From: Candidatus Parcubacteria bacterium | Lineage (GTDB): Bacteria; Patescibacteriota; Minisyncoccia; Phycocordibacterales; UBA918 | Reading direction: 5' to 3' | Length of the DNA: 64,000 nucleotides | Assembly: GCA_046050355.1 (NCBI GenBank) | Contig: JBJOPW010000002.1 | Coordinates: forward strand, 43,853 to 107,852 | Translations under genes and position numbers: made by a program | Shown here: positions 1-64,000 of the stretch, one piece after another | How the letters are laid out: every line of letters starts with the position of its first letter | Numbering within the stretch: position 1 is the first letter of the stretch | Notes under the pieces: generated by a model | Database searches by the model: none | What the model was told of the DNA's origin: nothing | What the model saw: only the letters and a program-made list of their open reading frames with translations

Positions 1-2
1 TT

Positions 3-383
3 TTGACTGTCGCGATAGTTATTGCCGCGATTATTTTTGGTAACTTTTTGTTTGCGATATTAGCGGGTCTATCCGGTGCTTCACTGGCTGTTGCCGCTTC
101 TCAACCGCCACGAATAATTCGCTATGGAGTAAGTGTTCGTGGGATTACAGAAGAAAATAGTACCTATCCATTTACGTCACTTAAAGCGTATAGTATTAAT
201 GAAGACGATCCTCGTGGGCCGCAGTTACTCGTTTTGTCTAACAAAAATTTTGCACCGATGATCGTGATGCCAATACCAGAAGAGTACATTGATGAAATTG
301 ATGATATCTTAGCCGAACGATTACCCGAAGAGGCGCTCGAAGAACCATTGTTCAATCGATTGCTCGAGTTGGCCGGCTTTTAG
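3..383 (+). CDS. Hypothetical protein, C-terminal fragment (gene starts upstream of the window).
   Basis: Open frame running from the window edge to a stop at 383. Hydrophobic N-terminal stretch and acidic C-terminus. No recognisable family. Confidence 0.35.
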   Translation: MTVAIVIAAIIFGNFLFAILAGLSGASLAVAASQPPRIIRYGVSVRGITEENSTYPFTSLKAYSINEDDPRGPQLLVLSNKNFAPMIVMPIPEEYIDEIDDILAERLPEEALEEPLFNRLLELAGF

Positions 384-440
384 TGCAACGTGACAAGTGA
401 AAAAGCTTGTGGTACTATGCCACGCACCAGTAATGGTAAT

Positions 441-512
441 GCTCTCATAGTTTAATGGATAGAATGCCGGTTTGCGGTACCTGCGATCCAGGTTCGATTC
501 CTGGTGAGAGCA
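441..512 (+). tRNA. tRNA, predicted anticodon GCG (Arg-type loop TTGCGGT). Isotype uncertain.
   Basis: 72-nt cloverleaf. Acceptor stem GCTCTCA/TGAGAGC. D-arm contains GG. T-arm CCAGG-TTCGATT-CCTGG. The anticodon stem CCGGT/ACCTG has one C-U mismatch. No CCA encoded. Confidence 0.7.
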
Positions 513-521
513 CAGCAGTAT

Positions 522-587
522 AACGAAAGACCATCCATGCGCACATGGGTGGTCTTTCGTTATAGCAAGCAATTAGTATTGCTTGCG
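522..587. terminator. Two consecutive hairpins downstream of the tRNA: a 12-bp stem at 522-561 and a 9-bp stem at 566-587.
   Basis: AACGAAAGACCA...TGGTCTTTCGTT and GCAAGCAAT..ATTGCTTGC inverted repeats. Confidence 0.45.
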
Positions 588-603
588 GACTGCTGTGCTG
601 ACC

Positions 604-710
604 GGAGCGATGTTTTCTGCTTGGCTAAAGCAGAAAACCGCGAGGTGGGGTCGAGAACACTTAGTAGATTGGGAACGAAGTGAACCAATATACTTAGTGA
701 TTCGTGACCA
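604..710 (+). repeat. Copy A of a ~108-nt tRNA-associated repeat element.
   Basis: Variable 5' hairpin (GTTTTCTGCTT..AAGCAGAAAAC) followed by a conserved ~75-nt core. The core contains the hairpin AGTAGATTGG[GAACGAAGTGAA]CCAATATACT. About 90% identical to copies at 5437-5545 (minus) and 15505-15612 (plus). Confidence 0.65.
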
Positions 711-793
711 CAAACGGTACGAAAAAGCGCACCCTTATGGGTGCCTTTTTCGTTCGTGCTTTCACAGCAAAGCCTCTCGAGGCTTTGCGTCAG

Positions 794-864
794 GAATCGA
801 AGCCCGATTGAGAGTAGATTATGAGCTTGTGAAATAATCTAGCCACGAGCGTGATCGATTCCTG
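794..864 (+). repeat. Distal part of the composite element at the first tRNA locus: inverted T-arm copy, conserved-loop-type hairpin, partial direct repeat of the tRNA 3' region.
   Basis: GGAATCGAAGCC (794-805) is the reverse complement of the tRNA T-arm region. Hairpin TAGATTA[tGAGCTTGTGAAAt]TAATCTA at 815-841. TCGATTCCTG (855-864) matches the tRNA T-arm/acceptor junction. Confidence 0.4.
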
Positions 865-965
865 TTGACTTTGAGGCGCATAGTATACTTCCCGTGTTAC
901 AATCGACATGTTACAAAATAAAGTATTGTATGATTAAAACCATATCATTAGAACGGTTCATTATT

Positions 966-1769
966 ATGAGTTTGCTAGCGGCTGGATTTTTGCTTCAGGC
1001 AGGTATTGCCGCTGCTGCCACAACTGGCACTTTGCTTCCCACGACTGACGGCATCAATGCCAGTTGGACCCCAAAAACTGGCACTACCCACTACACGATG
1101 GTGGATGAGACGGCTTGCAATGGCACCACTGATTATGTATCAGAAACTACTGTCGGGGAGCGCGATTCATATCAGGTATCATTGGCTTCTGTGCCAGCCA
1201 ACGCTGAGATTACGAGTATTGCTATTGTGCCGTGCGCCTCTCGCAATAGTTCGGGTGGTGGTTCGTCAGTAATGGACGTGTTTTATCGCTTCAATGGCGC
1301 ACAGAGTGCTGACCAAGGTGGCTATGCGCTCACTGGTACCACTCCAACAGCCCTTGCAACGACTACTTTTTCTGGTTTGAGCCTAATCAATGCTGCATCG
1401 AGCACCCTTGAAGTAGGAGCGGTTTATACTTCAGGTACTAAGGGTGCTCGCTTGAGTCGTTTGGCTACGGTCATTACTTATACTCCGGCGGTGACGATCC
1501 CAACTGCGCCAACCAACTTCTTTGCCTTGGCGACCTCAACCGGTACCACTACCGGTGTTTACGCTTTTTGGACTGACAATTCAACCAATGAACAAGGTTT
1601 TAAGCTTGAACGTAGTACTGATAACGTGAACTTTAGTCTCGTAACAACCACTACTGGTCGCACCTTCCTCGATACTCCGGTTGCGAGTGGTACTTACTAC
1701 TACCGAGTCTACGCATACAATACTGCTGGTAACTCTAGTTACGCTACAAGTACTGCCATCGTACCGTAA
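966..1769 (+). CDS. Secreted protein with a C-terminal fibronectin type III-like domain.
   Basis: Signal-peptide-like N-terminus (MSLLAAGFLLQAGIAAAA). Thr/Gly/Ser-rich. C-terminal FWTDNS...YYYRVYAYNTAGNS resembles Fn3. The long ORF from 894 was trimmed to the ATG at 966. Confidence 0.5.
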   Translation: MSLLAAGFLLQAGIAAAATTGTLLPTTDGINASWTPKTGTTHYTMVDETACNGTTDYVSETTVGERDSYQVSLASVPANAEITSIAIVPCASRNSSGGGSSVMDVFYRFNGAQSADQGGYALTGTTPTALATTTFSGLSLINAASSTLEVGAVYTSGTKGARLSRLATVITYTPAVTIPTAPTNFFALATSTGTTTGVYAFWTDNSTNEQGFKLERSTDNVNFSLVTTTTGRTFLDTPVASGTYYYRVYAYNTAGNSSYATSTAIVP

Positions 1770-1859
1770 GCGAGAACAATATCCAACAAAATGCCACGCC
1801 ACTGCGCGTGGCTTTTTGTTTTTGCCATTTCACCCTATCTCGCATACAATACGACACAT

Positions 1860-2240
1860 ATGCGACTCATGGGTATTGATTACGGCACTAAAAAAGTGGG
1901 GATTGCCTTTACGGATGAAAGTGGGAAGATGGCGTTCCCGCATGGAGTAATACCCAATACACCCAAATTGCTTGATGTTATCACTGGCCTCATTAACGAA
2001 AAACGAGTAGGAGCGGTAGTCATCGGTCACTCACTAGATAAAGAAGGGAAACCTAACACTGTTCAGGCAGCGGTCGAGTCCCTGATGCTTGACCTTACAC
2101 TAGCGACCGGACTCCCCATCCATCTTGAACCCGAACAGTACTCAACCCAAGCCGCCTTACAATTACAAGGGAGGACGGCCCAGACTGATGCTTCAGCAGC
2201 AGCCCTCATTCTTGATGGATACCTTACTCGTAAAAAATAA
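1860..2240 (+). CDS. ruvX: Holliday junction resolvase-like protein YqgF/RuvX.
   Basis: MRLMGIDYGTKKVGIAFTDE N-terminal motif typical of the RuvX/YqgF RNase H-like family. Start chosen at the in-frame ATG at 1860. Confidence 0.8.
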   Translation: MRLMGIDYGTKKVGIAFTDESGKMAFPHGVIPNTPKLLDVITGLINEKRVGAVVIGHSLDKEGKPNTVQAAVESLMLDLTLATGLPIHLEPEQYSTQAALQLQGRTAQTDASAAALILDGYLTRKK

Positions 2241-2250
2241 TCAAACAATT

Positions 2251-2583
2251 ATGGAACAAATCACGTATGAAGATTTTGCTAAATTACATATTGGTATTGG
2301 TACAATACTGACTGTTGAAATTGTTGAGGGGGCAGATAAATTATTGAAACTCGCCGTGGAAGTAGGCGAGGAGAAACCACGACAGATTCTATCTGGTATC
2401 AGGGAATATTTTGCAGACCCGCAAGTACTGGTGGGGAAGCAATTTCCGTTTGTGCTTAATCTGGCTCCCCGGGTGATTCGGGGGTTTGAGAGTCAGGGCA
2501 TGATACTGGCGGCTAGTTATGAAGACGCATTGGCACTTCTAGCGCCGACAATCACCGTAGCACCTGGTACCAAAGTGAAATAG
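2251..2583 (+). CDS. tRNA-binding protein (Trbp111/CsaA-like OB-fold, EMAP domain).
   Basis: 110 aa. GIGTILTVEIVEGADKLLKLAVEVGEE...QILSGIREYF...GKQFPFVLNLAPRVIRGFESQGMILAA matches the tRNA-binding domain. Start at MEQITYEDF. Confidence 0.75.
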   Translation: MEQITYEDFAKLHIGIGTILTVEIVEGADKLLKLAVEVGEEKPRQILSGIREYFADPQVLVGKQFPFVLNLAPRVIRGFESQGMILAASYEDALALLAPTITVAPGTKVK

Positions 2584-2687
2584 GTGTGGGTTCCGGCAGC
2601 GAATTAGACAAAGCACAACGTATAATACAAGTAATGTCTTTTAGTTCGTTGCTTGCGCAGTATTTGCCACCGCCACAGTTCCTTAAA

Positions 2688-3728
2688 ATGCCAAGTTTAG
2701 GGGTTGATATTTCTGATACATCTCTTAAGTACATTCAATTTGGTGAGGGAAAGAAAAACATGCGCCCGCTCGTAACCTGGGGAGAGATTGATATTCCAAG
2801 TGGCATACTTGAACGAGGCTATGTGCATGATCAAAAAAAGCTGACCGATGTCTTAAAAGAATGTAAGGCTAAAACCGACGCTACATTTGTACGGGTATCA
2901 TTGCCTGAAGAGCGTGCCTATTTGTTTGAAACCGAAATAAAGCGATCAACACCAACTAAAGAAATTCGTAGCCTACTCGAATTTAGGTTGGAAGAAAATG
3001 TTCCGATTCCTGCCCGTGACGCTTTCTTTGATTTTGATATTTTAGCGGGAGAGACTAATGATAAAACTATACAAGTAGTAGTCGCCGCATATGCCCGCGA
3101 GACCATTCTTAATTATTTTGACGCCTGCAATGAAGCGGGTCTCGTGCCCATTGCCTTTGAAGTAGAAGCGCAGGCGATGGTGCGATCGGTACTACCGACT
3201 GGTATGCGAGGGGCGCATATGCTGGTAGATTTTGGAAAGACCCGGACCGGGGTTGGTATCGTGCTTGATGGAAAGTTGATGTACACCTCAACCATTGATT
3301 TTGGCGGCAATCAATTATCCGAAGTGCTCCGGAAAGTTCATGGACAAATCACAGAAGGAGAACTGACAACCATTAAAAATACTCAAGGGCTCATTAAGGG
3401 GGTACATGACACGAGAAGTTATGACGCGCTCATCTCAACCATGTCGGTGATTAAAGACGAACTCGCTTCGCGGATACAATATTGGCACAGTAGTGAAAAT
3501 AAAACCGAGTCACGTCGTATCCAATCAGTCATACTGTGCGGTGGCAGTTCTAATCTAAAGGGGTTGCCAGAGTATTTTACCGAGACACTTGGTGTACCAA
3601 CCTCACGGGCGAGTGTGTGGCAAAATGCATTTTCAGTACATAATTATATTCCACCTATTAGTATTCGCCATTCCTACGGCTATGCCACTGCTATTGGACT
3701 GGCATTACCACCCGATACTTCACTATGA
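2688..3728 (+). CDS. pilM: Type IV pilus assembly ATPase-like protein PilM.
   Basis: Actin-like fold pattern (GVDISDTSLKYIQ..., LVDFGKTRTGVGIV). First gene of a pilM-N-O-like operon with 4-nt overlaps. Start trimmed to MPSLGVD. Confidence 0.7.
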   Translation: MPSLGVDISDTSLKYIQFGEGKKNMRPLVTWGEIDIPSGILERGYVHDQKKLTDVLKECKAKTDATFVRVSLPEERAYLFETEIKRSTPTKEIRSLLEFRLEENVPIPARDAFFDFDILAGETNDKTIQVVVAAYARETILNYFDACNEAGLVPIAFEVEAQAMVRSVLPTGMRGAHMLVDFGKTRTGVGIVLDGKLMYTSTIDFGGNQLSEVLRKVHGQITEGELTTIKNTQGLIKGVHDTRSYDALISTMSVIKDELASRIQYWHSSENKTESRRIQSVILCGGSSNLKGLPEYFTETLGVPTSRASVWQNAFSVHNYIPPISIRHSYGYATAIGLALPPDTSL

Positions 3729-4261
3729 CCAATCTTATTCCCCCTAGTGCTGAAAAGCTTGTTATTAAAGAGTACTGGCTCCGGGTGGTGGCAGTCTGGT
3801 TATTTTTATTTGGAACTGGCTGTTTGATTGTAGCGAGTCTCCATCTGCCGACTTACGTATTGGTACGTAACGAGTTGACTGACTTGCGACAGCAGGTAGC
3901 AAATAATGCAGCCGAAACAGCCAGTATTGATACCAGCTCAGCCGCCATACAAGTAGCCATGACCGATGCCACTTTACTGCTAACGATGGGCACTAGCAGT
4001 GGTCAACATGTAGCAACAATTGAAGCGCTGACTACTATTGCCGGCAGTGATGTAGCACTGTCTTCGTTCTCACTCACGGTCAATGAAAAAAGTACCCAAA
4101 TAACTATCACTGGTACCGCACGAACTCGTACCGCTTTGGCGAATTTTCGTGACGCAATAGAAGCCGATGATCGATTTACTGATGCTATATTGCCAATATC
4201 CAGCTTAATTAAAGATCGCAACATTGACTTTACTATGACAGTAACAAGTAATAACCTATGA
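3725..4261 (+). CDS. pilN: PilN-like type IV pilus assembly protein.
   Basis: N-terminal NLIPP motif, single TM, then a periplasmic domain. Overlaps pilM by 4 nt (ATGA). Confidence 0.5.
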   Translation: MTNLIPPSAEKLVIKEYWLRVVAVWLFLFGTGCLIVASLHLPTYVLVRNELTDLRQQVANNAAETASIDTSSAAIQVAMTDATLLLTMGTSSGQHVATIEALTTIAGSDVALSSFSLTVNEKSTQITITGTARTRTALANFRDAIEADDRFTDAILPISSLIKDRNIDFTMTVTSNNL

Positions 4262-4767
4262 CCAAAAAGACTGTCACCACCCTTGGCATTGCTACCCTCT
4301 ACTTTGCGGTAGTATTGTCCGTGTTGATCTACGCGTATGTGTCAGTCCATTCACAAAAGGCTGATGCCCTGGCTTTAGCAACGACACTGGCTGAGCAGAC
4401 GAGCAAACAATCAATTGCTCGTTCTCTAGCTGCTACCTTTGATGCAACGATCGATGTACGCACTGAGATTGCCTCTTATTTTCTTGAGGAAAAAGAAACA
4501 ATCACCTTCATTGCTGAAATCGAGGCGTTAGCTCAGGCCCTAGGTGTCAGTATTGAACCGACGGCACTGGATTTTGTTACAACCGAATCAGGAAGGCGAG
4601 AGCTCAAAACCGGTTTCGCGGTTAAAGGTACTCGTACGGCCGTCTTACAATTCATGAAGGCAATTGAAACAATCCCGTACCATAGTCGGATTGCATCGCT
4701 GCAGGTGGTGGGGAATGATAATGAATGGAGCGGGCAGGTTGATCTTTTTGTTACAATAAAACCATGA
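4258..4767 (+). CDS. pilO: PilO-like type IV pilus assembly protein.
   Basis: Single N-terminal TM and about 140-aa periplasmic domain. Translationally coupled to pilN and the downstream ORF. Confidence 0.45.
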   Translation: MTKKTVTTLGIATLYFAVVLSVLIYAYVSVHSQKADALALATTLAEQTSKQSIARSLAATFDATIDVRTEIASYFLEEKETITFIAEIEALAQALGVSIEPTALDFVTTESGRRELKTGFAVKGTRTAVLQFMKAIETIPYHSRIASLQVVGNDNEWSGQVDLFVTIKP

Positions 4768-5222
4768 TAGACCAAGCAAAATTACAAACAATCATCACCC
4801 GCCTCGTACGGTCATCCTCGGTTGTTGAGCGACCAGCGATGAGTCCGGCTCGTGAATGGTTCACCGGTATCCTCATTACAATTTGTTTTGTATGTGTTGG
4901 TGGAGTAGTGAGTTATTGGTTATATCTTAATACCGTATCGGTAGAAGCGGAGGTGCAGGATAGTATAACCGCTACTTCATACAAAGGCGCCTTAGTCGAA
5001 GAGGCGGTTATGCGTTTTCGTGCCCGGGGCGCTGCTTACGAGCAGATTCGCGCCCGACAAAACGATCTGCAGCCAGTTGAGGCAATGGCGCCGGTGCCAC
5101 CAGTAACGACTGAGTCACCAATTACTGAGGTTCCTGCGGACCTTACGCCAGAACCACAGATACCAACGGTGGAGCCTGCAGAAGAAGCGACAGAGGAGTC
5201 TGCACCAACGTTGAGTTTTTAG
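4764..5222 (+). CDS. Membrane-anchored protein with a Pro/Glu/Thr-rich C-terminus (possible pilus-associated PilP-like component).
   Basis: Coupled to pilO by a 4-nt overlap. One TM. Low-complexity acidic C-terminal tail. Confidence 0.35.
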   Translation: MIDQAKLQTIITRLVRSSSVVERPAMSPAREWFTGILITICFVCVGGVVSYWLYLNTVSVEAEVQDSITATSYKGALVEEAVMRFRARGAAYEQIRARQNDLQPVEAMAPVPPVTTESPITEVPADLTPEPQIPTVEPAEEATEESAPTLSF

Positions 5223-5276
5223 TCGAAGTCACCGCACTAAACCACATCACTGTTGTGATGTGGTTTAGTGAATTTA

Positions 5277-5420
5277 CTCTGCCCCGGCTTGGAATCGTCC
5301 TGACGGTCACCAAGCTAGATTGTTTCGCTTTTGCTCACAATCTAGCAGGTGCCGCGGGACACGGCTCGCTGGCCCTAAAGGGGACCCCAGCTCCGCCGTT
5401 CGATTCCAAGCCGTGCCTAC
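5277..5420 (-). repeat. Structured tRNA-Arg 3'-end-derived segment: inverted and direct copies of the tRNA 3' end closing a multi-hairpin region that includes a conserved-loop hairpin.
   Basis: 5277-5297 is a 21/21 direct repeat of 5631-5651 (tRNA-Arg 3' end plus 4-nt trailer). 5399-5410 is its inverted complement (12-bp closing stem). Internal hairpin CTAGATTGT[GAGCAAAAGCGAA]ACAATCTAG. Confidence 0.5.
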
Positions 5421-5436
5421 AAATGTTAAATAATTT

Positions 5437-5545
5437 GGTCACGAATCACTAAGTATATTGATTCACTCCGTTCTCAATCTACTAAATGTTCGCGACCCCG
5501 TCTCGCGGTTTTCTGCTTTGGTCAAGCAGAAAACATCGCTGCGAC
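5437..5545 (-). repeat. Copy B of the ~108-nt tRNA-associated repeat element.
   Basis: Reverse complement aligns to copy A, including the GTTTTCTGCTT..AAGCAGAAAAC hairpin and the core ending GATTCGTGACCA. Core hairpin AGTAGATTGA[GAACGGAGTGAA]TCAATATACT. Confidence 0.65.
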
Positions 5546-5587
5546 TCAGAGAGAAGTCGAAAGCAATATTAATTGCTTTCTAAACCA

Positions 5588-5626
5588 AACAAAAGCGCTC
5601 GTTTTGAGCGCTTTTGTTTGGTTTTC
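5588..5626. terminator. Strong hairpin (14-bp stem) immediately downstream of tRNA-Arg(TCT).
   Basis: AAACAAAAGCGCTC-GTTTT-GAGCGCTTTTGTTT with flanking T/A runs. Confidence 0.55.
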
Positions 5627-5633
5627 TTCTCTC

Positions 5634-5705
5634 TGCCCCGGCTTGGAATCGAACCAAGAATAACGGCTTAGAAGTCCGCAGTTATATCCATTTAACTACC
5701 GGGAC
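5634..5705 (-). tRNA. tRNA-Arg (anticodon TCT).
   Basis: Reverse complement folds as a cloverleaf. Acceptor GTCCCGG/CCGGGGC, D-stem GTTA/TAAC with GG in the loop, anticodon loop CTTCTAA, T-arm CTTGG-TTCGATT-CCAAG. No CCA encoded. Confidence 0.8.
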
Positions 5706-5799
5706 GCACCCCATCTAACGATGAGGTGAAGACAGCATAGCAAAAAAATGGTGAGCCGGAAACTTCGTGAATCGCGCAGTGTTTTGTATACTACAAATT

Positions 5800-6537
5800 A
5801 TGCAAGACCGACCGACTATCCTTTTGGTGCAATTCAGACAAACTCCTGCCGCTGATCTCCTCGAACGCCAGAGTGTTGAACGTGAAGTTTCTCTCTTTGC
5901 GACGGTAAAAACTATATGTGGGGTTACCGGCAATGTACTCGAAGCGATACAGGGTGCTGATGGTGTGATACTCGGCGGTTCGGGAGACTATGATTTTGAT
6001 GGAGCGAGATCGCCCGATGATCCAGTACGGGCACGTACCGAAAATCTGTTTCGGTCACTTAGTCCAACGCTCGATTACTTATTTACTATCGATAAGCCAC
6101 TTCTTGGGATTTGTTTTGGACACCAGCTCATGGGTGCCTTTCGGGGTGCCAATGTCTATCACGACACTAACCAGAGCAAATTAAAGACGCATACCGTGAC
6201 GCTCCACGATGAAGGACGGAACCACCGCCTGTTTGCAAATATGCCAGTAACTTTTGATGCACAGTATGGACACAAGGATGTGCTCGCACATATTCCGACG
6301 GGTGCGACTTTGCTTGCGCATGGTGGTGAATCCTGTCGGGTGTCAGCGCTCGCGTATAGTGACAATATTATCTCGACACAATTCCATCCCGAATTATCGC
6401 TCGCTGATATGTATGACCGGGTGGCACATATTCCGCACTATTTACCAGAAGGTACAACCGTTGATGACGTGTTTTTTGATACGCCACACGCGCGGACGAT
6501 TTTGCATAATTTTGCGAAGGTGGTGGTAGCGGGGTAG
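5800..6537 (+). CDS. Class I glutamine amidotransferase-like protein.
   Basis: GICFGHQLM (catalytic Cys elbow) and TQFHPE motifs of the GATase1 family. Start trimmed to the ATG at 5800. Confidence 0.7.
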   Translation: MQDRPTILLVQFRQTPAADLLERQSVEREVSLFATVKTICGVTGNVLEAIQGADGVILGGSGDYDFDGARSPDDPVRARTENLFRSLSPTLDYLFTIDKPLLGICFGHQLMGAFRGANVYHDTNQSKLKTHTVTLHDEGRNHRLFANMPVTFDAQYGHKDVLAHIPTGATLLAHGGESCRVSALAYSDNIISTQFHPELSLADMYDRVAHIPHYLPEGTTVDDVFFDTPHARTILHNFAKVVVAG

Positions 6538-6754
6538 GGGCGGGGACTCGGTCACTCTCGTGGCTATATTAGTTCACAAGTTCATAATCTATGGACTCTT
6601 CAGGACTCGACCCAGAATCACGGTTCTTTTATTCAATACATTGAATAAAAGAAGCTCGTGTTCTTGGTCGGCGACTCCTCGTAATTTCTCTTGGTCAGAG
6701 AAATTACATCGTCCGTCGCTTCGAGTCCCTCACGGAAGCAAAACTATTTGCTTC

Positions 6755-7006
6755 CTATCGCCCACAAACAAAAAGAACCACTCCTGCGGTTCTTTTTGTT
6801 TGTGGCCATGACCGCGACAGAGATCGAACTATCACTGAGTTCCTCAAGAAGTTCGACAAGACGTCCGCCGATGCGTAAAGGCCTTGAAACTTCTGTAATG
6901 TGGCCATGATCGTGACACGGATCGAACTATCAGCGAGTTTCTGAATAAATTCGACAAGCCATCTGTCAGGGAATAAAGACCCTAAGACTTCTGTAAGGCG
7001 GCCCAC
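6755..7006 (-). pseudogene. Fused, frame-shifted tandem copies of a small-gene 3' end (shares the C-terminal peptide ...LQKxQGLYxSAxxLSNFxRNSVIVRSLSRS with 7976-8185).
   Basis: The ORF reads through two tandem ~100-bp DNA repeat units. The stop codon present in the 7976 copy (TGA) is TGG here, and unit 2 is frame-shifted. Confidence 0.3.
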
Positions 7007-7022
7007 ATCGACACATTTCTCG
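6764..7022 (+). repeat. 16-bp-stem hairpin (6764-6803) followed by two tandem ~100-bp repeat units (6803-6900, 6901-~7022). A third unit lies at 7973-8098.
   Basis: Units begin TGG(C/T)CATGA(C/T)CG(C/T)GACA..GATCGAAC and contain GTAAAG.CC.T.A.ACTTCTGTAA. Units 1 and 2 are directly adjacent with no spacer. Confidence 0.6.
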
Positions 7023-7678
7023 AACTTGGGCTCCCAACGACCTTCTAAGGTCGATCATTGAAAGGCTGGCGTCGCGTAAGTTGCCCCAGCAGGCTCGCGA
7101 CAATCATTGCGAGGCCTCCTTGCACTCATTCGATGCCGGCAACAATGGGTCGAAGAGCCTTGACATGCGGCAACGGACTGTTCCACCCTTAGACAGCACT
7201 CAATGAGAGGTTGAATCGACTCGCGCCGAAGTCCTGTTTCGGGTTCACAAAATGCTTCCAACTGTTACTGGTTCCATGCTCGGGATCGGAAGATATCTTA
7301 GTCACAGCGACAACCTAAGTACTTGATTTTATTGAGTTTTCCGCCTTTTTCCTTGCATTTGCCGCTGAGGTATGGGAAGATACTTGGGCGATAGGCTCGA
7401 GGCTGACCCGTCGCGGTGAAAGGTGCTGCAACACCAATCACATGTCCCACAAGGACGGCGCCCCAACCACAACCTGGTTGGGGCTTTCCTTTTATGTTGA
7501 CACGATGTCGTGGTCACATCCACCATGTTCCCATCAGGTTCGAGAATCGGGATGCAGCCCGCGAGCCTGACAGGGTCAGCCTCGGCCCTGCACTTTGTGG
7601 CGCGAATGCCGCTTATCGGCCCGGTGGCTGAGTTTGTACGCGCATTGGAGTGCAGGGCTTCTAGATTGGAGCCTACCC

Positions 7679-7864
7679 ATGTCGAAACATGGTATCATCG
7701 CCGATGTGCTCTTCGGAGCGATTGAAACCACCCTTGCGCCAGTCGTTGCTGTCGTCGAGGGAGTAACCGGTGAGGTCAGCAAGGAAGCCAGCGATGGTGT
7801 GCTTCGGGCAATTGTTGATCCGACCGATATCGCGATCAACGGCCTGATCAATATCACGAGGTAA
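7679..7864 (+). CDS. Small hypothetical protein (61 aa).
   Basis: ATG with GGAG 9 nt upstream. ORF is followed immediately by an 8-bp GC hairpin (CTCCGGCG..CGCCGGAG). Lies in the GC-elevated segment. Weak support. Confidence 0.25.
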   Translation: MSKHGIIADVLFGAIETTLAPVVAVVEGVTGEVSKEASDGVLRAIVDPTDIAINGLINITR

Positions 7865-7930
7865 CATCTCACTAACTCCGGCGGGATCTAGGTCTCGCCG
7901 GAGCCTAATAAATGTGTTTCTGATAGAAGA

Positions 7931-8098
7931 CAAGGGGAGTTGCGCAGTCCGCAACTCCCCTTGTCTTTACAGTGGTCATGACCGCGACAAGGATCGAACG
8001 ATCACGGAGTTCCTGAAGAAATTCGACAAGCCTCCCGCCGAAGAGTAAAGACCCTGAGACTTCTGTAAGGTGACCCAGAACGACACACTTCTCGAACC
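7931..8098 (+). repeat. Perfect 14-bp-stem hairpin (7931-7965) followed by repeat unit 3.
   Basis: CAAGGGGAGTTGCG-cagtcc-GCAACTCCCCTTG, then TGGTCATGACCGCGACAAGGATCGAAC... homologous to units at 6803-7022. Confidence 0.6.
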
Positions 8099-8185
8099 AT
8101 AAAAACGGTGCTCGAAAAATTGCAACATGTCGGTGGAAGAGACGCTAGACTTCGAAAACTCGAAAACTGAGTCTCTTGGTGGCAA
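7976..8185 (-). CDS. Small hypothetical protein (69 aa) ending in the repeated C-terminal peptide, followed by a terminator hairpin.
   Basis: Intact ORF whose last ~30 codons lie in repeat unit 3. TGA stop, then the 14-bp hairpin on the minus strand. Confidence 0.3.
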   Translation of the reverse strand: MPPRDSVFEFSKSSVSSTDMLQFFEHRFYGSRSVSFWVTLQKSQGLYSSAGGLSNFFRNSVIVRSLSRS

Positions 8186-8436
8186 TAGCAGAGACAGGGG
8201 TCAAAGCATCACGGAATTCTCGAGTAATCCACAATTCTTCTGGCTAAGAGTAAACTCTCTGAGATATCGGTACTGCGACCTTGACCGAGAAGGGTAGAAA
8301 GGAGAAAGCTATGACGTGAACTTACAGTGATCTAGACGCACAGCCCGACACGTTGGAGTTCAAATTGAAGTCAAGGTTCGGCAAGCATGCTCACAGTGAC
8401 AGTCTGTTCATTAGGGACGGAACCTGATGAACGCCA

Positions 8437-8859
8437 GTGGTGACACGCGATGTGCAAAGTGACATAGAGAGCTTCAAGTCAATTGATGACAGGGGTCAGT
8501 GGATGCTGCAACCAACATACTACGAGCACGAGTCGGGCTTGAACTGTGTTGACATAGCCAAGCGGTTGGCATTCCTTCGGGGAAACATTGTAAAGTACGT
8601 TTGGCGAGCAGGCAATAAGGGTGATTTGGTTCAAGACCTGCAGAAGGCGATTGAGTACGCGCAGATACTCATTGTTGACCCAGATCGGGTTTGCCAGGAC
8701 CAAGAGTTGGTTTCGATGATTGATTGGTATTGTAAGAATGAGTCGCACGACCTTCGTAGGACCATTATTAGAAGTGCCGCGCTGGACTCATCAGAGATCG
8801 ACTTGAAAGAAGGTGTTTTGATGAAGCTAGACCAGTGGGTTGATTCAACTCGGTCATGA
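8437..8859 (+). CDS. DUF3310-family protein (phage-associated).
   Basis: TYYEHESGLNCVDIAKRLAFLRGNIVKYVWRAGNKGDLVQDLQKAIEYAQIL matches the DUF3310 signature (..HY..G.E.ID.......FLLGNAIKYIWRAG.KG....DL.KA.WYL). GTG start. 3' end overlaps the convergent gene 8768-9454 by 92 nt, so its extent is uncertain. Confidence 0.5.
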   Translation: MVTRDVQSDIESFKSIDDRGQWMLQPTYYEHESGLNCVDIAKRLAFLRGNIVKYVWRAGNKGDLVQDLQKAIEYAQILIVDPDRVCQDQELVSMIDWYCKNESHDLRRTIIRSAALDSSEIDLKEGVLMKLDQWVDSTRS

Positions 8860-9454
8860 GTACTCGCTGCAGCAGCGTTAGTCGCGTATAATTCTTAGCA
8901 TCTTTGATGCAGGCAGGGTTGCGGATATTCAACATTAGGCAAGATCTGGTGAAGAACCATGACTTCAGATAGACTTCTCTCCCCCCAATAAACGGACAGC
9001 GAACAAGATCTACGGTACTTCTGCTAACGAGAAGGGAACGGTTGACCGAAGCTATCAGAGTGTCCATGACGGCATGATCAACAGTATTCCTGAACATCCG
9101 CGGATCGCCCCTTAGTACCTCCGAAAACAAACCTTCAGGTCCTATCTGATCGCGGAGGTCAGACTCTTCACGAAGAAGTTCATATATTTCTTTGACTAGT
9201 GCCCAATGCTTCTTGTCGCAGAGGTTGATCACGGACTCTGCTTCAATTCGTGCTTCAAGGACGACGGGAGTCAATTCAGTTCCGGCGCACTTGTTTTCCG
9301 TCCACGACAACGCATGGCGTGGGCCAGCTTCGAAGAAGTATATGCCTTCACCTAGCCAAAGGCCATCATGTTTACTCGGGTTGAATCTGTTCGATCGAGA
9401 GATTGACTCAGCAGACCCAAGGTCTGTTCCATGATACGCGATGTAGGTATACAA
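8768..9454 (-). CDS. ART-fold protein (RES-domain / PARP-like), putative NAD-utilizing toxin.
   Basis: N-terminal YHGT...NRFNPS...GEGIYFFEAGPRHALSWTE resembles the RES motif (GRFNPpG...lYlaes.etAllE) and the PARP H-G-[ST]/G.GIYF pattern. The C-terminal ~60 aa overlap the DUF3310 ORF and may be read-through. Confidence 0.45.
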   Translation of the reverse strand: MYTYIAYHGTDLGSAESISRSNRFNPSKHDGLWLGEGIYFFEAGPRHALSWTENKCAGTELTPVVLEARIEAESVINLCDKKHWALVKEIYELLREESDLRDQIGPEGLFSEVLRGDPRMFRNTVDHAVMDTLIASVNRSLLVSRSTVDLVRCPFIGGREVYLKSWFFTRSCLMLNIRNPACIKDAKNYTRLTLLQRVLMTELNQPTGLASSKHLLSSRSLMSPARHF

Positions 9455-9485
9455 AAAAATAGGCCCCCAGAGATTGTGGGGGACC

Positions 9486-10169
9486 TTAGCTTCCTACAAC
9501 GGTCTTTGCAAGACTCTCTCCCTGAACTGCATTGATGTTGTTGGGATCAGTGCAGTTGATGCGGTGAAATTCGTTCGCTGCAAAGACAATCACCGAGACA
9601 TTGGCTGAATCCGCCTCTGCCTTGACGATGCTGTAGGCCCTACGCAACTCATCGCGCGAAATCGCGTCAATGGTTAGGCCCATTCGCTTTGTCCTGTTTG
9701 ATAGAGGGGTTGCGTTGTCCCGTAGCTGATTTAAGCTAACCGGAAGAGCATCTGAGCTTGGTTTCCAAGTGCGAGATCCAAGAAGGACTTCGACACCATT
9801 ATCCCTTTGCTCTATATCTCCGCCTGTAATTATAAACTCTAAAGCAACAATTGCAATTAATATACCAACTTGAGGCAATAGAAGGAGAATTGTCAAGTAG
9901 AGCTCAGTTTCTGTCGTCTTTAGGAAGATTAGTGAGGCAGCGCTCGTTAGCAGAAGAATAAGATGGACTATTCCAAGTACAATAGATATCCCTACTCTGC
10001 GCGGAAGTATCTCCCCATGCTCATTTACTTGGGTTATCGGTTCAAAAAGGGTCCGAGCATTCAAAACTACTCGCCTCAATGTGCTTACAAACTGCCGCAA
10101 TGATGACGAACGCTTAACTAGCGCATAGAGGCCTGGTCCGACGGCGAAACTCAAAAGTGATGCTGACAT
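9486..10169 (-). CDS. Two-TM membrane protein of unknown function, directly upstream of and co-oriented with the ART-fold gene.
   Basis: Two adjacent hydrophobic helices (aa ~60-113) and a ~110-aa C-terminal soluble domain. 31-nt gap to the downstream gene. Confidence 0.45.
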   Translation of the reverse strand: MSASLLSFAVGPGLYALVKRSSSLRQFVSTLRRVVLNARTLFEPITQVNEHGEILPRRVGISIVLGIVHLILLLTSAASLIFLKTTETELYLTILLLLPQVGILIAIVALEFIITGGDIEQRDNGVEVLLGSRTWKPSSDALPVSLNQLRDNATPLSNRTKRMGLTIDAISRDELRRAYSIVKAEADSANVSVIVFAANEFHRINCTDPNNINAVQGESLAKTVVGS

Positions 10170-10273
10170 TTGGTCGAAAACTGCTTCTCGAACCGGACCA
10201 TAATCGGAAAATATCCAGTGTTAGAGCCCTATAATTGGCTTCAGATGAGGGAAAATTGTGGGGGTGTCCCCAA

Positions 10274-10349
10274 TGGTGGGCGATGAGGGACTCGAACCCC
10301 CGACCTCGATGGTGTAAACATCTTGCTCTACCAACTGAGCTAATCGCCC
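10274..10349 (-). tRNA. tRNA-Val (anticodon TAC), CCA encoded.
   Basis: Reverse complement GGGCGAT-TA-GCTC..GAGC-A-AGATG-TTTACAC-CATCG-AGGTC-GGGGG-TTCGAGT-CCCTC-ATCGCCC-A-CCA. A hairpin TGGGGGTGTCCCCA lies immediately 3'. Confidence 0.85.
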
Positions 10350-10434
10350 GAATGTCATGCAGTATAGCGTACTTTATTAAATTGTCCACCGGTAAGTTAT
10401 TAGAATAACACGTATATGGTATAATAATGAGCGT

Positions 10435-11100
10435 ATGAAAATACTCGAAAAGAAGAGGGCTATAGAGTTGCGTGAGCGGGGGATAGCTTTAGGTGAAATC
10501 GCTAAAAAATTAAACGTAGCAAAAGCTACAGTCAGTTATTGGGTACGGGATATTTCATTATCGAAGACACAGATCAAGCAACTCAGAGCGAATAGTCACT
10601 CAAGAGAAGCAATTGAAAAGCGACGATTGTCACGTATGACTGCAGCCGAAAAAATCCGAGATAGTATACGAGAAGAAGCTCGACAACAAGCAGTACAGTT
10701 AATCAAAAATCCATTATGGTGTGTTGCAATAGCCTTATATTGGGGGGAGGGTGGAAAGACGCAACGAACGGTTCGAATCGCAAATAGCGACCCCTCAGTT
10801 ATTAGACTACTTTGCCACTTCTTTAGAAATGAATGTCATGTGCCACTTTCTAAAATGCGAGCACATGTTCATGCGTTTTCGCACAGCGATATTGAATCAA
10901 TAGAGAAGTACTGGTCAAAAATTAGTGGCATACCCAGAAATCAATTTTTTAAGGCATATATTAAACAAAGTAGCTCTAGTAAAGAAAAAAGACAAACACT
11001 TCCAAATGGTACAATGCAAATATATGTACATGATAGTAGTTTGTTTATTAAAATTATAGCTTGGATAGAATATCTGAAAGAGATAAAACATTATGATTGA
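10435..11100 (+). CDS. HTH-domain protein with a possible LAGLIDADG-like motif (candidate free-standing homing endonuclease).
   Basis: N-terminal resolvase/sigma-70 region-4-like HTH (RGIALGEIAKKLNVAKATVSYWVRD). Central AIALYWGEGGK resembles LAGLI(E/D)GDG. AT-rich. Sits between tRNA-Val and acyP. Confidence 0.4.
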   Translation: MKILEKKRAIELRERGIALGEIAKKLNVAKATVSYWVRDISLSKTQIKQLRANSHSREAIEKRRLSRMTAAEKIRDSIREEARQQAVQLIKNPLWCVAIALYWGEGGKTQRTVRIANSDPSVIRLLCHFFRNECHVPLSKMRAHVHAFSHSDIESIEKYWSKISGIPRNQFFKAYIKQSSSSKEKRQTLPNGTMQIYVHDSSLFIKIIAWIEYLKEIKHYD

Positions 11101-11374
11101 ACTTCATGCCACAGTGACCGGTAAGGTACAGGGGGTACGGTACCGTGATTATGTCCAGCAAGCCGCGACTAATCTTGGGCTCGTAGGGTCGGTCGAAAAT
11201 CTCTCGGATGGTTCAGTTTTTGTTGTAGCACAAGGTATGCCAGATGTCCTCAAGGAATTTGTAGAGTATCTCCATGAGGGTTCGTTGTTGGCGCAGGTCG
11301 ATGGGGTGGCAGTTGAGTGGCGCAGTCAGGCGGGTCTATATCAAGAATTTTCAATCCTCTTTTCCTACCTATGA
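11093..11374 (+). CDS. acyP: Acylphosphatase.
   Basis: VTGKVQGVRYRDYV...GSVENLSDGSV acylphosphatase signatures. 93 aa. Confidence 0.8.
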   Translation: MIELHATVTGKVQGVRYRDYVQQAATNLGLVGSVENLSDGSVFVVAQGMPDVLKEFVEYLHEGSLLAQVDGVAVEWRSQAGLYQEFSILFSYL

Positions 11375-12039
11375 CTACACAGTTGTCATCACCATATTGC
11401 GTAGGTTTTATCATGGATGGCAACCGCCGGTACGCGGCCGAACGGGGATTGCCACAAGGAGCTGGGCACGAAGCCGGACTACAGGTTTTTGAACAGGTAA
11501 TTACCTGGTTGCAGGAGCAACATATACCGCATGGCGTATTCTACGCGTTTTCTACTGAGAATTGGCATCGTAGTGAGGCAGAAGTGTCGTTATTATTATC
11601 ATTGATAGAAATTGCTTTAGCGAAACAGCGATCTGTGCGATTGCGATTTATTGGTGACCGATTACGCTTTAGCACTATAATGCAAGATAAATTGTCCGCA
11701 GTAGAAGCTGAGGAGCACGGTAATACTAATGTAACAATCTGGGTAGCCTTATCATATGGTGGCAGACAGGAGATTATTTCTGCGGTTAATAAAGCTATCG
11801 CGGCTCGGGTTCCAGTAACTGAAAACAGTTTCTCGGCGTTATTTGATTCGGTGGGGATGCCCGATCCTGATCTTATTATTCGTACTGGCGGTGATATGCG
11901 CCTCTCTAATTTTTTACCGTGGCAAGCAGTCTATAGCGAGCTGATGTTTACCCCTACCTACTGGCCAGCATTTACGAAAGAGGAATTTACCAGTATGCTG
12001 GCGCAATATGGAGACAGAAAACGTCGTTTCGGACGCTAA
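11371..12039 (+). CDS. uppS: Undecaprenyl pyrophosphate synthase.
   Basis: FIMDGNRRYA and IRTGG..RLSNFLPWQ..YSE cis-prenyltransferase motifs. Start trimmed to the ATG at 11371 (ATGA overlap with acyP). Confidence 0.85.
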   Translation: MTTQLSSPYCVGFIMDGNRRYAAERGLPQGAGHEAGLQVFEQVITWLQEQHIPHGVFYAFSTENWHRSEAEVSLLLSLIEIALAKQRSVRLRFIGDRLRFSTIMQDKLSAVEAEEHGNTNVTIWVALSYGGRQEIISAVNKAIAARVPVTENSFSALFDSVGMPDPDLIIRTGGDMRLSNFLPWQAVYSELMFTPTYWPAFTKEEFTSMLAQYGDRKRRFGR

Positions 12040-12784
12040 AGATATTATTGAGCCAGTGGTCATTTACGAAGATGACGCGATTTTAGTCGTGAATAAGCCC
12101 TACGGGATGCTCGTGCATGAAGATTGGCAACAAAAAGACGGTACTTTAGTCGACTGGTTTTTGGTCCGCTGCCCGAGTGCTCGTGGGGTAGGGGAAGCGA
12201 CAGCAACACCAGAAGGAAAACCACTTGAACGCTCCGGAGTAGTGCATCGCCTCGATCGCGAGACGTCAGGGGTGATAGTCTTGGCAAAAACTGCCGAAGC
12301 CCACGCTCATCTCAAGGCTGAGTTTCATGACCGCAAGGCAAAAAAAGAGTATCGGGCTTTTGTCTATGGTCGACTCCACGAACGGTGGGGAACCATTGAT
12401 CGACCCATTGGCCGTAATACGCAGAATTTTCGACTCCGTTCGGCGCAGCGTGGTGCCAAGGGGACCTTGCGCAATGCGGTAACTGACTGGGAACGAATTG
12501 CGGCTGGTGAATACGAAGGTGAGCCCTTTTCATATATGAAATTAATGCCAAAGACCGGCCGTACTCACCAGCTCCGAGTCCATCTAAAGGCCATTGATCG
12601 ACCAATTGTTCAAGATGTGTTGTATAGCGGTAAGAAGCGCGAGACCTCAAACAATCTTGGTTTGGAGCGATTGGCCCTCCACGCCCACGTGCTCGAACTG
12701 ACCTTGCCTAGTGGTGAGCGAGAACGATTTATTGCGCCAGTGCCACATAGTTTTGAACTAGCTGCCGAAAAGCTCGAAGAATAG
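12008..12784 (+). CDS. RluA-family pseudouridine synthase.
   Basis: HRLDRETSGVIVLAK catalytic Asp motif. ILVVNKP..G N-terminus. Confidence 0.8.
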   Translation: METENVVSDAKDIIEPVVIYEDDAILVVNKPYGMLVHEDWQQKDGTLVDWFLVRCPSARGVGEATATPEGKPLERSGVVHRLDRETSGVIVLAKTAEAHAHLKAEFHDRKAKKEYRAFVYGRLHERWGTIDRPIGRNTQNFRLRSAQRGAKGTLRNAVTDWERIAAGEYEGEPFSYMKLMPKTGRTHQLRVHLKAIDRPIVQDVLYSGKKRETSNNLGLERLALHAHVLELTLPSGERERFIAPVPHSFELAAEKLEE

Positions 12785-12871
12785 GCGGTCGTATTGCAGA
12801 ATAGGGTCTCTTGTGGTAGATTAGGGCACGTTTTACACGGACAAGAGGCATTTTATTGTTATTACTATTGT

Positions 12872-13453
12872 ATGAACACAGCATTACAGGGCGTCGCTAT
12901 CTCGCCAGTACAGATGGCAGACCGTAAGGCGCTTGGCTTGAAGCCGGGCGATACGGTCAAGGTGCACCAGAAGATCGTTGATAAGGGAAAGACTCGTCTC
13001 CAAGTTTTTGAAGGCGTGGTGCTTGCCCGTAAGCATGGTGATGAACCAGGAGCTACCTTTACTGTCCGTAAAGTCTCAAGTGGCGTTGGTGTAGAAAAAA
13101 TCTTCCCTCTCTACACACCACTCATCGAAAAAATTGAGATTGTGAAGCGTGCCAAGGTACGTCGCGCCAAGCTCTACTACATTCGTGAGAAGGTGGCCCG
13201 TGAGATTAAGCGTCAGATGCGCCGCATGTCTCTCGTTTCAATGTCTACCGAAAGTGAGACCGAAGCCAATGCTCGTATTGAAGCAGAGGCTAAGGCAGTC
13301 GCTGAAGCAGCCGCTGCCGCCGAAGCGGCTGCTCTCGCAGCCGCTGCACCAGTTGTCGAAGAGACTCCAGTGGTAGCAGAAGCTCCAGCGGAAGTAGCAG
13401 CAGAAGAAACTCCTGCTGCTGAAACACCAGTTGAAGCAGAGAAGAAAGACTAG
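12872..13453 (+). CDS. rplS: 50S ribosomal protein L19 with an Ala/Glu-rich C-terminal extension.
   Basis: [49 protein letters not shown]. Start trimmed to the ATG at 12872. Confidence 0.85.
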
Positions 13454-13467
13454 TCTCTCATCAATAA

Positions 13468-13496
13468 CAAAACCGACCGTCAGGTCGGTTTTGTTA
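13468..13496 (+). terminator. Rho-independent terminator after rplS.
   Basis: AAAACCGACC-GTCA-GGTCGGTTTTGTT. Confidence 0.6.
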
Positions 13497-13508
13497 TATA
13501 CTGTCGCT

Positions 13509-14348
13509 ATGATAACGAAACCACTTTTTGAAGCACTTATTGCCGAGATTGAATCAGCGGGTGAATTAGCGCACAAATACTTTATTGATAATGAGTCTGA
13601 CAACGAACAAAAAGCTGACGGTTCAGTGGTTACCGTTATCGATACGACCATTGAGACCCGTTTGGTTGCGTTTATTCGTGCACATTTTCCCGACGACACA
13701 ATTGTTGGAGAAGAAGGAGAAGGTGTGATTGGCACCAGTAGTTTCGTTTGGCATATTGATCCGATAGATGGTACAGATAATTTTTTAAGAAGAATTCCAT
13801 TTTGTGCCATCTCAGTGGCACGACTGGGAGATACCGATGAAGATTCGTGTGCGGTGATTCATAACCCAATTACGCAACAAACCTTTTCTAGCTATATGGA
13901 TGAAGCAGTCTACGAAAAGCATATCGTACATCACATGAATGATGATTTAATTGGTGGTCGGGCCATGATTTCTATTGCGCGAGGACGGGTTTCTTGGATG
14001 AAATCAGCCAGCTACAATATACGCAAAGCCCTTGGTCTCCATTTTGGTGGCGGTAATTCGTTTGGTTGTTGTGCGCTTGAACATGCCTATGTGGCGGCCA
14101 ACCGTCTTGATGGAGTTCTTACTTTTGGGTTGCATACCTATGATTATGCTGCCGGATTATATCTTATAAAATCAGCTGGAGGTATTATTTCAGTATTTGA
14201 GGATGACCAATGGCAGCAATGGCAAGGAAGTATCAAAGCACTTTGCTCTCAACATGGCGCCACCATTTTCTCGTCACATCAGGGCATTCATGCTGAGGCG
14301 ATAGCCTATATTGGTAACCCACGAACTTGGAGTGATGAACCCGCTTAA
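13509..14348 (+). CDS. Inositol monophosphatase-family protein (SuhB/CysQ-like).
   Basis: WHIDPIDGTDNFL metal-binding motif. Start trimmed to the ATG at 13509 after the terminator. Confidence 0.75.
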   Translation: MITKPLFEALIAEIESAGELAHKYFIDNESDNEQKADGSVVTVIDTTIETRLVAFIRAHFPDDTIVGEEGEGVIGTSSFVWHIDPIDGTDNFLRRIPFCAISVARLGDTDEDSCAVIHNPITQQTFSSYMDEAVYEKHIVHHMNDDLIGGRAMISIARGRVSWMKSASYNIRKALGLHFGGGNSFGCCALEHAYVAANRLDGVLTFGLHTYDYAAGLYLIKSAGGIISVFEDDQWQQWQGSIKALCSQHGATIFSSHQGIHAEAIAYIGNPRTWSDEPA

Positions 14349-15058
14349 GAATCTTTCTCAGAACCAATCAGAACCTTGCGCAACATTGTACCAACGAGAC
14401 CGAGGAGCATACCAAGTAACAACATGCTTGTAAACCGAGACAGAATGAGCGTGATTGTTCCACCGAGGGTATCTGGTTGCGGATAGCTAATACCACCAAG
14501 AATTGCCCGCAACGCCCACCACATACCACTTGGAATATCCTGAGCAGCTACTTGATGATTTTCAAAAACGTAAAAGAGTGATCCGAGTAGTAATGTCGCA
14601 ATCAAAAGTGTCGCACTATAAATCTCGAGATTTATTTTATACAGTGATTGGGCGGCATTTTTCTTCCGTTTGATTTCTGAGAACTTCGCAAGACGAAGCA
14701 TTCGTAGAAGACGGATGATTCGTACCGCCCGAGTGGCTTTGAGGAAGGTGAGGTTATTTAATCCGAGGTATGAAGGGAGAATGGCAGCGAGGTCGATAAT
14801 ACCAAAAAAACTGAACATATAACGCAACCGGTTTGGACTATAATAGAGCCGAGTAACATACTCGAGACTAAAAATAGTCACAATTGCCATCTCGAGATTG
14901 TGAAATATACCCACATAGACAGATAGGGACGGGACTGTCTCAAGTGCTACAACAGCCACAGCAACTAGGGTTGTGATGGCAAGAAAATGTTCTGTTCCCG
15001 GTGGTGTTACGTCTGAAAACGAGCGTCGGATGACTGGATGTTTCTGTTTTCGTTTCAT
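14345..15058 (-). CDS. Voltage-gated-type ion channel (Ion_trans family).
   Basis: S4-like RAVRIIRLLRMLRLAKF voltage sensor, multiple TM segments, pore-like TLGG segment. Confidence 0.6.
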   Translation of the reverse strand: MKRKQKHPVIRRSFSDVTPPGTEHFLAITTLVAVAVVALETVPSLSVYVGIFHNLEMAIVTIFSLEYVTRLYYSPNRLRYMFSFFGIIDLAAILPSYLGLNNLTFLKATRAVRIIRLLRMLRLAKFSEIKRKKNAAQSLYKINLEIYSATLLIATLLLGSLFYVFENHQVAAQDIPSGMWWALRAILGGISYPQPDTLGGTITLILSRFTSMLLLGMLLGLVGTMLRKVLIGSEKDS

Positions 15059-15151
15059 TGCAATTATCGTAACATAGGGAATCGACAGTGACTTGATAAT
15101 ACTATTGCTTTAGTGCATAATGTCGCCACTTGAGAAATCAAGGTTCTCACC

Positions 15152-15236
15152 TGCCCAGGTGGCGAAATTGGTAGACGCACTACCTTGAGGTGGTAGCGCC
15201 TTCACGGGCATGCTGGTTCAAATCCAGTCTTGGGCA
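15152..15236 (+). tRNA. tRNA-Leu (anticodon GAG), long variable arm.
   Basis: GCCCAGG acceptor, GG in the D-loop, anticodon arm CTACC-TTGAGGT-GGTAG, variable arm CGCCTTCACGGGCAT, T-arm CTGG-TTCAAAT-CCAG. No CCA encoded. Confidence 0.85.
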
Positions 15237-15670
15237 CAAATAGCCGACCGAAACATGAATATGTTTCGGTCGTTGCTATTTGTAGACCAAGACTGGATTT
15301 GAAAGACAGTTTCGGGGTTCCCTTAGGGCCGAAACTGTCCGGGTCGGGCGAATGAGTTATATTGTGAGCAAAGCGAAATAATATAACCATGAGTGTGACC
15401 AAATCCAGTCTTGGGCACAAAGTCGTAAAACAAAAACAATTCTCCAAAAGAGAATTGTTTTTGTTTTAGAAAGCCAATGACTTGGCTTTCGACGACTTTG
15501 TGAAGCGGAGCGTTGTGAGTCGCCCCAGAAAGGCGACGAACCGCGAGCTGGGGTCGAGAACACTTAGTAGATTGAGAACGGAGTGAATCAATATACTTAG
15601 TGATTCGTGACCAGGACAAGCAAACAGGATTAAATAAAAAGCTTAGTAACTCATGACTTAATCCAGTCTT
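15237..15670 (+). mobile_element. Composite non-coding element(s) downstream of tRNA-Leu, bounded by direct repeats of the tRNA 3' end.
   Basis: Hairpin 15245-15276. Inverted copy of the tRNA 3' end at 15284-15302. Hairpin 15305-15338. Conserved-loop hairpin GTTATATTGT[GAGCAAAGCGAA]ATAATATAAC at 15355-15386. A 22-nt exact direct repeat of the tRNA 3' end at 15399-15420. Hairpin 15425-15468. Repeat copy C. A second partial repeat AATCCAGTCTT at 15659-15669. Confidence 0.5.
15505..15612 (+). repeat. Copy C of the ~108-nt tRNA-associated repeat element.
   Basis: Conserved core CCGCGAGCTGGGGTCGAGAACACTTAGTAGATTGAGAACGGAGTGAATCAATATACTTAGTGATTCGTGACCA. Its 5' hairpin differs from copies A and B (GTCGCC..GGCGAC). 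Confidence 0.65.
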
Positions 15671-15739
15671 ACCATGAGACGGAACGATCTTTCAGCTGTT
15701 CCTCATACCAAAATTGCCAAAGTGGTATACTACTCCCGT

Positions 15740-17128
15740 ATGACCTATCCGCTTGCTCTCCAGTACGAAAAAGCTTTTAAAGATGCTGATATCCGTGGCA
15801 TCTATCCAAAAGAGATAAATGAAGGACTGGTATATGCCGTTGCTCGCGCGTTCGTTGAGGAGTTTGCCTATACCAAGGTGGTAGTCGGGCGGGACATGCG
15901 TCTGTCTTCGCCCGAGCTCCATACTGCCTTTGTCTCTGGTGTGCGCGACGCGGGAGCGGATGTGATTGACGTGGGGATGGTCGCGACCCCGCAGCTCTAC
16001 TTTGCCTCCGGGTCTATGAATCTCCCTGGCGTGATGATTACTGCCTCACATAGTCCCGCTGCGTACAATGGACTCAAGCTCGTGCACGCTGAGGCGATAC
16101 CACTCACGAAGCGCAATGGTCTCACCCAAATTCTCAAACGGGTGAAGCGAGGGCAGTGGACGAAGCCAGCAAAAAAAGGAAAGTTCCAGAAAAAGAATAT
16201 CGACGCTGGGTACCAAAAGCGAGTGCTGGCCGGTATCAAGCCAAAGCACTATGCGGGTCTGCGTATCGCAACCGATATTGGCAACGGGATGGCGCATGAT
16301 ATCGTGCCACTCCTCGCAGCGAAGCTTCCAATCAAGTTTGATACTATCTTTGCTCGCCGTGATGGTCGTTTTCCTAACCGGGACTCTGATCCCAATCTTC
16401 GCGAAAATCAAGCAGCGCTTGATGACAAAATTGACCACGGTCATTTTGATTTTGGGATTTCTTTTGACGGGGACGCTGACCGCATTGCGTTTCTTGATGA
16501 ACACGGCAACTACGTCAACAGTGCGGCGATAGGAGCTCTTATTGCGAAGCGTATGTTGGCGCGCGAGCCAAAAGCGAAGATTGCTTCCACGAATCTCAAT
16601 AGCCGTATTTATGATGAGACTATCAAAGCTGCTGGTGGGAAGGTGGTGATGGCCCGCACCGGACATACCTTTGTGAAAGAAGCGATGCGAAAGCATCAGG
16701 CGGTGTTTGGCTGTGAGTACTCGGGACACTTCTTCTTCCGCGACTTTTTCTATACTGATTCGGAAGTACTCACCTTACGCGAGGTCCTTGATGCTTACGT
16801 GGAGGCGAAGGCAGCGGGGCAGACCTTTGGCGAGATGATGGCGCCGTATCTCGTGTACCACCAGACTGAGGATATTGTGATCAAGGTCGCCGACAAAGAC
16901 ATCGCGATGGCGAAAGTACATGAGTATCTGGTGTCTCTCAAACCAAAGACGCTCAAGAAATTTGACGGCTACTTTGTTGATTTTGGTGATGTCTGGGGCG
17001 CGGTCAAAATGAGTGTGACCGAGTACGGGGTGAAGCTCATGTTTGAATCTACGAGCAAAGCCAAAGCGGTAAAGCTCCAAAAGCAGATTGCGACGTTTGT
17101 GAAGTCGGTGGCGAAGGAGAGTTGTTGA
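15740..17128 (+). CDS. Phosphomannomutase/phosphoglucomutase-family phosphohexomutase.
   Basis: TASHSPAAYNG active-site Ser loop and GISFDGDADR metal-binding loop. Start trimmed to the ATG at 15740. Confidence 0.8.
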   Translation: MTYPLALQYEKAFKDADIRGIYPKEINEGLVYAVARAFVEEFAYTKVVVGRDMRLSSPELHTAFVSGVRDAGADVIDVGMVATPQLYFASGSMNLPGVMITASHSPAAYNGLKLVHAEAIPLTKRNGLTQILKRVKRGQWTKPAKKGKFQKKNIDAGYQKRVLAGIKPKHYAGLRIATDIGNGMAHDIVPLLAAKLPIKFDTIFARRDGRFPNRDSDPNLRENQAALDDKIDHGHFDFGISFDGDADRIAFLDEHGNYVNSAAIGALIAKRMLAREPKAKIASTNLNSRIYDETIKAAGGKVVMARTGHTFVKEAMRKHQAVFGCEYSGHFFFRDFFYTDSEVLTLREVLDAYVEAKAAGQTFGEMMAPYLVYHQTEDIVIKVADKDIAMAKVHEYLVSLKPKTLKKFDGYFVDFGDVWGAVKMSVTEYGVKLMFESTSKAKAVKLQKQIATFVKSVAKESC

Positions 17129-17150
17129 ATTTCAATAAATATAATCGACC

Positions 17151-17702
17151 ATGAAACAGCTCACATTTATCACTGGCAACCCAAACAAAGTTAAGCAACT
17201 AGAGCTTTATCTCAAGTTCCCGGTGGAGTACCGGGCAATTGATTTGCCCGAAATCCAAAGCCTCGATTTGGAAACGGTCGCGGTAGCAAAAGCGCAGGCG
17301 GCTTATGCGATTCACAAAGCGCCGGTGCTGATTGAAGATATTGGGCTGTCGTTTTCGGCGTTGGGCGGCCTCCCTGGTCCGTTTGTAAAGTGGTTCCTCG
17401 AAACGGTTGGTAACGAAGGTATGTGCCGCATGCTCGACAGCTATCAGGATCGCACAGCTATCGGAGCCGTCTGCTATGTCTTGTGTGACGAGCATGGACA
17501 CCAAGTGTTCACCGCTGCGCGAGAGGGGACTATTGCCATGACCCCGCGTGGCCCGAGTTACTTTGGTTGGAATCCGATTTTCATCCCTAAAGGGGAAACA
17601 AACACCTATGCCGAGATGTCGCCAGAAAAAGAACAGGCAACTTCACTCCGCCGAACAGCTATTGGCAAGCTTCAGACGTATCTCGACGCCAATTACCAGT
17701 GA
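17151..17702 (+). CDS. rdgB: Non-canonical purine NTP pyrophosphatase (RdgB/Ham1 ITPase).
   Basis: FITGNPNK N-terminus and FGWNPIF motif. Confidence 0.8.
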   Translation: MKQLTFITGNPNKVKQLELYLKFPVEYRAIDLPEIQSLDLETVAVAKAQAAYAIHKAPVLIEDIGLSFSALGGLPGPFVKWFLETVGNEGMCRMLDSYQDRTAIGAVCYVLCDEHGHQVFTAAREGTIAMTPRGPSYFGWNPIFIPKGETNTYAEMSPEKEQATSLRRTAIGKLQTYLDANYQ

Positions 17703-17760
17703 CAGGTCGCCCTTAGGGGCGGCTTTTGTTTGGTAGTAGCTGACAACATCACAGTTGCCG

Positions 17761-18105
17761 CTATTTAATTTTGTCCCCAATAGCGATATGGAAGTGGAGA
17801 TGAGGTGTGTCTTGCCACTTACCAATATTTGTTAGTAATTGTACTCCTTTATTCTGAAGCTCTTCTTCTGGTATGGTACGAATAATATCTCGGGCAACGG
17901 TGAGAATTTCTTCATATAAAGAAGTGTCAGTTACATGACGAATATCCCAAATATGCTCTTTAGGAATTATGACTATATGTTTTTCCCAAAACGGTTTGGT
18001 ATGGTAGTACGCTAATATGCGATCGCTTTCAAACACCTTTTCAATATCCGCATCTTGCTTGAGGGCTACATCGCAATAAAAATCGAAGTCATCGGGATTA
18101 CTCAT
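17761..18105 (-). CDS. HIT-family hydrolase.
   Basis: Histidine triad HLHFHI near the C-terminus. 114 aa. Confidence 0.75.
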   Translation of the reverse strand: MSNPDDFDFYCDVALKQDADIEKVFESDRILAYYHTKPFWEKHIVIIPKEHIWDIRHVTDTSLYEEILTVARDIIRTIPEEELQNKGVQLLTNIGKWQDTPHLHFHIAIGDKIK

Positions 18106-18182
18106 TAAAAAATTATAGCAGGTTTGTCTGCCTGCTAGGGATAAGGGTGAAAGTTAGTCGTGGGAGATAAAAAGAAACCGCC

Positions 18183-18935
18183 TTAGGGAGGGTCGGTTTC
18201 AGGAGGGGCAAGTTTTGCCCAGCGTGTGATAGCATCGTCGCAATGCTTGATCGCCACTTTGTTGCCAGCATCAGCTTGAGTGCGATTGCTGCTTTGGTCG
18301 AGCCACAGACGGGCGGTAGCGACCGGCAACCCCTTCTCGACTAGCCAGTCAAGACAGCCTGGGTCGACATCCACGTAGATTTCAGACAGACGACTGTGGA
18401 ACAGCGAGTCTGCCTGAGCGATATCCCCTCGGTCGAGGAAGATCGATACGACGAGGGTGTCGTACTGTCTACCATCCTGGTAGAAGAGAACGATCAACTC
18501 TTCCGCAGAAATGGGCGAATACTGCTCAAAAGCTTCCAAGAGCAGTTGACGGTTCTCGCCTTTGGGAAGTTTTTCCCAAAGCAGCTGCGCAATTTCAAGC
18601 AGGGCTGGATTCAGAACACCGTTGATTTGCGTCAGCAGGAGTACGTCTCGGACGGGGTGGCGCAACCCACGGAAGGTGGCAGGGATTCCAACCAAGTGAG
18701 CCAACTCGGCCCACTTTTCCAAGAGTGCCGCCACGACTGCGGTGAGGATGTTTGCTCGATCAGTTTCGGGCAGGTTGCTCACAGCAATGTGCTGAAAAGC
18801 CCGTCGGCATGGTGTAGCTTCGTAATCCGTGAGATTCTTGAAGTCTTTGGACAGATTCCGGTCGATGCCGAAGAAGTCCGTCCAGTCCTTTTGGGTGGCA
18901 GTGATTGCATCAAAGTCCATCGTCGTCTCCAGCAA
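18183..18935 (-). CDS. Hypothetical protein (250 aa), GC-elevated.
   Basis: Long protein-like ORF followed on its strand by a terminator hairpin at 18149-18178 plus a U-run. The overlapping plus-strand ORF 18396-19163 was judged less protein-like. Confidence 0.45.
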   Translation of the reverse strand: MLETTMDFDAITATQKDWTDFFGIDRNLSKDFKNLTDYEATPCRRAFQHIAVSNLPETDRANILTAVVAALLEKWAELAHLVGIPATFRGLRHPVRDVLLLTQINGVLNPALLEIAQLLWEKLPKGENRQLLLEAFEQYSPISAEELIVLFYQDGRQYDTLVVSIFLDRGDIAQADSLFHSRLSEIYVDVDPGCLDWLVEKGLPVATARLWLDQSSNRTQADAGNKVAIKHCDDAITRWAKLAPPETDPP

Positions 18936-19010
18936 AGATCGGTGCGTGACCTACGCAGCAAGGGAACATTCCGTGCCAGCTTACAATATAAACAAATCTC
19001 GTCAATGGAG

Positions 19011-19222
19011 AGGCGGCTACCGGAAGGAATTGGTCACAGGTTACTAAGCTTTTTATTTCGCTTTGCTCATAAAAATCTAAGTACCCGCGACCCCGCCTCG
19101 GCCGTTTTATTTCTAGAAAGAAATAAAACATGCCTGCGACTTTCAATTCCCGGACGCAAGTGATACTAATCACTTGCTTAGCCGCCCCAATATAAAAGAC
19201 CCCAAAAAGGGGTCCTTTATAT
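19011..19222 (-). mobile_element. Composite non-coding element downstream of tRNA-His, bounded by a direct repeat of the tRNA 3' end.
   Basis: Partial direct repeat GGCGGCTACCGG.A..GGAATTGG at 19013-19034. Conserved-loop hairpin (minus sense ATTTTTAT[GAGCAAAGCGAA]ATAAAAA) at 19049-19077. Palindromic hairpins 19106-19129 and 19157-19178. Inverted copy of the tRNA 3' end (TAGCCGCCCCAATAT) at 19179-19195. Terminator hairpin 19196-19218. Confidence 0.5.
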
Positions 19223-19298
19223 TGGGGCGGCTACCGGGAATTGAACCCGAATTGAGAGTTCCACAAACTCCAGTAATAACCATTATACCATAGCCGCC
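19223..19298 (-). tRNA. tRNA-His (anticodon GTG) with encoded G-1 and CCA.
   Basis: Reverse complement GGCGGCTA...anticodon arm GGAGT-TTGTGGA-ACTCT, T-arm TCGGG-TTCAATT-CCCGG, 3' end TAGCCGCC-C-CCA. The extra 5' G pairing with C73 is His-specific. Confidence 0.85.
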
Positions 19299-19422
19299 AG
19301 ATTGGTCACGCAAGTAGGGAGTTACTCGCGTGACCACTGTTATACCTATTTTTTCGGAAAAAGTCGAGTCCGCAACCCGCGACTAGCTATTAGATTGATA
19401 TTTTGTATACTGAAAGGTATCT

Positions 19423-19518
19423 ATGGATCAAGAGACACTTTTAATCGCTATCTTCTTCACCTTTATGATCGGGGCGGGGATTGGTTTTTACGTGACCAAA
19501 GCCATTATTGGTGTATGA
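19423..19518 (+). CDS. Small hydrophobic peptide (31 aa, single TM) overlapping the start of the YibE/F gene.
   Basis: MDQETLLIAIFFTFMIGAGIGFYVTKAIIGV. TATACT -10-like box and a GAAAGG Shine-Dalgarno upstream. TGA overlaps the ATG of the next gene (ATGA). Confidence 0.35.
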   Translation: MDQETLLIAIFFTFMIGAGIGFYVTKAIIGV

Positions 19519-20645
19519 GGCACTGGTTGCTCACACTGGCGACATTCCTCATCCTCTGTAGCGGCAGTAGCGTTGCCTTAGCCCAAGAAGTACACCAAGA
19601 ACTCCAAGAGACAGTTCGAGCGGAGGTGCTTGAGATAGTAAAAGCCTACGACCGGGATATTATGGGTACCGGAGCGACCACCACCGTGCAGGAACTGCGC
19701 GCCAAGCTCCTCTCGGGAAGTAAGGCGGGGGAGGTGGTCCGCTTTGAAAACGACCTCATGGTCCTCGCGGTCGGGGACAAAATATTTGTTAATCGACTGG
19801 TATCAATTGAAGGTGAGGAATACTACATCTTTAAAGATATTGAACGACGACCGCAGCTCCTTATTTTGGCGGTTCTCCTTTCGGTCCTGGTGGTAGTGTT
19901 TGCCCGCTGGCAGGGGATACGGGCTATCCTCAGTCTCGCTCTCAGTGTGGTCGCTATTCTCTTTTTGTTGGTGCCGGCACTCCTTGCGGGGTACGATCCG
20001 GCGCTCGCGAGCTTTGCCATTGCAGCGGTGATTCTCGCGCTCACGCTCTTTTTGACTCATGGGTTTGGTATTTATGTGCGGATTGCGTACTTTGGGACGA
20101 TGGCGGCGGTAGGGGTTACCTGTCTCGTGGCGTGGTTCTCGGTTACGTGGCTCCACCTTACTGGCTTTAGTGCAGACGCGTCGGTGTATCTCAACTTCGC
20201 CACCGGCGGACAGCTTGATCTTGCCGGACTCCTCCTTGGGGGGATTATCATTGGACTCTTAGGGGTGCTTGATGATGTCTCAATTACTCAAGCCTCGGTG
20301 GTGCAGGAACTCCGCCGGGCCAACTCTACTCTTGGGGTTCGTTCGCTCTACGAACGGGGAGTGCGGGTGGGGCGCGATCATGTTGGGTCACTGGTGAATA
20401 CTCTCGCACTCGCGTACGTGGGGACGGCGCTGCCGCTGGTGCTTCTCTATACCCAATCCCAAGCACCGTTCCTTGATATTCTCAATCAAGAGGTAGTGGC
20501 CGCTGAGCTCGTGCGTATTATTGTCGGGAGTATCGGGCTCGTGCTCGCGGTGCCGTTTACTACCTTGGTGGCCGCTTACTACTTTTCACGGCATGAAATT
20601 GACAACAACTTGTCCACAACGCACAGCCATCACCATCACCATTAG
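19515..20645 (+). CDS. YibE/F-family integral membrane protein with a C-terminal His5 tail.
   Basis: Multiple TM helices with YibE/F-like architecture. The long ORF from 19302 was trimmed to MRHWLLTLATF. Confidence 0.65.
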   Translation: MRHWLLTLATFLILCSGSSVALAQEVHQELQETVRAEVLEIVKAYDRDIMGTGATTTVQELRAKLLSGSKAGEVVRFENDLMVLAVGDKIFVNRLVSIEGEEYYIFKDIERRPQLLILAVLLSVLVVVFARWQGIRAILSLALSVVAILFLLVPALLAGYDPALASFAIAAVILALTLFLTHGFGIYVRIAYFGTMAAVGVTCLVAWFSVTWLHLTGFSADASVYLNFATGGQLDLAGLLLGGIIIGLLGVLDDVSITQASVVQELRRANSTLGVRSLYERGVRVGRDHVGSLVNTLALAYVGTALPLVLLYTQSQAPFLDILNQEVVAAELVRIIVGSIGLVLAVPFTTLVAAYYFSRHEIDNNLSTTHSHHHHH

Positions 20646-20854
20646 ACTGTGCCCAAAACGTCCTCATACGTTGTTGCGCTTCATTCAGAAACATTCACCG
20701 TATAAAAAATACGACTCATATTTCTTCATTCACGCGCCTAGTCTGAGGGCGTTTTGAACACAGTCATTGTTAGTTGTATAGGGTTTTGTCACTTACTTAA
20801 GAAGCGTATAATAGAGGTACCTTTATTTAATCAGGGTAATTTTAATACAAAGCT

Positions 20855-21244
20855 ATGAAAGGATTTGTTGAAGAGTTCAAAGCCTTCGCCATGCGAGGCA
20901 ATGTCGTCGATTTGGCAGTAGCGGTGGTTATTGGTGCAGCTTTTGGCAAGATCGTCTCATCGCTTGTCGAGAATATTTTTATGCCAGTCATTGGTATTCT
21001 CGTCGGCGGGGTTGATTTTACTGGTTGGGCTCTCAAGGTTGGGGAGGTGAATATTGCCTATGGCGCCTTCCTGCAGAGTGTCTTTGACTTTATCATCGTG
21101 GCTTTTGTCATCTTTATGGTGGTGAAGGGTATGGCAAAGATGAAGAAGGCTGAAGAGGCGGCCCCAGCGAAGCCAGCTGAACCATCAGTCGAAGCAAAGC
21201 TCCTGATGGAAATCCGTGATAGTTTGCGTCACCACCACAACTAA
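20855..21244 (+). CDS. mscL: Large-conductance mechanosensitive channel.
   Basis: [38 protein letters not shown] typical MscL N-terminus. 129 aa. Confidence 0.85.
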
Positions 21245-21733
21245 TTAAATGGAATACTCTCAGTAAGGAGTATTGCCACTATAACGGTATAAAACGTACA
21301 AATCGAGTGTCCAACCGGTCACTCGATTTGTTTGTCTCTCTCGCCAAAGTCATAAAACAGTTCTGCAATACGGACTGTCCACTAGTTATCCACATTTAGG
21401 GAGTGACCTAAACTAATCGAGCTATATTTTTCAAGCTTTTCTTCGAAAAGACTCGTCTTTTTACAAGACACCAAAACCACACTATGATAGAGATACCGCA
21501 CGAGTTCTCCAATCGTGCGTGTCGGGGTAATAGACACGCCACGGGCACGCCAATTTTTATGACGTGAACATTGGCCAGCATGTTCTGGTGTGTCTTTATT
21601 TCCCTCAGGTTCTTTACTAAACCCAATCGACTCATTGTATTGTAGTTAGCCGCTCACAAGAAGAGAGTACCACCACAGATTGTGTTTGGATGAGAATAAT
21701 TTATTACCGCTGTCGCCTAACTGTTGTTGTGAT

Positions 21734-23047
21734 ATGGAAATTAAGCAGATAAAAAAGCGTGATGGTTCAATTAAGCCATTTGATATTGGCAAGATCGAGC
21801 ACGCCATCCTCATGGCTCTCTCGGAGACTAATGCTGGGGGGGTGGAGGATGCCAAAAAAGTCGCGACATTGGTTCACCAAAAAGTAGTATCAATGTGTGT
21901 GCAGGCTGGTACGGCTGAAAATGGAGACCCAAAAGCTCAGAAGTGTATCGATGGCTACCCAACGGTAGAAGAGATCCAAGACCTGGTCGAAGCGTCTCTG
22001 ATGGAGCTCAATTACTTTGATACCGCTAAGGCGTACATCATTTATCGCAATGAACGCAAGAAGATGCGCGAGCGCGATATCTTCCGCAAGCGTCAGAACT
22101 TGAAACCCTACGAGTACCCTGAGCTTTACGAGTATGTCGATGCCATTCGTCACTCCTACTGGGTACATACCGAATTTAACTTCACCGGCGATGTGCAGCA
22201 TTTCCATGTGAATGTGAATGATGCCGAGCGTAATGCCATCAAGAACACCATGCTCGCCATCGCGCAGATTGAAGTAGCGGTGAAGAGTTTCTGGGGGGAC
22301 ATCTACAAAAAGATGCCAAAGCCAGAAATTGGGGCAGTGGGATCGACGTTTGCTGAGTCAGAGATTCGTCACACTGATGCCTACTCACACCTGCTTGAAA
22401 TCCTTGGGCTCAACAACGAGTTTGCAAAGATTAAAGATATTCCGGTGATTCAGCAGCGGATGGACTACCTTGATAAGGTGGCAGAACTCTCGCGCACCCA
22501 GGAGAATCGCGAGTACGCCCATGCCATCATGCTCTTCTCGCTCTTTATTGAGCACGTGTCACTGTTCTCACAGTTCCTTATTATGATGTCGTTTAACAAG
22601 CACAAGAACTTGTTTAAGGGTATCAGTAATGCGGTTGAGGCGACGAGTAAAGAAGAAAACCTGCATGGTCTCTTCGGTATTGACGTCATTAACATTATCA
22701 AAGAAGAGCATCCAGAGTGGTTTGATAAGGCCATGCAGGAAGCTATCCTCAAGGCCTGTGAAGAAGCCTATGAAGCTGAAAGCCGTGTGGTGGACTGGAT
22801 CTTCGAAGCTGGAGAATTGGACTTTTTGCCGTCACAGAACGTCAAGGAGTTTATCAAGAATCGTCTCAATAACTCGCTTGCAGCGATTGGCATGCCTCGG
22901 CACTTTGAGGTGAGTGAGGCCCTCCTTGAAGAAACTGATTGGTTTGACAATGAAGTGATTGCCACGAAGCATGTCGACTTCTTTGATAAGCGTTCAATCA
23001 ATTACAACAAACGCGCCGCCAGTGTTACCAGTGAAGATTTATTCTAG
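21734..23047 (+). CDS. nrdB: Ribonucleotide reductase small (radical-generating) subunit NrdB with an N-terminal ATP-cone domain.
   Basis: MEIKQIKKRDGSIKPFDIGKIEHAIL is an ATP-cone, followed by a ferritin-like R2 core with E..H iron-ligand pairs. Start at the ATG at 21734. Confidence 0.8.
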   Translation: MEIKQIKKRDGSIKPFDIGKIEHAILMALSETNAGGVEDAKKVATLVHQKVVSMCVQAGTAENGDPKAQKCIDGYPTVEEIQDLVEASLMELNYFDTAKAYIIYRNERKKMRERDIFRKRQNLKPYEYPELYEYVDAIRHSYWVHTEFNFTGDVQHFHVNVNDAERNAIKNTMLAIAQIEVAVKSFWGDIYKKMPKPEIGAVGSTFAESEIRHTDAYSHLLEILGLNNEFAKIKDIPVIQQRMDYLDKVAELSRTQENREYAHAIMLFSLFIEHVSLFSQFLIMMSFNKHKNLFKGISNAVEATSKEENLHGLFGIDVINIIKEEHPEWFDKAMQEAILKACEEAYEAESRVVDWIFEAGELDFLPSQNVKEFIKNRLNNSLAAIGMPRHFEVSEALLEETDWFDNEVIATKHVDFFDKRSINYNKRAASVTSEDLF

Positions 23048-23077
23048 TTTGTCGCGCAGCTGACTTAATTTCCGTTT

Positions 23078-24766
23078 ATGCAAAAGAATGTACCGTGGAG
23101 TTGGATTAATGAAAATACGCGTGCGTTCATGTCACGTGGCTACCTCGTTGATGGACAGACGACCGAAGAACGAGTGCGGGCGATTGGTGAACATGCCGAA
23201 AAAATCCTCGGCCAAAAAGGCTTTGCGGATAAGTTCGAAAAGTACATGAGTCTCGGATGGATTTCACTCGCAACGCCGGTCTGGGCGAACTTTGGCCTTA
23301 AGCGCGGGCTTCCTATCAGTTGCTTCGGTTCATACGTAGCTGATGATATGGCGAATATTCTCCATACTCAGGCCGAGGTAGGCATGATGAGTAAGTACGG
23401 TGGGGGATGTTCTGCCTACTTTGGTGACCTTCGCCCGCGGGGGAGTGAAATTACCCAAAACGGTAATTCCTCTGGCCCGGTGCATTTTATGCAACTCTTT
23501 GAAAAGATTCTTGATGTGGTGAGTCAGGGGGCGACCCGCCGTGGTGTGTTTGCTGCCTACTTACCAGTCGAGCATCCCGATATCCTCGAATTCCTCGATA
23601 TTGGTACCGAAGGTAACCCGATTCAAAAAATTAACCATGCGGTCACTGTCACTAATAAGTGGATGGAAGAGATGGTGGCCGGTGACGCCGACAAGCGCGC
23701 TATCTGGGCCAAGGTTATTCAGCGGCGTGGTGAAATTGGGTATCCGTATATTATCTTTATTGATAATGCGAACGATGGTAAGCCAGAAGTCTACAAGGAC
23801 AAAAATCTCCCGATCTACGCGAGTAATGTTTGTAGTGAGATTATGTTGCCAAGTAATCGTGATTGGTCATTTGTGTGCTGTCTCTCGTCTATCAACATCA
23901 TGCACTACGATGATTGGAAGGATACTGATTTGGTGGAAACGATGACGTATTTCCTGGAAGCAGTCATGACCGAGTTCATAAATAAACTCGAAGCCATGCG
24001 TGATCACGAAGATGCTGATAAGCGTCTCGCATTTCGGTTTATGGAACGACCGTACAACTTTGCGGTCGCGAACCGTGCGCTTGGCCTTGGAGTACTTGGG
24101 TACCACTCGTATTTGCAGTCCAAAGGCCTCGCTTTTGAAAGTGATGAAGCGGGTCGCCTGAATACCGAAATCTTCAAGCTCATGCAAGAGCGATCACTCA
24201 AGGCATCAGCCGAGATGGCCAAAGAAATTGGCGAACCAGAGATTCTCAAAGGGTATGGTCGCCGTCATACGACGACGATGGCGATTGCGCCAACTACTTC
24301 GTCAGCCTTTATTCTCGGGCAGGTGTCACAGGGTATTGAGCCGATTTGGTCTAACTGCTACATCAAGGATGTAGCGAAGCTCAAGGTGGTGATTAAGAAC
24401 CCAACTCTCGAAACACTACTTGAAGCTAAGGATAAAAACACCAAAGAAGTCTGGGATAGTATTCGTGATAATGACGGGTCGGTCCAACATCTCGATTTCC
24501 TTAGTGAAGATGAAAAGGCCGTCTTCCGTACATTTGCGGAGATTGATCAGGGTAAGCTTATTGAGCATGCCGCCGAACGCCAGCAGTACATTGATCAAGG
24601 CCAGTCACTAAACGTGATGGTGGCGCCCGATACGCCAGTGAAGGAGATCAACCAGCTCTACCTCAAGGCATGGAAGCAGGGTTGCAAAGCGCTCTACTAC
24701 CAACACAGTATGAATGCTGCGCAGCAGCTGACCCGCAAGAAGATTCAGGAACGAGCCAATAAATAA
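23078..24766 (+). CDS. nrdA: Ribonucleotide reductase catalytic subunit NrdA (class I), no ATP-cone.
   Basis: NVCSEIMLPS catalytic Cys/Glu region and a C-terminal Tyr pair (KALYYQHS). The N-terminus lacks a VxKRDG ATP-cone. Confidence 0.85.
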   Translation: MQKNVPWSWINENTRAFMSRGYLVDGQTTEERVRAIGEHAEKILGQKGFADKFEKYMSLGWISLATPVWANFGLKRGLPISCFGSYVADDMANILHTQAEVGMMSKYGGGCSAYFGDLRPRGSEITQNGNSSGPVHFMQLFEKILDVVSQGATRRGVFAAYLPVEHPDILEFLDIGTEGNPIQKINHAVTVTNKWMEEMVAGDADKRAIWAKVIQRRGEIGYPYIIFIDNANDGKPEVYKDKNLPIYASNVCSEIMLPSNRDWSFVCCLSSINIMHYDDWKDTDLVETMTYFLEAVMTEFINKLEAMRDHEDADKRLAFRFMERPYNFAVANRALGLGVLGYHSYLQSKGLAFESDEAGRLNTEIFKLMQERSLKASAEMAKEIGEPEILKGYGRRHTTTMAIAPTTSSAFILGQVSQGIEPIWSNCYIKDVAKLKVVIKNPTLETLLEAKDKNTKEVWDSIRDNDGSVQHLDFLSEDEKAVFRTFAEIDQGKLIEHAAERQQYIDQGQSLNVMVAPDTPVKEINQLYLKAWKQGCKALYYQHSMNAAQQLTRKKIQERANK

Positions 24767-25094
24767 TGAATCGAAAAGATGGAGTATTGAAAAGGGATAG
24801 AGAAAATGAAAAAGGTATAAAACAGCCAGAAAGCAAAGCTTTCTGGCTGTTTTATATGTTGCAATTCCATTTCCAATTTTCCATAATTAATACGGTGGAT
24901 ATGTACCCTCGACGTTCGATAGGCTCATGTATGATAGAGGGTAAGGAGTAAGCGATATTGGGCAGGGACTATGTTTCGCGACGACATGGTCCCCGCCGAG
25001 CATCGCTTTTTCTTATGGTCGAATGCAGCCTGGCTTAGCGTAGAAATGGTTGTGATACCTAGAGCTTTATTGCCAATTTTGTATAATAACCAAT

Positions 25095-26033
25095 ATGTTA
25101 CGTCTGTTAGCGGTGTTGCTCATCTGTTCGTTGGCACTATATTGGTATGCGGCGGTGGGTATGGTCTGTCCGGCTCCTTTGACATACCAGATCAATCAGC
25201 AAATCGATGAACGTTTTGGTATTACAGCAACTGAGCTCGAAGAGGCAACGGAAAAAGCAATTGGTATCTGGGAGACCGCGTCAGGACGTGAACTTTTTAC
25301 GCTAGCGACCAGTAAGGATGTCGAGGTTACTATCAACCTCGTATTTGACGACCGACAGGCCGCCTTGCTAGCAGAAGAGACAATCAGGGAGTCTTTAACT
25401 CATAAAGAAATGAGCTCAGTACAACTCCAAGAAACCTATGACTCCTTGGTGGCGGAATACCAAACAGCCAAGCAGACACATGAGGCACATGTGGCTGCAT
25501 ACGAAGATCGACTGGCAGCCCATAATGCGCTTGTGGCAACCTACAATGAAGCTGGTGGGGTGCCAGAGGCAGAGTATGCGGCCTTACAAAAAGCCGAGAG
25601 TGCCCTCGCTCGTGAGGCAGACACCCTCGAAAGCGAAACCGAGCGACTCAACAATCTAGCGCGCGAGATTAATAGTGTCGGTGAAAGAGGTAACCAAATC
25701 ATCCGTCAATATAATGAAGGCGTCACCACGTACAATGAACGTTTTGGTGCCGCTGAAGAGTTTACGGAGGGTGACTATCAAAATGGACAAATCAATATTT
25801 ATACCTTTAAAAATAAGGATGAATTAGTTAAGGTGTTGGCTCATGAGTTTGGTCACGCGCTCTCTATCCCTCACGTTGAGGGAAGTGAATCCGTCATGTA
25901 TTATTTACTTGAGGATCAACCGACGCCTCTCACCCTTTCTGCTGAGGACACGGCCGCTCTCGTGACGGTATGTGGCAACACTGGCAGTGTGGGGACGCAG
26001 GTTCGTACACTCATTAATCGTTATATTATTTAG
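25095..26033 (+). CDS. Membrane-anchored zinc metalloprotease (metzincin/matrixin-like).
   Basis: HEFGHALSIPH = HExxHxxGxxH zinc-binding motif. N-terminal TM/signal. Central coiled-coil-like Ala/Glu-rich region. Confidence 0.65.
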   Translation: MLRLLAVLLICSLALYWYAAVGMVCPAPLTYQINQQIDERFGITATELEEATEKAIGIWETASGRELFTLATSKDVEVTINLVFDDRQAALLAEETIRESLTHKEMSSVQLQETYDSLVAEYQTAKQTHEAHVAAYEDRLAAHNALVATYNEAGGVPEAEYAALQKAESALAREADTLESETERLNNLAREINSVGERGNQIIRQYNEGVTTYNERFGAAEEFTEGDYQNGQINIYTFKNKDELVKVLAHEFGHALSIPHVEGSESVMYYLLEDQPTPLTLSAEDTAALVTVCGNTGSVGTQVRTLINRYII

Positions 26034-26036
26034 TTT

Positions 26037-26825
26037 ATGAATAGTCTATTTAGCTCAGCTATCAATCGCACATTGGCAACCTTGGTGTTGGTTGGTGTTG
26101 TTATTGCTCTTGGTAGTTATGCGTACGTCACACTCAAGAATGCTGGTGGTTGGGTGGGTCCAACCACCATCAACGTGGTTGGCAATGGAGAAGTAACAGC
26201 CGTACCAGATATTGCCACGTTCTCTTTTTCGGTTAAAGCTGAGGGCGCCGATGCTGCTACCGCTCAGGCTAAGTCTGCTGAAGCCATGAAGGCAGTCAAT
26301 GACTACCTCAAAGGGGAAGGAGTAGAAGAAAAAGATATAAAAACTACCGGTTATAATCTCAATCCAAAGTACTCCTATGAAGAGCGACCATGTGCCATGG
26401 GTATGTGGTGTCCACCAGGTGAGCAGAAGATGAATGGCTTTGAGGTCTACCAGACCGTTACCGTTAAGGTTCGAGATACTGCTAAGGCTGGGAATCTTCT
26501 AACTGGAGTTGGTGAGAAAGGAGCCACTGATATTAGTGGGCTTGGCTTCACTATTGATAATGAAGAAGAATCGAAAGCTAAAGCGCGTGAGTTGGCGATC
26601 AAAGATGCCAAGGCACAAGCAGAAGCTCTCGCTACACAACTGGGTGTCCGATTGGTCGAAATGACTGGTTACTATGAAGAGTCACCATATAATCCATCAC
26701 CATACTATGGTATGGGTGGTGATATGGCCATGTCGGCGAAGGCTGAAATGGCACCAGCAGCTGATGTACCGATGGGTGAAAATACGATTACGAGTCGAGT
26801 CAATTTGACCTACCGAGTACGGTAA
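26037..26825 (+). CDS. SIMPL-domain (DUF541, YggE-like) secreted protein.
   Basis: N-terminal TM/signal. Two-lobed SIMPL-like pattern (VTAVPDIATFSFSV..., ...ITSRVNLTYRV). Confidence 0.65.
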   Translation: MNSLFSSAINRTLATLVLVGVVIALGSYAYVTLKNAGGWVGPTTINVVGNGEVTAVPDIATFSFSVKAEGADAATAQAKSAEAMKAVNDYLKGEGVEEKDIKTTGYNLNPKYSYEERPCAMGMWCPPGEQKMNGFEVYQTVTVKVRDTAKAGNLLTGVGEKGATDISGLGFTIDNEEESKAKARELAIKDAKAQAEALATQLGVRLVEMTGYYEESPYNPSPYYGMGGDMAMSAKAEMAPAADVPMGENTITSRVNLTYRVR

Positions 26826-26887
26826 CAATATCCCCTAGACAGGACACAGAGAACAAAAGACCCAAAAAGGGTCTTTTGTTTAATTGT

Positions 26888-26916
26888 TTGACACCCTCAC
26901 AATTGGGGAGTATAGT
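26888..26916 (+). promoter_or_regulatory. Sigma-70-type promoter upstream of secE-nusG.
   Basis: TTGACA, 17-bp spacer, TATAGT. Followed at 26925-26950 by a short hairpin CGCC-ACCCGA-GGCG and a T-run. Confidence 0.45.
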
Positions 26917-26981
26917 GTAGTCAAATCGCCACCCGAGGCGTTTTTATTTTGACCAGTCATTAGTAATATATACATCTATCT

Positions 26982-27170
26982 ATGGAACGTTTCTCGCGCT
27001 ATATTCGCGCAACAATCGCTGAGATGAAGCATGTGAAGTGGCCTAGTCGTCGTCAGGCAACAGTATACACCGCCTTGGTACTGGGTATTTCAGCGGTAGT
27101 GATGACCTTTGTGTCGTTAGCAGACTTTGTCTTTACTTCCGGTATCGACTTTATTGTTAACCGTATCTAA
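26982..27170 (+). CDS. secE: Preprotein translocase subunit SecE.
   Basis: 62-aa protein with a single C-terminal TM (VYTALVLGISAVVMTFVSLADFVF). Conserved position immediately upstream of nusG. Confidence 0.7.
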   Translation: MERFSRYIRATIAEMKHVKWPSRRQATVYTALVLGISAVVMTFVSLADFVFTSGIDFIVNRI

Positions 27171-27175
27171 TTCCT

Positions 27176-27721
27176 ATGGCCAAACAACATTCAACCGGTG
27201 AGCGTCGCTGGTACGCCATTCATACTTATTCCGGGTATGAAAACGCGGTTGCGCGTAATCTCCGTCAGCGTATTGATTCTCTCAATATGCAGGACAAAAT
27301 CTTTGATGTCGTCGTTCCGTCAGAGAAGAAGATCCGTGTCAAAGGTGGTAAGCGAGTGACTGAAGAAGAAAATTTGTTTCCAGGGTATGTACTGGTCGAG
27401 ATGATTGTTGATGATGAATCATGGTATGTCGTTCGGAACACGCCTCGGGTAACGGGCTTTGTGGGATCAGGTACTCAACCAGTCCCACTCTCAGACGCTG
27501 AATACCGCGCGCTCGTGCGCCAGATGTCTGATGATACACCAACTCACAAAGTTGATCTCTCGGCTGGAGATATGGTTATTATTGCGGATGGTCCATTTAA
27601 GGATCTCGAAGGTAAAGTGGGTGAGGTCGACGAGAAGTCAGGTAAGGTAAAGGTCTTGGTGGCTATGTTCGGGCGCGAGACACCGGTTGAACTCGACTTT
27701 CTCCAGATCAAGAAGGTGTAA
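27176..27721 (+). CDS. nusG: Transcription termination/antitermination factor NusG.
   Basis: RRWYAIHTYSGYENAV NGN domain and C-terminal KOW (GKVGEVDEKSGKVKVLVAMFGRETPVEL). Confidence 0.85.
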   Translation: MAKQHSTGERRWYAIHTYSGYENAVARNLRQRIDSLNMQDKIFDVVVPSEKKIRVKGGKRVTEEENLFPGYVLVEMIVDDESWYVVRNTPRVTGFVGSGTQPVPLSDAEYRALVRQMSDDTPTHKVDLSAGDMVIIADGPFKDLEGKVGEVDEKSGKVKVLVAMFGRETPVELDFLQIKKV

Positions 27722-27822
27722 GGCTGCGTTCACTTTGGGAGTAAAATATTCCGTGTCGACACTGCCAAGCGAATGCAAAACGCACAGAAAGCCACCGGTA
27801 GCAAACCCGGTGGCTTTCGCCA

Positions 27823-27851
27823 TTTTACAAAACTACACTTCATGGTATAAT
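27823..27851 (+). promoter_or_regulatory. Promoter of rnpB.
   Basis: TTTTAC, 17-bp spacer, TATAAT, ending about 8 nt before the RNA start. A hairpin terminator of nusG lies at 27790-27819. Confidence 0.45.
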
Positions 27852-27859
27852 CAAGAAAC

Positions 27860-28265
27860 GCGGATGGTTGCGAATTCGAGTTGTGTAATTACCATCTCGA
27901 GTTTGAGGAAAGTCCGGACACAGCGTCAATAGAAATATTGTCGAGACAGGTAGTGGGTAATACCCATCCTGAGCAATCAGCGAGGTGCGAGCAGAGACGC
28001 CCGCGGCGAAAGCCAACGGCTACCCACCAGGGTAGAGCTTGTATGGCAACATACAAGGTGAAACGGCTAAATCCTTACCCCTGTGCAAGGCCGTGCCGAG
28101 CACGTAGTCTGGATACATAATCTCTATGATTACATTTCAGACTACGTGCTTGGAGAGCTGCAAGAGGTGATCAGTAATGATCATCCCAGGTATATAACCA
28201 TCTCGAGCCAATGGCTCGAACAGAATCCGGCTTACAGCGTATCAAACACTCCCTTAGGGGAGTTT
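27860..28265 (+). ncRNA. rnpB: RNase P RNA (bacterial type).
   Basis: P4 5' strand GAGGAAAGTCCGGAC at 27905-27919 and P4 3' strand ACAGAATCCGGCTTA at 28220-28234 match the universally conserved RNase P RNA motifs. Ends with terminator hairpin CTCCCTTAGGGGAG plus T5 at 28247-28268. All six-frame ORFs inside are judged spurious. Confidence 0.8.
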
Positions 28266-28359
28266 TTGATTGCTACAATTACATCACTTTAACCATACTT
28301 TGTGTCTAGAGTTATTTGACATGTAGCTACATTAGTATATTATTGTAGCTACAACTGGT

Positions 28360-28602
28360 ATGACACGAAAGCAGAAAGTATTAGAACAATTTCTGGCAGA
28401 TCCAGTCCGCTGTTCACTGTCTGAGATTGAACAAATATTGTTGACTCATGATTGCATGCGGATTACTGCCAAAGGCAGTCATGTGAAATGGAAACATTAC
28501 AATCTGTCCCGAGACCTTGTTATTCCAGTACACCAAAACGACTGTAAAAATTTTTACAAAAAAGAAGCGCTGAAGTTTATAAAAGAAATTCGTAACACCT
28601 AG
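28360..28602 (+). CDS. hicA: HicA-family toxin (mRNA interferase, YcfA-like).
   Basis: 80 aa. GSHVKWKHYNLSRDLVIPVH matches the HicA core (GSH..f.hp....v.vP.H). AT-rich. Confidence 0.55.
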   Translation: MTRKQKVLEQFLADPVRCSLSEIEQILLTHDCMRITAKGSHVKWKHYNLSRDLVIPVHQNDCKNFYKKEALKFIKEIRNT

Positions 28603-28606
28603 AACC

Positions 28607-28924
28607 ATGACTACCGCCACTATAACTGTCCAAAACAAAAAGTATGAATATACCCTTGCTCCCGTAAGGGGGACGGGTGACGTTGTGCGTTTTGTCTGCA
28701 AAGCGGCCAAGATTGATCAAGAGTTTCTCGCTGAGGATATTCCAGCGCTTATATTTGACCTTCCCGCCCTTATTGTGGCCGAAAAGAAACATAATGCCAG
28801 TCAATCTGAGGTGGTGCGTTTCCGCGTATCCTCCGTCGATAAGAAAAAAATTGAACAAAAAGCCATTGCTAAAGGTTATGATTCAGTTTCTGATTACTTG
28901 CGCGCTGTTGCTGTAGCACCTTAG
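28607..28924 (+). CDS. hicB: Putative HicB-like antitoxin with a C-terminal ribbon-helix-helix-like segment.
   Basis: Immediately downstream of hicA with a 4-nt gap. C-terminal KKIEQKAIAKGYDSVSDYLRAVAV resembles a CopG/RHH DNA-binding motif. Confidence 0.4.
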   Translation: MTTATITVQNKKYEYTLAPVRGTGDVVRFVCKAAKIDQEFLAEDIPALIFDLPALIVAEKKHNASQSEVVRFRVSSVDKKKIEQKAIAKGYDSVSDYLRAVAVAP

Positions 28925-29043
28925 TGTAATGTTGCAAAATAGCGGTTTTCTTGTATACTGAGCCTCGCTTCTAAAAGCTAGTCGCTCGTGGCTATGGAAA
29001 ACACGGCGGGTAGCGCACACGTTAATTATTTCAACAAAACATC

Positions 29044-29472
29044 ATGGCAAAGAAACTTGTAAAGAAGATCAAGGTTCAGTCAGTGGGTGGTAAGGCAACG
29101 CCAGCTCCACCACTCGGACCAGTACTCGGTCAGGCCGGTATTAATATCGGTGAGTTCGTCAATCAGTTCAATGAACAGACTCGTGGCGAGCGCATGGGTG
29201 AAGTAGTCCCAATCGAAATCTCAGTCTACGATGACCGTTCGTTTACGTTTATCCTCAAGACCTCACCAGCGTCACGCCTCATCTTGAAGAAGATGGGTAA
29301 GGATAAAGGTTCGCAAAAGCCAGGTATTCAGAGTGGTGGAACTATTACCAAGGCGCAGATTCGCGAGATTGCCGAAATCAAGGCCGTTGATCTCACTGCC
29401 GCTTCAGTTGAAGCTGCGATGAAGAGTATTGAAGGTACAGCTCGATCAATGGGCGTAAAAGTCGTTGACTAG
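29044..29472 (+). CDS. rplK: 50S ribosomal protein L11.
   Basis: KVQSVGGKATPAPPLGPVLGQAGINIGEFVNQFNEQT highly conserved L11 N-terminal domain. A terminator hairpin follows at 29493-29522. Confidence 0.9.
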   Translation: MAKKLVKKIKVQSVGGKATPAPPLGPVLGQAGINIGEFVNQFNEQTRGERMGEVVPIEISVYDDRSFTFILKTSPASRLILKKMGKDKGSQKPGIQSGGTITKAQIREIAEIKAVDLTAASVEAAMKSIEGTARSMGVKVVD

Positions 29473-29659
29473 TCTCATTCCTTAAACTAACAAAAGACCG
29501 GCACATTTGTGTCGGTTTTTTGTATTTGCGGTTGACGCATCCCCTCAGCTGTCCTCTCGTGTCCTGATCTTGAGGGTCTCTGTAAGAAATGGGGAAGTGA
29601 GGCGTCAAAGGGTTTGGAGCCCCAATAATGGGGTGTGTAAAAATGAAAGAGAGGCAGTC

Positions 29660-30064
29660 ATGCTAGATCAACTGTTGGCCATCAAGAAGCCGGAACTTGT
29701 CATCGTTGTTCACGATCTCGTTCCCGGTCCGTCACCTTTTTCGCGTCCTTCGCCGCGAAGTGTTTCGGCAGCGGTTGCAGACCAGCCTTCTATCTGGGGT
29801 GTTGCCAAGCGTGTGCAGATGTTGCTGGTTCCTCCGAGCGATCGAGTAACCGGTTCGTTCACCGTCCACGAGTCTCGGCGTGTCGAAGTGAATGGTGCTG
29901 ACCGATTCTACTTCATGGTCAGTGGTCACAATTTCAGCTTTCACGAACGACTGCCGAGGCAGTTCTTCCAACCAGGTTCAGCAGCTGCCATGTTTGGACC
30001 CACCGACGGTCCAATCGTCGAAGAGATGATCCAAAAGTTCCTCGATGAGTTGCGACAGAAGTAA
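29660..30064 (+). CDS. Hypothetical protein (134 aa) with atypically GC-rich, Pro/Ser-rich composition.
   Basis: ATG with AAAGAGAGG Shine-Dalgarno. Codon usage visibly more GC-rich than neighbours. Followed by a GC-rich terminator at about 30096-30135. The ORF from 29507 was trimmed. Confidence 0.4.
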   Translation: MLDQLLAIKKPELVIVVHDLVPGPSPFSRPSPRSVSAAVADQPSIWGVAKRVQMLLVPPSDRVTGSFTVHESRRVEVNGADRFYFMVSGHNFSFHERLPRQFFQPGSAAAMFGPTDGPIVEEMIQKFLDELRQK

Positions 30065-30138
30065 GTCGCCAGCCAAGGTCAGCATCGCTGACCAATCCAC
30101 CCGTCCGGTTCTGTGTATCCGGGCGGTTTTGCAATCAG

Positions 30139-30654
30139 TTAATTTAGGCGTTTAAAATCAACCCACTCAAAGTTGATACCGTCATGCGTCTGCATCTCAC
30201 TGGTATGTACGGGCGTAAAGCTGGTAGCAAAATCAGGGAAGATGGTATCGCCTGGTGTATCGTCATGAAAAAAGGTGAGATGGAGGAAGTCGGTGTAGGG
30301 GAGTGCCAGGCGATAGAGCTCAGCGCCACCACCGATGTGGATCTCGGACGGATTCTCCTCCGCTGCCAAGGCAAAAGCCGTTTCCAAATCATTGGCGACG
30401 AGCACACCTTGGGGCGCCGGATATGTTGTGTCTCTCGTGACCACAATGTTCGTCCGTCCTGGTAGTGGTTTGCCGAGAATTGCCACTATCGATTCAAAGG
30501 TCTTCCGACCCATAATCACCGGCTTGCCGAGGGTGAGTTCCTTAAACCGCTTCATATCAGCTGGTACATGCCACAAAAGACCATTGTCTTGGCCAATAGC
30601 GCGGGTGCTTTTGCCCATACTGGCTACAATAACGATAGGGATATTTCTATACAT
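30139..30654 (-). CDS. folA: Dihydrofolate reductase.
   Basis: IVIVASMGKSTRAIGQDNGLLWHVPADMKRFKELTLGKPVIMGRKTFESI... canonical DHFR motifs. Confidence 0.85.
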   Translation of the reverse strand: MYRNIPIVIVASMGKSTRAIGQDNGLLWHVPADMKRFKELTLGKPVIMGRKTFESIVAILGKPLPGRTNIVVTRDTTYPAPQGVLVANDLETAFALAAEENPSEIHIGGGAELYRLALPYTDFLHLTFFHDDTPGDTIFPDFATSFTPVHTSEMQTHDGINFEWVDFKRLN

Positions 30655-30751
30655 AATACTATTATGACATGTTCAAAGGCGGCTGTCTTTTGGTGGTCTT
30701 TGTTGCGTAATGGTACACTTATGGTCACTAATCACTAAGAACTACAAACTT

Positions 30752-31426
30752 ATGGCTCATTATGAAATCGAAATTAAGAGTTTGCTTGGTACACCGGAGC
30801 GTGCAGCTGAGATTAAATCAAAAATGGCGACCGCTGACCCAAGTTTAAAACTCACTTCAGAAAACACCCAGCTCAATCACTATTTTGAAGGTGGCGATAT
30901 AAAAGTGCTGGCTTCCAGTGTCGAACACCTATTTTTAGTCGATATATTTGCTAAACTGACGAAGATTGTTTCTATTGGCAAAAACTTCTCTGTCCGGACA
31001 CGGCAACGAGACGAGGAAGTCCTGTTGGTGATAAAAGCTTCGATTGATTCAGGTACAAGTGAGAATACAGTTTCGCGGTTAGAGTTTGAGGAACCAGTTG
31101 TATTGAGTCTCGAGGAACTAGACGTTTTGGTCTTATCTGCCGGCTACACGTATCAAGCTAAATGGTCTCGCACTCGCGAAGAATATGCATACAAAGGGAT
31201 CAATGTCTGTTTCGATAAAAATGCTGGTTATGGATATGTGGCTGAATTTGAGAAAATTCTCCACGATGAATCAGAACTGTCAGCTGCACGTCAAGAACTT
31301 GATGAGCTAATGGGTGAGTTGGGAGTAGAAGAGTTATCGCAAGAGCGTTTGGCACGAATGTTTGCTCACTATAATACTAACTGGTCTCAGTACTACGGAA
31401 CTGATAAAATATTTATCATAGAATAA
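30752..31426 (+). CDS. CYTH-domain protein (CyaB-like triphosphate tunnel metalloenzyme).
   Basis: N-terminal YEIEIKSLL resembles the CYTH EIERKF-type motif. About 224 aa. Start trimmed to the ATG at 30752. Confidence 0.6.
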   Translation: MAHYEIEIKSLLGTPERAAEIKSKMATADPSLKLTSENTQLNHYFEGGDIKVLASSVEHLFLVDIFAKLTKIVSIGKNFSVRTRQRDEEVLLVIKASIDSGTSENTVSRLEFEEPVVLSLEELDVLVLSAGYTYQAKWSRTREEYAYKGINVCFDKNAGYGYVAEFEKILHDESELSAARQELDELMGELGVEELSQERLARMFAHYNTNWSQYYGTDKIFIIE

Positions 31427-31434
31427 TTCGTTAT

Positions 31435-31995
31435 ATGTTTCTGTCAGATAAAGATATTTTAGCGGAGGTTAAGGCTGGTAATATTACCCTCGAACCATTT
31501 GTGCAAAAACAATTACAACCGGCTACCTACGATATTCGGTTAGGTAATACATTTATTGTCAATGATGCTCACTCAACTAAAGCCATCGATCCTGTTAAAG
31601 GAATTTTTCCTAAGACACAAACAATTGAGGTAGCTGATGGTGGTGAGTTTGTACTTCATCCCGGAGTGAGTATCCTTGGCTACTCAAAAGAACGGTTTGG
31701 TTCCGATAGCTATTTGATTGAAGTAAATGGTAAGTCGAGCCTTGCGCGCATTGGTCTTATCGTTCACAACTCAGCTAGTATCGTAAACCCAGGTCATTAT
31801 CTACAAATCGCCCTTGAGCTTTGCAATCTCAACAATGTGCCAATCATTCTTCGACCTGGAATGCTTATCGCTCAACTCTCGTTTTCAACTCTCAGTTCAC
31901 ACACGAATAAGACCTACGGTGAGACAGGTCGCTATCACGAAAACAACATTGTAGGGTATGTTCCACCGAAGACAAAGAAGTCGACCAAAAAATAG
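31435..31995 (+). CDS. dcd: dCTP deaminase.
   Basis: MFLSDKDILAEVKAGNITLEPF..ATYDIRLG.. dUTPase-fold Dcd pattern. 186 aa. Confidence 0.85.
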   Translation: MFLSDKDILAEVKAGNITLEPFVQKQLQPATYDIRLGNTFIVNDAHSTKAIDPVKGIFPKTQTIEVADGGEFVLHPGVSILGYSKERFGSDSYLIEVNGKSSLARIGLIVHNSASIVNPGHYLQIALELCNLNNVPIILRPGMLIAQLSFSTLSSHTNKTYGETGRYHENNIVGYVPPKTKKSTKK

Positions 31996-32021
31996 TAGCA
32001 CTTTAAATACATTATTATATT

Positions 32022-33035
32022 ATGTCAACCAAACACCCAGAGTACCAATACCTTGATCTGTGTCGGGATATTTTAGAAAATGGAGCTGATAAAGAGTTGT
32101 TTTTCAATCAAGTCGTATTGGATGAATACAAAACTAAGGGCGAGGAACCTCCGTTTATTCGTTCAGTTTTTGGAAGACAAATCCGTTTTGATTTATCTAA
32201 AGGTTTTCCATTGTTAACTACTAAAAGAACTTTTTGGCGTGGGATTACTACAGAACTTATTTGGTTTCTGAGTGGCAGTTCAAATATCCGACCGCTACTT
32301 GAGGTCAATAATCATATCTGGGATGAATGGGCATGGAAAATGTATCATATGTGGGCTTTGGAACACGCTCCAAATGAAGATTTATCACAAGAAGATTTTA
32401 TTCAAAAATTAACTGATTTACCAGCCGATGATCCATTTGTACAGAGATGGGGAGATCTCATTACAATTTATGGTCGCATGTGGCGTCGTTGGCCAGCAAA
32501 AGACGGACGTGAGATAGATCAGCTGGCGTGGGTAATTGAAGGGCTAAAGAAAAAGCCCGATCGAAAATCTTATGTCGTGAGCGCTTGGAACCCCGACTTC
32601 ATTTATGAAATGGCATCTGAGGGGCAGAAATCTCACGTACCGCCGTTCTGCCACACCATGTTTCAGTTTCAGGTTGCAGATGGAAAATTAAATCTCGGAC
32701 TGTATCAACGGTCGGCCGACTTATTCCTTGGTGTGCCATTTAATATTGCCAGTTATGCCTTATTACTTGAAATGGTTGCTCAAATTGTAAATATTCCAGC
32801 TGGAGAGTTCGTACATACTTTCGGTGATGTTCATATTTACAGTAATCATTTTGATCAAGTAAAAGAGCAGCTTACTCGTGAACCGTATAAGTTTCCAACC
32901 TTGTCACTTAATAAGAGTGTAACTAATATTGATGATTTCAAACTTGACGATATCATCCTCAATGATTATCAAGCACACCCGTTGCTTAAGGGCGAAATAG
33001 CTAATATTGGTGGTTTTGACGAAAAGAAGAAATAA
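32022..33035 (+). CDS. thyA: Thymidylate synthase (ThyA-type).
   Basis: PPCHTMFQFQV and YQRSADLFLGVPFNIASYALLLEMVAQ active-site motifs. Confidence 0.9.
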   Translation: MSTKHPEYQYLDLCRDILENGADKELFFNQVVLDEYKTKGEEPPFIRSVFGRQIRFDLSKGFPLLTTKRTFWRGITTELIWFLSGSSNIRPLLEVNNHIWDEWAWKMYHMWALEHAPNEDLSQEDFIQKLTDLPADDPFVQRWGDLITIYGRMWRRWPAKDGREIDQLAWVIEGLKKKPDRKSYVVSAWNPDFIYEMASEGQKSHVPPFCHTMFQFQVADGKLNLGLYQRSADLFLGVPFNIASYALLLEMVAQIVNIPAGEFVHTFGDVHIYSNHFDQVKEQLTREPYKFPTLSLNKSVTNIDDFKLDDIILNDYQAHPLLKGEIANIGGFDEKKK

Positions 33036-33046
33036 TTCGAATCAGT

Positions 33047-33733
33047 ATGGAAAAAGCAAAATTAATTGTGGTCGACGGCGGAGCCAATATTGGTAAGGCG
33101 ACGCAGGCCGATATGCTCATGAATCGTCTTATCAATGAGGGGTACCAGGTCGGAAAGATGGATTTCCCACGTTACAACCAAAACACTATCGGACACTTCA
33201 TTAACGAGTTTATTGATAGTGATAGTCCGTCGCTCGCAACCTTGCCACCAAAGTGTTTTGCTGTTCTCTTTGCGGCTGACCGCTACGAATCAAAAAAGCA
33301 GATTGAAGAGTGGGTGGCCGAAGGTCGGGTGATTATCTTCGACCGCTATGTGAGCGCCTCGATGTTGCACCAAGGGAGCAAGATTGCCGATATCGACCAA
33401 CGTGAAGAATTTCTCCGCTGGGTAGAGCATGTTGAGTACGAAATCTTTGGGATGCCACGACCGGATTTGACCGTCTATCTTGATGTGCCGCCAAACGAAA
33501 GCGACAAGCTCCTCGGCTATGTGGAGGAACTTGGCGTAAAAGTGGTCAATGACGAAAGTAAGGCAAAGATTGACCAAGCCAAAGTCTCAGACTGTGCCAA
33601 GTATCTTGCTGCCATCAATCACAACTGGGTGACAGTACCGTGTCTTGAGGGAGGGGAACTCCGTAACCGTGATGCGATTCACGAAGAAGTGTATACCGCA
33701 GTAAAGTCCAAATTACTCACTACACCAGCCTAA
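33047..33733 (+). CDS. tmk: Thymidylate kinase-like protein (divergent P-loop).
   Basis: IVVDGGANIGKATQ (variant P-loop), FDRYVSASMLHQG (DRY..S..YQG-like) and PDLTVYLDV lid/LID motifs. Confidence 0.65.
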   Translation: MEKAKLIVVDGGANIGKATQADMLMNRLINEGYQVGKMDFPRYNQNTIGHFINEFIDSDSPSLATLPPKCFAVLFAADRYESKKQIEEWVAEGRVIIFDRYVSASMLHQGSKIADIDQREEFLRWVEHVEYEIFGMPRPDLTVYLDVPPNESDKLLGYVEELGVKVVNDESKAKIDQAKVSDCAKYLAAINHNWVTVPCLEGGELRNRDAIHEEVYTAVKSKLLTTPA

Positions 33734-33752
33734 ATATCGGACTGGTATAGGG

Positions 33753-34124
33753 TTAGTACATTGCGGTGCGAACACGATTCACCACCTCTTTGGGTTCGAC
33801 ATTGGCTTTGACAATGTAGTCTTCTGGCTTGAGCGACACCGCCTCGTAGACATTGACTGGGTCACTGAAGTTGGTGAGGTAGATGACTTTGGCCGTTCGC
33901 CCCCACTCATCTTCGCGGATTTTTTTCATGGCTTCATAGCCGTCCATGTTGGGCATGTCGATGTCCATGAGGATAATTGATGGATGATGTTCGAGCGCCA
34001 GGGCGATAGCCTCGTTGCCGTCTTTGGCGATGATCACGTTGATACCCGCTTCGCTGAAGGCAAAGCGATACATCTCACGGAGCACCATGTCGTCGTCAAC
34101 AAGTAAAATAGATTTTTGATCCAT
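33753..34124 (-). CDS. Stand-alone response-regulator receiver domain (CheY-like).
   Basis: ILLVDDD...D..MP.MDG...KKIR receiver signature with the phospho-acceptor Asp in ILMDIDMP. Confidence 0.8.
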   Translation of the reverse strand: MDQKSILLVDDDMVLREMYRFAFSEAGINVIIAKDGNEAIALALEHHPSIILMDIDMPNMDGYEAMKKIREDEWGRTAKVIYLTNFSDPVNVYEAVSLKPEDYIVKANVEPKEVVNRVRTAMY

Positions 34125-34284
34125 GTTGACAGTATAGCACTGCCGTAGGCTGGTGGGTAGCCGGCCCCTAGATTTGGCCTCACCGCCAATAATCTTGTAT
34201 ACTGGAGCTACTAATATTCTTTGGCTTATGATCTAAGTTTCTGCGACATTGATGAGGAGATTACTGATATTTAATTCTTTAAAC

Positions 34285-35553
34285 ATGGAACACTATTCAT
34301 TCATCAAAGCGCAGGATCCGGAATTATATGCCGCTCTTATGGGCGAAGAAGCGCGTGAAGCCCGTGGGGTAGAGCTCATCCCGAGTGAGAACTACGTCTC
34401 ACGAGCGGTACTTGAGGCCAATGGCTCAGTCTTTACAAACAAATACTCAGAAGGGTATCCCGGAAAGCGTTACTACGGCGGACAAGAGTACACTGATATC
34501 GCGGAGACGCTCGCGATTGAACGTGCTAAAGAGCTCTTTAAGGCCAAATATGCGAATGTTCAGCCACTTGGTGGTGCGGCGGCGAATGTCGCGATGTACT
34601 TTGCCCTCATGGAGCCAGGCGACACGGTCCTCGGGATGGATCTCTCACACGGCGGACACCTGACGCACGGACACCCAACCACCGCCATTAACAAAGTCTT
34701 TAACTTTGTCCGGTACAAGATGAAAGACGTTGATACGGGTGAAATTGATTACGAGGAACTCCGTCGAGTCGCCCTTGAGCACAAGCCAAAAATTATCCTC
34801 GCGGGCTTCTCAGCGTACAGTCGTGAGCTTGATTATGAAAAGTTTGTCGCAATTGCGCGGGAAGTGGGAGCGTACACAGTGGCTGATATGGCGCATATTG
34901 CTGGACTCATTGCTGGTGGGGTAGCCAAAAACCCATTTGATTATGGTTTTGATGTGATCACCACTACCACCCACAAGACGCTCCGTGGTCCGCGGGGAGG
35001 CATGATTCTTGTACGTGAGAGCGAAGAGATTGCGAAGAGAATCAACAAAGCGGTCTTCCCGGGGATGCAGGGAGGTCCACATATGCACATCATTGCCGCG
35101 AAAGCGGTGGCCTTTGGTGAAGCCCTCACACCAGCTTTTAAGGTGTATGCTGCCCAGATCCTCAAAAACGCCAAAGCGATGGAAGCGGTCTTCAAAGCGG
35201 AAAACATTCGCCTCCTCTGCGGCGGGACGGACAACCATCTCCTTGTCGCCGACGTATTTGGTAGTCTTGGGGTTACCGGCCAGCAGGCAGAGACGGTCCT
35301 TGATGAGGTGGGTATTACCCTTAACAAAAATATGATTGCGGACGACACCCGTAGTGCGATGGATCCGTCTGGTATCCGCTTTGGGACACCAGCGATGACT
35401 ACCCGTGGGATGAAAGAAGGGGAAGCGACCAAGCTTGCGGAGATCATGATCACCGCCATGCGGGCTAAAGACGATAGTGCGAAGAAAGCAGAACTCCAGA
35501 AAGAGGTACAGGCGCTGTGTGAGGCTTTCCCAGTCCCAGAGAAAATGGTTTAA
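34285..35553 (+). CDS. glyA: Serine hydroxymethyltransferase.
   Basis: VTTTTHKTLRGPRGG PLP-Lys motif and overall SHMT similarity. Terminator at 35566-35603. Confidence 0.9.
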   Translation: MEHYSFIKAQDPELYAALMGEEAREARGVELIPSENYVSRAVLEANGSVFTNKYSEGYPGKRYYGGQEYTDIAETLAIERAKELFKAKYANVQPLGGAAANVAMYFALMEPGDTVLGMDLSHGGHLTHGHPTTAINKVFNFVRYKMKDVDTGEIDYEELRRVALEHKPKIILAGFSAYSRELDYEKFVAIAREVGAYTVADMAHIAGLIAGGVAKNPFDYGFDVITTTTHKTLRGPRGGMILVRESEEIAKRINKAVFPGMQGGPHMHIIAAKAVAFGEALTPAFKVYAAQILKNAKAMEAVFKAENIRLLCGGTDNHLLVADVFGSLGVTGQQAETVLDEVGITLNKNMIADDTRSAMDPSGIRFGTPAMTTRGMKEGEATKLAEIMITAMRAKDDSAKKAELQKEVQALCEAFPVPEKMV

Positions 35554-35748
35554 ATCTAGTTTTGAAAAGCAATCGCCGGTCAATTGGCCGGCGATTGCTT
35601 TTTTATTTCAAATGTGTCATAATACATCTGACGCGGAATTGCAACAACCCGTCATCTGTCCCTGTTGCACACTGCCTATGGCACCGCCCGACCGTCTCCT
35701 TTGCAGGATCGACGTCGGGCGGCTTTTTTCATCTGCTACAATATTGGT

Positions 35749-36840
35749 ATGGACGATGAGCGTGAACCATTTTTTCATCGACTGCGACGCACTATTCGAC
35801 ACCACTGGCTAACACTGGCCTTTGTCTGTGGGTTCATTACCGACTTCCTTCTCCTTAATCGTGTTGACGATGCAATTGATAATGCAATTCTCTCAGCATA
35901 CGTGGTGCTCGCAACTGTTTCACTTTTACTCTTTTATGCGGGGATTGCGCAGCGCTTCGGTTATGTGTGGTCACCGCGGGTACAACGGGGTGCAAGTATG
36001 GTGATGCAGTATGCGTACGGCGGTCTTTTTTCCGGCATGCTCATTTTCTACGGCAAGAGTGGCGCGATTCTTTCGAGTTGGCCGTTCCTGTTTCTCATCA
36101 TCATTGCCATTCTCGGTAATGAGCTAATAAAGAATCGCGGGCAGCAGCTCGTCTTTAATCTCTTTGCCTACTTTGTGGGGCTATTTTCGTTTGCTGTACT
36201 CCAGGTACCGGTCCTCAGTGGACACATGGGGGGATGGGTCTTCTTCGGCTCAGGACTCTTGGCCCTCATTGGTGTTTACATTGTCATTCAACTCCTTACC
36301 TTCATTATTCCAAACTACCTCCTCCTTGAGATGCGGAAGATCGTTTTTATTATTCTCAGTACCTTTGTGATCTTTCAAGGTTTATATCTCACGAACATCA
36401 TTCCGCCGATTCCACTCTCCTTAAAAGAAATAACTATCGCTCAATCAGTTGTAAAAGTGGGGAGTGACTACGAGGTCGTCTATGAACCAGCCCCGTGGTG
36501 GCAGTTCTGGGTCCGAGTACACGAGACCTTTCACCCTGCGACTGGCTCTGTCGCTTGCTTCACCCGCGTCTTTGCTCCGACCAAACTCACTACCGAAATA
36601 GAGCATGTTTGGGAGTACAAAGACCCCAAGACCGGCAAGTGGGTGCATCATTTTAGTTTACCGTTCGCAATTGTGGGTGGGGGAGATAATGGCTACCGGG
36701 GCTTCACCGCTATCTCGAGTTACCAAGATGGTACCTGGCGCTGCCGGGTGACCACGAAGCGGGGGCAAGTTATTGGCCAGCAGGTCTTTACGATTGATTC
36801 GAGTACTAAGCCAACCCGTACCGAGCGGAGGGTTGAATAA
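35749..36840 (+). CDS. Polytopic membrane protein with a C-terminal soluble domain (DUF2914-like architecture).
   Basis: About 7 TM helices followed by a ~130-aa Trp/Tyr-rich C-terminal domain. Preceded by its own hairpin (35650-35726) and a TACAAT box. TTG ORF trimmed to the ATG at 35749. Confidence 0.5.
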   Translation: MDDEREPFFHRLRRTIRHHWLTLAFVCGFITDFLLLNRVDDAIDNAILSAYVVLATVSLLLFYAGIAQRFGYVWSPRVQRGASMVMQYAYGGLFSGMLIFYGKSGAILSSWPFLFLIIIAILGNELIKNRGQQLVFNLFAYFVGLFSFAVLQVPVLSGHMGGWVFFGSGLLALIGVYIVIQLLTFIIPNYLLLEMRKIVFIILSTFVIFQGLYLTNIIPPIPLSLKEITIAQSVVKVGSDYEVVYEPAPWWQFWVRVHETFHPATGSVACFTRVFAPTKLTTEIEHVWEYKDPKTGKWVHHFSLPFAIVGGGDNGYRGFTAISSYQDGTWRCRVTTKRGQVIGQQVFTIDSSTKPTRTERRVE

Positions 36841-36910
36841 ATTATAATAGTGTGGTATGGTTCTTGTCCGCTAACAGGGCGGAAGTACCAAAAAAGAGGG
36901 ACTAACTTTA

Positions 36911-37093
36911 ATGCAAAGCAGTCAAGATACCACCCGAATGCCGCGTCGCATTTCGAACATGATGGCGAATGCTATCGTGGGCTCGGCAAAAGCGTTCAAA
37001 GGGCGCGAAGCCGTTGGACGGGGCGGAAAGCCGTTCAAGAAACCCGGCCAGGTCAAGGTGGTGAAGAAAACCAAAAGGGGACAGATCCAATAA
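36911..37093 (+). CDS. Small, very basic protein (60 aa; Lys/Arg/Gly-rich).
   Basis: AGAGGG Shine-Dalgarno 10 nt upstream. Followed by a long GC hairpin (37104-37130) and a second hairpin plus T6 (37150-37175). Confidence 0.35.
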   Translation: MQSSQDTTRMPRRISNMMANAIVGSAKAFKGREAVGRGGKPFKKPGQVKVVKKTKRGQIQ

Positions 37094-37196
37094 GAGGCAA
37101 GAGCAGGGAGCGGCCAAGCTGGCCCTCCCGACTCATCCATATACGCACGACCGTCCGGTCGGGCGTTTTTTCATTTTTCTGCTATAGTGTGCCCAT

Positions 37197-38876
37197 ATGG
37201 AAGTTGTTATCCGTGCCGCCATCACTGATGTACTCAAGGAACTTGGTCTCCCCGAGGTGGCATTTACCATTGAGCACCCAAAGATGCTTGATCATGGCGA
37301 CTACGCGTGTAACGTGGCGATGGTTTTGGGTAAGCAGGTGGGCCAATCACCGCGCGCTGTGGCGGAGCAAATCCTCGCGAAGCTTCAGGGTCAGATTGAA
37401 TACGTCGAGCGTATCGAGATTGCTGGTCTGGGTTTTTTGAACTTCTACCTCAGTCGCGATTTCTTTTCCGCTGAAGCGGCCCGAGTACTCGAAGAGGGAG
37501 CCGGTTGGGGTGAACATGACACCGAGGTAGACGAGGTAGTGCTGTTTGAGTACACCAGTCCAAACCTGTTTAAGCCACTCCATATTGGTAACCTGGTAGG
37601 GAATATTATTGGCGAATCATTTACCCGACTATTTGAAATGGCCGGGGCTGATGTGCGTCGCCTGAACTATCCGTCTGATATTGGTCTCACGGTGGCGAAG
37701 GGAGTCTGGGGTCTTAAGACTACTGGCAGTGACCCAAGCGATATCACAGCCCTGGGGAATGCCTATCGAGTTGGGAATGATGCGTACGAGAATGACGAGA
37801 CTGCCAAAGCCGAAATCGAAAGCATCAACCGTGCCCTCTATGCCCGCACGGACGAATCCCTCAATGCGCTGCGCGATGCCGGTATCGCGACTTCGCGCCG
37901 CAGTCTCACCGCGCTGTGCGAACTTCTTGGAACACATTTTGATACCGAGATAACGGAAAGCCAAGCGAGTGCTCCTGGTACAGAAATAGTGAAAGCCAAT
38001 ATCGGCACAGTCTTTACTGAGAGCGAGGGCGCGGTAGTGTATCAGGGAGAGAAAGCGGGTCTCCATACCCGTGTCTTTCTCAACTCACAAGGTCTCCCGA
38101 CGTATGAAGCGAAGGATGTTGGACACTTTACCCTCAAGCAGCAGGCCCACCCTGACTGGACGGAGTCTATCATTGTGACCGGCAACGAACAGACCGAATA
38201 TTTCAAAGTCCTCTATGCGGCACTGCGCGAACTGTTTCCCGAGATTGCCGACAAAAATCTCGAACATATCCCAACCGGCTTTTTGACCCTCACGACGGGC
38301 AAGATGTCTTCACGTAAGGGTAATGTCCTCACCGGCGAATCGCTCTTTGCCGAAGTGGCTGAGGCGGCACGCGAACGAGCGCAGGAGAGTCGAGCCGATG
38401 ATATCGAGAAGCTTGCGAATCAAATTGCGGTAGCGGCCATCAAATACCAGATACTAAAATACAGTGTTGGTTCAAATATCGTCTTTGATAAAGAAAAGGC
38501 CCTTTCATTTGAAGGAGACTCCGGTCCGTACCTACAGTATACGTACGCGCGCTGTCTCTCAGTGCTCGAAAAAGCGCGCGGGGTAGAGATCGAGCCACAG
38601 CTCGCACCGGCACCCGAGACACCATACGTCCTTGAACGTATCTTGTACCGGTTCCCGGAGGTGACCGAAGCGGCGCTCCGTGACCGTGCTCCACATACTG
38701 TCGTCACCTATCTCACTGAACTAGCTGGCGAGTTCAACTCGTTTTATGCGCATGAGATAATAGCGGACGCCAGCGATACCTACGCTCCGTACAAGGCGTT
38801 GCTGACGTCCGCTGTCGCAACGACACTGAAGAATGGTCTTTGGGTCCTCGGTATCGAAGCGCCTGAACGACTCTAG
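37197..38876 (+). CDS. argS: Arginyl-tRNA synthetase.
   Basis: N-terminal ArgRS add-1 domain, HIGN (class I HIGH variant) and KMSSRKGN (KMSKS) motifs. TATAGT box just upstream. Confidence 0.9.
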   Translation: MEVVIRAAITDVLKELGLPEVAFTIEHPKMLDHGDYACNVAMVLGKQVGQSPRAVAEQILAKLQGQIEYVERIEIAGLGFLNFYLSRDFFSAEAARVLEEGAGWGEHDTEVDEVVLFEYTSPNLFKPLHIGNLVGNIIGESFTRLFEMAGADVRRLNYPSDIGLTVAKGVWGLKTTGSDPSDITALGNAYRVGNDAYENDETAKAEIESINRALYARTDESLNALRDAGIATSRRSLTALCELLGTHFDTEITESQASAPGTEIVKANIGTVFTESEGAVVYQGEKAGLHTRVFLNSQGLPTYEAKDVGHFTLKQQAHPDWTESIIVTGNEQTEYFKVLYAALRELFPEIADKNLEHIPTGFLTLTTGKMSSRKGNVLTGESLFAEVAEAARERAQESRADDIEKLANQIAVAAIKYQILKYSVGSNIVFDKEKALSFEGDSGPYLQYTYARCLSVLEKARGVEIEPQLAPAPETPYVLERILYRFPEVTEAALRDRAPHTVVTYLTELAGEFNSFYAHEIIADASDTYAPYKALLTSAVATTLKNGLWVLGIEAPERL

Positions 38877-39455
38877 GTTTGCAAAAATAAATAATACTGA
38901 TAGGCTCATGGCAGTCAGTTAAAACAGCGGGGTAGGCATGGGCTGGTGGCAAGAATTGTTCGGGTTTGAGTTCTGGGCCTATCTCGGGTGGCAGTTTTAC
39001 CTCGAGACGCTCATGTGGCAAATCCCAGAGGATGATCCACCCGATGGTGGTATCCCAAACGGGGTCGCGTACGCGGCCCCGTTTTAGCGCTTGACGGTAA
39101 AGATGGCAGGTGTACGATTATGACTTACCGCTTTGCAAGGAGGCAAAAGGCGGTAGTTGCGAAGGGAGGGTAAGACTTTGATTACTACAAGCTTGGTTAT
39201 TGCGGGGCTTATAAGTGTCATCGTGCTGCTGTTGGCTGCGTTTTGGCCAAGAAAAACAAATATGGCAGAAAGCCATATCGAGCAAGGAACTGGGCGGGGT
39301 TAACACCCTGCTCTTTGCTTTATGTGGCCGCTCGCCAAAAGAGAGAATCGTGGTACTATGCCAAGTACCGGCCTGATATGTCGGTGAGTTTAGTTTCGGG
39401 GTTGGACCCCTAAATCATACTCATTACTAATGTCTGATATACATTTTATATTTTT

Positions 39456-42400
39456 ATGTCAAAAATGCATGGTCGTGAAAACGACACCGTAGCGGTTGAA
39501 ACTGCTACACAAAAGAGTGACGTTGCCCTGCGCGAAGAGACTATCCTTGCGTTCTGGCAAGAGCACGATATTTTTAATAAAACCCTAGCGACACCGGCGG
39601 GGGACGCACCAATTGGTGACTATATCTTTTATGATGGTCCACCGTTTGCGACCGGGACACCACACTACGGCCATATCTTAGCAAGTACCATCAAGGACGC
39701 CGTCCCACGCTTTTGGACGATGCGTGGCTACCATGTTCCCCGCAAGTGGGGGTGGGACTGTCATGGGTTGCCGCTCGAGAACCTTATCGAAAAGAAGCTC
39801 GGACTTGCGACCAAGCGTGACATCGAAGACTATGGGGTCAAGAACTTCAATGAAGCCGCACGCGGTACCGTCATGGAGTACGCTGACTACTGGAAGATGG
39901 CCATTCCGCGTATGGGACGCTGGGCTGACATGGAGAACGACTACAAAACCATGGACAGTACCTACACCGAAAGTGTGTGGTGGGTATTCTCTGAACTGTA
40001 CAAAAAAGGTCTTGCGTTTGAGGGTTTCAAGACCATGCATCTCTGTCCACGCTGTGGCACGACCCTGTCTAACTTCGAAGTGAATCAGGGGTACAAAGAT
40101 ATCAAAGACATCGCCGTGACGGTGAAGCTACCACTGCTCGATGACGCCGGGCAGGTGACTGACACCGCACTCCTCGTGTGGACGACGACACCATGGACCC
40201 TCCCAGGGAACTTGGCTGCCGCTATCAATCGCGAGTTTGATTATGTGAAAGTGAAGGTTCTTCCCAAGGTTGATATAGGGCAGCTAAACGGTGAGTATGT
40301 TTCAAAGTCTGAAGAATATGTTGTTTTAGCAAAAGGAATACTAGAAAAATGCTATGCAGAAAAAATGTCCATTCAGACTTTCTATGCTTTTGGCGATCAT
40401 TGGCTTGTGCCAGTTGAAACATTTTCTGGCGACACTCTTATCGGACGCTCGTACCAACCACCATTTCCGTTTATGGCAGGACAGAGTTTTGACCAGACTA
40501 ACGCCTGGAAGATTTGGCATGCCGACTACGTCGAACTCGGTGAGGAGGGAACCGGCGCCGTCCATATCGCGCCTGCCTACGGTGAAGACGACATGCAGCT
40601 CGCTAAGGCCAATAATGTCCCAATTGTCCACCATGTCGATGAGAGTGGTCGGTTCAAAGACTGGGTGACCGGCTTTAACTGCGCCTTAGTAAAGCCAAAA
40701 GATGACGATACGTCTGGCGTTGATCACAAAGATACTGATATTGAAATCTTGAAGTTCCTCCAGGCCGCTGGCAAGATTTTCAAAAAGGAGAATATCACAC
40801 ACAGTTACCCACACTGTTGGCGCTGCGATACACCGCTCCTCAACTACGCGACTACCTCATGGTTCGTAAATGTACCAAAGATCAAAGACGAACTCGTCGC
40901 CGTGAACAACGGTGTCCACTGGGTCCCAGAACATGTTGGTACAAATCGTTTTGGTAAGTGGCTCGAGGGGGCGCGTGACTGGGCTATCTCTCGCCAGCGT
41001 TACTGGGGTGCGCCACTGCCAATTTGGAAGAATCCAACCACTGGTGAAGTGAAAGTGATAGGCTCGCTTAAAGACCTACAAACGTATGTGCGAAAGAGTG
41101 GTAACACCTATACCATCACCCGCCATGCTGAGGCGGAGAGTAATCTCTCTGGGGTTATTGATGCGATTAAGGATGAAGCCAATCATTTGACTGAAACTGG
41201 CAAAGCGCAAGCTAAAGCGACCGCCGAAACATTACGTGTCAAAGGAATCACCCGGATTGTGCATTCGGGTATGACCCGAGCTCGTGAGACAGCGGAATTA
41301 ATTGCCAATGAACTAGGGCTGTCTCAGGCTGTGGTCGTTGCCGATGAACGGTTGCAGGAATTTAAAGTAGGGACTGCTTGGGAGGGTAAGACTTGGGCTG
41401 AGTTTAACTCTCAGTTCGCAACCGAAGAAGAAAAATTTGAGAAGACTTTTGCCGGTGGCGAGAGTCGCTTTGATTTGATCAAACGAGTAGGACAGTGGCT
41501 TTATGAATATGACGCCTCGAACCAAAACGAGCACACACTTGTGATTGGGCACGGTAGCTCACTTTTTGCACTACAAACAGTAGCCCGAGGAGCTGATTAT
41601 GATGAGATGATTACCCTCAAAAAAACTGGGTATCTCAAAAATGCCGAGGTGCGAGATCTGCCCTTTATCCCTATACCCCACAATGACCTCTACCAGCTCG
41701 ACTACCATCGACCATACATCGATGAGATTGAGCTCTACGACACCGATGGTGCGAAGCTTGAGCGCATCAAGGATGTCTTTGATTGTTGGTTCGAGTCGGG
41801 TTCGATGCCATATGCCCAGCATCACTACCTGGGTGAGAACCCAGAGGAGTTTGCCCCGAAGTGTTTCCCAGCCCAGTTTATTGCCGAAGGACTCGATCAG
41901 ACTCGCGGCTGGTTCTACTCACTCATTGTACTCGGTACTGCACTCTTCGGCCGTTCGCCGTATGAGCATGTGATTGTAAATGGTCTCGCCTTGGCTGAAG
42001 ACGGCAAGAAGATGTCAAAGAGTCTCCGCAACTATCCTGATCCGATGGAGCTTGTTGACCGAGTGGGGGCAGACGCTATTCGTTACTACATGATGTCTGC
42101 GCCAATCATTCGGGGTGAAGACCTGAACTTCAGTGAAAAGGAAGTAACTGAACAACAGCGCAAAAATATCGGTCGTTTGCACAATGTACTCGCCATGTAC
42201 GACATGTATGCCGATGGTACTACTGCAAATGCCGCCTCTGCCAACACACTCGATCGTTGGATTGTCTCACGCCTCAATCAGCTGATAGCTGAAGTAACTG
42301 TAGGGTACGAGAGCTACGAGCTCGATAAGGCCACTCGACCAATCGCCGATTTCATTGATGATGTTTCTGTCTGGTATCTACGCCGTTCTCGCGAACGATT

Positions 42401-43061
42401 GAAGAGTGATGATGTGGCAGATAAAGCACTGGCTCTCGGCACCCTCCGCTATATCTTGCGAGAGCTTGCAAAGGTAATGGCACCTGCCATGCCGTTCTAT
42501 GCTGAGTACCTCTACCGTGCAGTCCGAGAGGAGAGTGAGGCAGAAAGTGTCCACCTCACCAAGTGGCCAGAATGTGCAATTGTGGACGAAAGTAGTATTG
42601 ATCTTATGAAGCAAGTACGTGAAGTCGTGACTGCCGCACTTGAAGCGCGCATTAAGTCTGGTATCAAAGTGCGTCAGCCGATTGCCAGTGTCACTGGTCC
42701 AGAGTTGCCAGCCGAGTATCAATCAATTGTGCTTGATGAGCTCAATGCCAAAGCGTATCAAGTAGGGGAAATCATCTCAATTGACACTACCCTCACCCCT
42801 GAACTCATCGCCGAAGGAGCGGTCCGTGAAGTGATGCGCGCCATCCAAGATATGAGAAAGCAGACCGACCTCACCCCTAATGATATTGTCAGTCTCATTA
42901 TTGAGACCGATGCGGCCGGGCAAACGGCGCTTGAAACCCCAGCACTCAAAGCCCTCCTCATGAAGACGGTTAATGCCAAGAGTATTACCTACGCTAGTAC
43001 ATCAGGAACTGAAGTCATTGCTGGCGAGTATCGCTTTGTGGTGAATGTAGTGAATGAGTAG
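39456..43061 (+). CDS. ileS: Isoleucyl-tRNA synthetase with an inserted ~200-aa histidine-phosphatase (PGAM-like) domain.
   Basis: PHYGHILAS (HIGH), WTTTPWTLPGN (editing CP1), HCWRCDTP, WAISRQRYWGAPLP, DCWFESGS, KMSKS. Between the last two core blocks there is a segment with RHAEAE...GHGSS, which are histidine-phosphatase motifs. Confidence 0.9.
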   Translation: MSKMHGRENDTVAVETATQKSDVALREETILAFWQEHDIFNKTLATPAGDAPIGDYIFYDGPPFATGTPHYGHILASTIKDAVPRFWTMRGYHVPRKWGWDCHGLPLENLIEKKLGLATKRDIEDYGVKNFNEAARGTVMEYADYWKMAIPRMGRWADMENDYKTMDSTYTESVWWVFSELYKKGLAFEGFKTMHLCPRCGTTLSNFEVNQGYKDIKDIAVTVKLPLLDDAGQVTDTALLVWTTTPWTLPGNLAAAINREFDYVKVKVLPKVDIGQLNGEYVSKSEEYVVLAKGILEKCYAEKMSIQTFYAFGDHWLVPVETFSGDTLIGRSYQPPFPFMAGQSFDQTNAWKIWHADYVELGEEGTGAVHIAPAYGEDDMQLAKANNVPIVHHVDESGRFKDWVTGFNCALVKPKDDDTSGVDHKDTDIEILKFLQAAGKIFKKENITHSYPHCWRCDTPLLNYATTSWFVNVPKIKDELVAVNNGVHWVPEHVGTNRFGKWLEGARDWAISRQRYWGAPLPIWKNPTTGEVKVIGSLKDLQTYVRKSGNTYTITRHAEAESNLSGVIDAIKDEANHLTETGKAQAKATAETLRVKGITRIVHSGMTRARETAELIANELGLSQAVVVADERLQEFKVGTAWEGKTWAEFNSQFATEEEKFEKTFAGGESRFDLIKRVGQWLYEYDASNQNEHTLVIGHGSSLFALQTVARGADYDEMITLKKTGYLKNAEVRDLPFIPIPHNDLYQLDYHRPYIDEIELYDTDGAKLERIKDVFDCWFESGSMPYAQHHYLGENPEEFAPKCFPAQFIAEGLDQTRGWFYSLIVLGTALFGRSPYEHVIVNGLALAEDGKKMSKSLRNYPDPMELVDRVGADAIRYYMMSAPIIRGEDLNFSEKEVTEQQRKNIGRLHNVLAMYDMYADGTTANAASANTLDRWIVSRLNQLIAEVTVGYESYELDKATRPIADFIDDVSVWYLRRSRERLKSDDVADKALALGTLRYILRELAKVMAPAMPFYAEYLYRAVREESEAESVHLTKWPECAIVDESSIDLMKQVREVVTAALEARIKSGIKVRQPIASVTGPELPAEYQSIVLDELNAKAYQVGEIISIDTTLTPELIAEGAVREVMRAIQDMRKQTDLTPNDIVSLIIETDAAGQTALETPALKALLMKTVNAKSITYASTSGTEVIAGEYRFVVNVVNE

Positions 43062-43105
43062 ACCGAATACTTCATTTAAATGAAGTATGTAGGGTAAGGA
43101 AAAGA

Positions 43106-43146
43106 AAACCGCCCCAGAATCACTGCGTGATTCTGGGGCGGTTTTG
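43106..43146 (+). terminator. Rho-independent terminator after ileS.
   Basis: AAAACCGCCCCAGAATCAC-TGC-GTGATTCTGGGGCGGTTTT. Confidence 0.65.
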
Positions 43147-43173
43147 TGCTGGACGTCAATGGTATAATAGCCA

Positions 43174-43761
43174 ATGATGTCGTACCAGACTTACATTACG
43201 GACGCGGTGGTGGTCGGGAGCTATCACTCCAATACCGCGGACAAATCGTACCTCCTGTTTACCGAGCGCGCCGGCATGCTCTACGCGACTGCTCGCAGTG
43301 TCCGCGAAGAGCGAAGCAAACAGCGCTATGCCTTGCAGGACTTTTCGCATATCACCGTGACCTTGGTCAAAGGCAAAGCGGGCTGGCGCATTGGTAGTGT
43401 TGAATCATACCAAAACTTCTATGCCGATGCGGTCTCACGGTTGGCACGGGGGAGTGTTGTCCGCCTGACAAAAACCCTCCGTCGCTATGTCCAAGGTGAG
43501 GTACCAGACGAAAATCTATACCGTACCTATACCGAAGCACTGGCACTCCTCTCGACTGAGTGTGAAGCGCGTACTGCCTACGAACGCTGTGCTGAAGTCC
43601 GTCTCTTGTCCCATCTTGGGTATGTCGCGAGTGATGCGGTAGTAGCACCACTATTTGAGACATCACTTCATGAACTATCGCCGGCGCTGGTCGGGGAACA
43701 CGAAGCAATATTGGAATTACTCTACCGTGGCGCACAGGCAGTGAGTCATTTGGAACGATAG
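43174..43761 (+). CDS. recO: DNA repair protein RecO (short form).
   Basis: N-terminal OB-fold-like region (ITDAVVVGSYHSNTADKSYLLFTERAGMLYATARSVR) and overall length and charge pattern similar to RecO. Moderate similarity only. Confidence 0.55.
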   Translation: MMSYQTYITDAVVVGSYHSNTADKSYLLFTERAGMLYATARSVREERSKQRYALQDFSHITVTLVKGKAGWRIGSVESYQNFYADAVSRLARGSVVRLTKTLRRYVQGEVPDENLYRTYTEALALLSTECEARTAYERCAEVRLLSHLGYVASDAVVAPLFETSLHELSPALVGEHEAILELLYRGAQAVSHLER

Positions 43762-43775
43762 GGGGTGATATACTG

Positions 43776-45722
43776 ATGCATATGTCAGGTATTAAAGATC
43801 AAGCAGAGCTTGATGAGATTCGCAAACGTCTCTATGAACGTGGTGGTCAGCCACGGGCAGCGAGCCGTGTTCACTTGGCTACCGATGAGCAAACGCCGGT
43901 GGCTCGAGAATGGCAGGCTCCTGCTGTCCCGCCCAAAGCACCAACCGAAATGCTTCAACCTCGTGCTGAAGCTAAGCCGTTTGTAGTAAAACGGAAGACG
44001 TATCGATCAATTATTATTTTAGCAACACTGGCCATATTTCTATTGGTGTTAGGGGTGACCGGCCTCTATATGTTCCTCGGTAATAATCAGATTTCAAACG
44101 AGAATATCAACGTCACGATTTCTGGTCCGATTACCGTTGGAGGAGGGGAAACACTACCACTTGAAATTACATTAGAAAATAAAAATACCGTTTCTATTGA
44201 AGGTGCTGTCTTGATAGTAAATTTACCCCCCGGTACAAAAACAGCCGGAGAGAACCCGCAAGATATGCTAGAGGAACGTATATCAGTAGGTTCTGTTGGT
44301 GCTGGTGAGGTAATTACTCTGCCACTTAATGCGGTGATATTCGGTGAAGAGAATCAAGAACGACAAGTCAAAGCGACCATTGAGTATCGCCTCATTGGAT
44401 CAAACGGGACCTTTTATAAAGAGTCAGAGCCGTTCAATTTCAAAATTAACTCTTCGCCGGTTGTGATTAGAGTTAATACGTTAAAAAAAGTCTCCGCGGG
44501 ACAAGAAATTGAAGTCGAATTGCAGGTACAATCAAACGCATCAGCGCCTCTTAAGGATATTTTGGTACAAGCTGATTATCCAAACAACTTTGACTTTAGT
44601 CGCTCCGAGCCAAATCCAATGTATCGTGAGAGTGCCTGGCTGCTTGATGAAATCAAGCCAGAAGAAACAAAAAAGATCAAAATATATGGAGTGATTGTTG
44701 GTCAGCAGGCTGAGGAGTTCCAGCTTAAGTTTAGCGCTGGAACCCCAAAGCCTGAAAATCAATTTGAAGTAGGATCTATCCTCACTGTTGCCAATGCCGA
44801 TTTTATCATTGAGCAACCTTTTATTAATGTGGGCTTAAGTGTTAATGATACCGAGAGTGAAATTGTGACTACCAAAATCGGTTCGCAGACAAATGTAGCG
44901 GTGACTGTCCGTAACACACTCACCGATACGCTCTATGATATGGCCGTTGAGGTAAAGGTGGCTGGTAATGTACTCATACGTGACCGGGTCAATGTACAGC
45001 GTGGTTATTATGATTCGGTAAAGGATGTTATTCGTTTTGATCCATCTGGTGATAGCGACCTTTCAGAGGTTTCGCCTGGTGAGAGTAAAACGTTCACGTT
45101 CACCCTTAATCCTGGTGACCAAGTGAACACTCCATCCTTTAATCTAACAGCCAATGCGTACGCAAGACGTGTGTCTGAATCGCAAGCAACTGAACAATTA
45201 GTTGGTACCGCCAAAACAGAGGTGAAATTCACTTCAGCAGTCCGCATTAATCGTGAGTTGGGGCGTAATAATAGTTTTGTTGAGAGTGGGCCGTTCCCGC
45301 CGGTAGCTGACCAAGCGACCACCTATACCGTTACTCTCATTGCGGGAGCTGGAGGTAATGATGTGACCGGCGCCACGGTGGCGACAGCGCTCCCACAATA
45401 TGTGTCGTGGCAAAATCAATCTGCCGGCGATGGCACGGTGTCATTTAATCCGGTCTCCAAAGAGATTGTTTGGTCGATTGGCGACATTGAAGCTGGTAAA
45501 GACAAACAAATAAAGTTTCAAGTGAGTATTTTGCCAAGCCAGACACAGATTGGTAGTGCGCCGGCCATTCTCGCCGCTAGCCGCTTTAGAGCGACAGATC
45601 GATTTACTGGCGATGTGGTACGAGCTGATGCTGCGCCACTTTCAACCGAACTCTCCACCGAAGCCGGCTTTGAAAAAGATAATGGTGTGATTAGACGGAG
45701 TGTTGGGGCTTCGCTTGAGTAA
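43776..45722 (+). CDS. Large single-TM surface protein with repeated beta-rich domains.
   Basis: One TM near aa 85-110, then about 530 aa of Thr/Val/Asn-rich repeats with a CARDB/DUF11-like pattern. Confidence 0.5.
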   Translation: MHMSGIKDQAELDEIRKRLYERGGQPRAASRVHLATDEQTPVAREWQAPAVPPKAPTEMLQPRAEAKPFVVKRKTYRSIIILATLAIFLLVLGVTGLYMFLGNNQISNENINVTISGPITVGGGETLPLEITLENKNTVSIEGAVLIVNLPPGTKTAGENPQDMLEERISVGSVGAGEVITLPLNAVIFGEENQERQVKATIEYRLIGSNGTFYKESEPFNFKINSSPVVIRVNTLKKVSAGQEIEVELQVQSNASAPLKDILVQADYPNNFDFSRSEPNPMYRESAWLLDEIKPEETKKIKIYGVIVGQQAEEFQLKFSAGTPKPENQFEVGSILTVANADFIIEQPFINVGLSVNDTESEIVTTKIGSQTNVAVTVRNTLTDTLYDMAVEVKVAGNVLIRDRVNVQRGYYDSVKDVIRFDPSGDSDLSEVSPGESKTFTFTLNPGDQVNTPSFNLTANAYARRVSESQATEQLVGTAKTEVKFTSAVRINRELGRNNSFVESGPFPPVADQATTYTVTLIAGAGGNDVTGATVATALPQYVSWQNQSAGDGTVSFNPVSKEIVWSIGDIEAGKDKQIKFQVSILPSQTQIGSAPAILAASRFRATDRFTGDVVRADAAPLSTELSTEAGFEKDNGVIRRSVGASLE

Positions 45723-45848
45723 CGTTTTGGCGGACTGACTTTTTTGTGGTACAACAGTACCTGTAATCTATACATATATGTCAGCCGAAACCACATCGCC
45801 AACTACTGTCACTATGGATCCCGTTAGAAGTACTGACAAAGCATAATT

Positions 45849-47249
45849 TTGTATATGGACACAAATACTGTAAACCAAAAAACTTCTAATGGGATGGAGA
45901 AAATCACTGCGCTTTGTAAGCGTCGCGGGTTTGTCTTTCAGGGCTCTGATATCTACGGCGGACTCAAAGGGGCGTGGGACTTAGGTCCACTCGGGGTCGC
46001 GCTCAACAACCGCATCAAGAGTGAATGGTGGAAGATGTTTGTCGAAGGACGTGAAGATATGTACGGCCTTGATGCAGCGATTTTGATGAACGCCAAAGTC
46101 TGGGAGGTGTCTGGACACGTGGCCGGATTTGTTGATCCACTCGTCGAAGATACCGAAACCGGTGAGCGTTTTCGTGCGGACCATCTACTCAAGGACAATG
46201 GTATTGATGCCGACGGGCTTTCACTCGAAGCGATTGATGCCTTGATTCTTGAAAAGGGCATCAAAAGTCCAAAGGGTAATCCACTTTCAAAAGCCCGCAC
46301 CTTCAACATGATGTTCGAGACTCGGATTGGCGCCACTGCTGGTCCGGAGGGGCAGGTCTACCTCCGTCCCGAAACCGCTCAAGGTATTTTTGTAAACTTC
46401 AAAAATGTGATGGACAGTATGTCACCAAAGTTGCCGTTTGGTATTGGGCAAATCGGTAAGGCCTTTCGTAATGAAATTGCACCACGTGAATTCCTGTTCC
46501 GGGTGCGTGAATTTGAACAAATGGAAATCGAGTACTTCGTCCGACCTGAGGAGTGGGAAGCCAAGTTCGAAGAGTGGCGACAGGCTATCTGGGCGTGGTT
46601 TGACCACCTTGGTCTCTCCCGTGCAAATGTGCAGGAGTTTGAAGTGCCCGAAAACGACCTCGCTCACTACAGTAAGCGGACAATCGATTTTGAGTATAAT
46701 TTTCCTGGCAAGGGCTTTGATGAGCTCGCTGGTTTTGCCTACCGCACCGACTTCGATCTCCGCGCGCACATGGCGGGGAGTGGTCAGTCGCTTGAGTATG
46801 TCGAAGCCGATGGGACGAAGCTCGTGCCACATGTCCTTGAACCATCGTTCGGGGTTGGTCGTGCCTTGACTGCGGTCCTCTGCGAAGCCTACCGCGAAGA
46901 CGAGGTGAATGGGGAAGTCCGTACCTACCTCGCTCTCCCGACACATCTTGCACCATACCGGGCCTGTGTCTCACCATTGTTAAAGAACAAACCAGAGTTG
47001 GTGGACAAAGCACGGGGAGTATTTCAGCTTCTCAAAAAAGAGTTTGGTAATGTTGCCTGGGATGACAATGGCAACGTCGGCAAGCGCTACCGTCGCCAAG
47101 ACGAAATTGGTACCCCGTACTGTATTGTCATCGACTTTGATACTCTTGGCGAAAACCCTGACCTCCTCGACACCGTCACCATCCGCCACCGTGATACTGG
47201 GGAGCAGGAGCGGGTAGCGATTGCAGACCTTGTCAGTCGCCTCAAATAA
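45849..47249 (+). CDS. glyQS: Glycyl-tRNA synthetase, dimeric alpha2 (eukaryote/archaeal-like) type.
   Basis: ALCKRRGFVFQGSDIYGGLKGAWDLGPLGVALNNRIKSEWWKMFV closely matches the GlyRS N-terminal signature. Class II motifs (FRNEIAPR). C-terminal anticodon-binding domain. Confidence 0.85.
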   Translation: MYMDTNTVNQKTSNGMEKITALCKRRGFVFQGSDIYGGLKGAWDLGPLGVALNNRIKSEWWKMFVEGREDMYGLDAAILMNAKVWEVSGHVAGFVDPLVEDTETGERFRADHLLKDNGIDADGLSLEAIDALILEKGIKSPKGNPLSKARTFNMMFETRIGATAGPEGQVYLRPETAQGIFVNFKNVMDSMSPKLPFGIGQIGKAFRNEIAPREFLFRVREFEQMEIEYFVRPEEWEAKFEEWRQAIWAWFDHLGLSRANVQEFEVPENDLAHYSKRTIDFEYNFPGKGFDELAGFAYRTDFDLRAHMAGSGQSLEYVEADGTKLVPHVLEPSFGVGRALTAVLCEAYREDEVNGEVRTYLALPTHLAPYRACVSPLLKNKPELVDKARGVFQLLKKEFGNVAWDDNGNVGKRYRRQDEIGTPYCIVIDFDTLGENPDLLDTVTIRHRDTGEQERVAIADLVSRLK

Positions 47250-47438
47250 CTATATTCTGGAGCTACCACAGTCGAAACCGACGATGACTTATGGGCGTGC
47301 CTGATGACTGTTCGGGTGCAGATACTGGTATAGTGCGTGAAACGATGTGCCAGGAGTAGATTGTGGGAGGGGTGATGTTGGTGATGATCCGGTATGTGAT
47401 CAAGTTTCATCAACATCACCCCTTATGTTTTCTGTAAC

Positions 47439-47603
47439 TCAATGGGTGAGGCGAAACATCACCCAGATACCAACGAGGGCGCCGACGGCATTGCCGATGA
47501 TAGAGGCAAACGAGAACAAGCTATCACCCCAGAGCGCTGGGATATAGCCACCGATAAGACCGCCTACAAACATCCCAAAATAGATAGCTCGTCGTGAATC
47601 CAT
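47439..47603 (-). CDS. GlsB/YeaQ/YmgE-like small membrane protein (54 aa).
   Basis: MDSRRAIYFGMFVGGLIGGYIPALWGDSLFSFASIIGNAVGALVGIWVMFRLTH. Gly-zipper two-TM pattern. Followed on its strand by a 13-bp perfect inverted repeat (47362-47420). Confidence 0.4.
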   Translation of the reverse strand: MDSRRAIYFGMFVGGLIGGYIPALWGDSLFSFASIIGNAVGALVGIWVMFRLTH

Positions 47604-47668
47604 GAGATAAGTATACCGTACTGGGGCAGGGTTTGTATTTTGCTATTTCGTGGTACAGTATTTTGACT

Positions 47669-49108
47669 ATGGCAGACAAAAAAGCCCGATATATTACCAC
47701 CACCTTACCGTATGTGAACGCGGACCCACACATCGGTTTTGCGTATGAAATTGTAAATGCCGATGCACTCGCTCGGTACTGGCGCCTGATGGGGGACGAG
47801 GTATTTTTTAATACTGGTACCGATGAGCACGGGCAGAAGATTGCCCAGAAGGCTGACGAAAAAGGCGAGAGTCGCCAGGCCTATGTCGATCACTACGCGG
47901 GCGAGTTCAAGCGTCTTGGTGATGCCCTCAATCTCTCTTTTGATGCCTTCATCCGTACCACTGATGCTGGTCATGTGGCTGCAGCGCAAGAAATCTGGCG
48001 CCGCTGTGTCGCACAAGGCGATATCTACAAAAAGTCTTATAGTGGTCACTACTGTGTTGGGTGTGAGCTGTTTTATAAGCCCGAAGAGCTCCTCCCAGGT
48101 AATGTCTGTCCGATTCACATCACCCCGTGTCAGGTGATTGAGGAAGAGAACTATTTCTTCAAACTTTCAAACTATCAAGCGTACCTCGAGGAGTACCTTA
48201 GTCGCGAAGGAGTCATCGAGCCTGAGTGGCGTCGCCAAGAAGCGATTAACTTTGTAAAAGCTGGACTCGAAGACTTTAGTATCTCGCGTGAGAAAGCACG
48301 CCTTGATTGGGGTATCCCCGTGCCGGGTGATGAGAACCAAGTGATGTACGTCTGGTTTGATGCCCTCACAAACTATATCTCGACTCTCGGCTGGCCCGAT
48401 GAGTCTGGTGCCTTTGGTAAGTTCTGGCGCGACGGGGAGGTGATGCAAGTGGCCGGCAAAGACCAGGTGCGCTTCCAATCAATTATGTGGCAGGCAATGC
48501 TGAAGAGTGCGGGAGTGAAGGCAACCGATAAGGTGGTCTACCACGGCTTTATCAATAGTGGGGGACAGAAGATGAGTAAGTCCTTGGGGAACGTCATTTC
48601 ACCATACGAACTGATTGCAAAATATGGTACCGACGCAACGCGGTACCTCCTCCTTCGCCACGTCCATCCCTTTGATGACAGTGATGTCACCTGGGAGAAA
48701 CTCGATGAGTGGTATACCGCCAACCTCGTAAATGGCCTTGGTAACCTGGTCGCCCGCGTGATGAAGATGGCGGAGACGCATCTTGATACTCCAGTTGAAC
48801 GACCAGAAGCAATCGACTTTGCATCAGAGTACACCGACGCATTTGCTGCATATAACCTCCAGCAGGTTTGTGACTATGTTTGGTCACGAGTGGGCGCACT
48901 TGATGAGCGTATCGCTACCGAAGAACCGTTTAAACTCGTAAAGGTAGATAAAGAAAAAGCCCAAGCTATCATCCGCGAATTGGTGCTTGAGGTCTACAGC
49001 ATTGGTCGTTTCCTTAATCCACTCATGCCAGAAACCAACCGTATTATCAAAGAGACCGTTCTCGCGAACCAGAAGCCAGAAAATCTTTTTACTCGTCTCG
49101 AATCCTAG
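47669..49108 (+). CDS. metG: Methionyl-tRNA synthetase (short form).
   Basis: PYVNADPHIGFAYE (HIGH-region), CxxC zinc knuckle (CVGCE...CPIH), KMSKSLGN. Start trimmed to MADKKARY at 47669. Confidence 0.9.
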   Translation: MADKKARYITTTLPYVNADPHIGFAYEIVNADALARYWRLMGDEVFFNTGTDEHGQKIAQKADEKGESRQAYVDHYAGEFKRLGDALNLSFDAFIRTTDAGHVAAAQEIWRRCVAQGDIYKKSYSGHYCVGCELFYKPEELLPGNVCPIHITPCQVIEEENYFFKLSNYQAYLEEYLSREGVIEPEWRRQEAINFVKAGLEDFSISREKARLDWGIPVPGDENQVMYVWFDALTNYISTLGWPDESGAFGKFWRDGEVMQVAGKDQVRFQSIMWQAMLKSAGVKATDKVVYHGFINSGGQKMSKSLGNVISPYELIAKYGTDATRYLLLRHVHPFDDSDVTWEKLDEWYTANLVNGLGNLVARVMKMAETHLDTPVERPEAIDFASEYTDAFAAYNLQQVCDYVWSRVGALDERIATEEPFKLVKVDKEKAQAIIRELVLEVYSIGRFLNPLMPETNRIIKETVLANQKPENLFTRLES

Positions 49109-49111
49109 TCT

Positions 49112-49753
49112 ATGAAAATCTTTGTTTTTGGAGACAGTATTACCGAGGGTTACTTTGATACTGACAGTGGCGGTTGGTGCAATCGTCTTATTCAGTATGT
49201 AATGAAAAAGGAGTTAGAGACAGATTTTTCATACAATCGGCAAGTTTTCAATCTTGGTGTGGCGGGGAATACGAGCACTGATATCGTGGCAAGAATGGAG
49301 TCAGAGATTGAATCGAGATGTAAAAAGACTTCAAGTGAAGAAAAGGTTCTCATGATTGCTGTTGGCGTAAACGATAGCCAATACAATGTTGATACCAAAG
49401 AGACTAAAGTTCACATAAACCAGTTCGAGAATAATGTTCTCGAAATGATTAAAATTGGAAAAGAGCATCAAGCCAAGATTGTTGTGATTGGTCTATTACC
49501 TGTAGTTGAAAGATTAGTTCAACCAATGCCTTGGAAGCCGACACATGCTTACAGCAATCAAATGATCGATGTATACGATGATAAGCTAAAGGTAATTGGC
49601 GAAAACAACAGTTGCTCATTTATAAGTTTACAAAACATTTTTACAGATGACGTTGAGTCGTATTTTGTAGATGGGGTACATCCAAATGAAAAGGGACACG
49701 CACTTTTGGCAGAAAAAATTCACGAGGCATTAAAAATAGAATCAATTTTGTAA
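49112..49753 (+). CDS. SGNH/GDSL-family hydrolase.
   Basis: FVFGDSITEG (block I Ser), GVND..., DGVHPNEKGH (block V Asp-x-x-His). AT-rich relative to its neighbours. Confidence 0.7.
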   Translation: MKIFVFGDSITEGYFDTDSGGWCNRLIQYVMKKELETDFSYNRQVFNLGVAGNTSTDIVARMESEIESRCKKTSSEEKVLMIAVGVNDSQYNVDTKETKVHINQFENNVLEMIKIGKEHQAKIVVIGLLPVVERLVQPMPWKPTHAYSNQMIDVYDDKLKVIGENNSCSFISLQNIFTDDVESYFVDGVHPNEKGHALLAEKIHEALKIESIL

Positions 49754-49754
49754 T

Positions 49755-50003
49755 ATGACTACAACTGAAACAATTGAAGAACGAAATCGTCGAGTAGAAC
49801 TTGATAAAGCCTGGGAGACCAGCAAGACACGTCGCTTCTGTATTGCCACTGTTACATATATGATCGCAACATTATTCATGTGGCGAATCGGTGTACCAGA
49901 TCCGTTCATCAATGCACTCGTGCCAACTGGTGGTTACCTACTCTCCACACTCTCATTACCTTTTATTAAAGCGTGGTGGGTTCAGCGATATGGAAACAAA
50001 TAA
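49755..50003 (+). CDS. Small membrane protein (82 aa).
   Basis: Two hydrophobic helices. 1-nt gap after the upstream gene. Overlaps the next gene by 14 nt. Confidence 0.35.
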   Translation: MTTTETIEERNRRVELDKAWETSKTRRFCIATVTYMIATLFMWRIGVPDPFINALVPTGGYLLSTLSLPFIKAWWVQRYGNK

Positions 50004-50586
50004 ACCACAAGTCGTATTCATACACGGTGGGGATGCTATCCGTGATCCGGAAAAGCTCTACCGATTACTGAAGAACCGGTCATTTAATCCGTACGAACAA
50101 AAGAAAAAATGGCGAGACGAACTCATAGAGCATATTGAAAGTGATTTTGAGTGCCATACACTCTCGATGCCAAATGCGTTTTGGGCAGACTACGAAGCGT
50201 GGAAGATTTGGTTTGAAAAAATGCTACCATACATGCGTGATGGCATTATCCTGGTCGGACACTCGCTTGGTGGGGGATTTCTCTTGCGATACCTCGGCGA
50301 AAATACCTTGCCAGTCCGAGTAGCGCAGGTACACCTCCTGGCACCAGTGGTACTTGAGCTCGAAGACTGCGAAGGCTTTTTGATTGATGTCGACACCTGG
50401 TCAGGTTTCAAAACTGCCATAGACGCCGTACATGTCTGGCACTCAATGGACGATAACCTCGTGCCAATTGCCCATAGTGAGAAGTTGATAGAACTCTACC
50501 CGGCAGCTCATTTTCATCCTTTCACCAACTACGGACATTTTCTCATGGAGTCATTTCCAGAATTGGAAACCGTTATCACAACATAA
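49990..50586 (+). CDS. Alpha/beta-hydrolase-fold serine hydrolase (YdeN/FSH1-like).
   Basis: VVFIHGG..., GHSLGG nucleophile elbow, C-terminal His (NYGHF). Start trimmed to METNKPQV. Confidence 0.6.
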   Translation: METNKPQVVFIHGGDAIRDPEKLYRLLKNRSFNPYEQKKKWRDELIEHIESDFECHTLSMPNAFWADYEAWKIWFEKMLPYMRDGIILVGHSLGGGFLLRYLGENTLPVRVAQVHLLAPVVLELEDCEGFLIDVDTWSGFKTAIDAVHVWHSMDDNLVPIAHSEKLIELYPAAHFHPFTNYGHFLMESFPELETVITT

Positions 50587-50587
50587 T

Positions 50588-51121
50588 ATGCGACACTTAA
50601 TTGTATTACCGGGGAATAGTCAAAAAAATAAAGCCTGGGGCGAATTGATGCTCGAGCACTACGCTCCAGAGTTTGATTCATCGTTCATGCTTGAGTACGA
50701 TCATTGGGAGAGTGAGAAGACCACTATAGATTTTGCCCGAGAAGAAGATAAGCTCCGTACTCACGTAGCGACACTGCCGTCAAATACTGATGTTGTACTC
50801 TTTGCGAAGTCAGCGGGATCACTTTTGGCTTTCCTGGCTATCCACCATGGAGCTATTACACCAAACTACTGTGTCCTCTTTGGGATTCCATTTGACCTAG
50901 CGGCAGATAATCTTTTCAAAGATCATTGGTCACCGGTTGATAGTTTTGGAGTCAAAGCGATCGCGTTTCATAATCTGGCCGACCCGACCACCAGCTACGA
51001 GTTCACCAAGTCGATACTTGGTACACACGCTCCACAGATCACACTTATTACCACTAATGAAACGGACCATTGGTATGGAGATATTGCTACATATAGTCCA
51101 TCTATAGCTGCACTCTTGTAA
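50588..51121 (+). CDS. Hypothetical alpha/beta-hydrolase-like protein.
   Basis: LFAKSAGS (G-x-S-x-G-like) and DHW motifs. 1-nt gap to the upstream paralogous-type gene. Confidence 0.4.
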   Translation: MRHLIVLPGNSQKNKAWGELMLEHYAPEFDSSFMLEYDHWESEKTTIDFAREEDKLRTHVATLPSNTDVVLFAKSAGSLLAFLAIHHGAITPNYCVLFGIPFDLAADNLFKDHWSPVDSFGVKAIAFHNLADPTTSYEFTKSILGTHAPQITLITTNETDHWYGDIATYSPSIAALL

Positions 51122-51129
51122 ACAATTCT

Positions 51130-51975
51130 ATGAAATACATTGACACCCATGCCCATCTCAATCTCGCGGCCTTCCACGATGATGTGGATGCCGTGGTGGC
51201 ACGCTGTGTCGCTGAGGAAGTCGGTGTTATCAATATTGGTACGAAGCTCACGACAAGCCTACGGGCAGTAGAGCTTGCAGCACGCTATGACAATATGTAT
51301 GCGATAGTCGGGCTCCACCCGATTCAGACGGTGCCCGGCACTCATGATGAGGATGAGATAGGGGAAGGTGGGCAACCGTTTATTAGTCGAGGTGAGACAT
51401 TTGATGTGGCTGCTTTTCGTGTGCTCGCACAGTCACCAAAGGTAGTCGGGATAGGTGAGTGCGGTTTTGACTACTGGCACTGCCCAAAGGAGACATACGA
51501 AATCCAGGAGACGGCTTTTCTCGAACAGATCAAACTCGCTAACGAACTAGAGTTACCGCTCATGATCCACACCCGCGGGCCAAAGCCAGGGGAGGAGAGT
51601 CCAACAGGCCGGAGTGTCTACGAGGATGTCTACGAGATATTGAAGAACCATGCCAAGGTGCCGTTTAATGTGCATTTCTATGCTGGTACTGTTGAAGAAG
51701 CTAAGGCGTTTATCGATATTGGCGGCACCGTCTCATTCACTGGTGTGATTACCTTCGCAAAAGCCTACGAAGAGATTATTAAAGCGCTCCCGTTCGATAA
51801 GATTCATGCTGAGACGGATTGTCCGTATGTGGCACCGATACCGTATCGCGGACAACGCTGCGAACCATGGATGGTCAAGGAGGTATATAAGAAGATTGCG
51901 GCAATCAGAAGTGAAGACGAGGAGGTGGTATACGGCACACTGCTCGAGAATGCCAAACGCTGGTATAAGATCTAA
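51130..51975 (+). CDS. tatD: TatD-family metal-dependent DNase/hydrolase.
   Basis: MKYIDTHAHLN N-terminal His pair, GECGFDYWH, HTR..., ETDCPY motifs. Confidence 0.85.
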   Translation: MKYIDTHAHLNLAAFHDDVDAVVARCVAEEVGVINIGTKLTTSLRAVELAARYDNMYAIVGLHPIQTVPGTHDEDEIGEGGQPFISRGETFDVAAFRVLAQSPKVVGIGECGFDYWHCPKETYEIQETAFLEQIKLANELELPLMIHTRGPKPGEESPTGRSVYEDVYEILKNHAKVPFNVHFYAGTVEEAKAFIDIGGTVSFTGVITFAKAYEEIIKALPFDKIHAETDCPYVAPIPYRGQRCEPWMVKEVYKKIAAIRSEDEEVVYGTLLENAKRWYKI

Positions 51976-52063
51976 AACTGCCAAACTGGCCGGGAGTTGA
52001 TTTCACATAGTTTTGCTTTTTGTTTCTAGTATACTTTGAGGAGGTATTACATAATCATTAACT

Positions 52064-53854
52064 ATGGAACTATTAATTGTGTTGGTGGTTGGATATGTCT
52101 TTATTTTTCCAATCTACCTGTTGGTACGTCTCAATCAACTTAGTCGTGAGGTAAAAGAGTTACGCGAGGGTCGTAGTCAGGGGACACCCGCAATTAGTAA
52201 CAGTGCCACGATACCGTCGACGCCATTACCAACAACCCCGGTAGCGCCGGCATCAACAGTGACTCCAATACCGGAAGTCAGCCACCTTGCAGTCGGCTTA
52301 CGTCCACAGCCGGTCTTAGTTCCGAACGCAGTAGCCAGTACTGCCAATCACCAAGGATTTGATTTGGTTGCCTGGTTCAAGAAAGACCTATTGGTAAAGG
52401 TCGGCGCACTGCTGCTCCTTATTGGCTTTGGGTGGTTTTTGAGTTTTGCCTTCAGTAATGGACTCATTGGTCCCCGCGGACAAATATCGCTTGGTATTCT
52501 CGCGGGCATCATTTTCATGGTGGTCGGGGTATGGCGCTTATCACGTTCGGTACACCAGGCTGGTATCTTTGTGATACTGGGCTCGGGGATTGTGCTCATG
52601 ACGGTCTTTTCGGCTCGACTCATTTATGACTTCTTTACTCCAACCACGGCACTGATTACGATGTTTATGTCAATTGCGCTCGTTGCCTTTGTAGCGGTGC
52701 GAGCTAAGAGTCAAAACATCGCCATTGTTGGGTTACTCATGGGGGCGGCGGTACCATACCTGACCTATACGCCAGAGCCATCAGTGATTGGACTCTTTGC
52801 GTATCTGGCAGTGTTGGTGCTTGGTAGTCTTTGGGTGATGTTCCAGATCAAGTCCGAATGGTTGCTGTTCGTGGCGCTGTCGATTGTCTTTCTCTTTAGT
52901 GCTCCGTATATGGAGTACGGCACCGGGGATGATTCAATGATTGTACTCTTGTTTAGCTTTGGCTTTACGCTCATCTTTTTCCTTGGCAGTCTGGTGTCGT
53001 TTATCCGTCGTCAGGCCGTTGCAGCACATGGTATTCATATGATTACCGCGGCTGGTACTGGACTCTACTTGGCGACGAGTATCACTGCTATGGCGCCCGA
53101 ATCGTGGCAGGCATCACTCTACGCGATGTGGATGGTCGTATTTGCGACCGGAGCGTTCCTCGTATTTCGGTTCGCAAACGACCGTATCCCGTTTTATGTC
53201 TATAGCGCGGTGAGTATTGGTCTCTTGGGTGCTGCGACCGCTTCGTTACTTGAAGGGTATGCACTGACCATTGCCCTCACGCTCGAGATTACCGCCGTTG
53301 TATCGCTCGCAGCTCTCTTTACCAAAGAGCAGAAGATTACTCAGAGTCTCTGCTTCTTGTTTGCGCTCCCAGTACTGCTGTCGGTGGAGAGTATTACTGC
53401 TTCCAATTGGAACAGTGGCTTTCTACACTCTGACTTCTTTGTGCTGGCGTCACTTATCCTAGGGCTCGCGTTTGCAGCTTCGCTACTCAACACCCAGTAC
53501 CGTCGTGGGGTGCTGATTGATGCTTCAGCTGCGCAAGCCCTTGCTGGTTTTGCTGGCGGGTACGGGGTCATCTTGGTGTGGCTTATTACTCATAGTGTCT
53601 TGACTGATGACACGGCCACCCTTGTGTCGTTAGTGTTGTATACGCTTACCGGTATGGCGCTCTACATCCGCGGCGTCACCATAGCGAGCAGTCAGCTCAA
53701 AGTCTGGGGTGGGATACTCATTGGTTTGGTCGTCGGCCGACTTCTCCTTATCGATGTGTGGGACATGGATATCGTTGGTCGTATCATCACGTTCTTCGTG
53801 ATTGGCTTACTCCTCATCTCAACGGCGTTTATCCGAAAGTTTAATCAATCATAA
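52064..53854 (+). CDS. Large polytopic membrane protein (DUF2339-like architecture).
   Basis: N-terminal helix plus charged linker, a Pro/Thr-rich segment, then about 14 TM helices. Confidence 0.55.
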   Translation: MELLIVLVVGYVFIFPIYLLVRLNQLSREVKELREGRSQGTPAISNSATIPSTPLPTTPVAPASTVTPIPEVSHLAVGLRPQPVLVPNAVASTANHQGFDLVAWFKKDLLVKVGALLLLIGFGWFLSFAFSNGLIGPRGQISLGILAGIIFMVVGVWRLSRSVHQAGIFVILGSGIVLMTVFSARLIYDFFTPTTALITMFMSIALVAFVAVRAKSQNIAIVGLLMGAAVPYLTYTPEPSVIGLFAYLAVLVLGSLWVMFQIKSEWLLFVALSIVFLFSAPYMEYGTGDDSMIVLLFSFGFTLIFFLGSLVSFIRRQAVAAHGIHMITAAGTGLYLATSITAMAPESWQASLYAMWMVVFATGAFLVFRFANDRIPFYVYSAVSIGLLGAATASLLEGYALTIALTLEITAVVSLAALFTKEQKITQSLCFLFALPVLLSVESITASNWNSGFLHSDFFVLASLILGLAFAASLLNTQYRRGVLIDASAAQALAGFAGGYGVILVWLITHSVLTDDTATLVSLVLYTLTGMALYIRGVTIASSQLKVWGGILIGLVVGRLLLIDVWDMDIVGRIITFFVIGLLLISTAFIRKFNQS

Positions 53855-53861
53855 ATCACGT

Positions 53862-55037
53862 ATGTTTCGTCCTATTGTAATTCTCGTACTCACGCTCCTC
53901 ATTATCGTAGCGCCTGTCTACGCTGCACCGCGTGAAGATGCCACTGCCTTTCGTACCATCTTTGCGCTTGCGCCATTAACGATCACCTTGCCGTCAGTGG
54001 TTGAGGTCGATCTCAGTCAATACTCGTTTTCTAGTGCTGAGTTTATGGTCTATGAGGTGGGATCAAATGCGTGGGTCACGCCAACATATCGCAATCAATC
54101 TGAAACACTTCGAAACAAACCGGTGGTTACTGATTCAGATACTGGTAATAGAATCCCGGCATTAACAGACAAAAACCAAGCCACCCCCTACACCTTTCAA
54201 GTAGCCGGCAATCAGATTAGCACGGTAACGTTGAATTTCACGTACTCGAAGCCGATTACTGCCGGACAGCTGGTCCTAGATCTAAGTCAAAACGTCCAGT
54301 TGCCGCGTACGGTGATGATCAGTGTGGGGGACGGGGACAATGAGCAAGTAGCGCTCGCTACTACAGCTGTCACCGGTAGAACTATAGTTTTCCCAAAACT
54401 CACGGGGACAGTGTGGAAAGTAACTTTTACCCATAATCAACCACTCCGTATCAGCGAACTCACGTTTGTGGATGAAGCGGCGCCACAGCAGATCACCAAG
54501 TCACTGCGCTTCCTGGCACAACCTGGTCAGTCGTATGTAGTGTATGCCAATCCCGACCGTCCAAACACCGTGCAAGGGCGGGAGAGTGGCAATGTGTGGG
54601 GCAACACCGTCGTGCCAGTGCCAGTTCAAGTATTGTCGAGCAAGGACAATCCCTATTACGTACAGAAAGATTCTGATAAGGACACCGTTCCCGACGAAGC
54701 TGACAATTGTCCCTTTATCGCCAACCTTGACCAAATCGACGTGAATGCTAACAAGCAGGGTGATGCCTGTGAGGACTTTGACCAAGACGGTGCCATGAAC
54801 AATACCGATAACTGTCCTGATTTACCAAACCGCTACCAAGCAGACAAAGATAGTGATGGTATTGGTGACGAGTGTGATGACGATGAGAGTCGCCTTACCG
54901 AGAAGTATGCTTGGCTACCGTGGGTAGCTCTTGGTGCGGCACTCCTCACTATCGTTGGCATGTTTGTGGTTGTCTCCAGGCGTCCGCTTCCAAGTGAACA
55001 AACGGCAGTCAGTGATAATACCACCACCATGCTGTAA
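53862..55037 (+). CDS. Secreted, C-terminally anchored protein with thrombospondin type-3-like calcium-binding repeats.
   Basis: Signal peptide. Repeated D.D.D..PD..DNCP...N.DQ.D.D.DG.GD.CD motifs. C-terminal TM. Confidence 0.55.
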   Translation: MFRPIVILVLTLLIIVAPVYAAPREDATAFRTIFALAPLTITLPSVVEVDLSQYSFSSAEFMVYEVGSNAWVTPTYRNQSETLRNKPVVTDSDTGNRIPALTDKNQATPYTFQVAGNQISTVTLNFTYSKPITAGQLVLDLSQNVQLPRTVMISVGDGDNEQVALATTAVTGRTIVFPKLTGTVWKVTFTHNQPLRISELTFVDEAAPQQITKSLRFLAQPGQSYVVYANPDRPNTVQGRESGNVWGNTVVPVPVQVLSSKDNPYYVQKDSDKDTVPDEADNCPFIANLDQIDVNANKQGDACEDFDQDGAMNNTDNCPDLPNRYQADKDSDGIGDECDDDESRLTEKYAWLPWVALGAALLTIVGMFVVVSRRPLPSEQTAVSDNTTTML

Positions 55038-55086
55038 TGAAAGGTAAAAACAAACGCTCGACACTGTAAGTGTCGAGCGTTTGTTT

Positions 55087-56013
55087 TTAATCAAAGATCT
55101 TAATGAGATACTCGTCGATTTTGCGCTGGTCCCAGTCGTAGAAGTGAGCCTCGTCGCGTTTGAGGTCTGAGGCCAAGTCTTCACCGACAAAGCGCCAGTG
55201 CCATGGTTCGTAGACATAGTAGGCGTTACCTTCAGGGTAGGAGAGCGTGAAGCCATACTTATGGGCATTTTCCTTGAGCCATGCATAGGCTTTGGTGTCA
55301 CCAAAGCCACCAAGACTACCACCAAGGTCGGGCGTAGAAAAATCGAGGGTGGTGCCGAGTTGATGTTCAGAGTAACCTTGATCGGCAGAGAAAGTGTTCG
55401 CACCACTACCATACGATTGGAGGTAGGCACCTTTGAGGTCGGCTTGCGTTTCAAACGAACGATACGCTGAGACTACCGTAAGTTCAATATCGTCACGTTT
55501 AGCGGCTGCCAGCAAATCGTCGAGAAATGGCAGAGCATCGGTGTGGAAGTACTGTTCTTTACGACCGGGAGCCAGATAGTCACTGTCGATAACCTTTAAT
55601 TTTGAGGGGATGTAGTTTTCATTGAGGAAATACACCTTTGAGTATTTTTGGAGCAGTTCTTCGTCGGTCTTTGAGAGCTTATCAAGTCGTCCGACGGTTC
55701 CTGAGATTTTTTTGATTTGCCGTTCGAAGGCATCATTCTTGGCTTCTTCCTGTTCGAGTTTGGCGATAAGATCATTGCGCTCGAGCGTGAGCGCAGCAAT
55801 CGAACTACTAGCAGACTCTGCTTCGGCCACCCGCTGGTCAGTTGAAGAGGCGACTTCAAGCAGGAAATAGTTGCGTTCTTGGAGGAGCATGAGGACACGC
55901 TCGTGTTGCGTGTAGCTGTAGTACCCGAGTCCACACAGGAGTGAGAGGAGGACACCGGAGAGTCCCGCCAAAGCTGGGACAAGGAGACGATGGGCGGACT
56001 TTTTGCTTTCCAT
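55087..56013 (-). CDS. D-alanyl-D-alanine carboxypeptidase (VanY / peptidase M15B family), membrane-anchored.
   Basis: SAYRS..Q, SEHQLGTTLD and EPWHWR zinc-binding motifs. N-terminal TM. Confidence 0.75.
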   Translation of the reverse strand: MESKKSAHRLLVPALAGLSGVLLSLLCGLGYYSYTQHERVLMLLQERNYFLLEVASSTDQRVAEAESASSSIAALTLERNDLIAKLEQEEAKNDAFERQIKKISGTVGRLDKLSKTDEELLQKYSKVYFLNENYIPSKLKVIDSDYLAPGRKEQYFHTDALPFLDDLLAAAKRDDIELTVVSAYRSFETQADLKGAYLQSYGSGANTFSADQGYSEHQLGTTLDFSTPDLGGSLGGFGDTKAYAWLKENAHKYGFTLSYPEGNAYYVYEPWHWRFVGEDLASDLKRDEAHFYDWDQRKIDEYLIKIFD

Positions 56014-56135
56014 GTTCCGTATTGTAGCATGGAAACCCGACTTGAATCACCGCTCACTTTGTGGTATTGTTCTGCCGTTATTAGAAGCTGGTGTGCCTGT
56101 AGTGATACAAAGCTACAAACACCAAACAATTACAT

Positions 56136-56648
56136 ATGAACGATACAAACATGCCAGTTACCGAGGCCGGTCGTGAGCCAGTGGCTTACGAACTCGCCTA
56201 CCACGTACTTCCAACGGTAGCTGAAGGGGAAGTAGATAGTGTCACCGCCGAGGTGAAAGCGTTTATTACAAAAGCGGGGGGTCAGATTTTTGACGAGGAG
56301 GTCGCTGAGCGCTTCGAACTTGCCTACGAGATTGAAAAATACCTCGAAGGACGATACCGCCGCTTCAGTAGTGCGTACTTTGGTTGGGTGCGATTCCGTT
56401 TGGATCCAGCCGCCCTGGCTGCGGTACAGGAAGAGATCGATACCCACAAAGCGTTGCTTCGTACCCTCACGATCCGCCTTACCAAGACCGAAGAAGAGAA
56501 CCCATTTCGTTTTCACGAAGCATTGGCTGACCTCAAAACTCGCAACGTGACCATTACCGATGAAGAGGTGGTTGAGGTTGAAGAAGTGGTGGAGGGTGAC
56601 GTCGAGGCAGTAGAGGGTGACGAAAAGACTGAAGAAGTGGTAAAATAG
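56136..56648 (+). CDS. rpsF: 30S ribosomal protein S6 with an acidic C-terminal tail.
   Basis: YELAYHVLP...GG.I......G.R.LAY.I S6 pattern. Part of the rpsF-ssb-rpsR arrangement. Confidence 0.85.
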   Translation: MNDTNMPVTEAGREPVAYELAYHVLPTVAEGEVDSVTAEVKAFITKAGGQIFDEEVAERFELAYEIEKYLEGRYRRFSSAYFGWVRFRLDPAALAAVQEEIDTHKALLRTLTIRLTKTEEENPFRFHEALADLKTRNVTITDEEVVEVEEVVEGDVEAVEGDEKTEEVVK

Positions 56649-56675
56649 TCCTACTATTCAATAACCACACACTGT

Positions 56676-57113
56676 ATGTACCTTAACAAAGCGATGATTT
56701 ATGGGAATTTGACCCGTGATCCAGAGATGAAAGCACTCCCTAGTGGTATGCAAGTTTGCTCGTTTTCGGTGGCTACAAATCGTACGTATACTGACCGCGA
56801 TGGCAAAAAACAAGAATCAGTTGATTATCACAATGTCGTCGCCTTCGGCAAGCAGGCCGAAGTCATCGGTAAGTATCTGGCCAAAGGACGTGGTATCTAC
56901 GTCGAGGGCCGGATGCAAACCCGCAGTTGGGAAAAAGATGGTCAAAAACAATACCGTACCGAAATCATCATGGATCGCTTTGAATTTGGTCCAAACAGCA
57001 ATAGTGGAGGAGGGGCCAGTGCGCCAGCCGCAAATAATAGTGCACAGCAGTCAGCACCGGTGCTCCCGGATTATCCAGAGGAGGAAATCAACCCTGAAGA
57101 CATCCCATTTTAA
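56676..57113 (+). CDS. ssb: Single-stranded DNA-binding protein.
   Basis: MYLNKAMIYGNLTRDPE..., OB-fold motifs, Gly-rich linker and C-terminal acidic tip ending DIPF. Confidence 0.9.
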   Translation: MYLNKAMIYGNLTRDPEMKALPSGMQVCSFSVATNRTYTDRDGKKQESVDYHNVVAFGKQAEVIGKYLAKGRGIYVEGRMQTRSWEKDGQKQYRTEIIMDRFEFGPNSNSGGGASAPAANNSAQQSAPVLPDYPEEEINPEDIPF

Positions 57114-57289
57114 AGTCTAGATATACGGTATCTACGGCGTTGCAGTTCAGTCAAATAACAGTCAACGTACAAAAGTACGCCTCCCGTTATTTGCTTCCTG
57201 CGCCTGGTATCTACCGCATCCTAAACTTTAAAATAATTGGAAAAATAAAACTTGAAATCCCGTTCAATTATTAGACTCATACAAATATT

Positions 57290-57502
57290 ATGGAACAAAC
57301 AGAACGACACAATATTCACAAGAAGGCGAAGATGGAACATATCGATTACAAAGATATCGTTCGTCTCGGACACCACGTGAACCCGCACGCGCGCATGAAC
57401 AGTCGCAAGCGCACTGGCTTTGGTGCCAAGCAGCAACGTGATTTTGCCAATGCGATCAAGCGCGCTCGCTTTATGGCCTTGATGCCATACATTGCTCACT
57501 AA
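57290..57502 (+). CDS. rpsR: 30S ribosomal protein S18.
   Basis: IDYKD...GKI..RR.TG....QR.LA.AIKRARF.ALMPY. Confidence 0.85.
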   Translation: MEQTERHNIHKKAKMEHIDYKDIVRLGHHVNPHARMNSRKRTGFGAKQQRDFANAIKRARFMALMPYIAH

Positions 57503-57579
57503 CAGAAAGCCCATAAAAACACCTGCGGATATTGCCCGTAGGTGTTTTTAGGTGTAGCATATGGGGAGGAGGTGTACCA

Positions 57580-57789
57580 ATGCCCAACACGTTTTTTCCT
57601 GGGCCGATCTACGTTCTGGTGTCTGCTCTAGGTCTGCTCCTTTTCTTCGTTCTTTTGAAGGTGGCTGGGGTGTCGAATGCAATAGTGAGCATACTTATGA
57701 TCATTGCGATCGTGGTAGTGCTGATACCGTTCGTTCGAGCGCTCCAGAGACTGTCACGCGCGCCTGTGTCAACAAAAGATCGAGCCTAG
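57580..57789 (+). CDS. Small two-TM membrane protein (69 aa).
   Basis: GGGAGGAGG Shine-Dalgarno before the ATG at 57580. Terminator AAGCCCGCAG-ACTA-CCGCGGGCTTTTT at 57801-57827. Confidence 0.4.
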   Translation: MPNTFFPGPIYVLVSALGLLLFFVLLKVAGVSNAIVSILMIIAIVVVLIPFVRALQRLSRAPVSTKDRA

Positions 57790-57857
57790 CCGAAAACGAA
57801 AAGCCCGCAGACTACCGCGGGCTTTTTCACTGCTTGTTCTTTCGGTAGCGTCTGGAG

Positions 57858-58433
57858 TTAGGCCTTTTCAACTCGCTCGGAGTAGGCACTATCTTCGGTG
57901 TTGACCGCCACGATATCACCTTCATTAATAAACATAGGTACCATGAGTTTGGCTCCTGTCTCTAGAGTTACTTCTTTGAGTGCGCCACCAGAAGAATTAC
58001 CTTTGACAGCGTCAGCGGCTTCAGTGACTTTGAGTTCAACCTTGATAGGGAACTTGAGACCAATGATCTCGTCATCAAACACGAGTGCTTGGATCTCACT
58101 ACGATCCTTAAGGAATTTACCCTGGTCACCCACAAATTCTTCTGCGAGCATAAAGCGCTCAGCTGGTTTGCCAGCATTATGGAACCAGTATTCGCTACCT
58201 TTGCGGTAGATAAATGTCGCCATTTTGGTTTCCAGCTCTGCTTCCTCGGCCGTCTCGTTCACATGGAAGGTATTTTCAATCACGCGACCAGTTTTGATGT
58301 TCTTGAGCTTTGTGATGTTGACCGGTTTACGTTGCTGTTTACGAAATACGTGATAGGAGATAACGATATACGGTTCATCGTTAAAAAGAATCACTTTTTT
58401 GGGGGTAATTTCGTTGTAAGATAAGACTGCCAT
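57858..58433 (-). CDS. efp: Elongation factor P.
   Basis: Full-length EF-P similarity (three-domain, KOW-like N-terminus, conserved GK..G loop). Confidence 0.9.
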   Translation of the reverse strand: MAVLSYNEITPKKVILFNDEPYIVISYHVFRKQQRKPVNITKLKNIKTGRVIENTFHVNETAEEAELETKMATFIYRKGSEYWFHNAGKPAERFMLAEEFVGDQGKFLKDRSEIQALVFDDEIIGLKFPIKVELKVTEAADAVKGNSSGGALKEVTLETGAKLMVPMFINEGDIVAVNTEDSAYSERVEKA

Positions 58434-58659
58434 GAAGTAAAGAAACGAGCGTAGCGACTATTCTGAACTTCGTTCCCGATTTGGTCCTTCTTAGACCAAA
58501 TCGCTGGAACTGGTACACACAGTCAACGTGCTTACTAAAATTTAATAATAATCTATTGCAAAATAGATCTAGTAACGCTACTTTATAACAAAACTACACC
58601 AAAAAAGCAAAGCTTTGTACAACACCAAAAGGGCAGTAATGGTGGTACTATAGAGATAT

Positions 58660-59250
58660 ATGCAGTGGTTTTCTACAACTGACGACGCTCGTGAATTACC
58701 CGACGAAGAATTGTTACTGCGCTCCACCGGCCAGCCTTGGCTCTTTGCGGTCCTGCTTGATCGCTACGAACAAGCCTTTATGCGTCGCGCTTTAGCTATA
58801 ATTCGGGACGAACGCGATGCCGAAGAGATCGTCCAAGATACCTTTACCAAGATCTATATGCACGCGAAGAGTTTCAAGCCACAAGAAGGCGCTAAGTTTT
58901 CGTCTTGGGCGTACCGCATCCTCCTTAATACGAGCTATACCTACTATGTGCGCAGACGTAAGCTTGGAGAGCGGGTGAGTGCGCTTGATCCTGAGTTTGA
59001 AGCGTTGGTGGCGGATAAAGGGCAAGACCCCGAACGAGCTGTTGATCGTGACATTGTCGATCGGGTGTTAGCTCGGTTGCCAGGACACTTTGCTCAAGTG
59101 TTGCGCCTCCATTACCTCGAACGCTGGAGCCAAGACGACATTGCTCGTCTTACGGGGGAAGAGGTGGGAACGGTAAAGGCACGGGTACATCGTGCCAAAG
59201 CAGCGTTTCGAAAAGCCGTTTTACCAGGAGAAATTGAGCCGACGCTGTAA
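58660..59250 (+). CDS. ECF-type RNA polymerase sigma factor.
   Basis: Sigma-70 region 2 (FMRRALAIIRDERDAEEIVQDTFTKIY) and region 4 HTH (LERWSQDDIARLTGEEVGTVKARVHRAK). Confidence 0.8.
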   Translation: MQWFSTTDDARELPDEELLLRSTGQPWLFAVLLDRYEQAFMRRALAIIRDERDAEEIVQDTFTKIYMHAKSFKPQEGAKFSSWAYRILLNTSYTYYVRRRKLGERVSALDPEFEALVADKGQDPERAVDRDIVDRVLARLPGHFAQVLRLHYLERWSQDDIARLTGEEVGTVKARVHRAKAAFRKAVLPGEIEPTL

Positions 59251-59284
59251 CTTTTTTGAGGCTTTACTCGTTATAATAATTTGT

Positions 59285-59641
59285 ATGGAAACCCTACAAT
59301 CACAATTTGCCAAAAGTCGTAGCCTACGTCGAGCCGTCATGCGCCGCGTGTGGTATGTCTTTATGGTGAGTCTGATACTACGACCGGCCCTCGTGCTCGG
59401 CTTTGTCTTTGGGGCCAGTGCCATAGCGTTTTGGCGATTGGTATCCATTACCAGTATTGTGGAGAATTTCCTTCAGGTACAAGTGGGGCATTTACCAACC
59501 TACGTCGGTACGGCCTTGATGCAGGCGGATACGACCGCCCTGTTGGCTTTTATTGGTCTTTGTATTGTGGCGATGATTGTATGTGGCCAAATGCTTGCCA
59601 TACTGGTTGCAACATGGCGTTCACGTCCACAATTAATCTAA
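59285..59641 (+). CDS. Membrane protein downstream of the ECF sigma factor (possible anti-sigma factor).
   Basis: Short cytoplasmic N-terminus, then three TM helices. The position immediately 3' of the sigma factor gene is the only functional hint. Confidence 0.35.
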   Translation: METLQSQFAKSRSLRRAVMRRVWYVFMVSLILRPALVLGFVFGASAIAFWRLVSITSIVENFLQVQVGHLPTYVGTALMQADTTALLAFIGLCIVAMIVCGQMLAILVATWRSRPQLI

Positions 59642-59710
59642 CCAAAGCAGGGTAGGGTAACAACAAACAACGACCCAGGGGGTCGCTGTTTGTTGTTACC
59701 AATCACCGGA

Positions 59711-60802
59711 TTAATCGTCGCTACCTCCAGTAGCTTTTTCTTCCTTGAGTGACTTACGGACGTGTTTGAGGAGTTCGGTTCGTACTTTGGGATTTTCTCG
59801 AAGGAAGGTGCGAGCGGCATCGTAGCCTCGACCGAGCTTCACTTCACTCGAGTCGTCGCCCCCGGGCGGATTAAAGGTATATGAAGAACCAGACTTCGTG
59901 ACATACTTGTACTTTTCACCAAGGGCGAGGAGTTCACCTTCAAGAGAGATGCCTTCGTTGTAGATAAGGTCAAATTCGGTGGCTTTAAATGGGGCAGCCA
60001 CCTTATTTTTTACTACTTTAACCCGATGGCGACCACCAACCACCTCTTCACCCTTTTTGATCTGGGCAATCCGGCGAATATCAAGACGGACAGATGTGTA
60101 GAATTTGAGGGCCTTTCCACCGGGGGTAGTTTCAGGATTACCAAACATCACACCAACCTGCATACGGATCTGGTTAATGAAGATAACAACCGTCTTACTC
60201 TTGGCAACAATACCAGTGAGCTTACGCAAGGCCTGACTCATGAGTCGCGCCTGCTTACCAACATGGTGCGCCCCCATTTCACCTTCGATCTCATCGCGTG
60301 GGGTAAGGGCGGCGACGGAGTCAATCACGATGACGTCAATCTTGCCCGAGCGAACCAGGGATTCGACGATTTCGAGGGCTTGTTCACCATTGTCTGGCTG
60401 TGAGATGAGGAGTTCATCGAGCTTTACTCCCAGATTCCTGGCGTATTCAGGATCCATGGCATGTTCAGCGTCAATAAAGGCGCAAATACCACCCGCTTTT
60501 TGAGCTTCAGCAATGGCGTGGAGGGAGAGGGTGGTTTTTCCTGATGATTCAGGGCCATAGATCTCAATAATACGACCCCGGGGGTATCCACCAATCCCAA
60601 GCGCTTCATCGAGGCCAATTGAACCTGAAGCAATAGCGTCGACATCAACCTTGCGGCTATCACTTAAGGTCATGATTGCTTCTTCACCAAACTTGGTTTT
60701 GAGACTACGGAGGGTCTCCGCAATGTCACTGAGTCCACTCTGTTTATCAGTAGCGGGGGAACCAATCGTCTTCGGTGCTTTGGCGGCTTTTTTTGGTTTC
60801 AT
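59711..60802 (-). CDS. recA: Recombinase RecA.
   Basis: [20 protein letters not shown]alker A region and full-length RecA similarity, with a Lys-rich N-terminal extension. Confidence 0.95.
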
Positions 60803-60880
60803 GGTCAGATAGGTTACTTATTTATTTCTACAAACACAGCAATTATACCATATGGGTGCTTTTGCGGGGGTGTATGCACG

Positions 60881-61264
60881 TTACGGAGTGACAAGTGATG
60901 CCGGTGTATACATAAACGGTCGCTCGAGTTTGGTGACGCGTCCATAGCGGTCGGTGGCGGCGAGTGTTGCTATGGTATACCCATTTTCGAGCACCAGCGC
61001 TTCCTTAAAGTGTCCAGTTGGATCAGTGAAGATCTGCCGACCGTTGAGGGAGAGATTGGTGATGTTTACCGCCATCCCTTCAAGGGTTACGATGCGCTCG
61101 TTATGAACACGTTCCGGTTCAAAAGCGAGGACAATCTGTGGCCCAGCAATTAGAAAACGCGCCTGCCAGAGGATATAGAGCACTAAGAGCAACAGGCTGG
61201 TGGCGATGAGAGCACCTTTTATGAGGGTGCGAAAGGTAAAACGAGGTAAGGTAATCGGGGCCAT
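60881..61264 (-). CDS. Hypothetical N-terminally anchored protein (127 aa).
   Basis: Single TM after a short basic N-terminus. Co-oriented between ftsK and recA. Confidence 0.4.
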   Translation of the reverse strand: MAPITLPRFTFRTLIKGALIATSLLLLVLYILWQARFLIAGPQIVLAFEPERVHNERIVTLEGMAVNITNLSLNGRQIFTDPTGHFKEALVLENGYTIATLAATDRYGRVTKLERPFMYTPASLVTP

Positions 61265-61270
61265 AGTGTA

Positions 61271-63496
61271 TTAGAATGTATCTCGACCTTCATCCTCCTC
61301 ACGTTCATTGGCCACATCAGTATCGCCACCAATAAGTACCTGTCTTGGCTTGGCGCCATCGGCGGGTCCGATCACCCCTTTCTCTTCGAGGAGATCCATC
61401 AGACGAGCGGCTCGTGAATAACCAACCCGAAGCTTGCGCTGAATATATGAGGTTGAGGCTTTGCCAGCTTCGATCACAGCTACTTTTGCATCCTCATAGA
61501 GGTCATCGTCATCGTTGCTGTCATCATCCTGAAGCATGCCTATAAAGCTGTCGCCAGTGCCGCCAGACTTCTCGTCGAGGTTAATTGAGTCAAGCGACTG
61601 GGCTTCAGCCTGAGCCTTGAGGTAGGCAACCACATTTTTGGTTTCGTCTTCAGAGATGAAGGCCGATTGGAGACGGATTGGTTTTGGTGAATCACTCGAA
61701 AGGAAGAGCATATCGCCACGACCGAGGAGCTTTTCTGCACCAATTTGATCGAGAATGGTCCGTGAGTCAATTTGAGAAGCCACATTAAGCGCGAGACGAG
61801 TAGGGATATTGGCCTTAATGGTACCAGTGATAACGTTCACACTTGGTCGCTGGGTGGCGAGGATGAGGTGAATACCGACCGCGCGACTCATCTGGGCGAG
61901 GCGGACAATGAGGGCTTCGAGTTCCCGTGGGTAGGCAAGCATGAGGTCGGCGAGCTCGTCCATCACAATCACGATATACGGGAGTGGCTCAGGGAGTTCT
62001 GCTCGAGTTTCTTCGAGTGCGCCGGCCTCCTCCCAGGCTTTTTTGGCAGGTTGGTAGATATTGTTGTGGTACGAATCGAGATTTTGAATTTTCTTACTCT
62101 GGAGGATGTCATAACGTCGTTCCATTTCCTTTACCGCCCACTTGAGCATGAGGAGGGTCTTCTTGGCGTCAGTGATGACCGAGGTCAGGAGATGGGGAAT
62201 GCCCTCGTAGAGGGTGAGTTCCACGCGCTTTGGGTCAACCATGAGGAGACGAAGTTGATCTGGTGAGTTACGGAAGAGAAGCGAGACCACAATATTGTGA
62301 ATCATGATCGACTTACCAGAACCGGTAGTACCAGCGATGAGGGCGTGTGGCATGCGAGCGATATTCGCAAAGTGGGCGTGTCCGGTTACATCTTTACCGA
62401 GGGCTACTAAGAGTGGGTGTGGAGAGTCGGTATATTCGGGAGTCTTGAGGAGTGATGCCAGACCGACCGTAGCGCGTTGCAAGTTCGGGATTTCGATGCC
62501 CACCAGTGATTTCCCGGGAATCGGAGCTTCAATACGAAGGGCGCTCGTTGAGAGGTTTAGTTGGAGTTCTTGTTGCAGACCGACAATACGAGCGATCTTC
62601 ACCCCTTGGGCGGGCTTCAGCGCATAGCGGGTGATAGTTGGTCCCACCTCAACTGCGTCCATCTCCACATTAATACCGAACTCTTTGAGGGTGCGCTTGA
62701 TGATGTTGGCGTTTGCCTTCACATCACCGGTTTGGGCTTTACCGGTATCTTTTTTAAGGAGTGAAAGAGACGGAGGAGCGTATCGTCCCCGGAACGTAGA
62801 AACCACAAAATCTCCATTTTTAGTACTGAGACCGAGGGATTCTTTGGCTGCCGCCACAAGCGGTCGCTTGGCTGGAGTCTCGCTTTCCTCAAGTTCTGCG
62901 TCATCATCACTGGCGACTTTCTGCTTAGCTGGCAGCTCGTCGGGTTCATCCAGCGGAATATCAAGGTTATCGATGTCGCTATCGTCATCATAATCAAAGG
63001 CCTTTTTCTTCGGGAGGGCGAGTCCTGTGTTAAAGAAGAGGAACGTACTGATGAGAGTAAGTCCAAAAAGAATTACACCAGCCAATACCCCACCAAGGAG
63101 CGATTCAAGTGGCCACAAGAGCGCCAGGCCAGTATAGCCCCCAAGGCCAGCGCTGGTGTGCTCAAGGAGTCCCAGGACCGCGAGGAAGAAGAGCACGATA
63201 CCAATAATCTTTGAGCCGCTAATGTGGTTGTCATCTTTCGGATTGAGGAGTATGTATACAAAGAAAGCGCAGGCAATTGGTGAGAGATACGCACCAGCAC
63301 CAAACATCGTATCAAGTGCCAGATAGGTGTAGTGCCCAAGGGGTCCACTCATATCAAAAAGTGCAGCCAAAAAAAAGACACCGACAATCGCCACGAGTAC
63401 CGCCCAAATCGCCTGTTTGGCTTGCGGCGACAGGTCGTCAAAGAATGAAGAACGTTCAACTACTATTTCTTTCGGTGCAGATTTCTTTTTTGCCAT
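61271..63496 (-). CDS. ftsK: DNA translocase FtsK/SpoIIIE.
   Basis: N-terminal TM domain. Motor domain with GTTGSGKS Walker A. C-terminal gamma winged-helix (QRKLRVGYSRAARLMDLLEEKGVIG). Start trimmed to MAKKKSAPK. Confidence 0.9.
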   Translation of the reverse strand: MAKKKSAPKEIVVERSSFFDDLSPQAKQAIWAVLVAIVGVFFLAALFDMSGPLGHYTYLALDTMFGAGAYLSPIACAFFVYILLNPKDDNHISGSKIIGIVLFFLAVLGLLEHTSAGLGGYTGLALLWPLESLLGGVLAGVILFGLTLISTFLFFNTGLALPKKKAFDYDDDSDIDNLDIPLDEPDELPAKQKVASDDDAELEESETPAKRPLVAAAKESLGLSTKNGDFVVSTFRGRYAPPSLSLLKKDTGKAQTGDVKANANIIKRTLKEFGINVEMDAVEVGPTITRYALKPAQGVKIARIVGLQQELQLNLSTSALRIEAPIPGKSLVGIEIPNLQRATVGLASLLKTPEYTDSPHPLLVALGKDVTGHAHFANIARMPHALIAGTTGSGKSIMIHNIVVSLLFRNSPDQLRLLMVDPKRVELTLYEGIPHLLTSVITDAKKTLLMLKWAVKEMERRYDILQSKKIQNLDSYHNNIYQPAKKAWEEAGALEETRAELPEPLPYIVIVMDELADLMLAYPRELEALIVRLAQMSRAVGIHLILATQRPSVNVITGTIKANIPTRLALNVASQIDSRTILDQIGAEKLLGRGDMLFLSSDSPKPIRLQSAFISEDETKNVVAYLKAQAEAQSLDSINLDEKSGGTGDSFIGMLQDDDSNDDDDLYEDAKVAVIEAGKASTSYIQRKLRVGYSRAARLMDLLEEKGVIGPADGAKPRQVLIGGDTDVANEREEDEGRDTF

Positions 63497-63697
63497 AAAC
63501 AACGTTGTAAAATATGCCCCTATCATACCACGTGACGCCCCCAAGCAGCTGTGGACTGATGACCAAAAGGTGGTCTTGTGTAGTAGGACATAAAAGCCAA
63601 GCATTGTCTCTTGTGGAAAGGACAGCAAATCAGTACCATAGAGACACGATACGAGTAAAAATGTCGTTTAAAGAATTGCAATAATAAAAGACAATAT

Positions 63698-64000
63698 ATG
63701 GAATATATACGTCATGATAGTCTCATACAGGTGTCGTTATTGTCCGCTAATGAAGACTTTTATAATAATGTTTTTAAAAAGACAGAACGAATAATCTCGG
63801 CTGCCTTTTATCTCACGACCCATCTCGAGTCCTCAAAGACGTATACGACATTCAAAACACTCCTCGAAGAGCAGGCACTCACACTCCATGGTGCCAACCT
63901 ACAGACCCTCGCGGTCCGGGTGGGCGACAGTGCTGCCTTGGTCCCACTGCAAGCGGCCCTCGTCGCCGTCGACAGTACGCTCACTATTATGAGCGGCGCC
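63698..64000 (+). CDS. Hypothetical protein, N-terminal fragment (continues beyond the window).
   Basis: ATG at 63698. Open frame of 101 codons to the window edge with no stop. No family recognised. Confidence 0.3.
   Translation, partial: MEYIRHDSLIQVSLLSANEDFYNNVFKKTERIISAAFYLTTHLESSKTYTTFKTLLEEQALTLHGANLQTLAVRVGDSAALVPLQAALVAVDSTLTIMSGA

Follow-up and report, generated by a model that had tools for sequence, protein, structure and literature searches.

A probable large serine recombinase-type integrative-element remnant with a toxin-like module at the 3' end of tRNA-Val in a Candidatus Parcubacteria bacterium

Introduction

Integrative elements of the phiC31, Bxb1, A118 and SPbeta types are mobilised by large serine recombinases (LSRs). 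In the model serine integrases the attP site lies outside the recombinase gene, and most targets are protein-coding genes. For ICE/IME elements, tandem accretion combined with deletion is expected to give att-bounded remnants that hold internal att-like copies, and this concept of accretion and of CIME-like remnants was described for tyrosine-recombinase elements. The archaeal "suicidal" SSV-type tyrosine integrases have their ORF split by integration into a tRNA gene, with the parts left at opposite ends; the split inactivates the gene, and such integrases are called exclusive to archaea (PMC8371274). In mycobacteriophage BPs and its relatives, attP lies in the 3' end of a phage gene and integration alters the C-terminus of the protein (PMC4557955).

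Here we describe a locus within a 64,000-nucleotide stretch of DNA from a Candidatus Parcubacteria bacterium, a member of the candidate phyla radiation (GCA_046050355.1 JBJOPW010000002.1:43853-107852; hereafter the window). An earlier note on this DNA had proposed an accessory island between a glutamine amidotransferase (GATase) gene and tRNA-Val; its observations are partly confirmed and its interpretation is partly supported, with mechanistic details that were wrong or incomplete. We consider it probable (about 0.78) that positions 6806-10275 are the decayed remnant of at least one integrative element, inserted by an LSR at the extreme 3' end of tRNA-Val and carrying a toxin-like module as cargo.

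Results and Discussion

Extent of the island and structure of its junctions

Comparison with empty sites places approximately 3.5 kb of foreign DNA at 6806-10275, exactly at the 3' end of tRNA-Val. The island previously drawn at 6540-10273 is real, with different bounds, since the stretch 6538-6805 is ancestral spacer that is found in the related genomes L010 and L009 as well. The flanking genes are as first described: the GATase ORF ends at 6537, and an intact tRNA-Val(tac), identified by ARAGORN and Rfam, occupies 10274-10349 on the minus strand, with its 3' end facing the island. The suggested synteny check found GATase (87% identical to the window copy in L009, 93% in L010) followed in both relatives by a spacer of ~200 nt and then by tRNA-Val, with the whole segment absent.

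Alignment with L010 and L009 sets the left boundary of the island at 6805/6806. Outside it, the ancestral GATase-tRNA-Val spacer (6538-6801) forms the left arm of attB and attL. A hairpin with an 18-bp stem (I1, 6762-6805) lies within the ancestral spacer, and directly adjoins tRNA-Val in L010. Three-way comparison of attB, attL and attR identifies a GTGG core, at 6802-6805 in attL and at 10276-10279 in attR, where it is overlapped by the 3'-terminal CACC of tRNA-Val. With the core set off by hyphens, attB of L010 reads ...TTTTTGTTT-GTGG-GCGATGAGGG, attL reads ...TTTTTGTTT-GTGG-CCATGACCGCG and attR reads ...CCCCAATG-GTGG-GCGATGAGGG. The host arms of attL and attR match the L010 attB exactly on either side of GTGG, and each junction cleanly combines an attB arm and an attP arm around a short core.

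The island is of mixed composition. The part from 6806 to 8436 is without long ORFs and odd in composition, with a GC content of 0.54 over 7050-7970, where the window averages 0.48 (sd 0.039), and a tetranucleotide deviation (z=3.2) that is the second highest within the window. These observations bear out the ORF-poor, GC-elevated DNA noted before, except that a 61-codon ORF lies inside it at 7679-7864. The remainder, 8437-10273, is host-like in GC content (0.477), and the shift is thus modest overall.

A recombinase gene split by integration

Beside the tRNA, on the plus strand, lies an LSR pseudogene remnant of ~37 codons (VENCFSNRTIIGKYPVLEPYNWLQMRENCGGVPNGG; 10170-10279), which constitutes the left arm of attR and reads into tRNA-Val. 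In tblastn searches it matches residues 437-473 of the LSR of locus L098 (62% identity, E=6e-9) and the LSR of L104 (E=3e-6), and in the DNA alignment (score 94, z=35) homology ends at the GTGG core. The LSRs of intact relatives have Resolvase, Recombinase and Zn_ribbon_recom domains, and intact LSRs are found beside the same cargo in L098 and L099. Only this C-terminal piece is left in the island, which at present is without a functional recombinase.

The other end of the island begins with unit A (6802-6899, plus strand), the right arm of attL and an orphan LSR 3' tail in the frame 6804-6878 (GHDRDRDRTITEFLKKFDKTSADA, followed by a stop codon), whose DNA is homologous to the LSR tail of L007 (z=11.7). 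Joining 10275 to 6802, and so the remnant to unit A at GTGG, gives a single in-frame ORF (...GGVPNGGHDRDRDRTITEFLKKFDKTSADA, then a stop codon) that is collinear with the C-termini of intact LSRs, namely ...GGVPVGDPRRPTDRTFF... in L098, ...GGAHERDTDRTFM... in L007, and also that of L104. Because the joined ends restore one LSR ORF, attP appears to have been situated inside the recombinase gene, integration having removed the last ~25 codons. This attP is a reconstruction, taken from no intact copy of this element, and L098, L007 and L104 are assumed to represent the unsplit state.

Repeated recombinase tails

Unit A is one of a series of repeated units of ~98 nt, comprising A, B, C and a decayed D, plus the short B' and C', all on the plus strand. 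Another copy of the tail, unit B (6900-6997), stands in tandem with A, and unit C (7972-8069) is a third; against the L007 LSR tail these score z=7.1 and z=4.3, respectively. The decayed fourth copy, unit D (8179-8274), was recognised by alignment and by a covariance-model match of 33 bits (E=1.5e-5) in which many pairs are broken. B' (6998-7030, z=6.7) and C' (8070-8100, z=7.7) are fragments of a second type of tail, resembling that of the L098 LSR; together with a copy in L097, a contig from another metagenome, they score z=6.7-7.7 against it. The duplicated gene-end cassettes of the earlier note are thus real and are indeed gene ends, cut-off 3' tails of the LSR gene itself. A comparable arrangement occurs in the unrelated provirus L104, where an intact 513-aa LSR is followed downstream by two further copies of its tail (95% and 71% identity) that flank a small cargo gene.

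It could be argued that the units are not gene ends, and are instead minus-strand structured RNA genes or sites, or REP- or attC-like hairpins, each with a strong terminator hairpin. We consider this improbable. In its favour, the consensus folds at -19.6 kcal/mol on the minus strand versus -6.4 on the plus strand, four pairs are changed on both sides among the three copies, 94% of cells are paired, and on the minus strand hairpin I1 comes after unit A and a second hairpin, I2, after unit C. However, there are only three informative sequences, folding z-scores of single copies are not significant (-1.8, -1.4 and +0.45), no Rfam match was found for the units, and hairpin I1 is older than the island. 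The substitutions, moreover, follow a coding pattern: one codon phase holds ~18.5 of the 29 inferred on the A/B/C tree from pairwise counts, a 3-periodicity in the plus-strand frame, the stop codon has kept its position in A, B and C alike, and the units are homologous to LSR coding sequence and in frame with it. As to integron attC sites in particular, the GTCGAAC/GTTCGAT pair forms an inner helix of the units and not the hairpin base, where the R''/R' boxes of attC would lie, GTTRRRY is absent at the unit boundaries, and neither IntI nor a tyrosine recombinase for an integron array was found. A role as RNA or as a DNA hairpin at the att site could nevertheless coexist with coding.

The units read as LSR tails enclose a GC-rich and mostly non-coding segment, E2 (7031-7971, plus strand), which is 91.5% identical to L097 over 7094-7971. 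It holds a terminator-like hairpin (7460-7484, from a terminator scan) and hairpin I2 (7927-7967), to which unit C is joined in the same manner as unit A is to I1. The 61-codon ORF is intact in a second sample, with five nonsynonymous against two synonymous differences and no clear purifying selection, and may not be a gene. In L097, E2 continues into T-arm/acceptor sequence of a tRNA-like 3' end. Since E2 sits between tail copies, ends in I2 and adjoins a different tRNA-like 3' end elsewhere, it may be captured flanking DNA, a reading based on this one 1-kb contig.

Mode and direction of the event

The proposal that this is a classical tyrosine-integrase island, with the tRNA 3' end duplicated and the T-arm-like matches at 6541-6623 and 10187-10203 as its decayed att repeats, is very unlikely and largely refuted. 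The segment does adjoin the tRNA 3' end, and relatives of the cargo occur in tyrosine-integrase elements (L003, beside tRNA-Gly, L008 and L099). However, 6541-6623 is ancestral spacer that is present in island-free genomes and matches no better than the window background, while 10187-10203 encodes CFSNRT inside the LSR remnant. No duplication of a tRNA 3' segment as direct repeats was found, the junctions having only the 4 bp GTGG in common; as recombination used this core, in the way a serine recombinase does, the insertion was not by duplication of a tRNA segment. Pfam scans of 10 stop-to-stop frames and tblastn with the neighbours' integrases yielded no tyrosine-integrase fragment. The assertion that no integrase is detectable is, in the strict sense, wrong given the 37-codon LSR remnant adjoining the tRNA, which also falls outside the 6540-8430 range that had been recommended for a search for integrase fragments.

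It is slightly less likely again that the segment is ancestral and was deleted in both relatives. The comparison at this site is limited to two related genomes, but the same precise empty site is seen in both, hairpin I1 being joined straight to the end of the tRNA, and the insertion is marked by the LSR remnant and the split-ORF junctions. The composition is deviant, and the nearest relatives of the island genes are carried by mobile elements of Pseudomonadota. The original suggestion of horizontal acquisition, and of a now integrase-less remnant at tRNA-Val with a phage-type DUF3310 gene and an ART-fold toxin candidate, is supported by the empty sites of both relatives, by the shift in composition and by homologous cargo genes found on integrative elements elsewhere.

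A metagenome-assembly chimera joined at the tRNA can practically be dismissed: the host sequence is from a metagenome-assembled genome (MAG) and Logan contigs break at 10305 and 6752, but both junctions are present at 100% identity in independent Logan contigs of two runs, contig L001, from an independent assembly, reaches across them into the host flanks at that identity, and the junction arms have the exact structure of a site-specific recombination product.

The cargo: an ADP-ribosyltransferase-fold protein and its partner

The minus-strand pair of genes previously described as encoding a two-TM protein and an ADP-ribosyltransferase (ART)-fold protein is upheld by hydropathy and fold. The partner gene (9486-10169) encodes a 227-aa protein in which two TM helices, seen as hydropathy maxima at residues 54-86 and 88-120, are followed by a soluble domain at the C-terminus. 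It has no match in Pfam, and neither it nor the DUF3310 neighbour matches any PADLOC model. Partner orthologues in L007 and L003 have weak RHH matches (NikA-like 8e-5, ParD 0.05), which are lacking in the window copy.

The second gene (8768-9454, TTG start) encodes a 228-aa protein that has the ART fold, with YHGT and GxGIYFFE motifs. These correspond to the NAD+-site motifs of the His (xHG[ST]) and the Tyr (GxGxYF), the former aligning to YHGT of exotoxin A, and H8, G9 and Y39 are invariant among 40 family members. The candidate third catalytic residue, E160, is Q in four of five close homologues and lies in a model segment with pLDDT <50. PADLOC model PD-T4-9_A matches the protein with E=7e-5 and partial coverage, and family members down to 2e-8. 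The protein is of the diphtheria-toxin/PARP type, belongs to the H-Y-[EDQ] clade, and is distantly CmdT-like. Its C-terminal extension of ~35 aa is not present in homologues. The gene might be inactive, as the ancestral stop codon is gone and the reading frame now overlaps that of DUF3310.

Partner and ART are adjacent, co-oriented small genes that are kept as a pair, in the manner of type II toxin-antitoxin systems. The order partner-then-ART is found in 10 of 10 contexts, those being the window and L003, L007, L008, L098, L099 and L100-L103, each time with a partner of similar size upstream of ART. LSR or tyrosine-integrase genes are also present in five of the nine other loci (L003, L007, L008, L098 and L099), and in L099 the LSR is divergent from the partner gene, the same arrangement as in the window. 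Immediately before the ART TTG start is a minus-strand G/C hairpin followed by a T-run (9464-9482), which the window shares with L003 and L007 and whose stem shows a compensatory CCCCC/GGGGG to CCTCC/GGAGG change.

Convergent with the ART gene is the DUF3310 gene noted earlier (8437-8859, plus strand; Pfam PF11753, E=4e-9), the start of which is 8503 in the NCBI record. Its PHROG matches are annotated as nucleotide kinase, and L003 has a DUF3310 gene at the corresponding position, with 34% identity to it. It is an optional neighbour of the partner-ART pair.

A proposed history

The reading of the island as an LSR-inserted remnant draws on the exact 4-bp-core junctions, the LSR fragment on the tRNA side, the tail homology and the in-frame restoration of the C-terminus. 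In the free element, attP would fall among the final ~25 codons of the LSR gene, so that on integration the gene body would stay beside the tRNA while its tail ended up at the opposite end as unit A; the integrated gene would then end in ...GGVPNGGR and a stop codon. The additional tails (B, C, D, B' and C') may be traces of several rounds of recombination or accretion at sites of this kind. No serine integrase is known to recombine attP with attL, and so the directly adjacent A and B are not obviously explained by simple tandem integration. A later deletion would have taken away almost all of the LSR body, as far as the cargo operon's start codon, and left the island unable to move on its own.

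Fold, gene order and context suggest a toxin/antitoxin role for the partner-ART pair, possibly a toxin paired with its cognate neutraliser or sensor, in a module of toxin-antitoxin or abortive-infection type. Both the TTG start and the hairpin, in which a G-rich stretch for ribosome binding would be occluded, may throttle toxin output.

Comparison with known systems

The cargo ART and CmdT are both single-domain diphtheria-toxin-type ARTs of ~190 aa with an HY-[E,D,Q] signature, and both are found in variable regions of mobile elements (PMC11618068; 10.1101/2024.02.24.581848). The tyrosine position is near-identical (Y41 in CmdT, Y39 here), although the similarity is weak and confined to the N-terminal half (E about 1e-4 to 1e-8). 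Unlike in CmdTAC (PD-T4-9), the partner gene stands ahead of the toxin-like gene, a reversed order, and the partner is a two-TM membrane protein; PADLOC and Pfam searches of both neighbours of the ART gene found no CmdA-like antitoxin or SecB-like chaperone.

With LSR elements of the phiC31, Bxb1, A118 and SPbeta types the island shares the recombinase family, the position of the recombinase gene at the element edge, and a very short crossover core without extended attP/attB identity. It differs from them in its att site, which is probably inside the 3' coding region of the recombinase, in having been inserted at the very 3' end of a tRNA gene, and in the orphan tail copies that pile up beside the element. 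The splitting of an ORF by tRNA integration recalls the SSV-type integrases, but here it concerns a serine recombinase of bacterial elements, which loses only ~25 C-terminal codons. In BPs-type immunity, the split gene is a repressor and the integrase is a tyrosine integrase, whereas here the recombinase gene itself is split. Finally, in being non-autonomous and att-bounded, with several internal att-like copies, the island resembles CIME-like integrase-less remnants, a concept drawn from tyrosine-recombinase elements.

An empty-site comparison places the island

A 3,470-bp insert, bounded on both sides by a 4-bp repeat with the core GTGG, separates the class-I glutamine amidotransferase (GATase) gene (5767-6537, Pfam E=1e-18) and its downstream spacer from the 3' end of tRNA-Val(tac) (10274-10349, minus strand). 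Ordinary genes flank it on either side: pilus-assembly-like ORFs, tRNA-Arg and GATase on the left and, beyond tRNA-Val, acylphosphatase, UppS and RluA. Scanning one genome per species for relatives gave two close ones, L009 (GATase 87% identical) and L010 (GATase 93%). Each of them has some 200 nt between the GATase stop and tRNA-Val, and the same downstream genes as in the window, confirming by synteny that the two genes are neighbours where the island is missing. Alignment with these genomes identifies window positions 6538-6805 as the ancestral GATase-tRNA-Val spacer, within which lies hairpin I1 (6762-6805, 18-bp stem); in L010 this hairpin adjoins the tRNA 3' end directly.

The empty site of L010 (attB) reads GGTTCTTTTTGTTT-GTGG-GCGATGAGGGACTCGAACC (also written GGTTCTTTTTGTTT-GTGG-GCGATGAGGGACTCGAACCCC), the left junction of the window (attL) GGTTCTTTTTGTTT-GTGG-CCATGACCGCGACAG and the right junction (attR) GGGGGTGTCCCCAATG-GTGG-GCGATGAGGGACTCGAACC, and an attP of about 50 bp can be reconstructed as TTGTGGGGGTGTCCCCAATG-GTGG-CCATGACCGCGACAGAGATCG. 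As these attB, attL and attR junctions are exact, the insert is 6806-10275. The earlier note had set the island at 6540-10273; the island itself is real, its site being empty in L009 and L010, but its left bound was drawn about 265 nt too far left. The segment is present at 100% identity in two independent Logan assemblies, one of which covers both junctions, and so the island is not a chimera.

Composition lends modest support to the island being foreign. Tetranucleotide usage of 6801-8500 deviates with z=3.2, the second-largest deviation within the window, and GC is 0.54 at 7050-7970, versus a mean of 0.48. The predicted compositional shift thus holds for this part and not for the right half, where GC is host-like. 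The window's other compositional outlier, at 30600-33150 (tetranucleotide z=3.3), is a nucleotide-metabolism cluster encoding DHFR, a CYTH-like ORF, dCTP deaminase, thymidylate synthase and thymidylate kinase.

A strain-specific insert beside a tRNA is nothing out of the ordinary, and this one is dead, a remnant that in itself holds modest interest. The parts worth pursuit are the putative self-spanning att site of a serine recombinase, and a membrane-protein/ART (ADP-ribosyltransferase) gene pair.

A recombinase remnant at the tRNA and its repeated tails

The earlier statement that no integrase is detectable does not stand, as the C-terminal remnant of a large serine recombinase (LSR) adjoins the tRNA. 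L098 is another locus that carries the ART gene and its upstream partner. A 530-aa LSR, composed of Resolvase, Recombinase and Zn_ribbon_recom domains, comes after the ART gene there, and L099 and L007 carry relatives of it. Residues 437-473 of the L098 LSR match window 10167-10277 on the plus strand in a tblastn search against the island (62% identity, E=6e-9), and the corresponding DNA alignment (score 94, z=35) stops at ...AATGGTG, that is, at the core. From the tblastn match and a DNA match ending at the core, it follows that the approximately 110 nt separating the partner start codon from tRNA-Val represent the final LSR codons ahead of the crossover point; their reading direction is into tRNA-Val. 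Integrase pseudogene fragments, which had been thought worth seeking in the ORF-poor DNA, were not found in 6806-8436 when its 10 longest frames from stop to stop were searched with Pfam, by tblastn with the neighbours' genes, or by blastn against plasmids and phages.

Intact LSR ORFs run beyond the core point (L098 ...GGVPVG DPRRPTDRTFFTDE...; L007 ...GG AHERDTDRTFMTEDDK...). When 10275 is joined to 6802 at GTGG, a single open frame results (...VENCFSNRTIIGKYPVLEPYNWLQMRENCGGVPNGGHDRDRDRTITEFLKKFDKTSADA, then a stop), collinear with the C-termini of intact LSRs, and in the integrated state the LSR frame terminates as ...NGGR and a stop within the tRNA antisense.

The "gene-end cassettes" of the earlier note prove to be LSR 3' tails, as shown by DNA homology to the tails of L007 and L098 and by a conserved stop. 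According to a covariance model the window has four full units and no more, namely A (6802-6899), B (6900-6997), C (7972-8069) and the decayed D (8179-8274), and the other loci searched have no copy; fragments B' (6998-7030) and C' (8070-8100) belong to a second tail type. The units encode GHDRDxDRTI(T/S)EFL(K/N)KFDK, after which come five more residues and then a stop. In DNA comparisons with the L007 LSR tail, z is 11.7 for unit A, 7.1 for B and 4.3 for C, confirming weak tblastn matches (E 0.1-0.4) between the units and the L007 recombinase, and B', C' and the copy on L097, a metagenome contig, give z=6.7-7.7 against the L098 tail. Differences among A, B and C in the ORF part fall mostly in one codon phase (12/19, 8/12 and 11/17), and the position of the stop codon is identical in all three. 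Unit C adjoins hairpin I2 (7927-7967) just as unit A adjoins I1. Degenerate and exact patterns of the units had no match in viral contigs or JGI metagenomes, and a 44-aa peptide query retrieved no protein with shared words.

The layout of the tail array is not unique to the window. L104, an IMG/VR provirus, carries at 3591-4827 an intact 513-aa LSR whose tail, from GTGTGGTG, is repeated twice downstream (95% and 71% identity), and the tail copies bracket a gene for a small secreted protein (106 aa, with signal peptide). The order is thus LSR, tail, cargo, tail, tail in the provirus, and tails A, B, E2, C, D plus the toxin module in the window, E2 being the segment at 7031-7971.

Other readings of the units have been considered. 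A minus-strand hairpin has a consensus with four compensated pairs, and single-sequence folding z-scores are not significant, for which reason this reading ranks below the coding explanation. That the unit heads are decayed tRNA 3' ends draws on a weak likeness to tRNA-Val or to the tRNA-like end of L097 (z about 1-3), and has been superseded by the LSR-tail homology. A type III or type I toxin-antitoxin system, made up of the units, I2 and a 61-codon ORF in E2, is rejected, given that the minus strand has no toxin ORF after I2 and that the 61-codon ORF shows no clear purifying selection. Integron attC sites are ruled out by the architecture.

In the simplest reading of the LSR remnant and tails, attP would lie inside the gene for the LSR. 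On integration at the end of the tRNA, the body of that gene would then be left on the tRNA side (attR) and its tail on the far side (attL, unit A beside I1). The island order is that of L098 and L099 (LSR, tail, ART, partner), circularly permuted and opened at the crossover point. A later deletion would have removed nearly the whole LSR body, up to the partner start codon. More generally, LSRs of this family, on Pseudomonadota elements, in the provirus and in a CPR genome, may have their att site inside their own 3' coding region and target tRNA-terminal ...CACC(A), integration swapping a C-terminal tail of about 25-60 residues for a few tRNA-antisense codons; severed tails would accrue as arrays amid small cargo, hinting at a serine-recombinase cassette-accretion platform. 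We put the probability of this general model at roughly 0.35.

For the island itself, the LSR reading accounts by a single mechanism for every oddity in the earlier note: the ORF-poor DNA, the repeated gene ends, the missing integrase and the tRNA adjacency. That note was largely right in what it observed; its interpretation holds in broad terms but has the mechanism wrong. If the general model is true, the recombinase has a built-in switch between a free form and an integrated form, which could bias directionality or stability. The junctions further provide base-pair-exact attB, attL and attR, together with a reconstructed attP, for an uncharacterised family of serine integrases, enzymes of a kind wanted as genome-engineering tools.

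The surroundings of tRNA-Val

Weak matches to the tRNA-Val T-arm had been proposed as degraded attachment-site copies. When tRNA-Val is aligned locally (Smith-Waterman) along the entire window, no island match exceeds background. The candidates at 6541-6623 lie in the ancestral spacer and are also present in the island-free relatives; GGGACTCGGTCAC, directly past the GATase stop, is conserved there and so cannot be a scar of this island. The candidate CTTCTCGAACCGGACC at 10187-10203 is coding sequence of the LSR remnant. The top match is made up of TTCGAGTCCCTCA at 6720 and ATCGCCCAC at 6756; it belongs to the ancestral spacer, where it forms an inverted copy, and is identical in L010.

This inverted copy of the tRNA-Val 3' end (6720-6764, plus strand; L010 483-530) consists of TTCGAGTCCCTCA, a 24-nt hairpin insert and ATCGCCCAC, so that the island-free tRNA has a 3' trailer complementary to the T-arm and acceptor strand of the tRNA itself; the insertion put the copy 3.5 kb from the tRNA. 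CCA is encoded in tRNA-Val of the window (10274-10279) and of L009, and not in that of L010 (565-571, …GCCCA/CAAAC). The CCA bases of the window stem from the element side of the junction, and thus the tRNA-Val 3' trailer was changed by the insertion. Rfam scans of 6400-10400, by gathering threshold and by E-value, found tRNA as the sole family.

Intergenic repeats of about 100-190 nt lie beside tRNA genes at 602-709, 5433-5546, 15552-15670 and 19026-19218 (73-85% identity between window and relatives), and the GATase-tRNA-Val spacers of L009 and L010 belong to them. On the other side of tRNA-Val there is a second, independent indel: a gene for a 221-aa HTH protein (10435-11100, plus strand; HTH_23 E=1e-5; GC 0.37; JGI name "transposase-like protein"), missing from L009 and L010, forms a single-gene insertion that separates the start of the acylphosphatase gene from a conserved promoter-like box, GGTATAMT.

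Segment E2

E2, between B' and C, is 91.5% identical to L097, a 1-kb contig from another sample. In L097, I2 runs into T-arm/acceptor sequence (CCGGGGTTCGATTCCCCGTAGGGTCA), that is, into a tRNA-like 3' end with no unit there, and E2 therefore looks like the flank of another tRNA-type target that travelled with the element. This suggests that several integration products have accreted in the island. The 61-codon ORF (7679-7864), called by both NCBI and JGI, is intact in L097, from which it differs by five nonsynonymous and two synonymous changes. The non-coding stretch 7362-7503 differs from L097 by one substitution and has at its end a hairpin (7460-7484) that makes a good likeness of an intrinsic terminator; a small RNA or regulatory site may reside in this stretch.

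Cargo genes

The candidate ART-fold protein is borne out. The ORF encodes 228 aa (8768-9454, minus strand, TTG start) and has no Pfam or NCBIfam match. The whole of it aligns with phrog_14664 (E=2e-11), and there is a weak match to the PADLOC model PD-T4-9_A (E=7e-5). A profile of this protein with five close homologues matches exotoxin A over YHGT...GxY (E=0.017), and H8, G9, G35, G37 and Y39 are invariant in 40 family members. Only six close clusters appear in a word-indexed search; an exhaustive profile search returns 2,422 cluster representatives, mostly of about 190 aa, a sizeable CmdT-like ADP-ribosyltransferase family without a Pfam model. Distant relatives from JGI metagenomes had no BLAST-detectable homologue of the partner or of DUF3310 beside them. 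The consecutive NCBI accessions MFM2339535-538 (RLZZ360_171-174) cover the 61-aa ORF, DUF3310, the partner and the HTH gene and leave out the ART-like gene, the 3' end of DUF3310 being overlapped by the latter for 92 nt.

The partner gene (9486-10169, minus strand) encodes a product with two strong hydrophobic segments. A protein of 198-249 aa is encoded upstream of the ART gene in every other readable context (L003-L006, L007, L008, L098, L099, L100 and L101-L103); in the close ART subfamily examined, pairing with a membrane protein is constant. The partners of L003 and L007 are 29-33% identical to that of the window over the full length; their C-terminal domains match RHH (ribbon-helix-helix) weakly (NikA-like 8e-5, ParD 0.05), and no RHH match was found in the window's own copy. 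A homologue search with the partner returned only itself, and its single-sequence structure model (pLDDT 47) is too poor for use. A G/C hairpin with a T-run after it occupies the gap from the partner stop to the TTG at which the ART gene starts, and L003 and L007 share this arrangement and the TTG start, the stem changing from CCCCC/GGGGG to CCTCC/GGAGG. Fold, gene order and context point to a probable toxin with an upstream neutraliser or sensor, the hairpin and the weak TTG start probably keeping toxin expression low.

The phage-typical DUF3310 gene is present as described, PHROG annotations linking it to nucleotide kinase; the domain has been linked to the T7 gp1.7 nucleotide kinase (PMC10700055). 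L003 has a DUF3310 gene in the same convergent position (34% identity), and L007, L008, L098 and L099 have none, so it is probably an optional neighbour. The island represents mobile-element cargo acquired by a reduced CPR genome, with its nearest relatives on Pseudomonadota elements.

Comparison with known systems

The island cargo comes closest to CmdT, the toxin of CmdTAC (PD-T4-9), a diphtheria-toxin-family ART that modifies mRNA, whose triad is HY-[E,D,Q] and in which Y41 is essential (PMC9519451; PMC11618068; 10.1101/2024.02.24.581848). The cargo includes no CmdA and no SecB-like chaperone, and therefore does not belong to CmdTAC.

A shallow literature search found neither a split-integrase design nor an in-gene attP described for serine recombinases. 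Integrase genes split by their own att site are known from archaeal tyrosine integrases, and a review calls this arrangement exclusive to archaea (PMC8371274); in mycobacteriophage BPs, attP lies inside the 3' end of the repressor gene and the protein is changed by integration (PMC4557955). The unusual point of the island is the enzyme design. Like the archaeal integrases, the recombinase would have its own C-terminus edited by integration, but it is a serine rather than a tyrosine enzyme, and whereas in BPs the edited protein is the repressor, here it would be the recombinase itself.

Follow-up and report, generated by a model that had tools for sequence, protein, structure and literature searches.

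A PARP-like ADP-ribosyltransferase gene coupled to a membrane-protein gene: a candidate toxin–antitoxin or abortive-infection cassette distantly related to CmdTAC

Introduction

CmdT, the toxin of the CmdTAC system (PD-T4-9), blocks translation through NAD+-dependent ADP-ribosylation of mRNA, and it was CmdT that showed mRNA ADP-ribosylation to be an antiviral mechanism. Its antitoxin CmdA has an unstructured C-terminal ChAD that ends in an Ala-Ala degron. To our knowledge, the restraint and triggering of CmdT-type toxins are known only for this antitoxin-plus-chaperone design. CmdT is an ADP-ribosyltransferase (ART) of the H-Y-[E,D,Q] type with the catalytic residue Y41 and modifies mRNA (PMC11618068; bioRxiv 10.1101/2024.02.24.581848). 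By itself, it was not toxic in E. coli, because it needs CmdA to fold (PMC11445053, PMC11618068).

Here, we analysed a 64,000-nt stretch of DNA from a Parcubacteria bacterium (the window), in which a gene for an ART-fold protein follows a gene for a membrane protein. This module is most plausibly read as having a toxin or abortive-infection role. More specifically, we assign a probability of about one half to a two-gene toxin–antitoxin (TA) or abortive-infection-like cassette on a small integrative element, in which the ART would be the effector and the membrane partner would hold it inactive.

Results

A tandem gene pair in a mobile setting

The initial annotation had described two open reading frames at 8768–10169, and both are present there on the minus strand, arranged in tandem with a 31-nt spacer from gene 1 to gene 2. 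The pair and its neighbours are as follows.

9486 to 10169, minus strand: gene 1, membrane protein of 227 aa (open reading frame, ATG start)
8768 to 9454, minus strand: gene 2, ART-fold protein of 228 aa (open reading frame, TTG start)
8437 to 8859, plus strand: DUF3310 gene, 140 aa (Pfam DUF3310, E = 4e-9; phrog_236, E = 4.5e-19)
10274 to 10349, minus strand: tRNA-Val(TAC) (ARAGORN and Rfam)

Neither gene is a chance reading frame. Gene 1 is real because six further, independent loci carry a homologue of it, likewise placed upstream of the ART gene (loci other than the window carry L numbers; BLASTP E = 1e-28 against the L001 protein). The same applies to gene 2, since it has full-length homologues, 44 positions that are invariant among six close relatives, and a large family (2,422 clusters at 50% identity).

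A phage gene had been noted next to the pair, and a phage-type DUF3310 gene, labelled ‘nucleotide kinase’ in PHROGs, indeed adjoins the ART gene in convergent orientation and overlaps its tail by 92 nt. It accompanies the pair in three of the seven distinct loci (window, L001 and L098), the window protein being 34% identical to its same-position counterpart in L001. The island setting also stood up, in that the context is mobile or phage-like and adjoins tRNA-Val, the 3′ end of which points toward the module and is likely the insertion-site boundary. Two short assemblies, independent of each other, contain the cassette, and both start at window position 10305, inside this tRNA. An Rfam scan of 5000–11000 returned two tRNAs and nothing else, and a search of the window for integrase remnants or a tRNA-Val att repeat that would delimit the island found none.

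Elsewhere, integrases, a relaxase and TrwB lie near the cassette in L001 and L002, and integrases also in L098 and L008. Some ART relatives are plasmid-borne, with family members beside tra genes on conjugative plasmids, and Lamassu LmuB and Abi_2 genes adjoin distant ART relatives. The cassette occurs in a CPR bacterium (Parcubacteria) and in a Pseudomonadota MAG (the L001 version) and therefore moves across phyla.

These surroundings would also suit an addiction or stabilisation module of an integrative element, or a decaying remnant, that has no phage-defence role and is maybe non-functional cargo here. We consider this unlikely, if worth keeping in mind. Apart from the conjugative plasmids, it draws on the company of integrases and DUF3310 in L001 and L098, on the lack of a remaining integrase near the cassette in the window, and on a 38-aa read-through tail of the ART that runs into the neighbouring gene. 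However, both open reading frames are intact, as is the regulatory hairpin described below, and all clade-invariant residues are kept; moreover, addiction and defence are compatible, and the molecular mechanism would be identical.

Gene 2 encodes a PARP-like ART

According to a confident predicted model, gene 2 encodes an ART fold with the characteristic split beta-sheet, as the initial annotation had anticipated. Residues 1–190 form the conserved domain and residues ~191–228 a lineage-specific tail, these last ~38 residues being missing from the ~190-aa homologues. In a PDB profile search, all 19 of 19 sub-threshold matches were exotoxin A, PARP10, PARP4 or cholix toxin. HMMER alignments place H8 in the His motif (YHGT) and Y39 in the Tyr motif (G-x-Y) of exotoxin A/PARP10, and both motifs are strongly conserved across 172 relatives (H8, 97%; G35, G37 and Y39, 99%; F40, 97%).

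The motifs originally picked out, YHGT, NRFNPS and GEGIYFFEAGPRHALSWTE, are all present in the protein. They had been taken to resemble PARP H-G-T and G-x-G-x-Y-F, which motif alignment and conservation bear out, and at the same time to identify a RES domain, which had to be abandoned. The RES profile PF08808 did not match the window protein at E ≤ 1 or any of 26 family members at E ≤ 10. Its presumed signature, R23-F-N-P...A-L-x-E53, is not conserved among the 172 relatives (Arg at position 23 in 12%, Glu at position 53 in 19%, and a variable N25), and HTH_3 and DUF2384 profiles found no match in the upstream gene. We therefore rejected RES membership on the profile searches (0/26), the unconserved R/E positions and the lack of an Xre/DUF2384 partner, which makes it highly improbable that the ART is a NAD+-degrading toxin of the RES type (like MbcT, ParT or NatT) whose antitoxin is atypical.

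The active site deviates from that of most relatives. Three positions that are conserved in the family alignment of 172 relatives (E157, 67%; H172, 71%; Q174, 62%) read G/C/M in the window protein, and all members of its clade have [G/R/S/A]-C-M. Residue 174 was taken as the third triad position from the alignment and from the model’s strand pattern rather than from superposed coordinates; across the family it varies (Q/M/A/I). A catalytic Glu was sought at the start of strand 5 and is absent; the strand at 172–177 reads C-L-M-L-N-I, without an acidic residue, and resembles that of H-Y-hydrophobic mono-ART PARPs. Such H-Y-hydrophobic PARPs are active mono-ARTs. Because E157, H172 and Q174 are replaced, the enzyme of the window’s clade may have a different chemistry or be a non-catalytic binder, and the C172/M174 variant might confer a new substrate or chemistry.

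A catalytically dead pseudo-enzyme, kept for binding or as a scaffold within a membrane complex, would account for the joint replacement of E157 (by G/R/S/A), H172 (by C) and Q174 (by M) in the whole clade, and the structural neighbours of the model include the inactive PARP-like domains of PARP13, RCD1 and TASOR. Yet the window protein retains the NAD-binding His, the Gly-x-Gly-x-Tyr-Phe strand, D126, R152 and S165, the variability of position 174 parallels that of the third triad position among active mono-ART PARPs, and tight expression control suggests a hazardous product. On balance, we regard a dead enzyme as improbable.

Kinship to CmdT and partner exchange

The closest characterised relative of the ART appears to be CmdT, a distant relative that was absent from the initial annotation. 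Two PADLOC PD-T4-9_A models matched the window protein weakly and over residues 3–98 only (E = 7.4e-5 and 4.9e-4), and PD-T4-9_A was matched by 22 of 26 ART relatives (best E = 5.5e-9); these matches are consistent with remote homology, not orthology. One family locus, L084 (Photorhabdus), has the full layout of toxin gene, small gene and SecB-like gene (PD-T4-9_C, E = 3.9e-9).

Most relatives have a CmdA-like small gene directly downstream. In 58 loci of the wider family, a small gene (mostly 60–125 aa) lies −34 to +20 nt downstream of the ART gene, and many of the encoded proteins end in Ala-Ala, like CmdA. No close-clade locus has such a CmdA-like downstream gene. Instead, the membrane protein is encoded upstream in each of the seven distinct close-clade loci; the L008 copy is divergent, and the L099 copy may contain a frameshift. 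This co-occurrence is exclusive: a partner profile run against 5,308 ORFs of 100 sequences (the window and 99 loci) matched nothing outside the close-clade ART loci. Among the four adjacent genes scanned in the window, none matched PD-T4-9_C or SecB. At least three partner architectures occur in the family: a small gene downstream, accompanied or not by SecB; a small gene upstream, on plasmids; and an upstream membrane protein.

Scans of metagenomes and viral sequences for further close-clade loci yielded almost nothing new, and the genome collection contained only relatives at ≤31% identity. The ART family has no Pfam model and is a ‘hypothetical protein’ in every annotated record examined.

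The partner is a fast-evolving membrane protein

An upstream partner of 227 aa with two TM helices, unusual in taking the place of an Xre/DUF2384 antitoxin, had been proposed, and gene 1 does encode an unusual membrane protein of this kind. It additionally starts with an 18-aa hydrophobic segment with a conserved GPG, followed by a 40-aa basic linker. Hydropathy places the TM hairpin at about residues 59–83 and 90–110, joined by a 6-aa loop (KTTETE), and a C-terminal domain of 117 aa completes the protein. The positive-inside rule predicts a cytoplasmic location for both soluble parts. Across the window’s clade the partner measures ~200–245 aa, and features of its TM hairpin and of the flanking residues are conserved.

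Searches with the gene 1 protein against Pfam, NCBIfam, PHROG and PADLOC gave no match, nor did a PDB profile search with the partner, and its single-sequence AF2 model was unusable (pLDDT 47). Sub-threshold matches of the C-terminal domain to NikA-like ribbon-helix-helix (RHH) proteins were obtained for three of six family members (E 1e-4 to 0.07) and to ParD for one homologue (E = 0.054), while the window’s own protein had no RHH match; with sub-threshold matches only, an RHH fold remains a hint. Homology of the C-terminal domain to CmdA-like antitoxins was not demonstrable (hmmsearch E ≥ 0.2; hhalign probability 1.4%). The domain and CmdA-like proteins share an ‘S-x-E-E-[FL]’ look. In L099, a 168-aa TM protein is followed by a 72-aa ORF for the C-terminal domain, with an ambiguous base at the junction, so that we discarded domain fission, a frameshift or assembly error being as likely.

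For the partner, identity is 16–30%, compared with 40–46% for the ART. The faster change of the partner would fit an antitoxin or immunity protein, as these usually evolve faster.

A hairpin and a U-run precede the ART start codon

The spacer contains two further features.

9461 to 9486, minus strand: GC-rich intergenic hairpin (terminator scan; stem 9482 to 9464)
9452 to 9460, minus strand: U-run UAUUUUUUU, 3′ of the hairpin (read from the sequence)

The hairpin begins right at the gene 1 stop codon. Its 5′ arm is rich in C and its 3′ arm rich in G, the latter being the sole Shine-Dalgarno-like sequence for the ART gene. Its fold (−15 kcal/mol; z = −3.1) was equalled in stability by 0 of 200 shuffles. 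The last two U of the U-run, together with a G, form the TTG start codon (9452–9454). Equivalent hairpins with different stem sequences occupy the same spacer in L001, L098, L005, L099 and L006, so that six of the seven close-clade loci have a strong hairpin (z −2.3 to −4.1) followed by a U-run abutting the ART start. The U-run likewise leads into TTG in L001, L098, L005 and L099, and into ATG in L006. From this anatomy, hairpin, U-run and TTG would be expected to keep ART output well below partner output.

This arrangement bears on a reversal of roles, which we judge rather unlikely, in which the membrane protein would be lethal (pore- or holin-like, or a SLATT-like 2-TM protein) and the ART its regulator or sensor. 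In that case, and no more probably, the ART could ADP-ribosylate the membrane protein or a phage component, or make an NAD-derived signal. Membrane-disrupting 2-TM effectors are common among abortive-infection systems, the partner has conserved features in its TM hairpin and nearby, and loss of E157/H172/Q174 could mean a changed, non-toxic ART activity. Still, it is the ART and not the membrane protein that hairpin, U-run and TTG would throttle, as expected if the ART were dangerous; no SLATT or other effector family was detected in the partner, even at E ≤ 10, and the characterised relatives of the ART are all toxins.

Discussion

The analysis shows the fold, the family relationship, the two genes’ exclusive co-occurrence, the hairpin and the mobile setting. 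Returning to an ART effector held by its membrane partner, we infer toxicity, neutralisation, target and trigger as follows. Gene 2 would provide a harmful effector, a ~190-aa ART of the H-Y-x (PARP/diphtheria-toxin) clade, most likely using NAD+ to ADP-ribosylate RNA or some other nucleic acid. The gene 1 protein, presumably membrane-anchored with its basic linker and C-terminal domain facing the cytoplasm, would replace the small CmdA-type antitoxin (with or without a SecB-like chaperone) of other family members, bind the ART and keep it inactive at the membrane. Hairpin, U-run and weak TTG would hold ART synthesis far under partner synthesis, and partner degradation or a membrane disturbance, e.g. 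infection, could free the ART. CmdT needs CmdA for folding; therefore, a partner that is a simple inhibitor may be too simple a picture.

A more tentative proposal is that the partner, with 2–3 TM segments, acts as a membrane-tethered antitoxin or sensor whose cytoplasmic domain parks an RNA-targeting ART at the inner membrane and releases it when the partner is degraded (e.g. by a membrane protease such as FtsH, not ClpXP) or when phage entry or holins perturb the membrane. If true, envelope integrity would be directly coupled to translation shut-off, and a sensor of this kind, linking envelope events to translation arrest, would make this pair an accessible system for asking how ART toxins are kept inactive. 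The same enzyme family seems to have been rewired to a different controller, comprising a fast-evolving membrane protein and a conserved RNA attenuator. A membrane-anchored partner in place of small antitoxin and chaperone would constitute a new mode of restraint for a CmdT-type toxin.

With CmdTAC, the cassette shares a single-domain ART of ~190 aa, H-G-[TC] and G-x-G-x-Y-F at the same positions (the catalytic Y41 of CmdT corresponding to Y39), carriage on mobile elements, and a superfamily that includes loci such as L084, in which a CmdA-like small gene is accompanied by a SecB-like CmdC. In contrast to CmdTAC, the window has neither a CmdA-like downstream gene nor a SecB-like chaperone, and its two genes stand in the opposite order, the partner gene coming before the ART gene. 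The partner itself, a membrane protein of ~230 aa, is not detectably similar to CmdA. The ART reading frame starts with TTG behind a terminator-like hairpin, and the host is a Parcubacteria (CPR) bacterium. Of the CmdT triad H-Y-[E,D,Q], H8 and Y39 are present, whereas the alignment-inferred position 174 is M in the window clade, which has G/C/M where most of the family has E157/H172/Q174.

Compared with the RES-Xre systems (MbcTA, ParST, NatRT), the cassette has in common the ART-superfamily fold, a partner upstream of the toxin and a mobile or island context, but its conserved motif is H...Y rather than R...E...S, and its partner is not Xre/DUF2384. It departs from PARP, diphtheria-toxin and exotoxin A ARTs in that no sequence profile places it significantly among them, in carrying a helical insert of ~60 residues (~81–144) and in lacking a Glu where the third triad residue is predicted. 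DarTG resembles it in its TA and anti-phage setting and as an ART toxin that modifies nucleic acid, an activity that the window protein would share. The order of the genes, their 31-nt spacing, the attenuating hairpin, the weak start and the mobile context all fit type II TA systems, whereas the partner is membrane-bound and far larger than typical antitoxins.

Locus layout

Both genes that the initial annotation had placed at 8768-10169 were recovered as co-oriented minus-strand open reading frames separated by a 31-nt gap, with all of its quoted motifs present.

Features of the cassette and its flanks
8437-8859, plus strand: DUF3310 phage-type gene, convergent with gene 2 and overlapping its last 92 nt
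8768-9454, minus strand: gene 2, open reading frame for the ADP-ribosyltransferase (ART)-fold protein, TTG start, 228 aa
9461-9486, minus strand: GC hairpin in the spacer, beginning at the gene 1 stop codon
9486-10169, minus strand: gene 1, open reading frame for the membrane protein, ATG start, 227 aa
10274-10349: tRNA-Val(TAC), just upstream of the pair, 3' end towards it

The 228-aa ART product is recorded from Logan assemblies alone, and the JGI annotation holds a 192-aa version of the membrane protein. NCBI accessions run from MFM2339536 (DUF3310) to MFM2339538 (HTH protein); since this leaves space for only one protein, the deposited annotation seems to lack at least one of the two genes. 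A missed ART call would not be surprising, given the TTG start within a U-run and the DUF3310 overlap.

Gene 2 encodes an ADP-ribosyltransferase-fold protein, probably related to CmdT

The gene 2 protein matched no Pfam or NCBIfam model. Its residues 1-187 matched phrog_14664 (E = 2e-11), and it weakly matched both PADLOC PD-T4-9_A models (E = 7.4e-5 and 4.9e-4). Among 26 relatives collected by word-index searches, 22 matched PD-T4-9_A (best E = 5.5e-9). PD-T4-9 is the CmdTAC toxin-antitoxin-chaperone system. The toxin of this system, CmdT, belongs to the ARTs with an H-Y-[E,D,Q] triad (catalytic Y41); it ADP-ribosylates mRNA and blocks translation (PMC9519451, PMC11618068, bioRxiv 10.1101/2024.02.24.581848).

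The AF2 model built from the 26-sequence alignment was confident (pLDDT 89.4, pTM 0.83), and Foldseek searches of PDB and BFVD agreed on an ART fold, also matching phage 'ART-PolyVal-like' domains. A profile search of PDB sequences returned solely exotoxin A, PARP10, PARP4 and cholix toxin (E 0.05-0.7); in the alignments shown, to exotoxin A and PARP10, H8 and Y39 lie within the His and Tyr motifs. Across 172 relatives, the residues in and beside these motifs were strongly conserved (H8/G9 97%; T10 as T or C in 97%; W33/L34 94%; G35/G37/Y39 99%; F40 97%; E or Q at position 42 in 90%), as were D126, R152 and F155 (95-97%) and S165 (87%). We assign the protein to the H-Y clade of ARTs as a relative of CmdT, with a probability of about 0.9. 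The exhaustive profile search with the ART family gave 2,422 clusters at E ≤ 1e-3 and just 12 at E ≤ 1e-30; by this sequence measure the family is large and the window's own clade rare.

The initial annotation had described a RES-domain core alongside PARP-like motifs. In a Pfam scan of the 26 relatives at E ≤ 10, PARP was matched by 11, Exotox-A by 2 and Tpt1 by 1, while RES and DarT were matched by none. The proposed RES-core residues R23, N25 and E53 were not conserved across the 172 relatives; we therefore rejected the RES assignment and retained the PARP-like one.

A C-terminal tail of ~38 residues (window 8768-8881), absent from the ~190-aa homologues, lies antisense to the 3' end of the DUF3310 gene; its residues 214-228 are the sole disordered part of the model. 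Because the ART and DUF3310 genes do not overlap at two other ART loci (L001 and L098), the tail looks like the product of a lost ancestral stop codon.

A putative variant active site

In the model, residues 150-155 and 172-177 form strands separated by a loop; over this region the family majority reads R-x-x-F-x-E157-G ... S-H172-[VI]-Q174-[IV]-A-V. We take the x-x-Q-hydrophobic-hydrophobic pattern to resemble the catalytic strands of DT, ExoA and PARP, which makes position 174 the presumed third member of the triad. Positions 157/172/174 are E-H-Q in 74 of 172 sequences and [G/R/S/A]-C-M in the window protein and its 12 closest relatives, position 174 being Q, M, A or I depending on the sub-clade. 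Since a variable third triad position is typical of H-Y-x mono-ARTs, the window-clade enzyme may be active, possibly with different chemistry.

The membrane partner

The gene 1 protein matched nothing in Pfam, NCBIfam, PHROGs or PADLOC, and a word-index search returned only itself. Context look-ups revealed a homologous membrane protein of 198-245 aa upstream of the ART homologue at other loci.

Partner homologues
L001-L004 (one Pseudomonadota MAG plus three further assemblies): 245 aa, 29% identity, E = 1e-28
L005: 235 aa
L006/L007: 218 aa
L098: 232 aa
L008: divergent
L099: possibly split by an ambiguous base

A partner profile run over the window and 99 loci (5,308 ORFs) gave matches in these ART-clade loci only. 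The proteins share an N-terminal 18-aa hydrophobic segment with a conserved GPG, a basic 40-aa linker (8-9 K+R vs 2-3 D+E), a TM hairpin with an acidic loop of 4-6 residues, and a C-terminal domain of 112-117 aa. The positive-inside rule predicts that the two soluble parts face the cytoplasm, on the same side as the ART. The C-terminal domain gave sub-threshold RHH matches in 3 of 6 members scanned (NikA-like, plus ParD in one), the window's own protein not being among them. The partner diverges faster than the ART (identity 16-30% vs 40-46%).

A putative attenuator between the genes

The spacer hairpin is followed by UAUUUUUUU, the final two U and G forming the TTG start of gene 2. L001, L098, L005 and L099 repeat this arrangement (C-rich 5' arm, G-rich 3' arm, U-run into TTG) with different stem sequences; in L006 the hairpin precedes an ATG, and L008 has no spacer hairpin. 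All six hairpins exceeded shuffled controls in stability (z -2.3 to -4.1; 0 to 10 of 200 shuffles equally stable). With a spacer too short to hold a promoter, gene 2 must depend on read-through from gene 1, and the sole Shine-Dalgarno-like sequence before gene 2 is the G-rich arm within the stem. From these sequence features, hairpin, U-run and weak start codon would together hold ART output well below partner output, a pattern to be expected were the ART the harmful member.

On the best explanation, a CmdT-related ART toxin would be under the control of a membrane-anchored partner together with an RNA attenuator. The toxin or abortive-infection pair proposed initially stands as to ART fold, unusual partner and toxin-like module, and falls as to RES. 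We rate the chances of the pair working as toxin plus neutraliser or sensor as even; RNA as the ART target is a more tentative proposal.

Mobile context

In L001/L002 the cassette lies amid integrases, relaxase, TrwB and AlpA, and an integrase lies after it in L098 and L008. L001 and L098, like the window, have a convergent DUF3310 gene beside the pair, and Lamassu LmuB and Abi_2 genes adjoin distant ART relatives. A search of the window for an integrase remnant or att repeat found none. Two short contigs from separate sequencing runs (L103 and L104) match window 10305-6752 and 10305-7633 at 100% identity. Both of these independent assemblies start at 10305, in the T-arm of tRNA-Val, which suggests that the assembly graph branches where the tRNA ends (3') and that the sequence past the tRNA differs between related strains or genomes. 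A small integrative element is the best explanation for the cassette's carrier.

Beyond tRNA-Val, a low-GC stretch (0.37-0.42) that may be further foreign DNA encodes a 221-aa protein (10435-11100, plus strand) with an N-terminal HTH (HTH_23, E = 1.3e-5; JGI 'transposase-like protein'). On the other flank, about 1.9 kb (6560-8436) has no convincing ORF; in it a 130-150 nt repeat occurs three times (6802-6951, 6900-7049, 7972-8121; 76-81% identity), the region between them being relatively GC-rich (0.52-0.58). Copies 1 and 3 each follow a perfect 18-bp hairpin (6762-6805, 7927-7967), and the hairpins are unrelated in sequence. One repeat frame encodes a conserved peptide end, GHDRD.DRTI[TS]EFL[KN]KFDK, with synonymous-type differences; conservation extends beyond its stop codon. 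The repeats had no Rfam match and no further copy in the window or fetched loci. Directly next to tRNA-Arg(TCT) (5634-5705), a perfect inverted repeat of 19 bp around a 5-nt loop (5582-5624) is probably a bidirectional terminator.

Partners across the family and comparison with CmdTAC

No Pfam model covers the CmdT-like family (wider-family loci L017-L088), and each annotated record examined calls its product a 'hypothetical protein'. One 359-aa relative (L102 199-1278, P0011; 33% identity) consists of the ART domain fused to a C-terminal lipocalin-like domain (Lipocalin_5, E = 5.5e-16), on a contig ending too soon upstream to show a partner.

Downstream of the ART gene, within -34 to +20 nt, 58 loci of the wider family carry a small gene (mostly 60-125 aa); its products share an N-terminal helix, the motif [MV][ST]xE[EQ]F and a second helix. 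On conjugative plasmids of Agrobacterium, Rhizobium and Pseudomonas syringae the small partner lies upstream: in pAt1D1108b and pPSR1, whose ARTs are 29-31% identical, a gene of 57-59 aa (L100 2298-2477; L101 2301-2474) overlaps the ART gene by 4 nt, and one product ends AAAA. Since small partner genes stand at these other loci, the membrane protein takes the place of the small antitoxin in one clade; hhalign found no relationship between the two partner types (probability 1.4%).

Many of the small downstream proteins end in LAA, KAA or VAA, matching the ClpXP-targeted Ala-Ala end of CmdA, the CmdTAC antitoxin. The spread of small partners, many with such degron ends, suggests that many two-gene CmdTA-like systems exist without the chaperone; L084 (Photorhabdus), like CmdTAC, also carries a SecB-like PD-T4-9_C (E = 3.9e-9).

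What the first reader, a model, noticed from the sequence alone, without database searches (positions are those of the whole stretch)
15237..15670. tRNA-Leu(GAG) locus: nested direct repeats of the tRNA 3' end suggest serial insertions
After the tRNA come two hairpins, an inverted copy of the 3' end (15284-15302), the conserved-loop hairpin, then a perfect 22-nt direct repeat CAAATCCAGTCTTGGGCACAAA (15399-15420). After that are a terminator-like hairpin (15425-15468), repeat copy C, and a second shorter repeat AATCCAGTCTT (15659-15669) just before the phosphohexomutase gene. This is the pattern expected from tandem accretion of small elements at one attachment site.
Basis: seen in the sequence. 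Interest (0 to 1): 0.65.

Follow-up and report, generated by a model that had tools for sequence, protein, structure and literature searches.

The report
Structured mini-cassettes stacked behind tRNA genes
The repeats after tRNA-Leu are real: they mark three small non-coding structured cassettes, stacked at the tRNA's 3' end, from an undescribed family that follows more than half of the sampled tRNA genes in this group of tiny (CPR) bacteria, each copy carrying inverted and direct copies of its own tRNA's end.

Summary
tRNA-Leu(GAG) lies at 15153-15236. A perfect 22-nt repeat of its 3' end lies at 15219-15240 and 15400-15421, a 17-nt perfect inverted copy at 15287-15303, and a third partial copy at 15660-15670. 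None is expected by chance.

The interval holds three stacked non-coding cassettes: B2 (recent), A, and a decayed third unit. Orthologous tRNA-Leu loci in relatives carry zero units, a truncated A, or A alone, so serial insertion is supported.

The cassettes belong to one superfamily. Each has an inverted copy of the local tRNA's positions 54 to about 69, a conserved three-way-junction core (20 of 41 pairs covary), the motif GTGAC, and a direct copy starting at tRNA position 56. The same family sits behind the window's tRNA-Arg(GCG), Arg(TCT) and His genes and, displaced by 3.5 kb, tRNA-Val. In related CPR metagenomes it follows 14 isoacceptors: 48 of 55 assessable units lie downstream of a same-strand tRNA.

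There is no Rfam family, no phage or plasmid match, and no integrase nearby. My best reading (confidence about 0.5) is integrase-less mobile cassettes that recombine in a 7-8-bp T-loop/T-stem core through a folded att-like site. How the arms get re-matched to different tRNAs is unexplained.

The parts
15093..15121 (+). Promoter-like site for tRNA-Leu (TTGATA, 17-nt spacer, CATAAT)
   Evidence: Consensus scan, 10 of 12 matches. Function not shown.
15153..15236 (+). tRNA-Leu(GAG). No CCA is encoded.
   Evidence: ARAGORN; Rfam RF00005, 51.5 bits.
15219..15240 (+). DR1 (S1): tRNA positions 56-73 plus CAAA, now the working 3' end of the tRNA
   Evidence: Perfect 22-nt repeat with 15400-15421; 0 expected by chance.
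15241..15286 (+). Left module of unit B2: trailer TAGC, a 12-bp hairpin (15245-15272) that scores as a terminator on both strands, and the T-rich tail TTGCTATTTGTAG
   Evidence: Terminator scan. The module CAAAT.AGC-hairpin-TTGCT.TTTGTAG is conserved in B units at other tRNAs.
15287..15303 (+). I: inverted copy of tRNA-Leu positions 54 to about 69. It can pair with DR1 (long palindrome 15214-15306) or with DR2 (stem P1).
   Evidence: 17 of 17 complementary to 15217-15233 and 15 of 15 to 15400-15414; palindrome z = -15.7.
15304..15399 (+). B2 core. P2 is the hairpin 15305-15339 with the conserved loop motif GGGGTTCCCTTAGGGCC (15314-15330). P3 has base GGTCG (15342-15346) paired to TGACC (15396-15400), enclosing an inner hairpin with loop GTGAGCAAAGCGAAA. 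The core ends in GTGAC.
   Evidence: Folds. In 15 B2 copies, 41 pairs are predicted, 20 have compensatory changes, and one G.U pair is invariant. The covariance model scores this copy 120 bits.
15400..15421 (+). DR2 (D): the displaced original tRNA 3' end, positions 56-73 plus CAAA
   Evidence: Together with 15426-15468 it aligns to the tRNA end and terminator of L001 and L006.
15426..15468 (+). Native tRNA-Leu terminator-like hairpin (19-bp perfect stem with an A-tract on one side and a T-tract on the other)
   Evidence: I1; z = -10.7. Equivalent hairpins follow the tRNA directly in L001, L002 and L006. The consensus terminator scan did not flag it because the stem is G+C-poor.
15469..15490 (+). 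Small palindromic hairpin GAAAGCCAA-TGA-CTTGGCTTTC, the start of unit A
   Evidence: The same hairpin family precedes A units at 565-586, about 5559-5581(-) and about 19155-19177(-), and in L002, L006, L018 and L051.
15492..15502 (+). I' of unit A: ACGACTTTGTG, complementary to the native tRNA end plus trailer CACAAAGTCGT (15416-15426)
   Evidence: I9. The same arrangement, with locus-specific sequences, occurs at tRNA-Arg(GCG), tRNA-Arg(TCT) and the L002 tRNA-Leu.
15503..15612 (+). Unit A core: hairpin X (15519-15537), GAGCTGGGGTCGAG, hairpin Y, and GTGACC at 15607-15612
   Evidence: 95% repeat of 636-710 and 5436-5510(-); fold; 16 family members aligned by eye; B2 model scores 26 bits.
15613..15670 (+). 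Decayed third unit: I'' ACAGGATTAA (15624-15633), a remnant of the inner hairpin, TGAC (15654-15657), and D TTAATCCAGTCTT (15658-15670)
   Evidence: 33 nt at 82% to the tRNA-His unit (19026-19058, I3); (I10, D1). The same distal repeat is kept in L002.
519..864 (+). Same family behind tRNA-Arg(GCG) 441-513: terminator 519-564, small hairpin 565-586, I' 589-599, A core 600-710, a second terminator, I 791-801, a short core, and D 855-864
5277..5633 (-). Same family behind tRNA-Arg(TCT) 5634-5705: terminator, small hairpin, I' 5547-5556, A core 5436-5546, I 5398-5413, B1 core, and D 5277-5297 (a 21-nt perfect repeat of 5631-5651)
   Evidence: B1 scores 59 bits.
19012..19222 (-). Same family behind tRNA-His 19223-19297: a palindromic terminator that includes the acceptor end (19179-19233), small hairpin, I 19142-19153, a hybrid core, GTGACC, and D (about 19012-19031, with a 2-nt indel)
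   Evidence: I4; 42 bits.
6520..6830 (-). Array with tRNA-Val arms (I GTGAGGGACTCGAA, D CGAGTCCCC), now 3.5 kb from tRNA-Val (10274-10349)
   Evidence: Model hit 6601-6730, 29.5 bits, E = 3.5e-7; sequence. In L031 and L042 the orthologous array directly follows tRNA-Val.

Best explanation
The interval 15237-15670 is a stack of three small non-coding cassettes inserted one after another at the 3' end of tRNA-Leu(GAG). They belong to an undescribed superfamily of 110-180-nt elements. In this CPR/Patescibacteria clade the family sits downstream, on the same strand, of more than half of the sampled tRNA genes.

Each cassette has four parts in order: (1) I, an inverted copy of the local tRNA's positions 54 to about 69; (2) a conserved three-way-junction core, with P2, and P3 based on GGTCG/TGACC; (3) the motif GTGAC; (4) D, a direct copy of the tRNA starting at C56. 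Cassettes that sit next to the tRNA also bring a replacement 3' end (positions 56-73) and their own weak terminator, so the tRNA stays intact.

The mechanism I think most likely is that these are integrase-less mobile cassettes. They would move by site-specific recombination within a 7-8-bp core (tRNA positions 56 to 62/63, i.e. the T-loop and start of the T-stem), catalysed by a recombinase encoded elsewhere in the genome. The I:D stem with its three-way junction would be the folded, probably single-stranded, recombination site. This would work like an integron attC site or the CTX-phage attP hairpin. New cassettes enter at the tRNA or at an older D and push earlier ones outward.

Shown: the anatomy, the covariation, the tight tRNA linkage, presence/absence among relatives, and the bimodal length of D. 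Inferred: recombination as the mechanism, the single-strand fold, and the enzyme. Unexplained: how I and D become re-matched to a new tRNA.
For: (1) Repeats: the direct repeats start in the T-loop and run to the tRNA end. The upstream copy completes an intact tRNA, and the downstream copy is followed by the native trailer and terminator. The filled/empty pair at tRNA-Trp (L017 vs L036) shows the same thing.

(2) Unit number varies at orthologous loci: Leu has 0, a partial unit, 1, or 3; His has 1, 2, 3, or more than 4 with a HAD gene cassette.

(3) D length is bimodal: 6-9 nt in 28 cases (mode 7-8) and 16-29 nt in 8 cases. This fits a short crossover core plus recent full-length target copies. 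The distal tRNA-His D copies carry 1-2-nt indels at position 62/63.

(4) tRNA linkage: 48 of 55 assessable distinct units have a same-strand tRNA within 1.5 kb upstream, covering 14 isoacceptors. 27 of 47 tRNA loci carry an inverted copy of their own T-arm of at least 14 nt downstream, and 0 of 47 upstream.

(5) Conserved fold: 20 of 41 pairs in B2 have compensatory changes, and one G.U is invariant on the tRNA-sense strand.

(6) Position relative to terminators: in every unit read in detail, a terminator-like hairpin lies between the tRNA and I. I is therefore poorly placed to be co-transcribed with the tRNA.

(7) Variable surroundings: the arrays border variable gene content, including HAD, DUF305/MauE, small secreted ORFs, Abi-like ATPases and a T4SS pilin.

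(8) Known precedent: serial integration leaving partial tRNA copies, with new elements pushing older ones outward, is documented for tycheposons (bioRxiv 10.1101/2020.12.28.424599, read).
Against: No integrase, transposase or reverse transcriptase was found. All the large ORFs screened across the 64-kb window look like housekeeping genes. The Pfam and NCBIfam scans of chosen ORFs flanking the arrays found none, although the 80-ORF batch scan displayed only 25 of 98 matched families. No tyrosine-recombinase motif was found in six frames of the window and all loci.

The elements are absent from viral contigs, phage records and plasmid records.

A protein integrase does not explain why an identical 95-nt core sits at tRNA-Arg(GCG) and tRNA-Gln(CTG), and with one mismatch at tRNA-Leu(TAA), with completely different I and D arms and sharp boundaries at ...TCGAA| and GTGAC|. 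Nor does it explain why A-type units carry an 11-12-nt complement of each locus's unique trailer.

The long inverted copy has no role in classical att sites. No excised circle or autonomous relative was seen.
Confidence: 0.5

Rival explanations
1. The units are functional structured RNAs made by read-through from the tRNA promoter, or from promoters of their own. For example, they could be 3'-trailer modules that direct tRNA or trailer processing, or act as stable RNAs. Stem P1 (I:D) would copy the T-stem and acceptor 3' strand, giving a minihelix-like stem. Under this reading the copy-number differences are ordinary gain and loss of RNA genes.
For: The three-way junction is conserved and covaries strongly (20 of 41 pairs). 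Its loops are highly conserved (GGGGTCCCCTTTAGGGCC; GTGAGCAAAGCGAAA). One G.U is invariant and pairs only on the tRNA-sense strand. The sense strand folds on average 5.5 kcal/mol better than the antisense strand (25 of 29 units). B units lie between the tRNA and the strong native terminator, behind only a weak hairpin. The family occupies more than half of the sampled tRNA loci in very small genomes.
Against: If transcribed with the tRNA, a 17-19-nt perfect antisense to its 3' half would compete with tRNA folding. The predicted fold of 15153-15470 pairs I with the tRNA. A-type units lie behind strong terminators, between a terminator and the next gene's promoter. G.U pairs are rare overall. 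D decays to 7-8 nt while presence/absence varies between close relatives, and cargo genes sit inside the arrays. No Rfam family matches.
Confidence: 0.2
2. The units are guide-programmed miniature transposons. I, and perhaps D, would be programmable guide segments set in a conserved scaffold. As single-stranded DNA (like the cleavage-site guides of IS200/IS605) or as RNA (like IS110 bridge RNAs), they would base-pair with the tRNA gene's 3' part. A trans-acting enzyme would then place the element at the tRNA end. Retargeting would happen by changing the guide.
For: The variable segments have sharp boundaries inside conserved flanks: TTGCT.TTTGTAG-[I]-GAA-core and GTGAC-[D]. Identical cores carry different arms at three tRNAs. 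A-type I' segments match each locus's unique trailer, and the match holds in orthologous loci whose trailers differ: CACAAAGTCGT/ACGACTTTGTG in the window against CACACGGACGCA/TGCGTCCGTGTG in L002. In L044 the tRNA and D share a T66 variant while I keeps the complement of C66, which suggests I travels with the element and D is copied from the target. The fold is strand-specific.
Against: No candidate enzyme (TnpA, TnpB, IS110-type or other) was seen in any locus. IS200/IS605 and IS110 elements do not duplicate 18-22 nt of target. Gene conversion limited to the homologous cores would also give identical cores with different arms. No plausible route for writing a new 15-19-nt guide is shown.
Confidence: 0.13
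3. The units are ordinary decayed remnants of prophages or integrative conjugative elements that once integrated at these tRNAs, with nothing special left but att scars.
For: Direct repeats of tRNA 3' ends starting in the T-loop are the classical signature of such scars. Variable genes flank the arrays.
Against: Random remnants would not be a conserved, covarying 95-130-nt structure shared at 14 different tRNAs and across many assemblies. They would not always carry an inverted copy of the local tRNA. No similarity to phage, viral or plasmid collections was found.
Confidence: 0.05
4. The 22-mer duplication is an assembly artefact, either a collapse or a spurious loop.
For: Short-read assemblies of the same organism break inside this locus: L007 starts at about 15584, and L056/L057 end at about 15177.
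Against: The same architecture, including full-length repeats, appears in dozens of contigs from independent projects and assemblers. The sequence between the repeats is a conserved family member that scores 120 bits against a model built from the family alignment, in which this copy is itself one of 15 sequences.
Confidence: 0.01

Closest known systems
tRNA-gene integrative elements and their integrase-less derivatives (tycheposons and their degenerate remnants; cis-mobilizable elements, CIMEs, of Streptococcus ICEs)
   Same: Direct repeats of the tRNA 3' end flank each insert. The crossover region lies in the T-loop and the tRNA is regenerated. Serial integrations push older elements outward and leave partial tRNA copies; this is stated for tycheposons in bioRxiv 10.1101/2020.12.28.424599. 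CIME accretion and T-loop 'sublocation II' integration are from my own knowledge (Pavlovic/Bellanger; Williams 2002).
   Different: These units are 110-180 bp and non-coding. They share a conserved, covarying three-way-junction core and always carry an inverted copy of the tRNA 3' part. One core family serves 14 tRNAs. No integrase or autonomous parent element was found anywhere in the sampled DNA.
Integron attC sites and cassette arrays; the CTX-phage attP(+) hairpin (IMEX elements)
   Same: All have arrays built at one fixed site. The recombination-site candidate is an imperfect palindrome with a variable, sometimes branched, centre, in which structure is conserved more than sequence. Two inverted copies of the target-like core are separated by about 100 nt and would rebuild a duplex target when one strand folds. 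Folding is strand-specific. The attC and CTX mechanisms are from my own knowledge.
   Different: The units lack the R''/R' boxes (RYYYAAC/GTTRRRY); the right boundary reads GTGAC|CRAWTCC. No IntI was found, and the anchor is a tRNA gene, not attI or dif. The arms match the local tRNA over up to 19-22 nt. Most cassettes carry no ORF.
Guide-bearing transposons (IS200/IS605 cis DNA guides and their PATE derivatives; IS110 bridge RNAs)
   Same: A short variable segment complementary to the target sits inside a conserved structured scaffold. The units have subterminal hairpins, strand-specific folds and non-autonomous miniature copies.
   Different: Guide-like segments here are 11-19 nt, against 4-5 nt in IS200/IS605. 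18-22 nt of target is duplicated. No TnpA, TnpB or IS110 recombinase gene was seen.
Rfam families of structured RNAs found next to tRNAs or in integrated elements
   Same: Position beside tRNA genes and a conserved fold.
   Different: No family matched, either at gathering scores or at E values up to 5, apart from tRNA itself and spurious microRNA-like hairpin hits.

Membership tests
Integrase-mediated tRNA-gene integrative element (att sites, T-loop sublocation) | Direct repeats of the tRNA 3' segment flank the insert, and an intact tRNA is kept at one end | tested here: met
   The 22-nt (Leu) and 21-nt (Arg-TCT) perfect repeats start at C56. The upstream copy completes the tRNA.
Integrase-mediated tRNA-gene integrative element (att sites, T-loop sublocation) | Empty sites exist at the same locus in relatives | tested here: met
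   tRNA-Leu in L001 and L006 against the window. tRNA-Trp in L036 against L017.
Integrase-mediated tRNA-gene integrative element (att sites, T-loop sublocation) | A tyrosine or serine recombinase gene lies inside or next to the element | tested here: not met
   Pfam and NCBIfam scans of the large ORFs across the window and of chosen ORFs flanking the arrays found none. The 80-ORF batch scan showed none among the 25 of 98 matched families it displayed. A motif scan of all six frames found none.
CIME / integrase-less satellite of an integrative element | Flanked by att repeats and lacking recombination genes | tested here: met
   Same evidence as above. The units are 110-180 bp and contain no ORF.
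CIME / integrase-less satellite of an integrative element | A cognate autonomous element with the same att/arms exists to mobilise it | tested here: inconclusive
   None was found in 40 related loci (253 kb), viral contigs, phage records or plasmid records. Whole genomes of the clade could not be searched.
Integron attC cassette array | R''/R' core boxes (RYYYAAC ... GTTRRRY) at the cassette boundaries | tested here: not met
   By direct reading of 29 units, the left arm ends ...GGAWTYGAA and the right boundary is GTGAC|CRAWTCC.
Integron attC cassette array | IntI integrase and attI adjacent to the array | tested here: not met
   No integrase was found. The arrays are anchored at tRNA genes.
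Integron attC cassette array | An imperfect palindrome that folds on one strand, with structure conserved more than sequence | tested here: met
   A three-way junction closed by I:D; 20 of 41 pairs covary; one strand-specific G.U is invariant. This is a resemblance only.
MITE (miniature inverted-repeat transposable element) | Element-specific terminal inverted repeats plus a short target-site duplication of fixed length | tested here: not met
   The inverted arms are copies of the local tRNA and differ between loci. The repeats are 6-29 nt long and bimodal.
IS200/IS605-type PATE or IS110 bridge-RNA element | An associated TnpA/TnpB or IS110 recombinase, and no long target duplication | tested here: not met
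   No such genes were found in the window or loci. 18-22-nt repeats are present.
Known RNA families (Rfam 15), including group I introns and self-cleaving ribozymes | A match to a covariance model | tested here: not met
   Only tRNA and RNase P matched at gathering scores. At E values up to 5 there were only spurious hairpin-type hits.

The most novel reading that the evidence does not exclude
These are programmable, guide-bearing miniature mobile elements. A conserved about 100-nt three-way-junction scaffold would carry exchangeable segments (I, 11-19 nt antisense; D, at least 7 nt sense) that address it to the 3' end of a chosen tRNA gene. A still unknown trans-acting enzyme would read that pairing as folded single-stranded DNA or as RNA. 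That would make it a natural nucleic-acid-guided insertion system distinct from IS110 bridge RNAs, IS200/IS605 and CRISPR-associated transposons.
Probability: 0.15. Interest if true: 0.85.

Novelty: new variant of a known kind. Interest (0 to 1): 0.66.

Why it matters
tRNA genes are the classic landing pads for mobile DNA, but the known occupants are kilobase-scale elements with their own integrases. Here, streamlined CPR genomes carry a family of roughly 150-nt non-coding structured cassettes behind most of the sampled tRNA genes. One conserved core is paired with arms that match whichever tRNA it follows.

If the cassettes are mobile recombination sites, they define an integron-like accretion system anchored on tRNA genes, and they explain the gene-content hot spots beside CPR tRNAs. 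If the arms act as guides, this would be a new natural system for programmable insertion. If the cassettes are RNAs, they are a widespread unannotated RNA family tied to tRNA expression.

There are also practical consequences. The repeats break short-read assemblies at tRNA loci and can create chimeric contigs.

Tried and rejected
**RNA families.** Rfam at gathering scores and at E values up to 5 gave only tRNA, RNase P and spurious microRNA-like hairpin hits. By inspection, the junction strands do not fit a hammerhead, the size and Rfam result do not fit a group I intron, and there are no C/D boxes.

**Mobile-element source.** Scans of viral contigs for two core motifs gave 0 hits. blastn of 15241-15625 against phage and plasmid records gave no match.

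**Recombinase search.** Pfam and NCBIfam scans of the large ORFs across the window and of chosen ORFs flanking the arrays found no recombinase. The 80-ORF batch scan of related loci showed none among the 25 of 98 matched families it displayed. A six-frame regular-expression search for the tyrosine-recombinase HxLRH...GH...Y motif also found none.

**Strand test.** G.U versus A.C counts in the stems were too few to separate RNA from DNA. Only the invariant G.U in P3 points to the tRNA-sense strand.

**Apparent exception.** L017 (I matching tRNA-Tyr, D matching tRNA-Arg) looked like a mis-targeted copy. It shares its core and right flank exactly with the tRNA-Arg(GCG) locus L055, so it is a chimera or a recombinant formed through the repeat.

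**Independent assemblies.** Contigs L007, L056 and L057 end inside the locus and could not confirm the tRNA-Leu junctions.

**Literature.** Searches found nothing describing these elements.

**Other ideas considered and dropped.** A reverse-transcriptase primer-binding-site origin for I is excluded because I copies the genomic trailer, not CCA. Casposon-type or MITE-type target duplication is excluded because the repeat length is bimodal and ends at the tRNA end.
Full report
**1. The observation**

The window's tRNA-Leu(GAG) lies at 15153-15236. The 22-mer CAAATCCAGTCTTGGGCACAAA occurs exactly twice, at 15219-15240 (tRNA positions 56-73 plus CAAA) and at 15400-15421. No match is expected in shuffles, even with 3 mismatches allowed.

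A perfect 17-nt inverted copy lies at 15287-15303. The 11-mer AATCCAGTCTT occurs four times in 64 kb, all in this locus, against 0.05 expected.

The hairpins are real:
- 15245-15272, which scores as a terminator on both strands;
- 15305-15339;
- 15426-15468, a 19-bp perfect stem.

The tRNA 3' part, the first hairpin and the inverted copy together form one long imperfect palindrome, 15214-15306 (z = -15.7).

**2. Anatomy: three cassettes**

Reading outward from the tRNA, the locus contains three units.

- **Unit B2 (15241-15399).** It begins with the trailer TAGC, a weak terminator hairpin and the tail TTGCTATTTGTAG. Next comes the inverted copy I. Then comes a core made of P2, whose loop region carries GGGGTTCCCTTAGGGCC, and P3, whose base pairs GGTCG with TGACC around an inner hairpin with loop GTGAGCAAAGCGAAA. 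The core ends in GTGAC. It is followed by DR2 (15400-15421) and the strong hairpin 15426-15468.
- **Unit A (15469-15612).** It begins with a small palindromic hairpin. Then comes an 11-nt segment (15492-15502) complementary to the native tRNA end plus trailer (15416-15426). Two further hairpins and GTGACC follow.
- **A decayed third unit (15613-15670).** It is homologous to the 3' part of the tRNA-His unit (I3). It ends in TGAC plus TTAATCCAGTCTT.

The phosphohexomutase most likely starts at ATG 15740, so all of this is intergenic.

**3. The same design occurs at the other tRNAs of the window**

- tRNA-Arg(GCG), tRNA-Arg(TCT) (with a 21-nt perfect repeat, 5277-5297 = 5631-5651) and tRNA-His are each followed by units of the same kinds.
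- In each case the inverted and direct segments copy that tRNA, not tRNA-Leu.
- A covariance model built from B2 copies finds all of them. It also finds a unit with tRNA-Val arms at 6601-6730 on the minus strand, 3.5 kb from tRNA-Val.
- tRNA-Val itself keeps a 9-nt scar of a direct copy.

**4. Relatives**

Homologues of the flanking phosphomannomutase place the organism in CPR/Parcubacteria. The syntenic loci compare as follows.

| Locus | tRNA-Leu(GAG) region |
|---|---|
| L001 | tRNA and terminator only |
| L006 | adds the small hairpin and about 30 nt of unit A |
| L002 | full unit A plus the same distal repeat |
| Window | also has B2 |

DR2 and the hairpin 15426-15468 align with the native tRNA end and terminator of the relatives. 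B2 is therefore the newest insert and lies closest to the tRNA.

At tRNA-His, unit number runs from 1 (window) through 2 (L001) and 3 (L006). In L002 the array has four or more units and encloses a HAD hydrolase gene. Small cargo ORFs also sit inside arrays at tRNA-Gln and tRNA-Tyr.

tRNA-Trp gives a clean filled/empty pair, L017 against L036.

**5. Family-wide picture**

- The P2 loop motif found 8 true loci in four CPR MAGs and about 28 in metagenomes. It found none in viral contigs.
- 48 of 55 assessable distinct units have a same-strand tRNA within 1.5 kb upstream, covering 14 isoacceptors.
- 27 of 47 tRNA loci carry an inverted copy of their own T-arm of at least 14 nt downstream, typically about 50 nt after the tRNA end. 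None of the 47 carries one upstream.
- In 15 B2 copies the three-way junction has 41 pairs. Twenty show compensatory changes, and one G.U at the base of P3 is invariant, which identifies the tRNA-sense strand as the folding strand.
- Types A, B1, B2 and shorter forms share one architecture: I, P2, GGGTCG...P3...GTGAC(C), D.
- An identical 95-nt core occurs at tRNA-Arg(GCG) and tRNA-Gln(CTG), and with one mismatch at tRNA-Leu(TAA). The arms are entirely different and the boundaries are sharp.
- The direct copy is either 6-9 nt (28 cases) or 16-29 nt (8 cases).
- Older copies keep a long I but only a short D.

**6. What was not found**

- No Rfam family matched.
- No phage or plasmid similarity was found.
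- No recombinase, transposase or reverse transcriptase was found in the window or in the ORFs examined beside the arrays. One search displayed only 25 of the 98 families matched by its 80 ORFs.
- Neighbouring genes are housekeeping genes or variable cargo.

**7. Interpretation**

Several features are what site-specific integration at a tRNA produces:
- repeats that start in the T-loop;
- regeneration of the tRNA;
- the displaced native 3' end and terminator;
- the 7-8-nt modal core;
- differences in unit number between relatives;
- cargo-bearing arrays.

Serial integration that leaves partial tRNA copies is documented for tycheposons. I therefore favour integrase-less mobile cassettes that recombine in a short T-loop/T-stem core (confidence 0.5).

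The I:D stem rebuilds, on one strand, a duplex copy of the target next to a conserved three-way junction. This resembles the folded attC sites of integrons and the CTX-phage attP hairpin (from my own knowledge). I infer, but have not shown, that it is the recombination site. In every unit read in detail a terminator-like hairpin separates the tRNA from I, which argues against routine co-transcription.

The rivals are listed below.
- **A co-transcribed functional RNA (0.2).** This is favoured by the conserved loops and the strand-specific G.U.
- **A guide-programmed transposon (0.13).** This is favoured by the sharp variable-segment boundaries, by trailer-matched I' segments that differ between orthologous loci, and by L044, where the tRNA and D share a variant that I lacks.
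- **Ordinary prophage scars (0.05).**
- **An assembly artefact (0.01).**

**8. Unexplained**

- How do both arms become matched to a new tRNA while the core stays identical? Gene conversion limited to the cores and true retargeting cannot be separated with these data.
- Why do the long inverted copy and the conserved TTTGTAG mismatch opposite the acceptor end persist?

**9. Verdict**

The elements are a new, structured, non-coding variant of tRNA-targeting integrative DNA. Their mechanism remains an open and interesting question.

Noticed in passing
window 6520-10273 (minus strand, downstream of tRNA-Val 10274-10349): About 3.5 kb separates tRNA-Val from its array of Val-armed units (6520-6830), which in L031 and L042 directly follows the tRNA. 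The insert holds two ORFs with no Pfam or NCBIfam match (9486-10169 and 8768-9454, both minus strand) and a 1.9-kb stretch with no ORF of 100 aa or more.
   Followed up: partly
window 6802-8121: A family of three 150-nt direct repeats (6802-6951, 6900-7049, 7972-8121; 63-76% identity). By eye, the two copies read in full (6802-7049) each end in a pseudo tRNA 3' end (GTTCGATC...CATGGCCACA). They may be scars of older cassettes.
   Followed up: partly
window 10244-10252: A 9-nt direct copy of the tRNA-Val T-stem/acceptor (TCCCTCATC) lies 22 nt after the tRNA, with no unit attached. It looks like a scar. In L001, tRNA-Val keeps a B-type left module plus only 6 nt of the inverted copy.
   Followed up: partly
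window 10435-11100 (+): A 221-aa ORF has an N-terminal HTH_23 domain and a faint IS630-transposase-like hit (E = 0.003). It sits just upstream of tRNA-Val. It is absent from the same position in L001 and L002, where acylphosphatase follows directly.
   Followed up: partly
L017 5721-6136 versus L055 4384-4500: The tRNA-Tyr unit of L017 has an inverted arm matching Tyr, but its core, direct arm and right flank are identical to the tRNA-Arg(GCG) locus of L055. It is either a chimeric assembly or a recombination through the repeated core. L042 shows a similar Arg/Tyr mix at a contig end.
   Followed up: partly
window 565-586, 15469-15490, about 5559-5581(-), about 19155-19177(-); also L002, L006, L018, L028, L051: A recurrent 22-23-nt perfect palindrome (consensus about GAAAGCAAT-TAA-TATTGCTTTC or GTGANTGATTTAATATCANTCAC) sits immediately before the inverted arm of many units. 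It could be a protein operator or a separate mini-insert.
   Followed up: no
window 15674-15742: The phosphohexomutase ORF called from ATG 15674 is probably 22 codons too long. Most homologues are about 462 aa, and ATG 15740 is preceded by TGGTATACT 8 nt upstream. A similar TATACT-N-CCCGT-start arrangement precedes the gene at 894, which suggests very short leaders.
   Followed up: partly
window 19300-19350 (minus strand, just upstream of tRNA-His): A hairpin, GGTCACGCGAGTA...TACTTGCGTGACC, ends in GTGACCAAT 5 nt before the tRNA-His 5' end. It reuses the GTGACC motif that ends the cassettes, and the region is largely conserved in L001.
   Followed up: no
window 27852-28250 (+): Bacterial RNase P RNA class A scores only just above the Rfam gathering score (109 vs 100 bits), so it is a divergent CPR version.
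   Followed up: no
window 39456-43061 (+): A 1201-aa class I tRNA-synthetase ORF (probably IleRS) has a histidine-phosphatase (His_Phos_1) domain inserted at residues 554-721.
   Followed up: no
window 12794-15058 versus L001 and L002: Gene content around tRNA-Leu differs between relatives. The window has inositol monophosphatase and an ion-transport protein upstream of the tRNA. L001 and L002 have a WhiA-like gene upstream and TerC between the tRNA and the phosphomannomutase. L006 has neither.
   Followed up: partly
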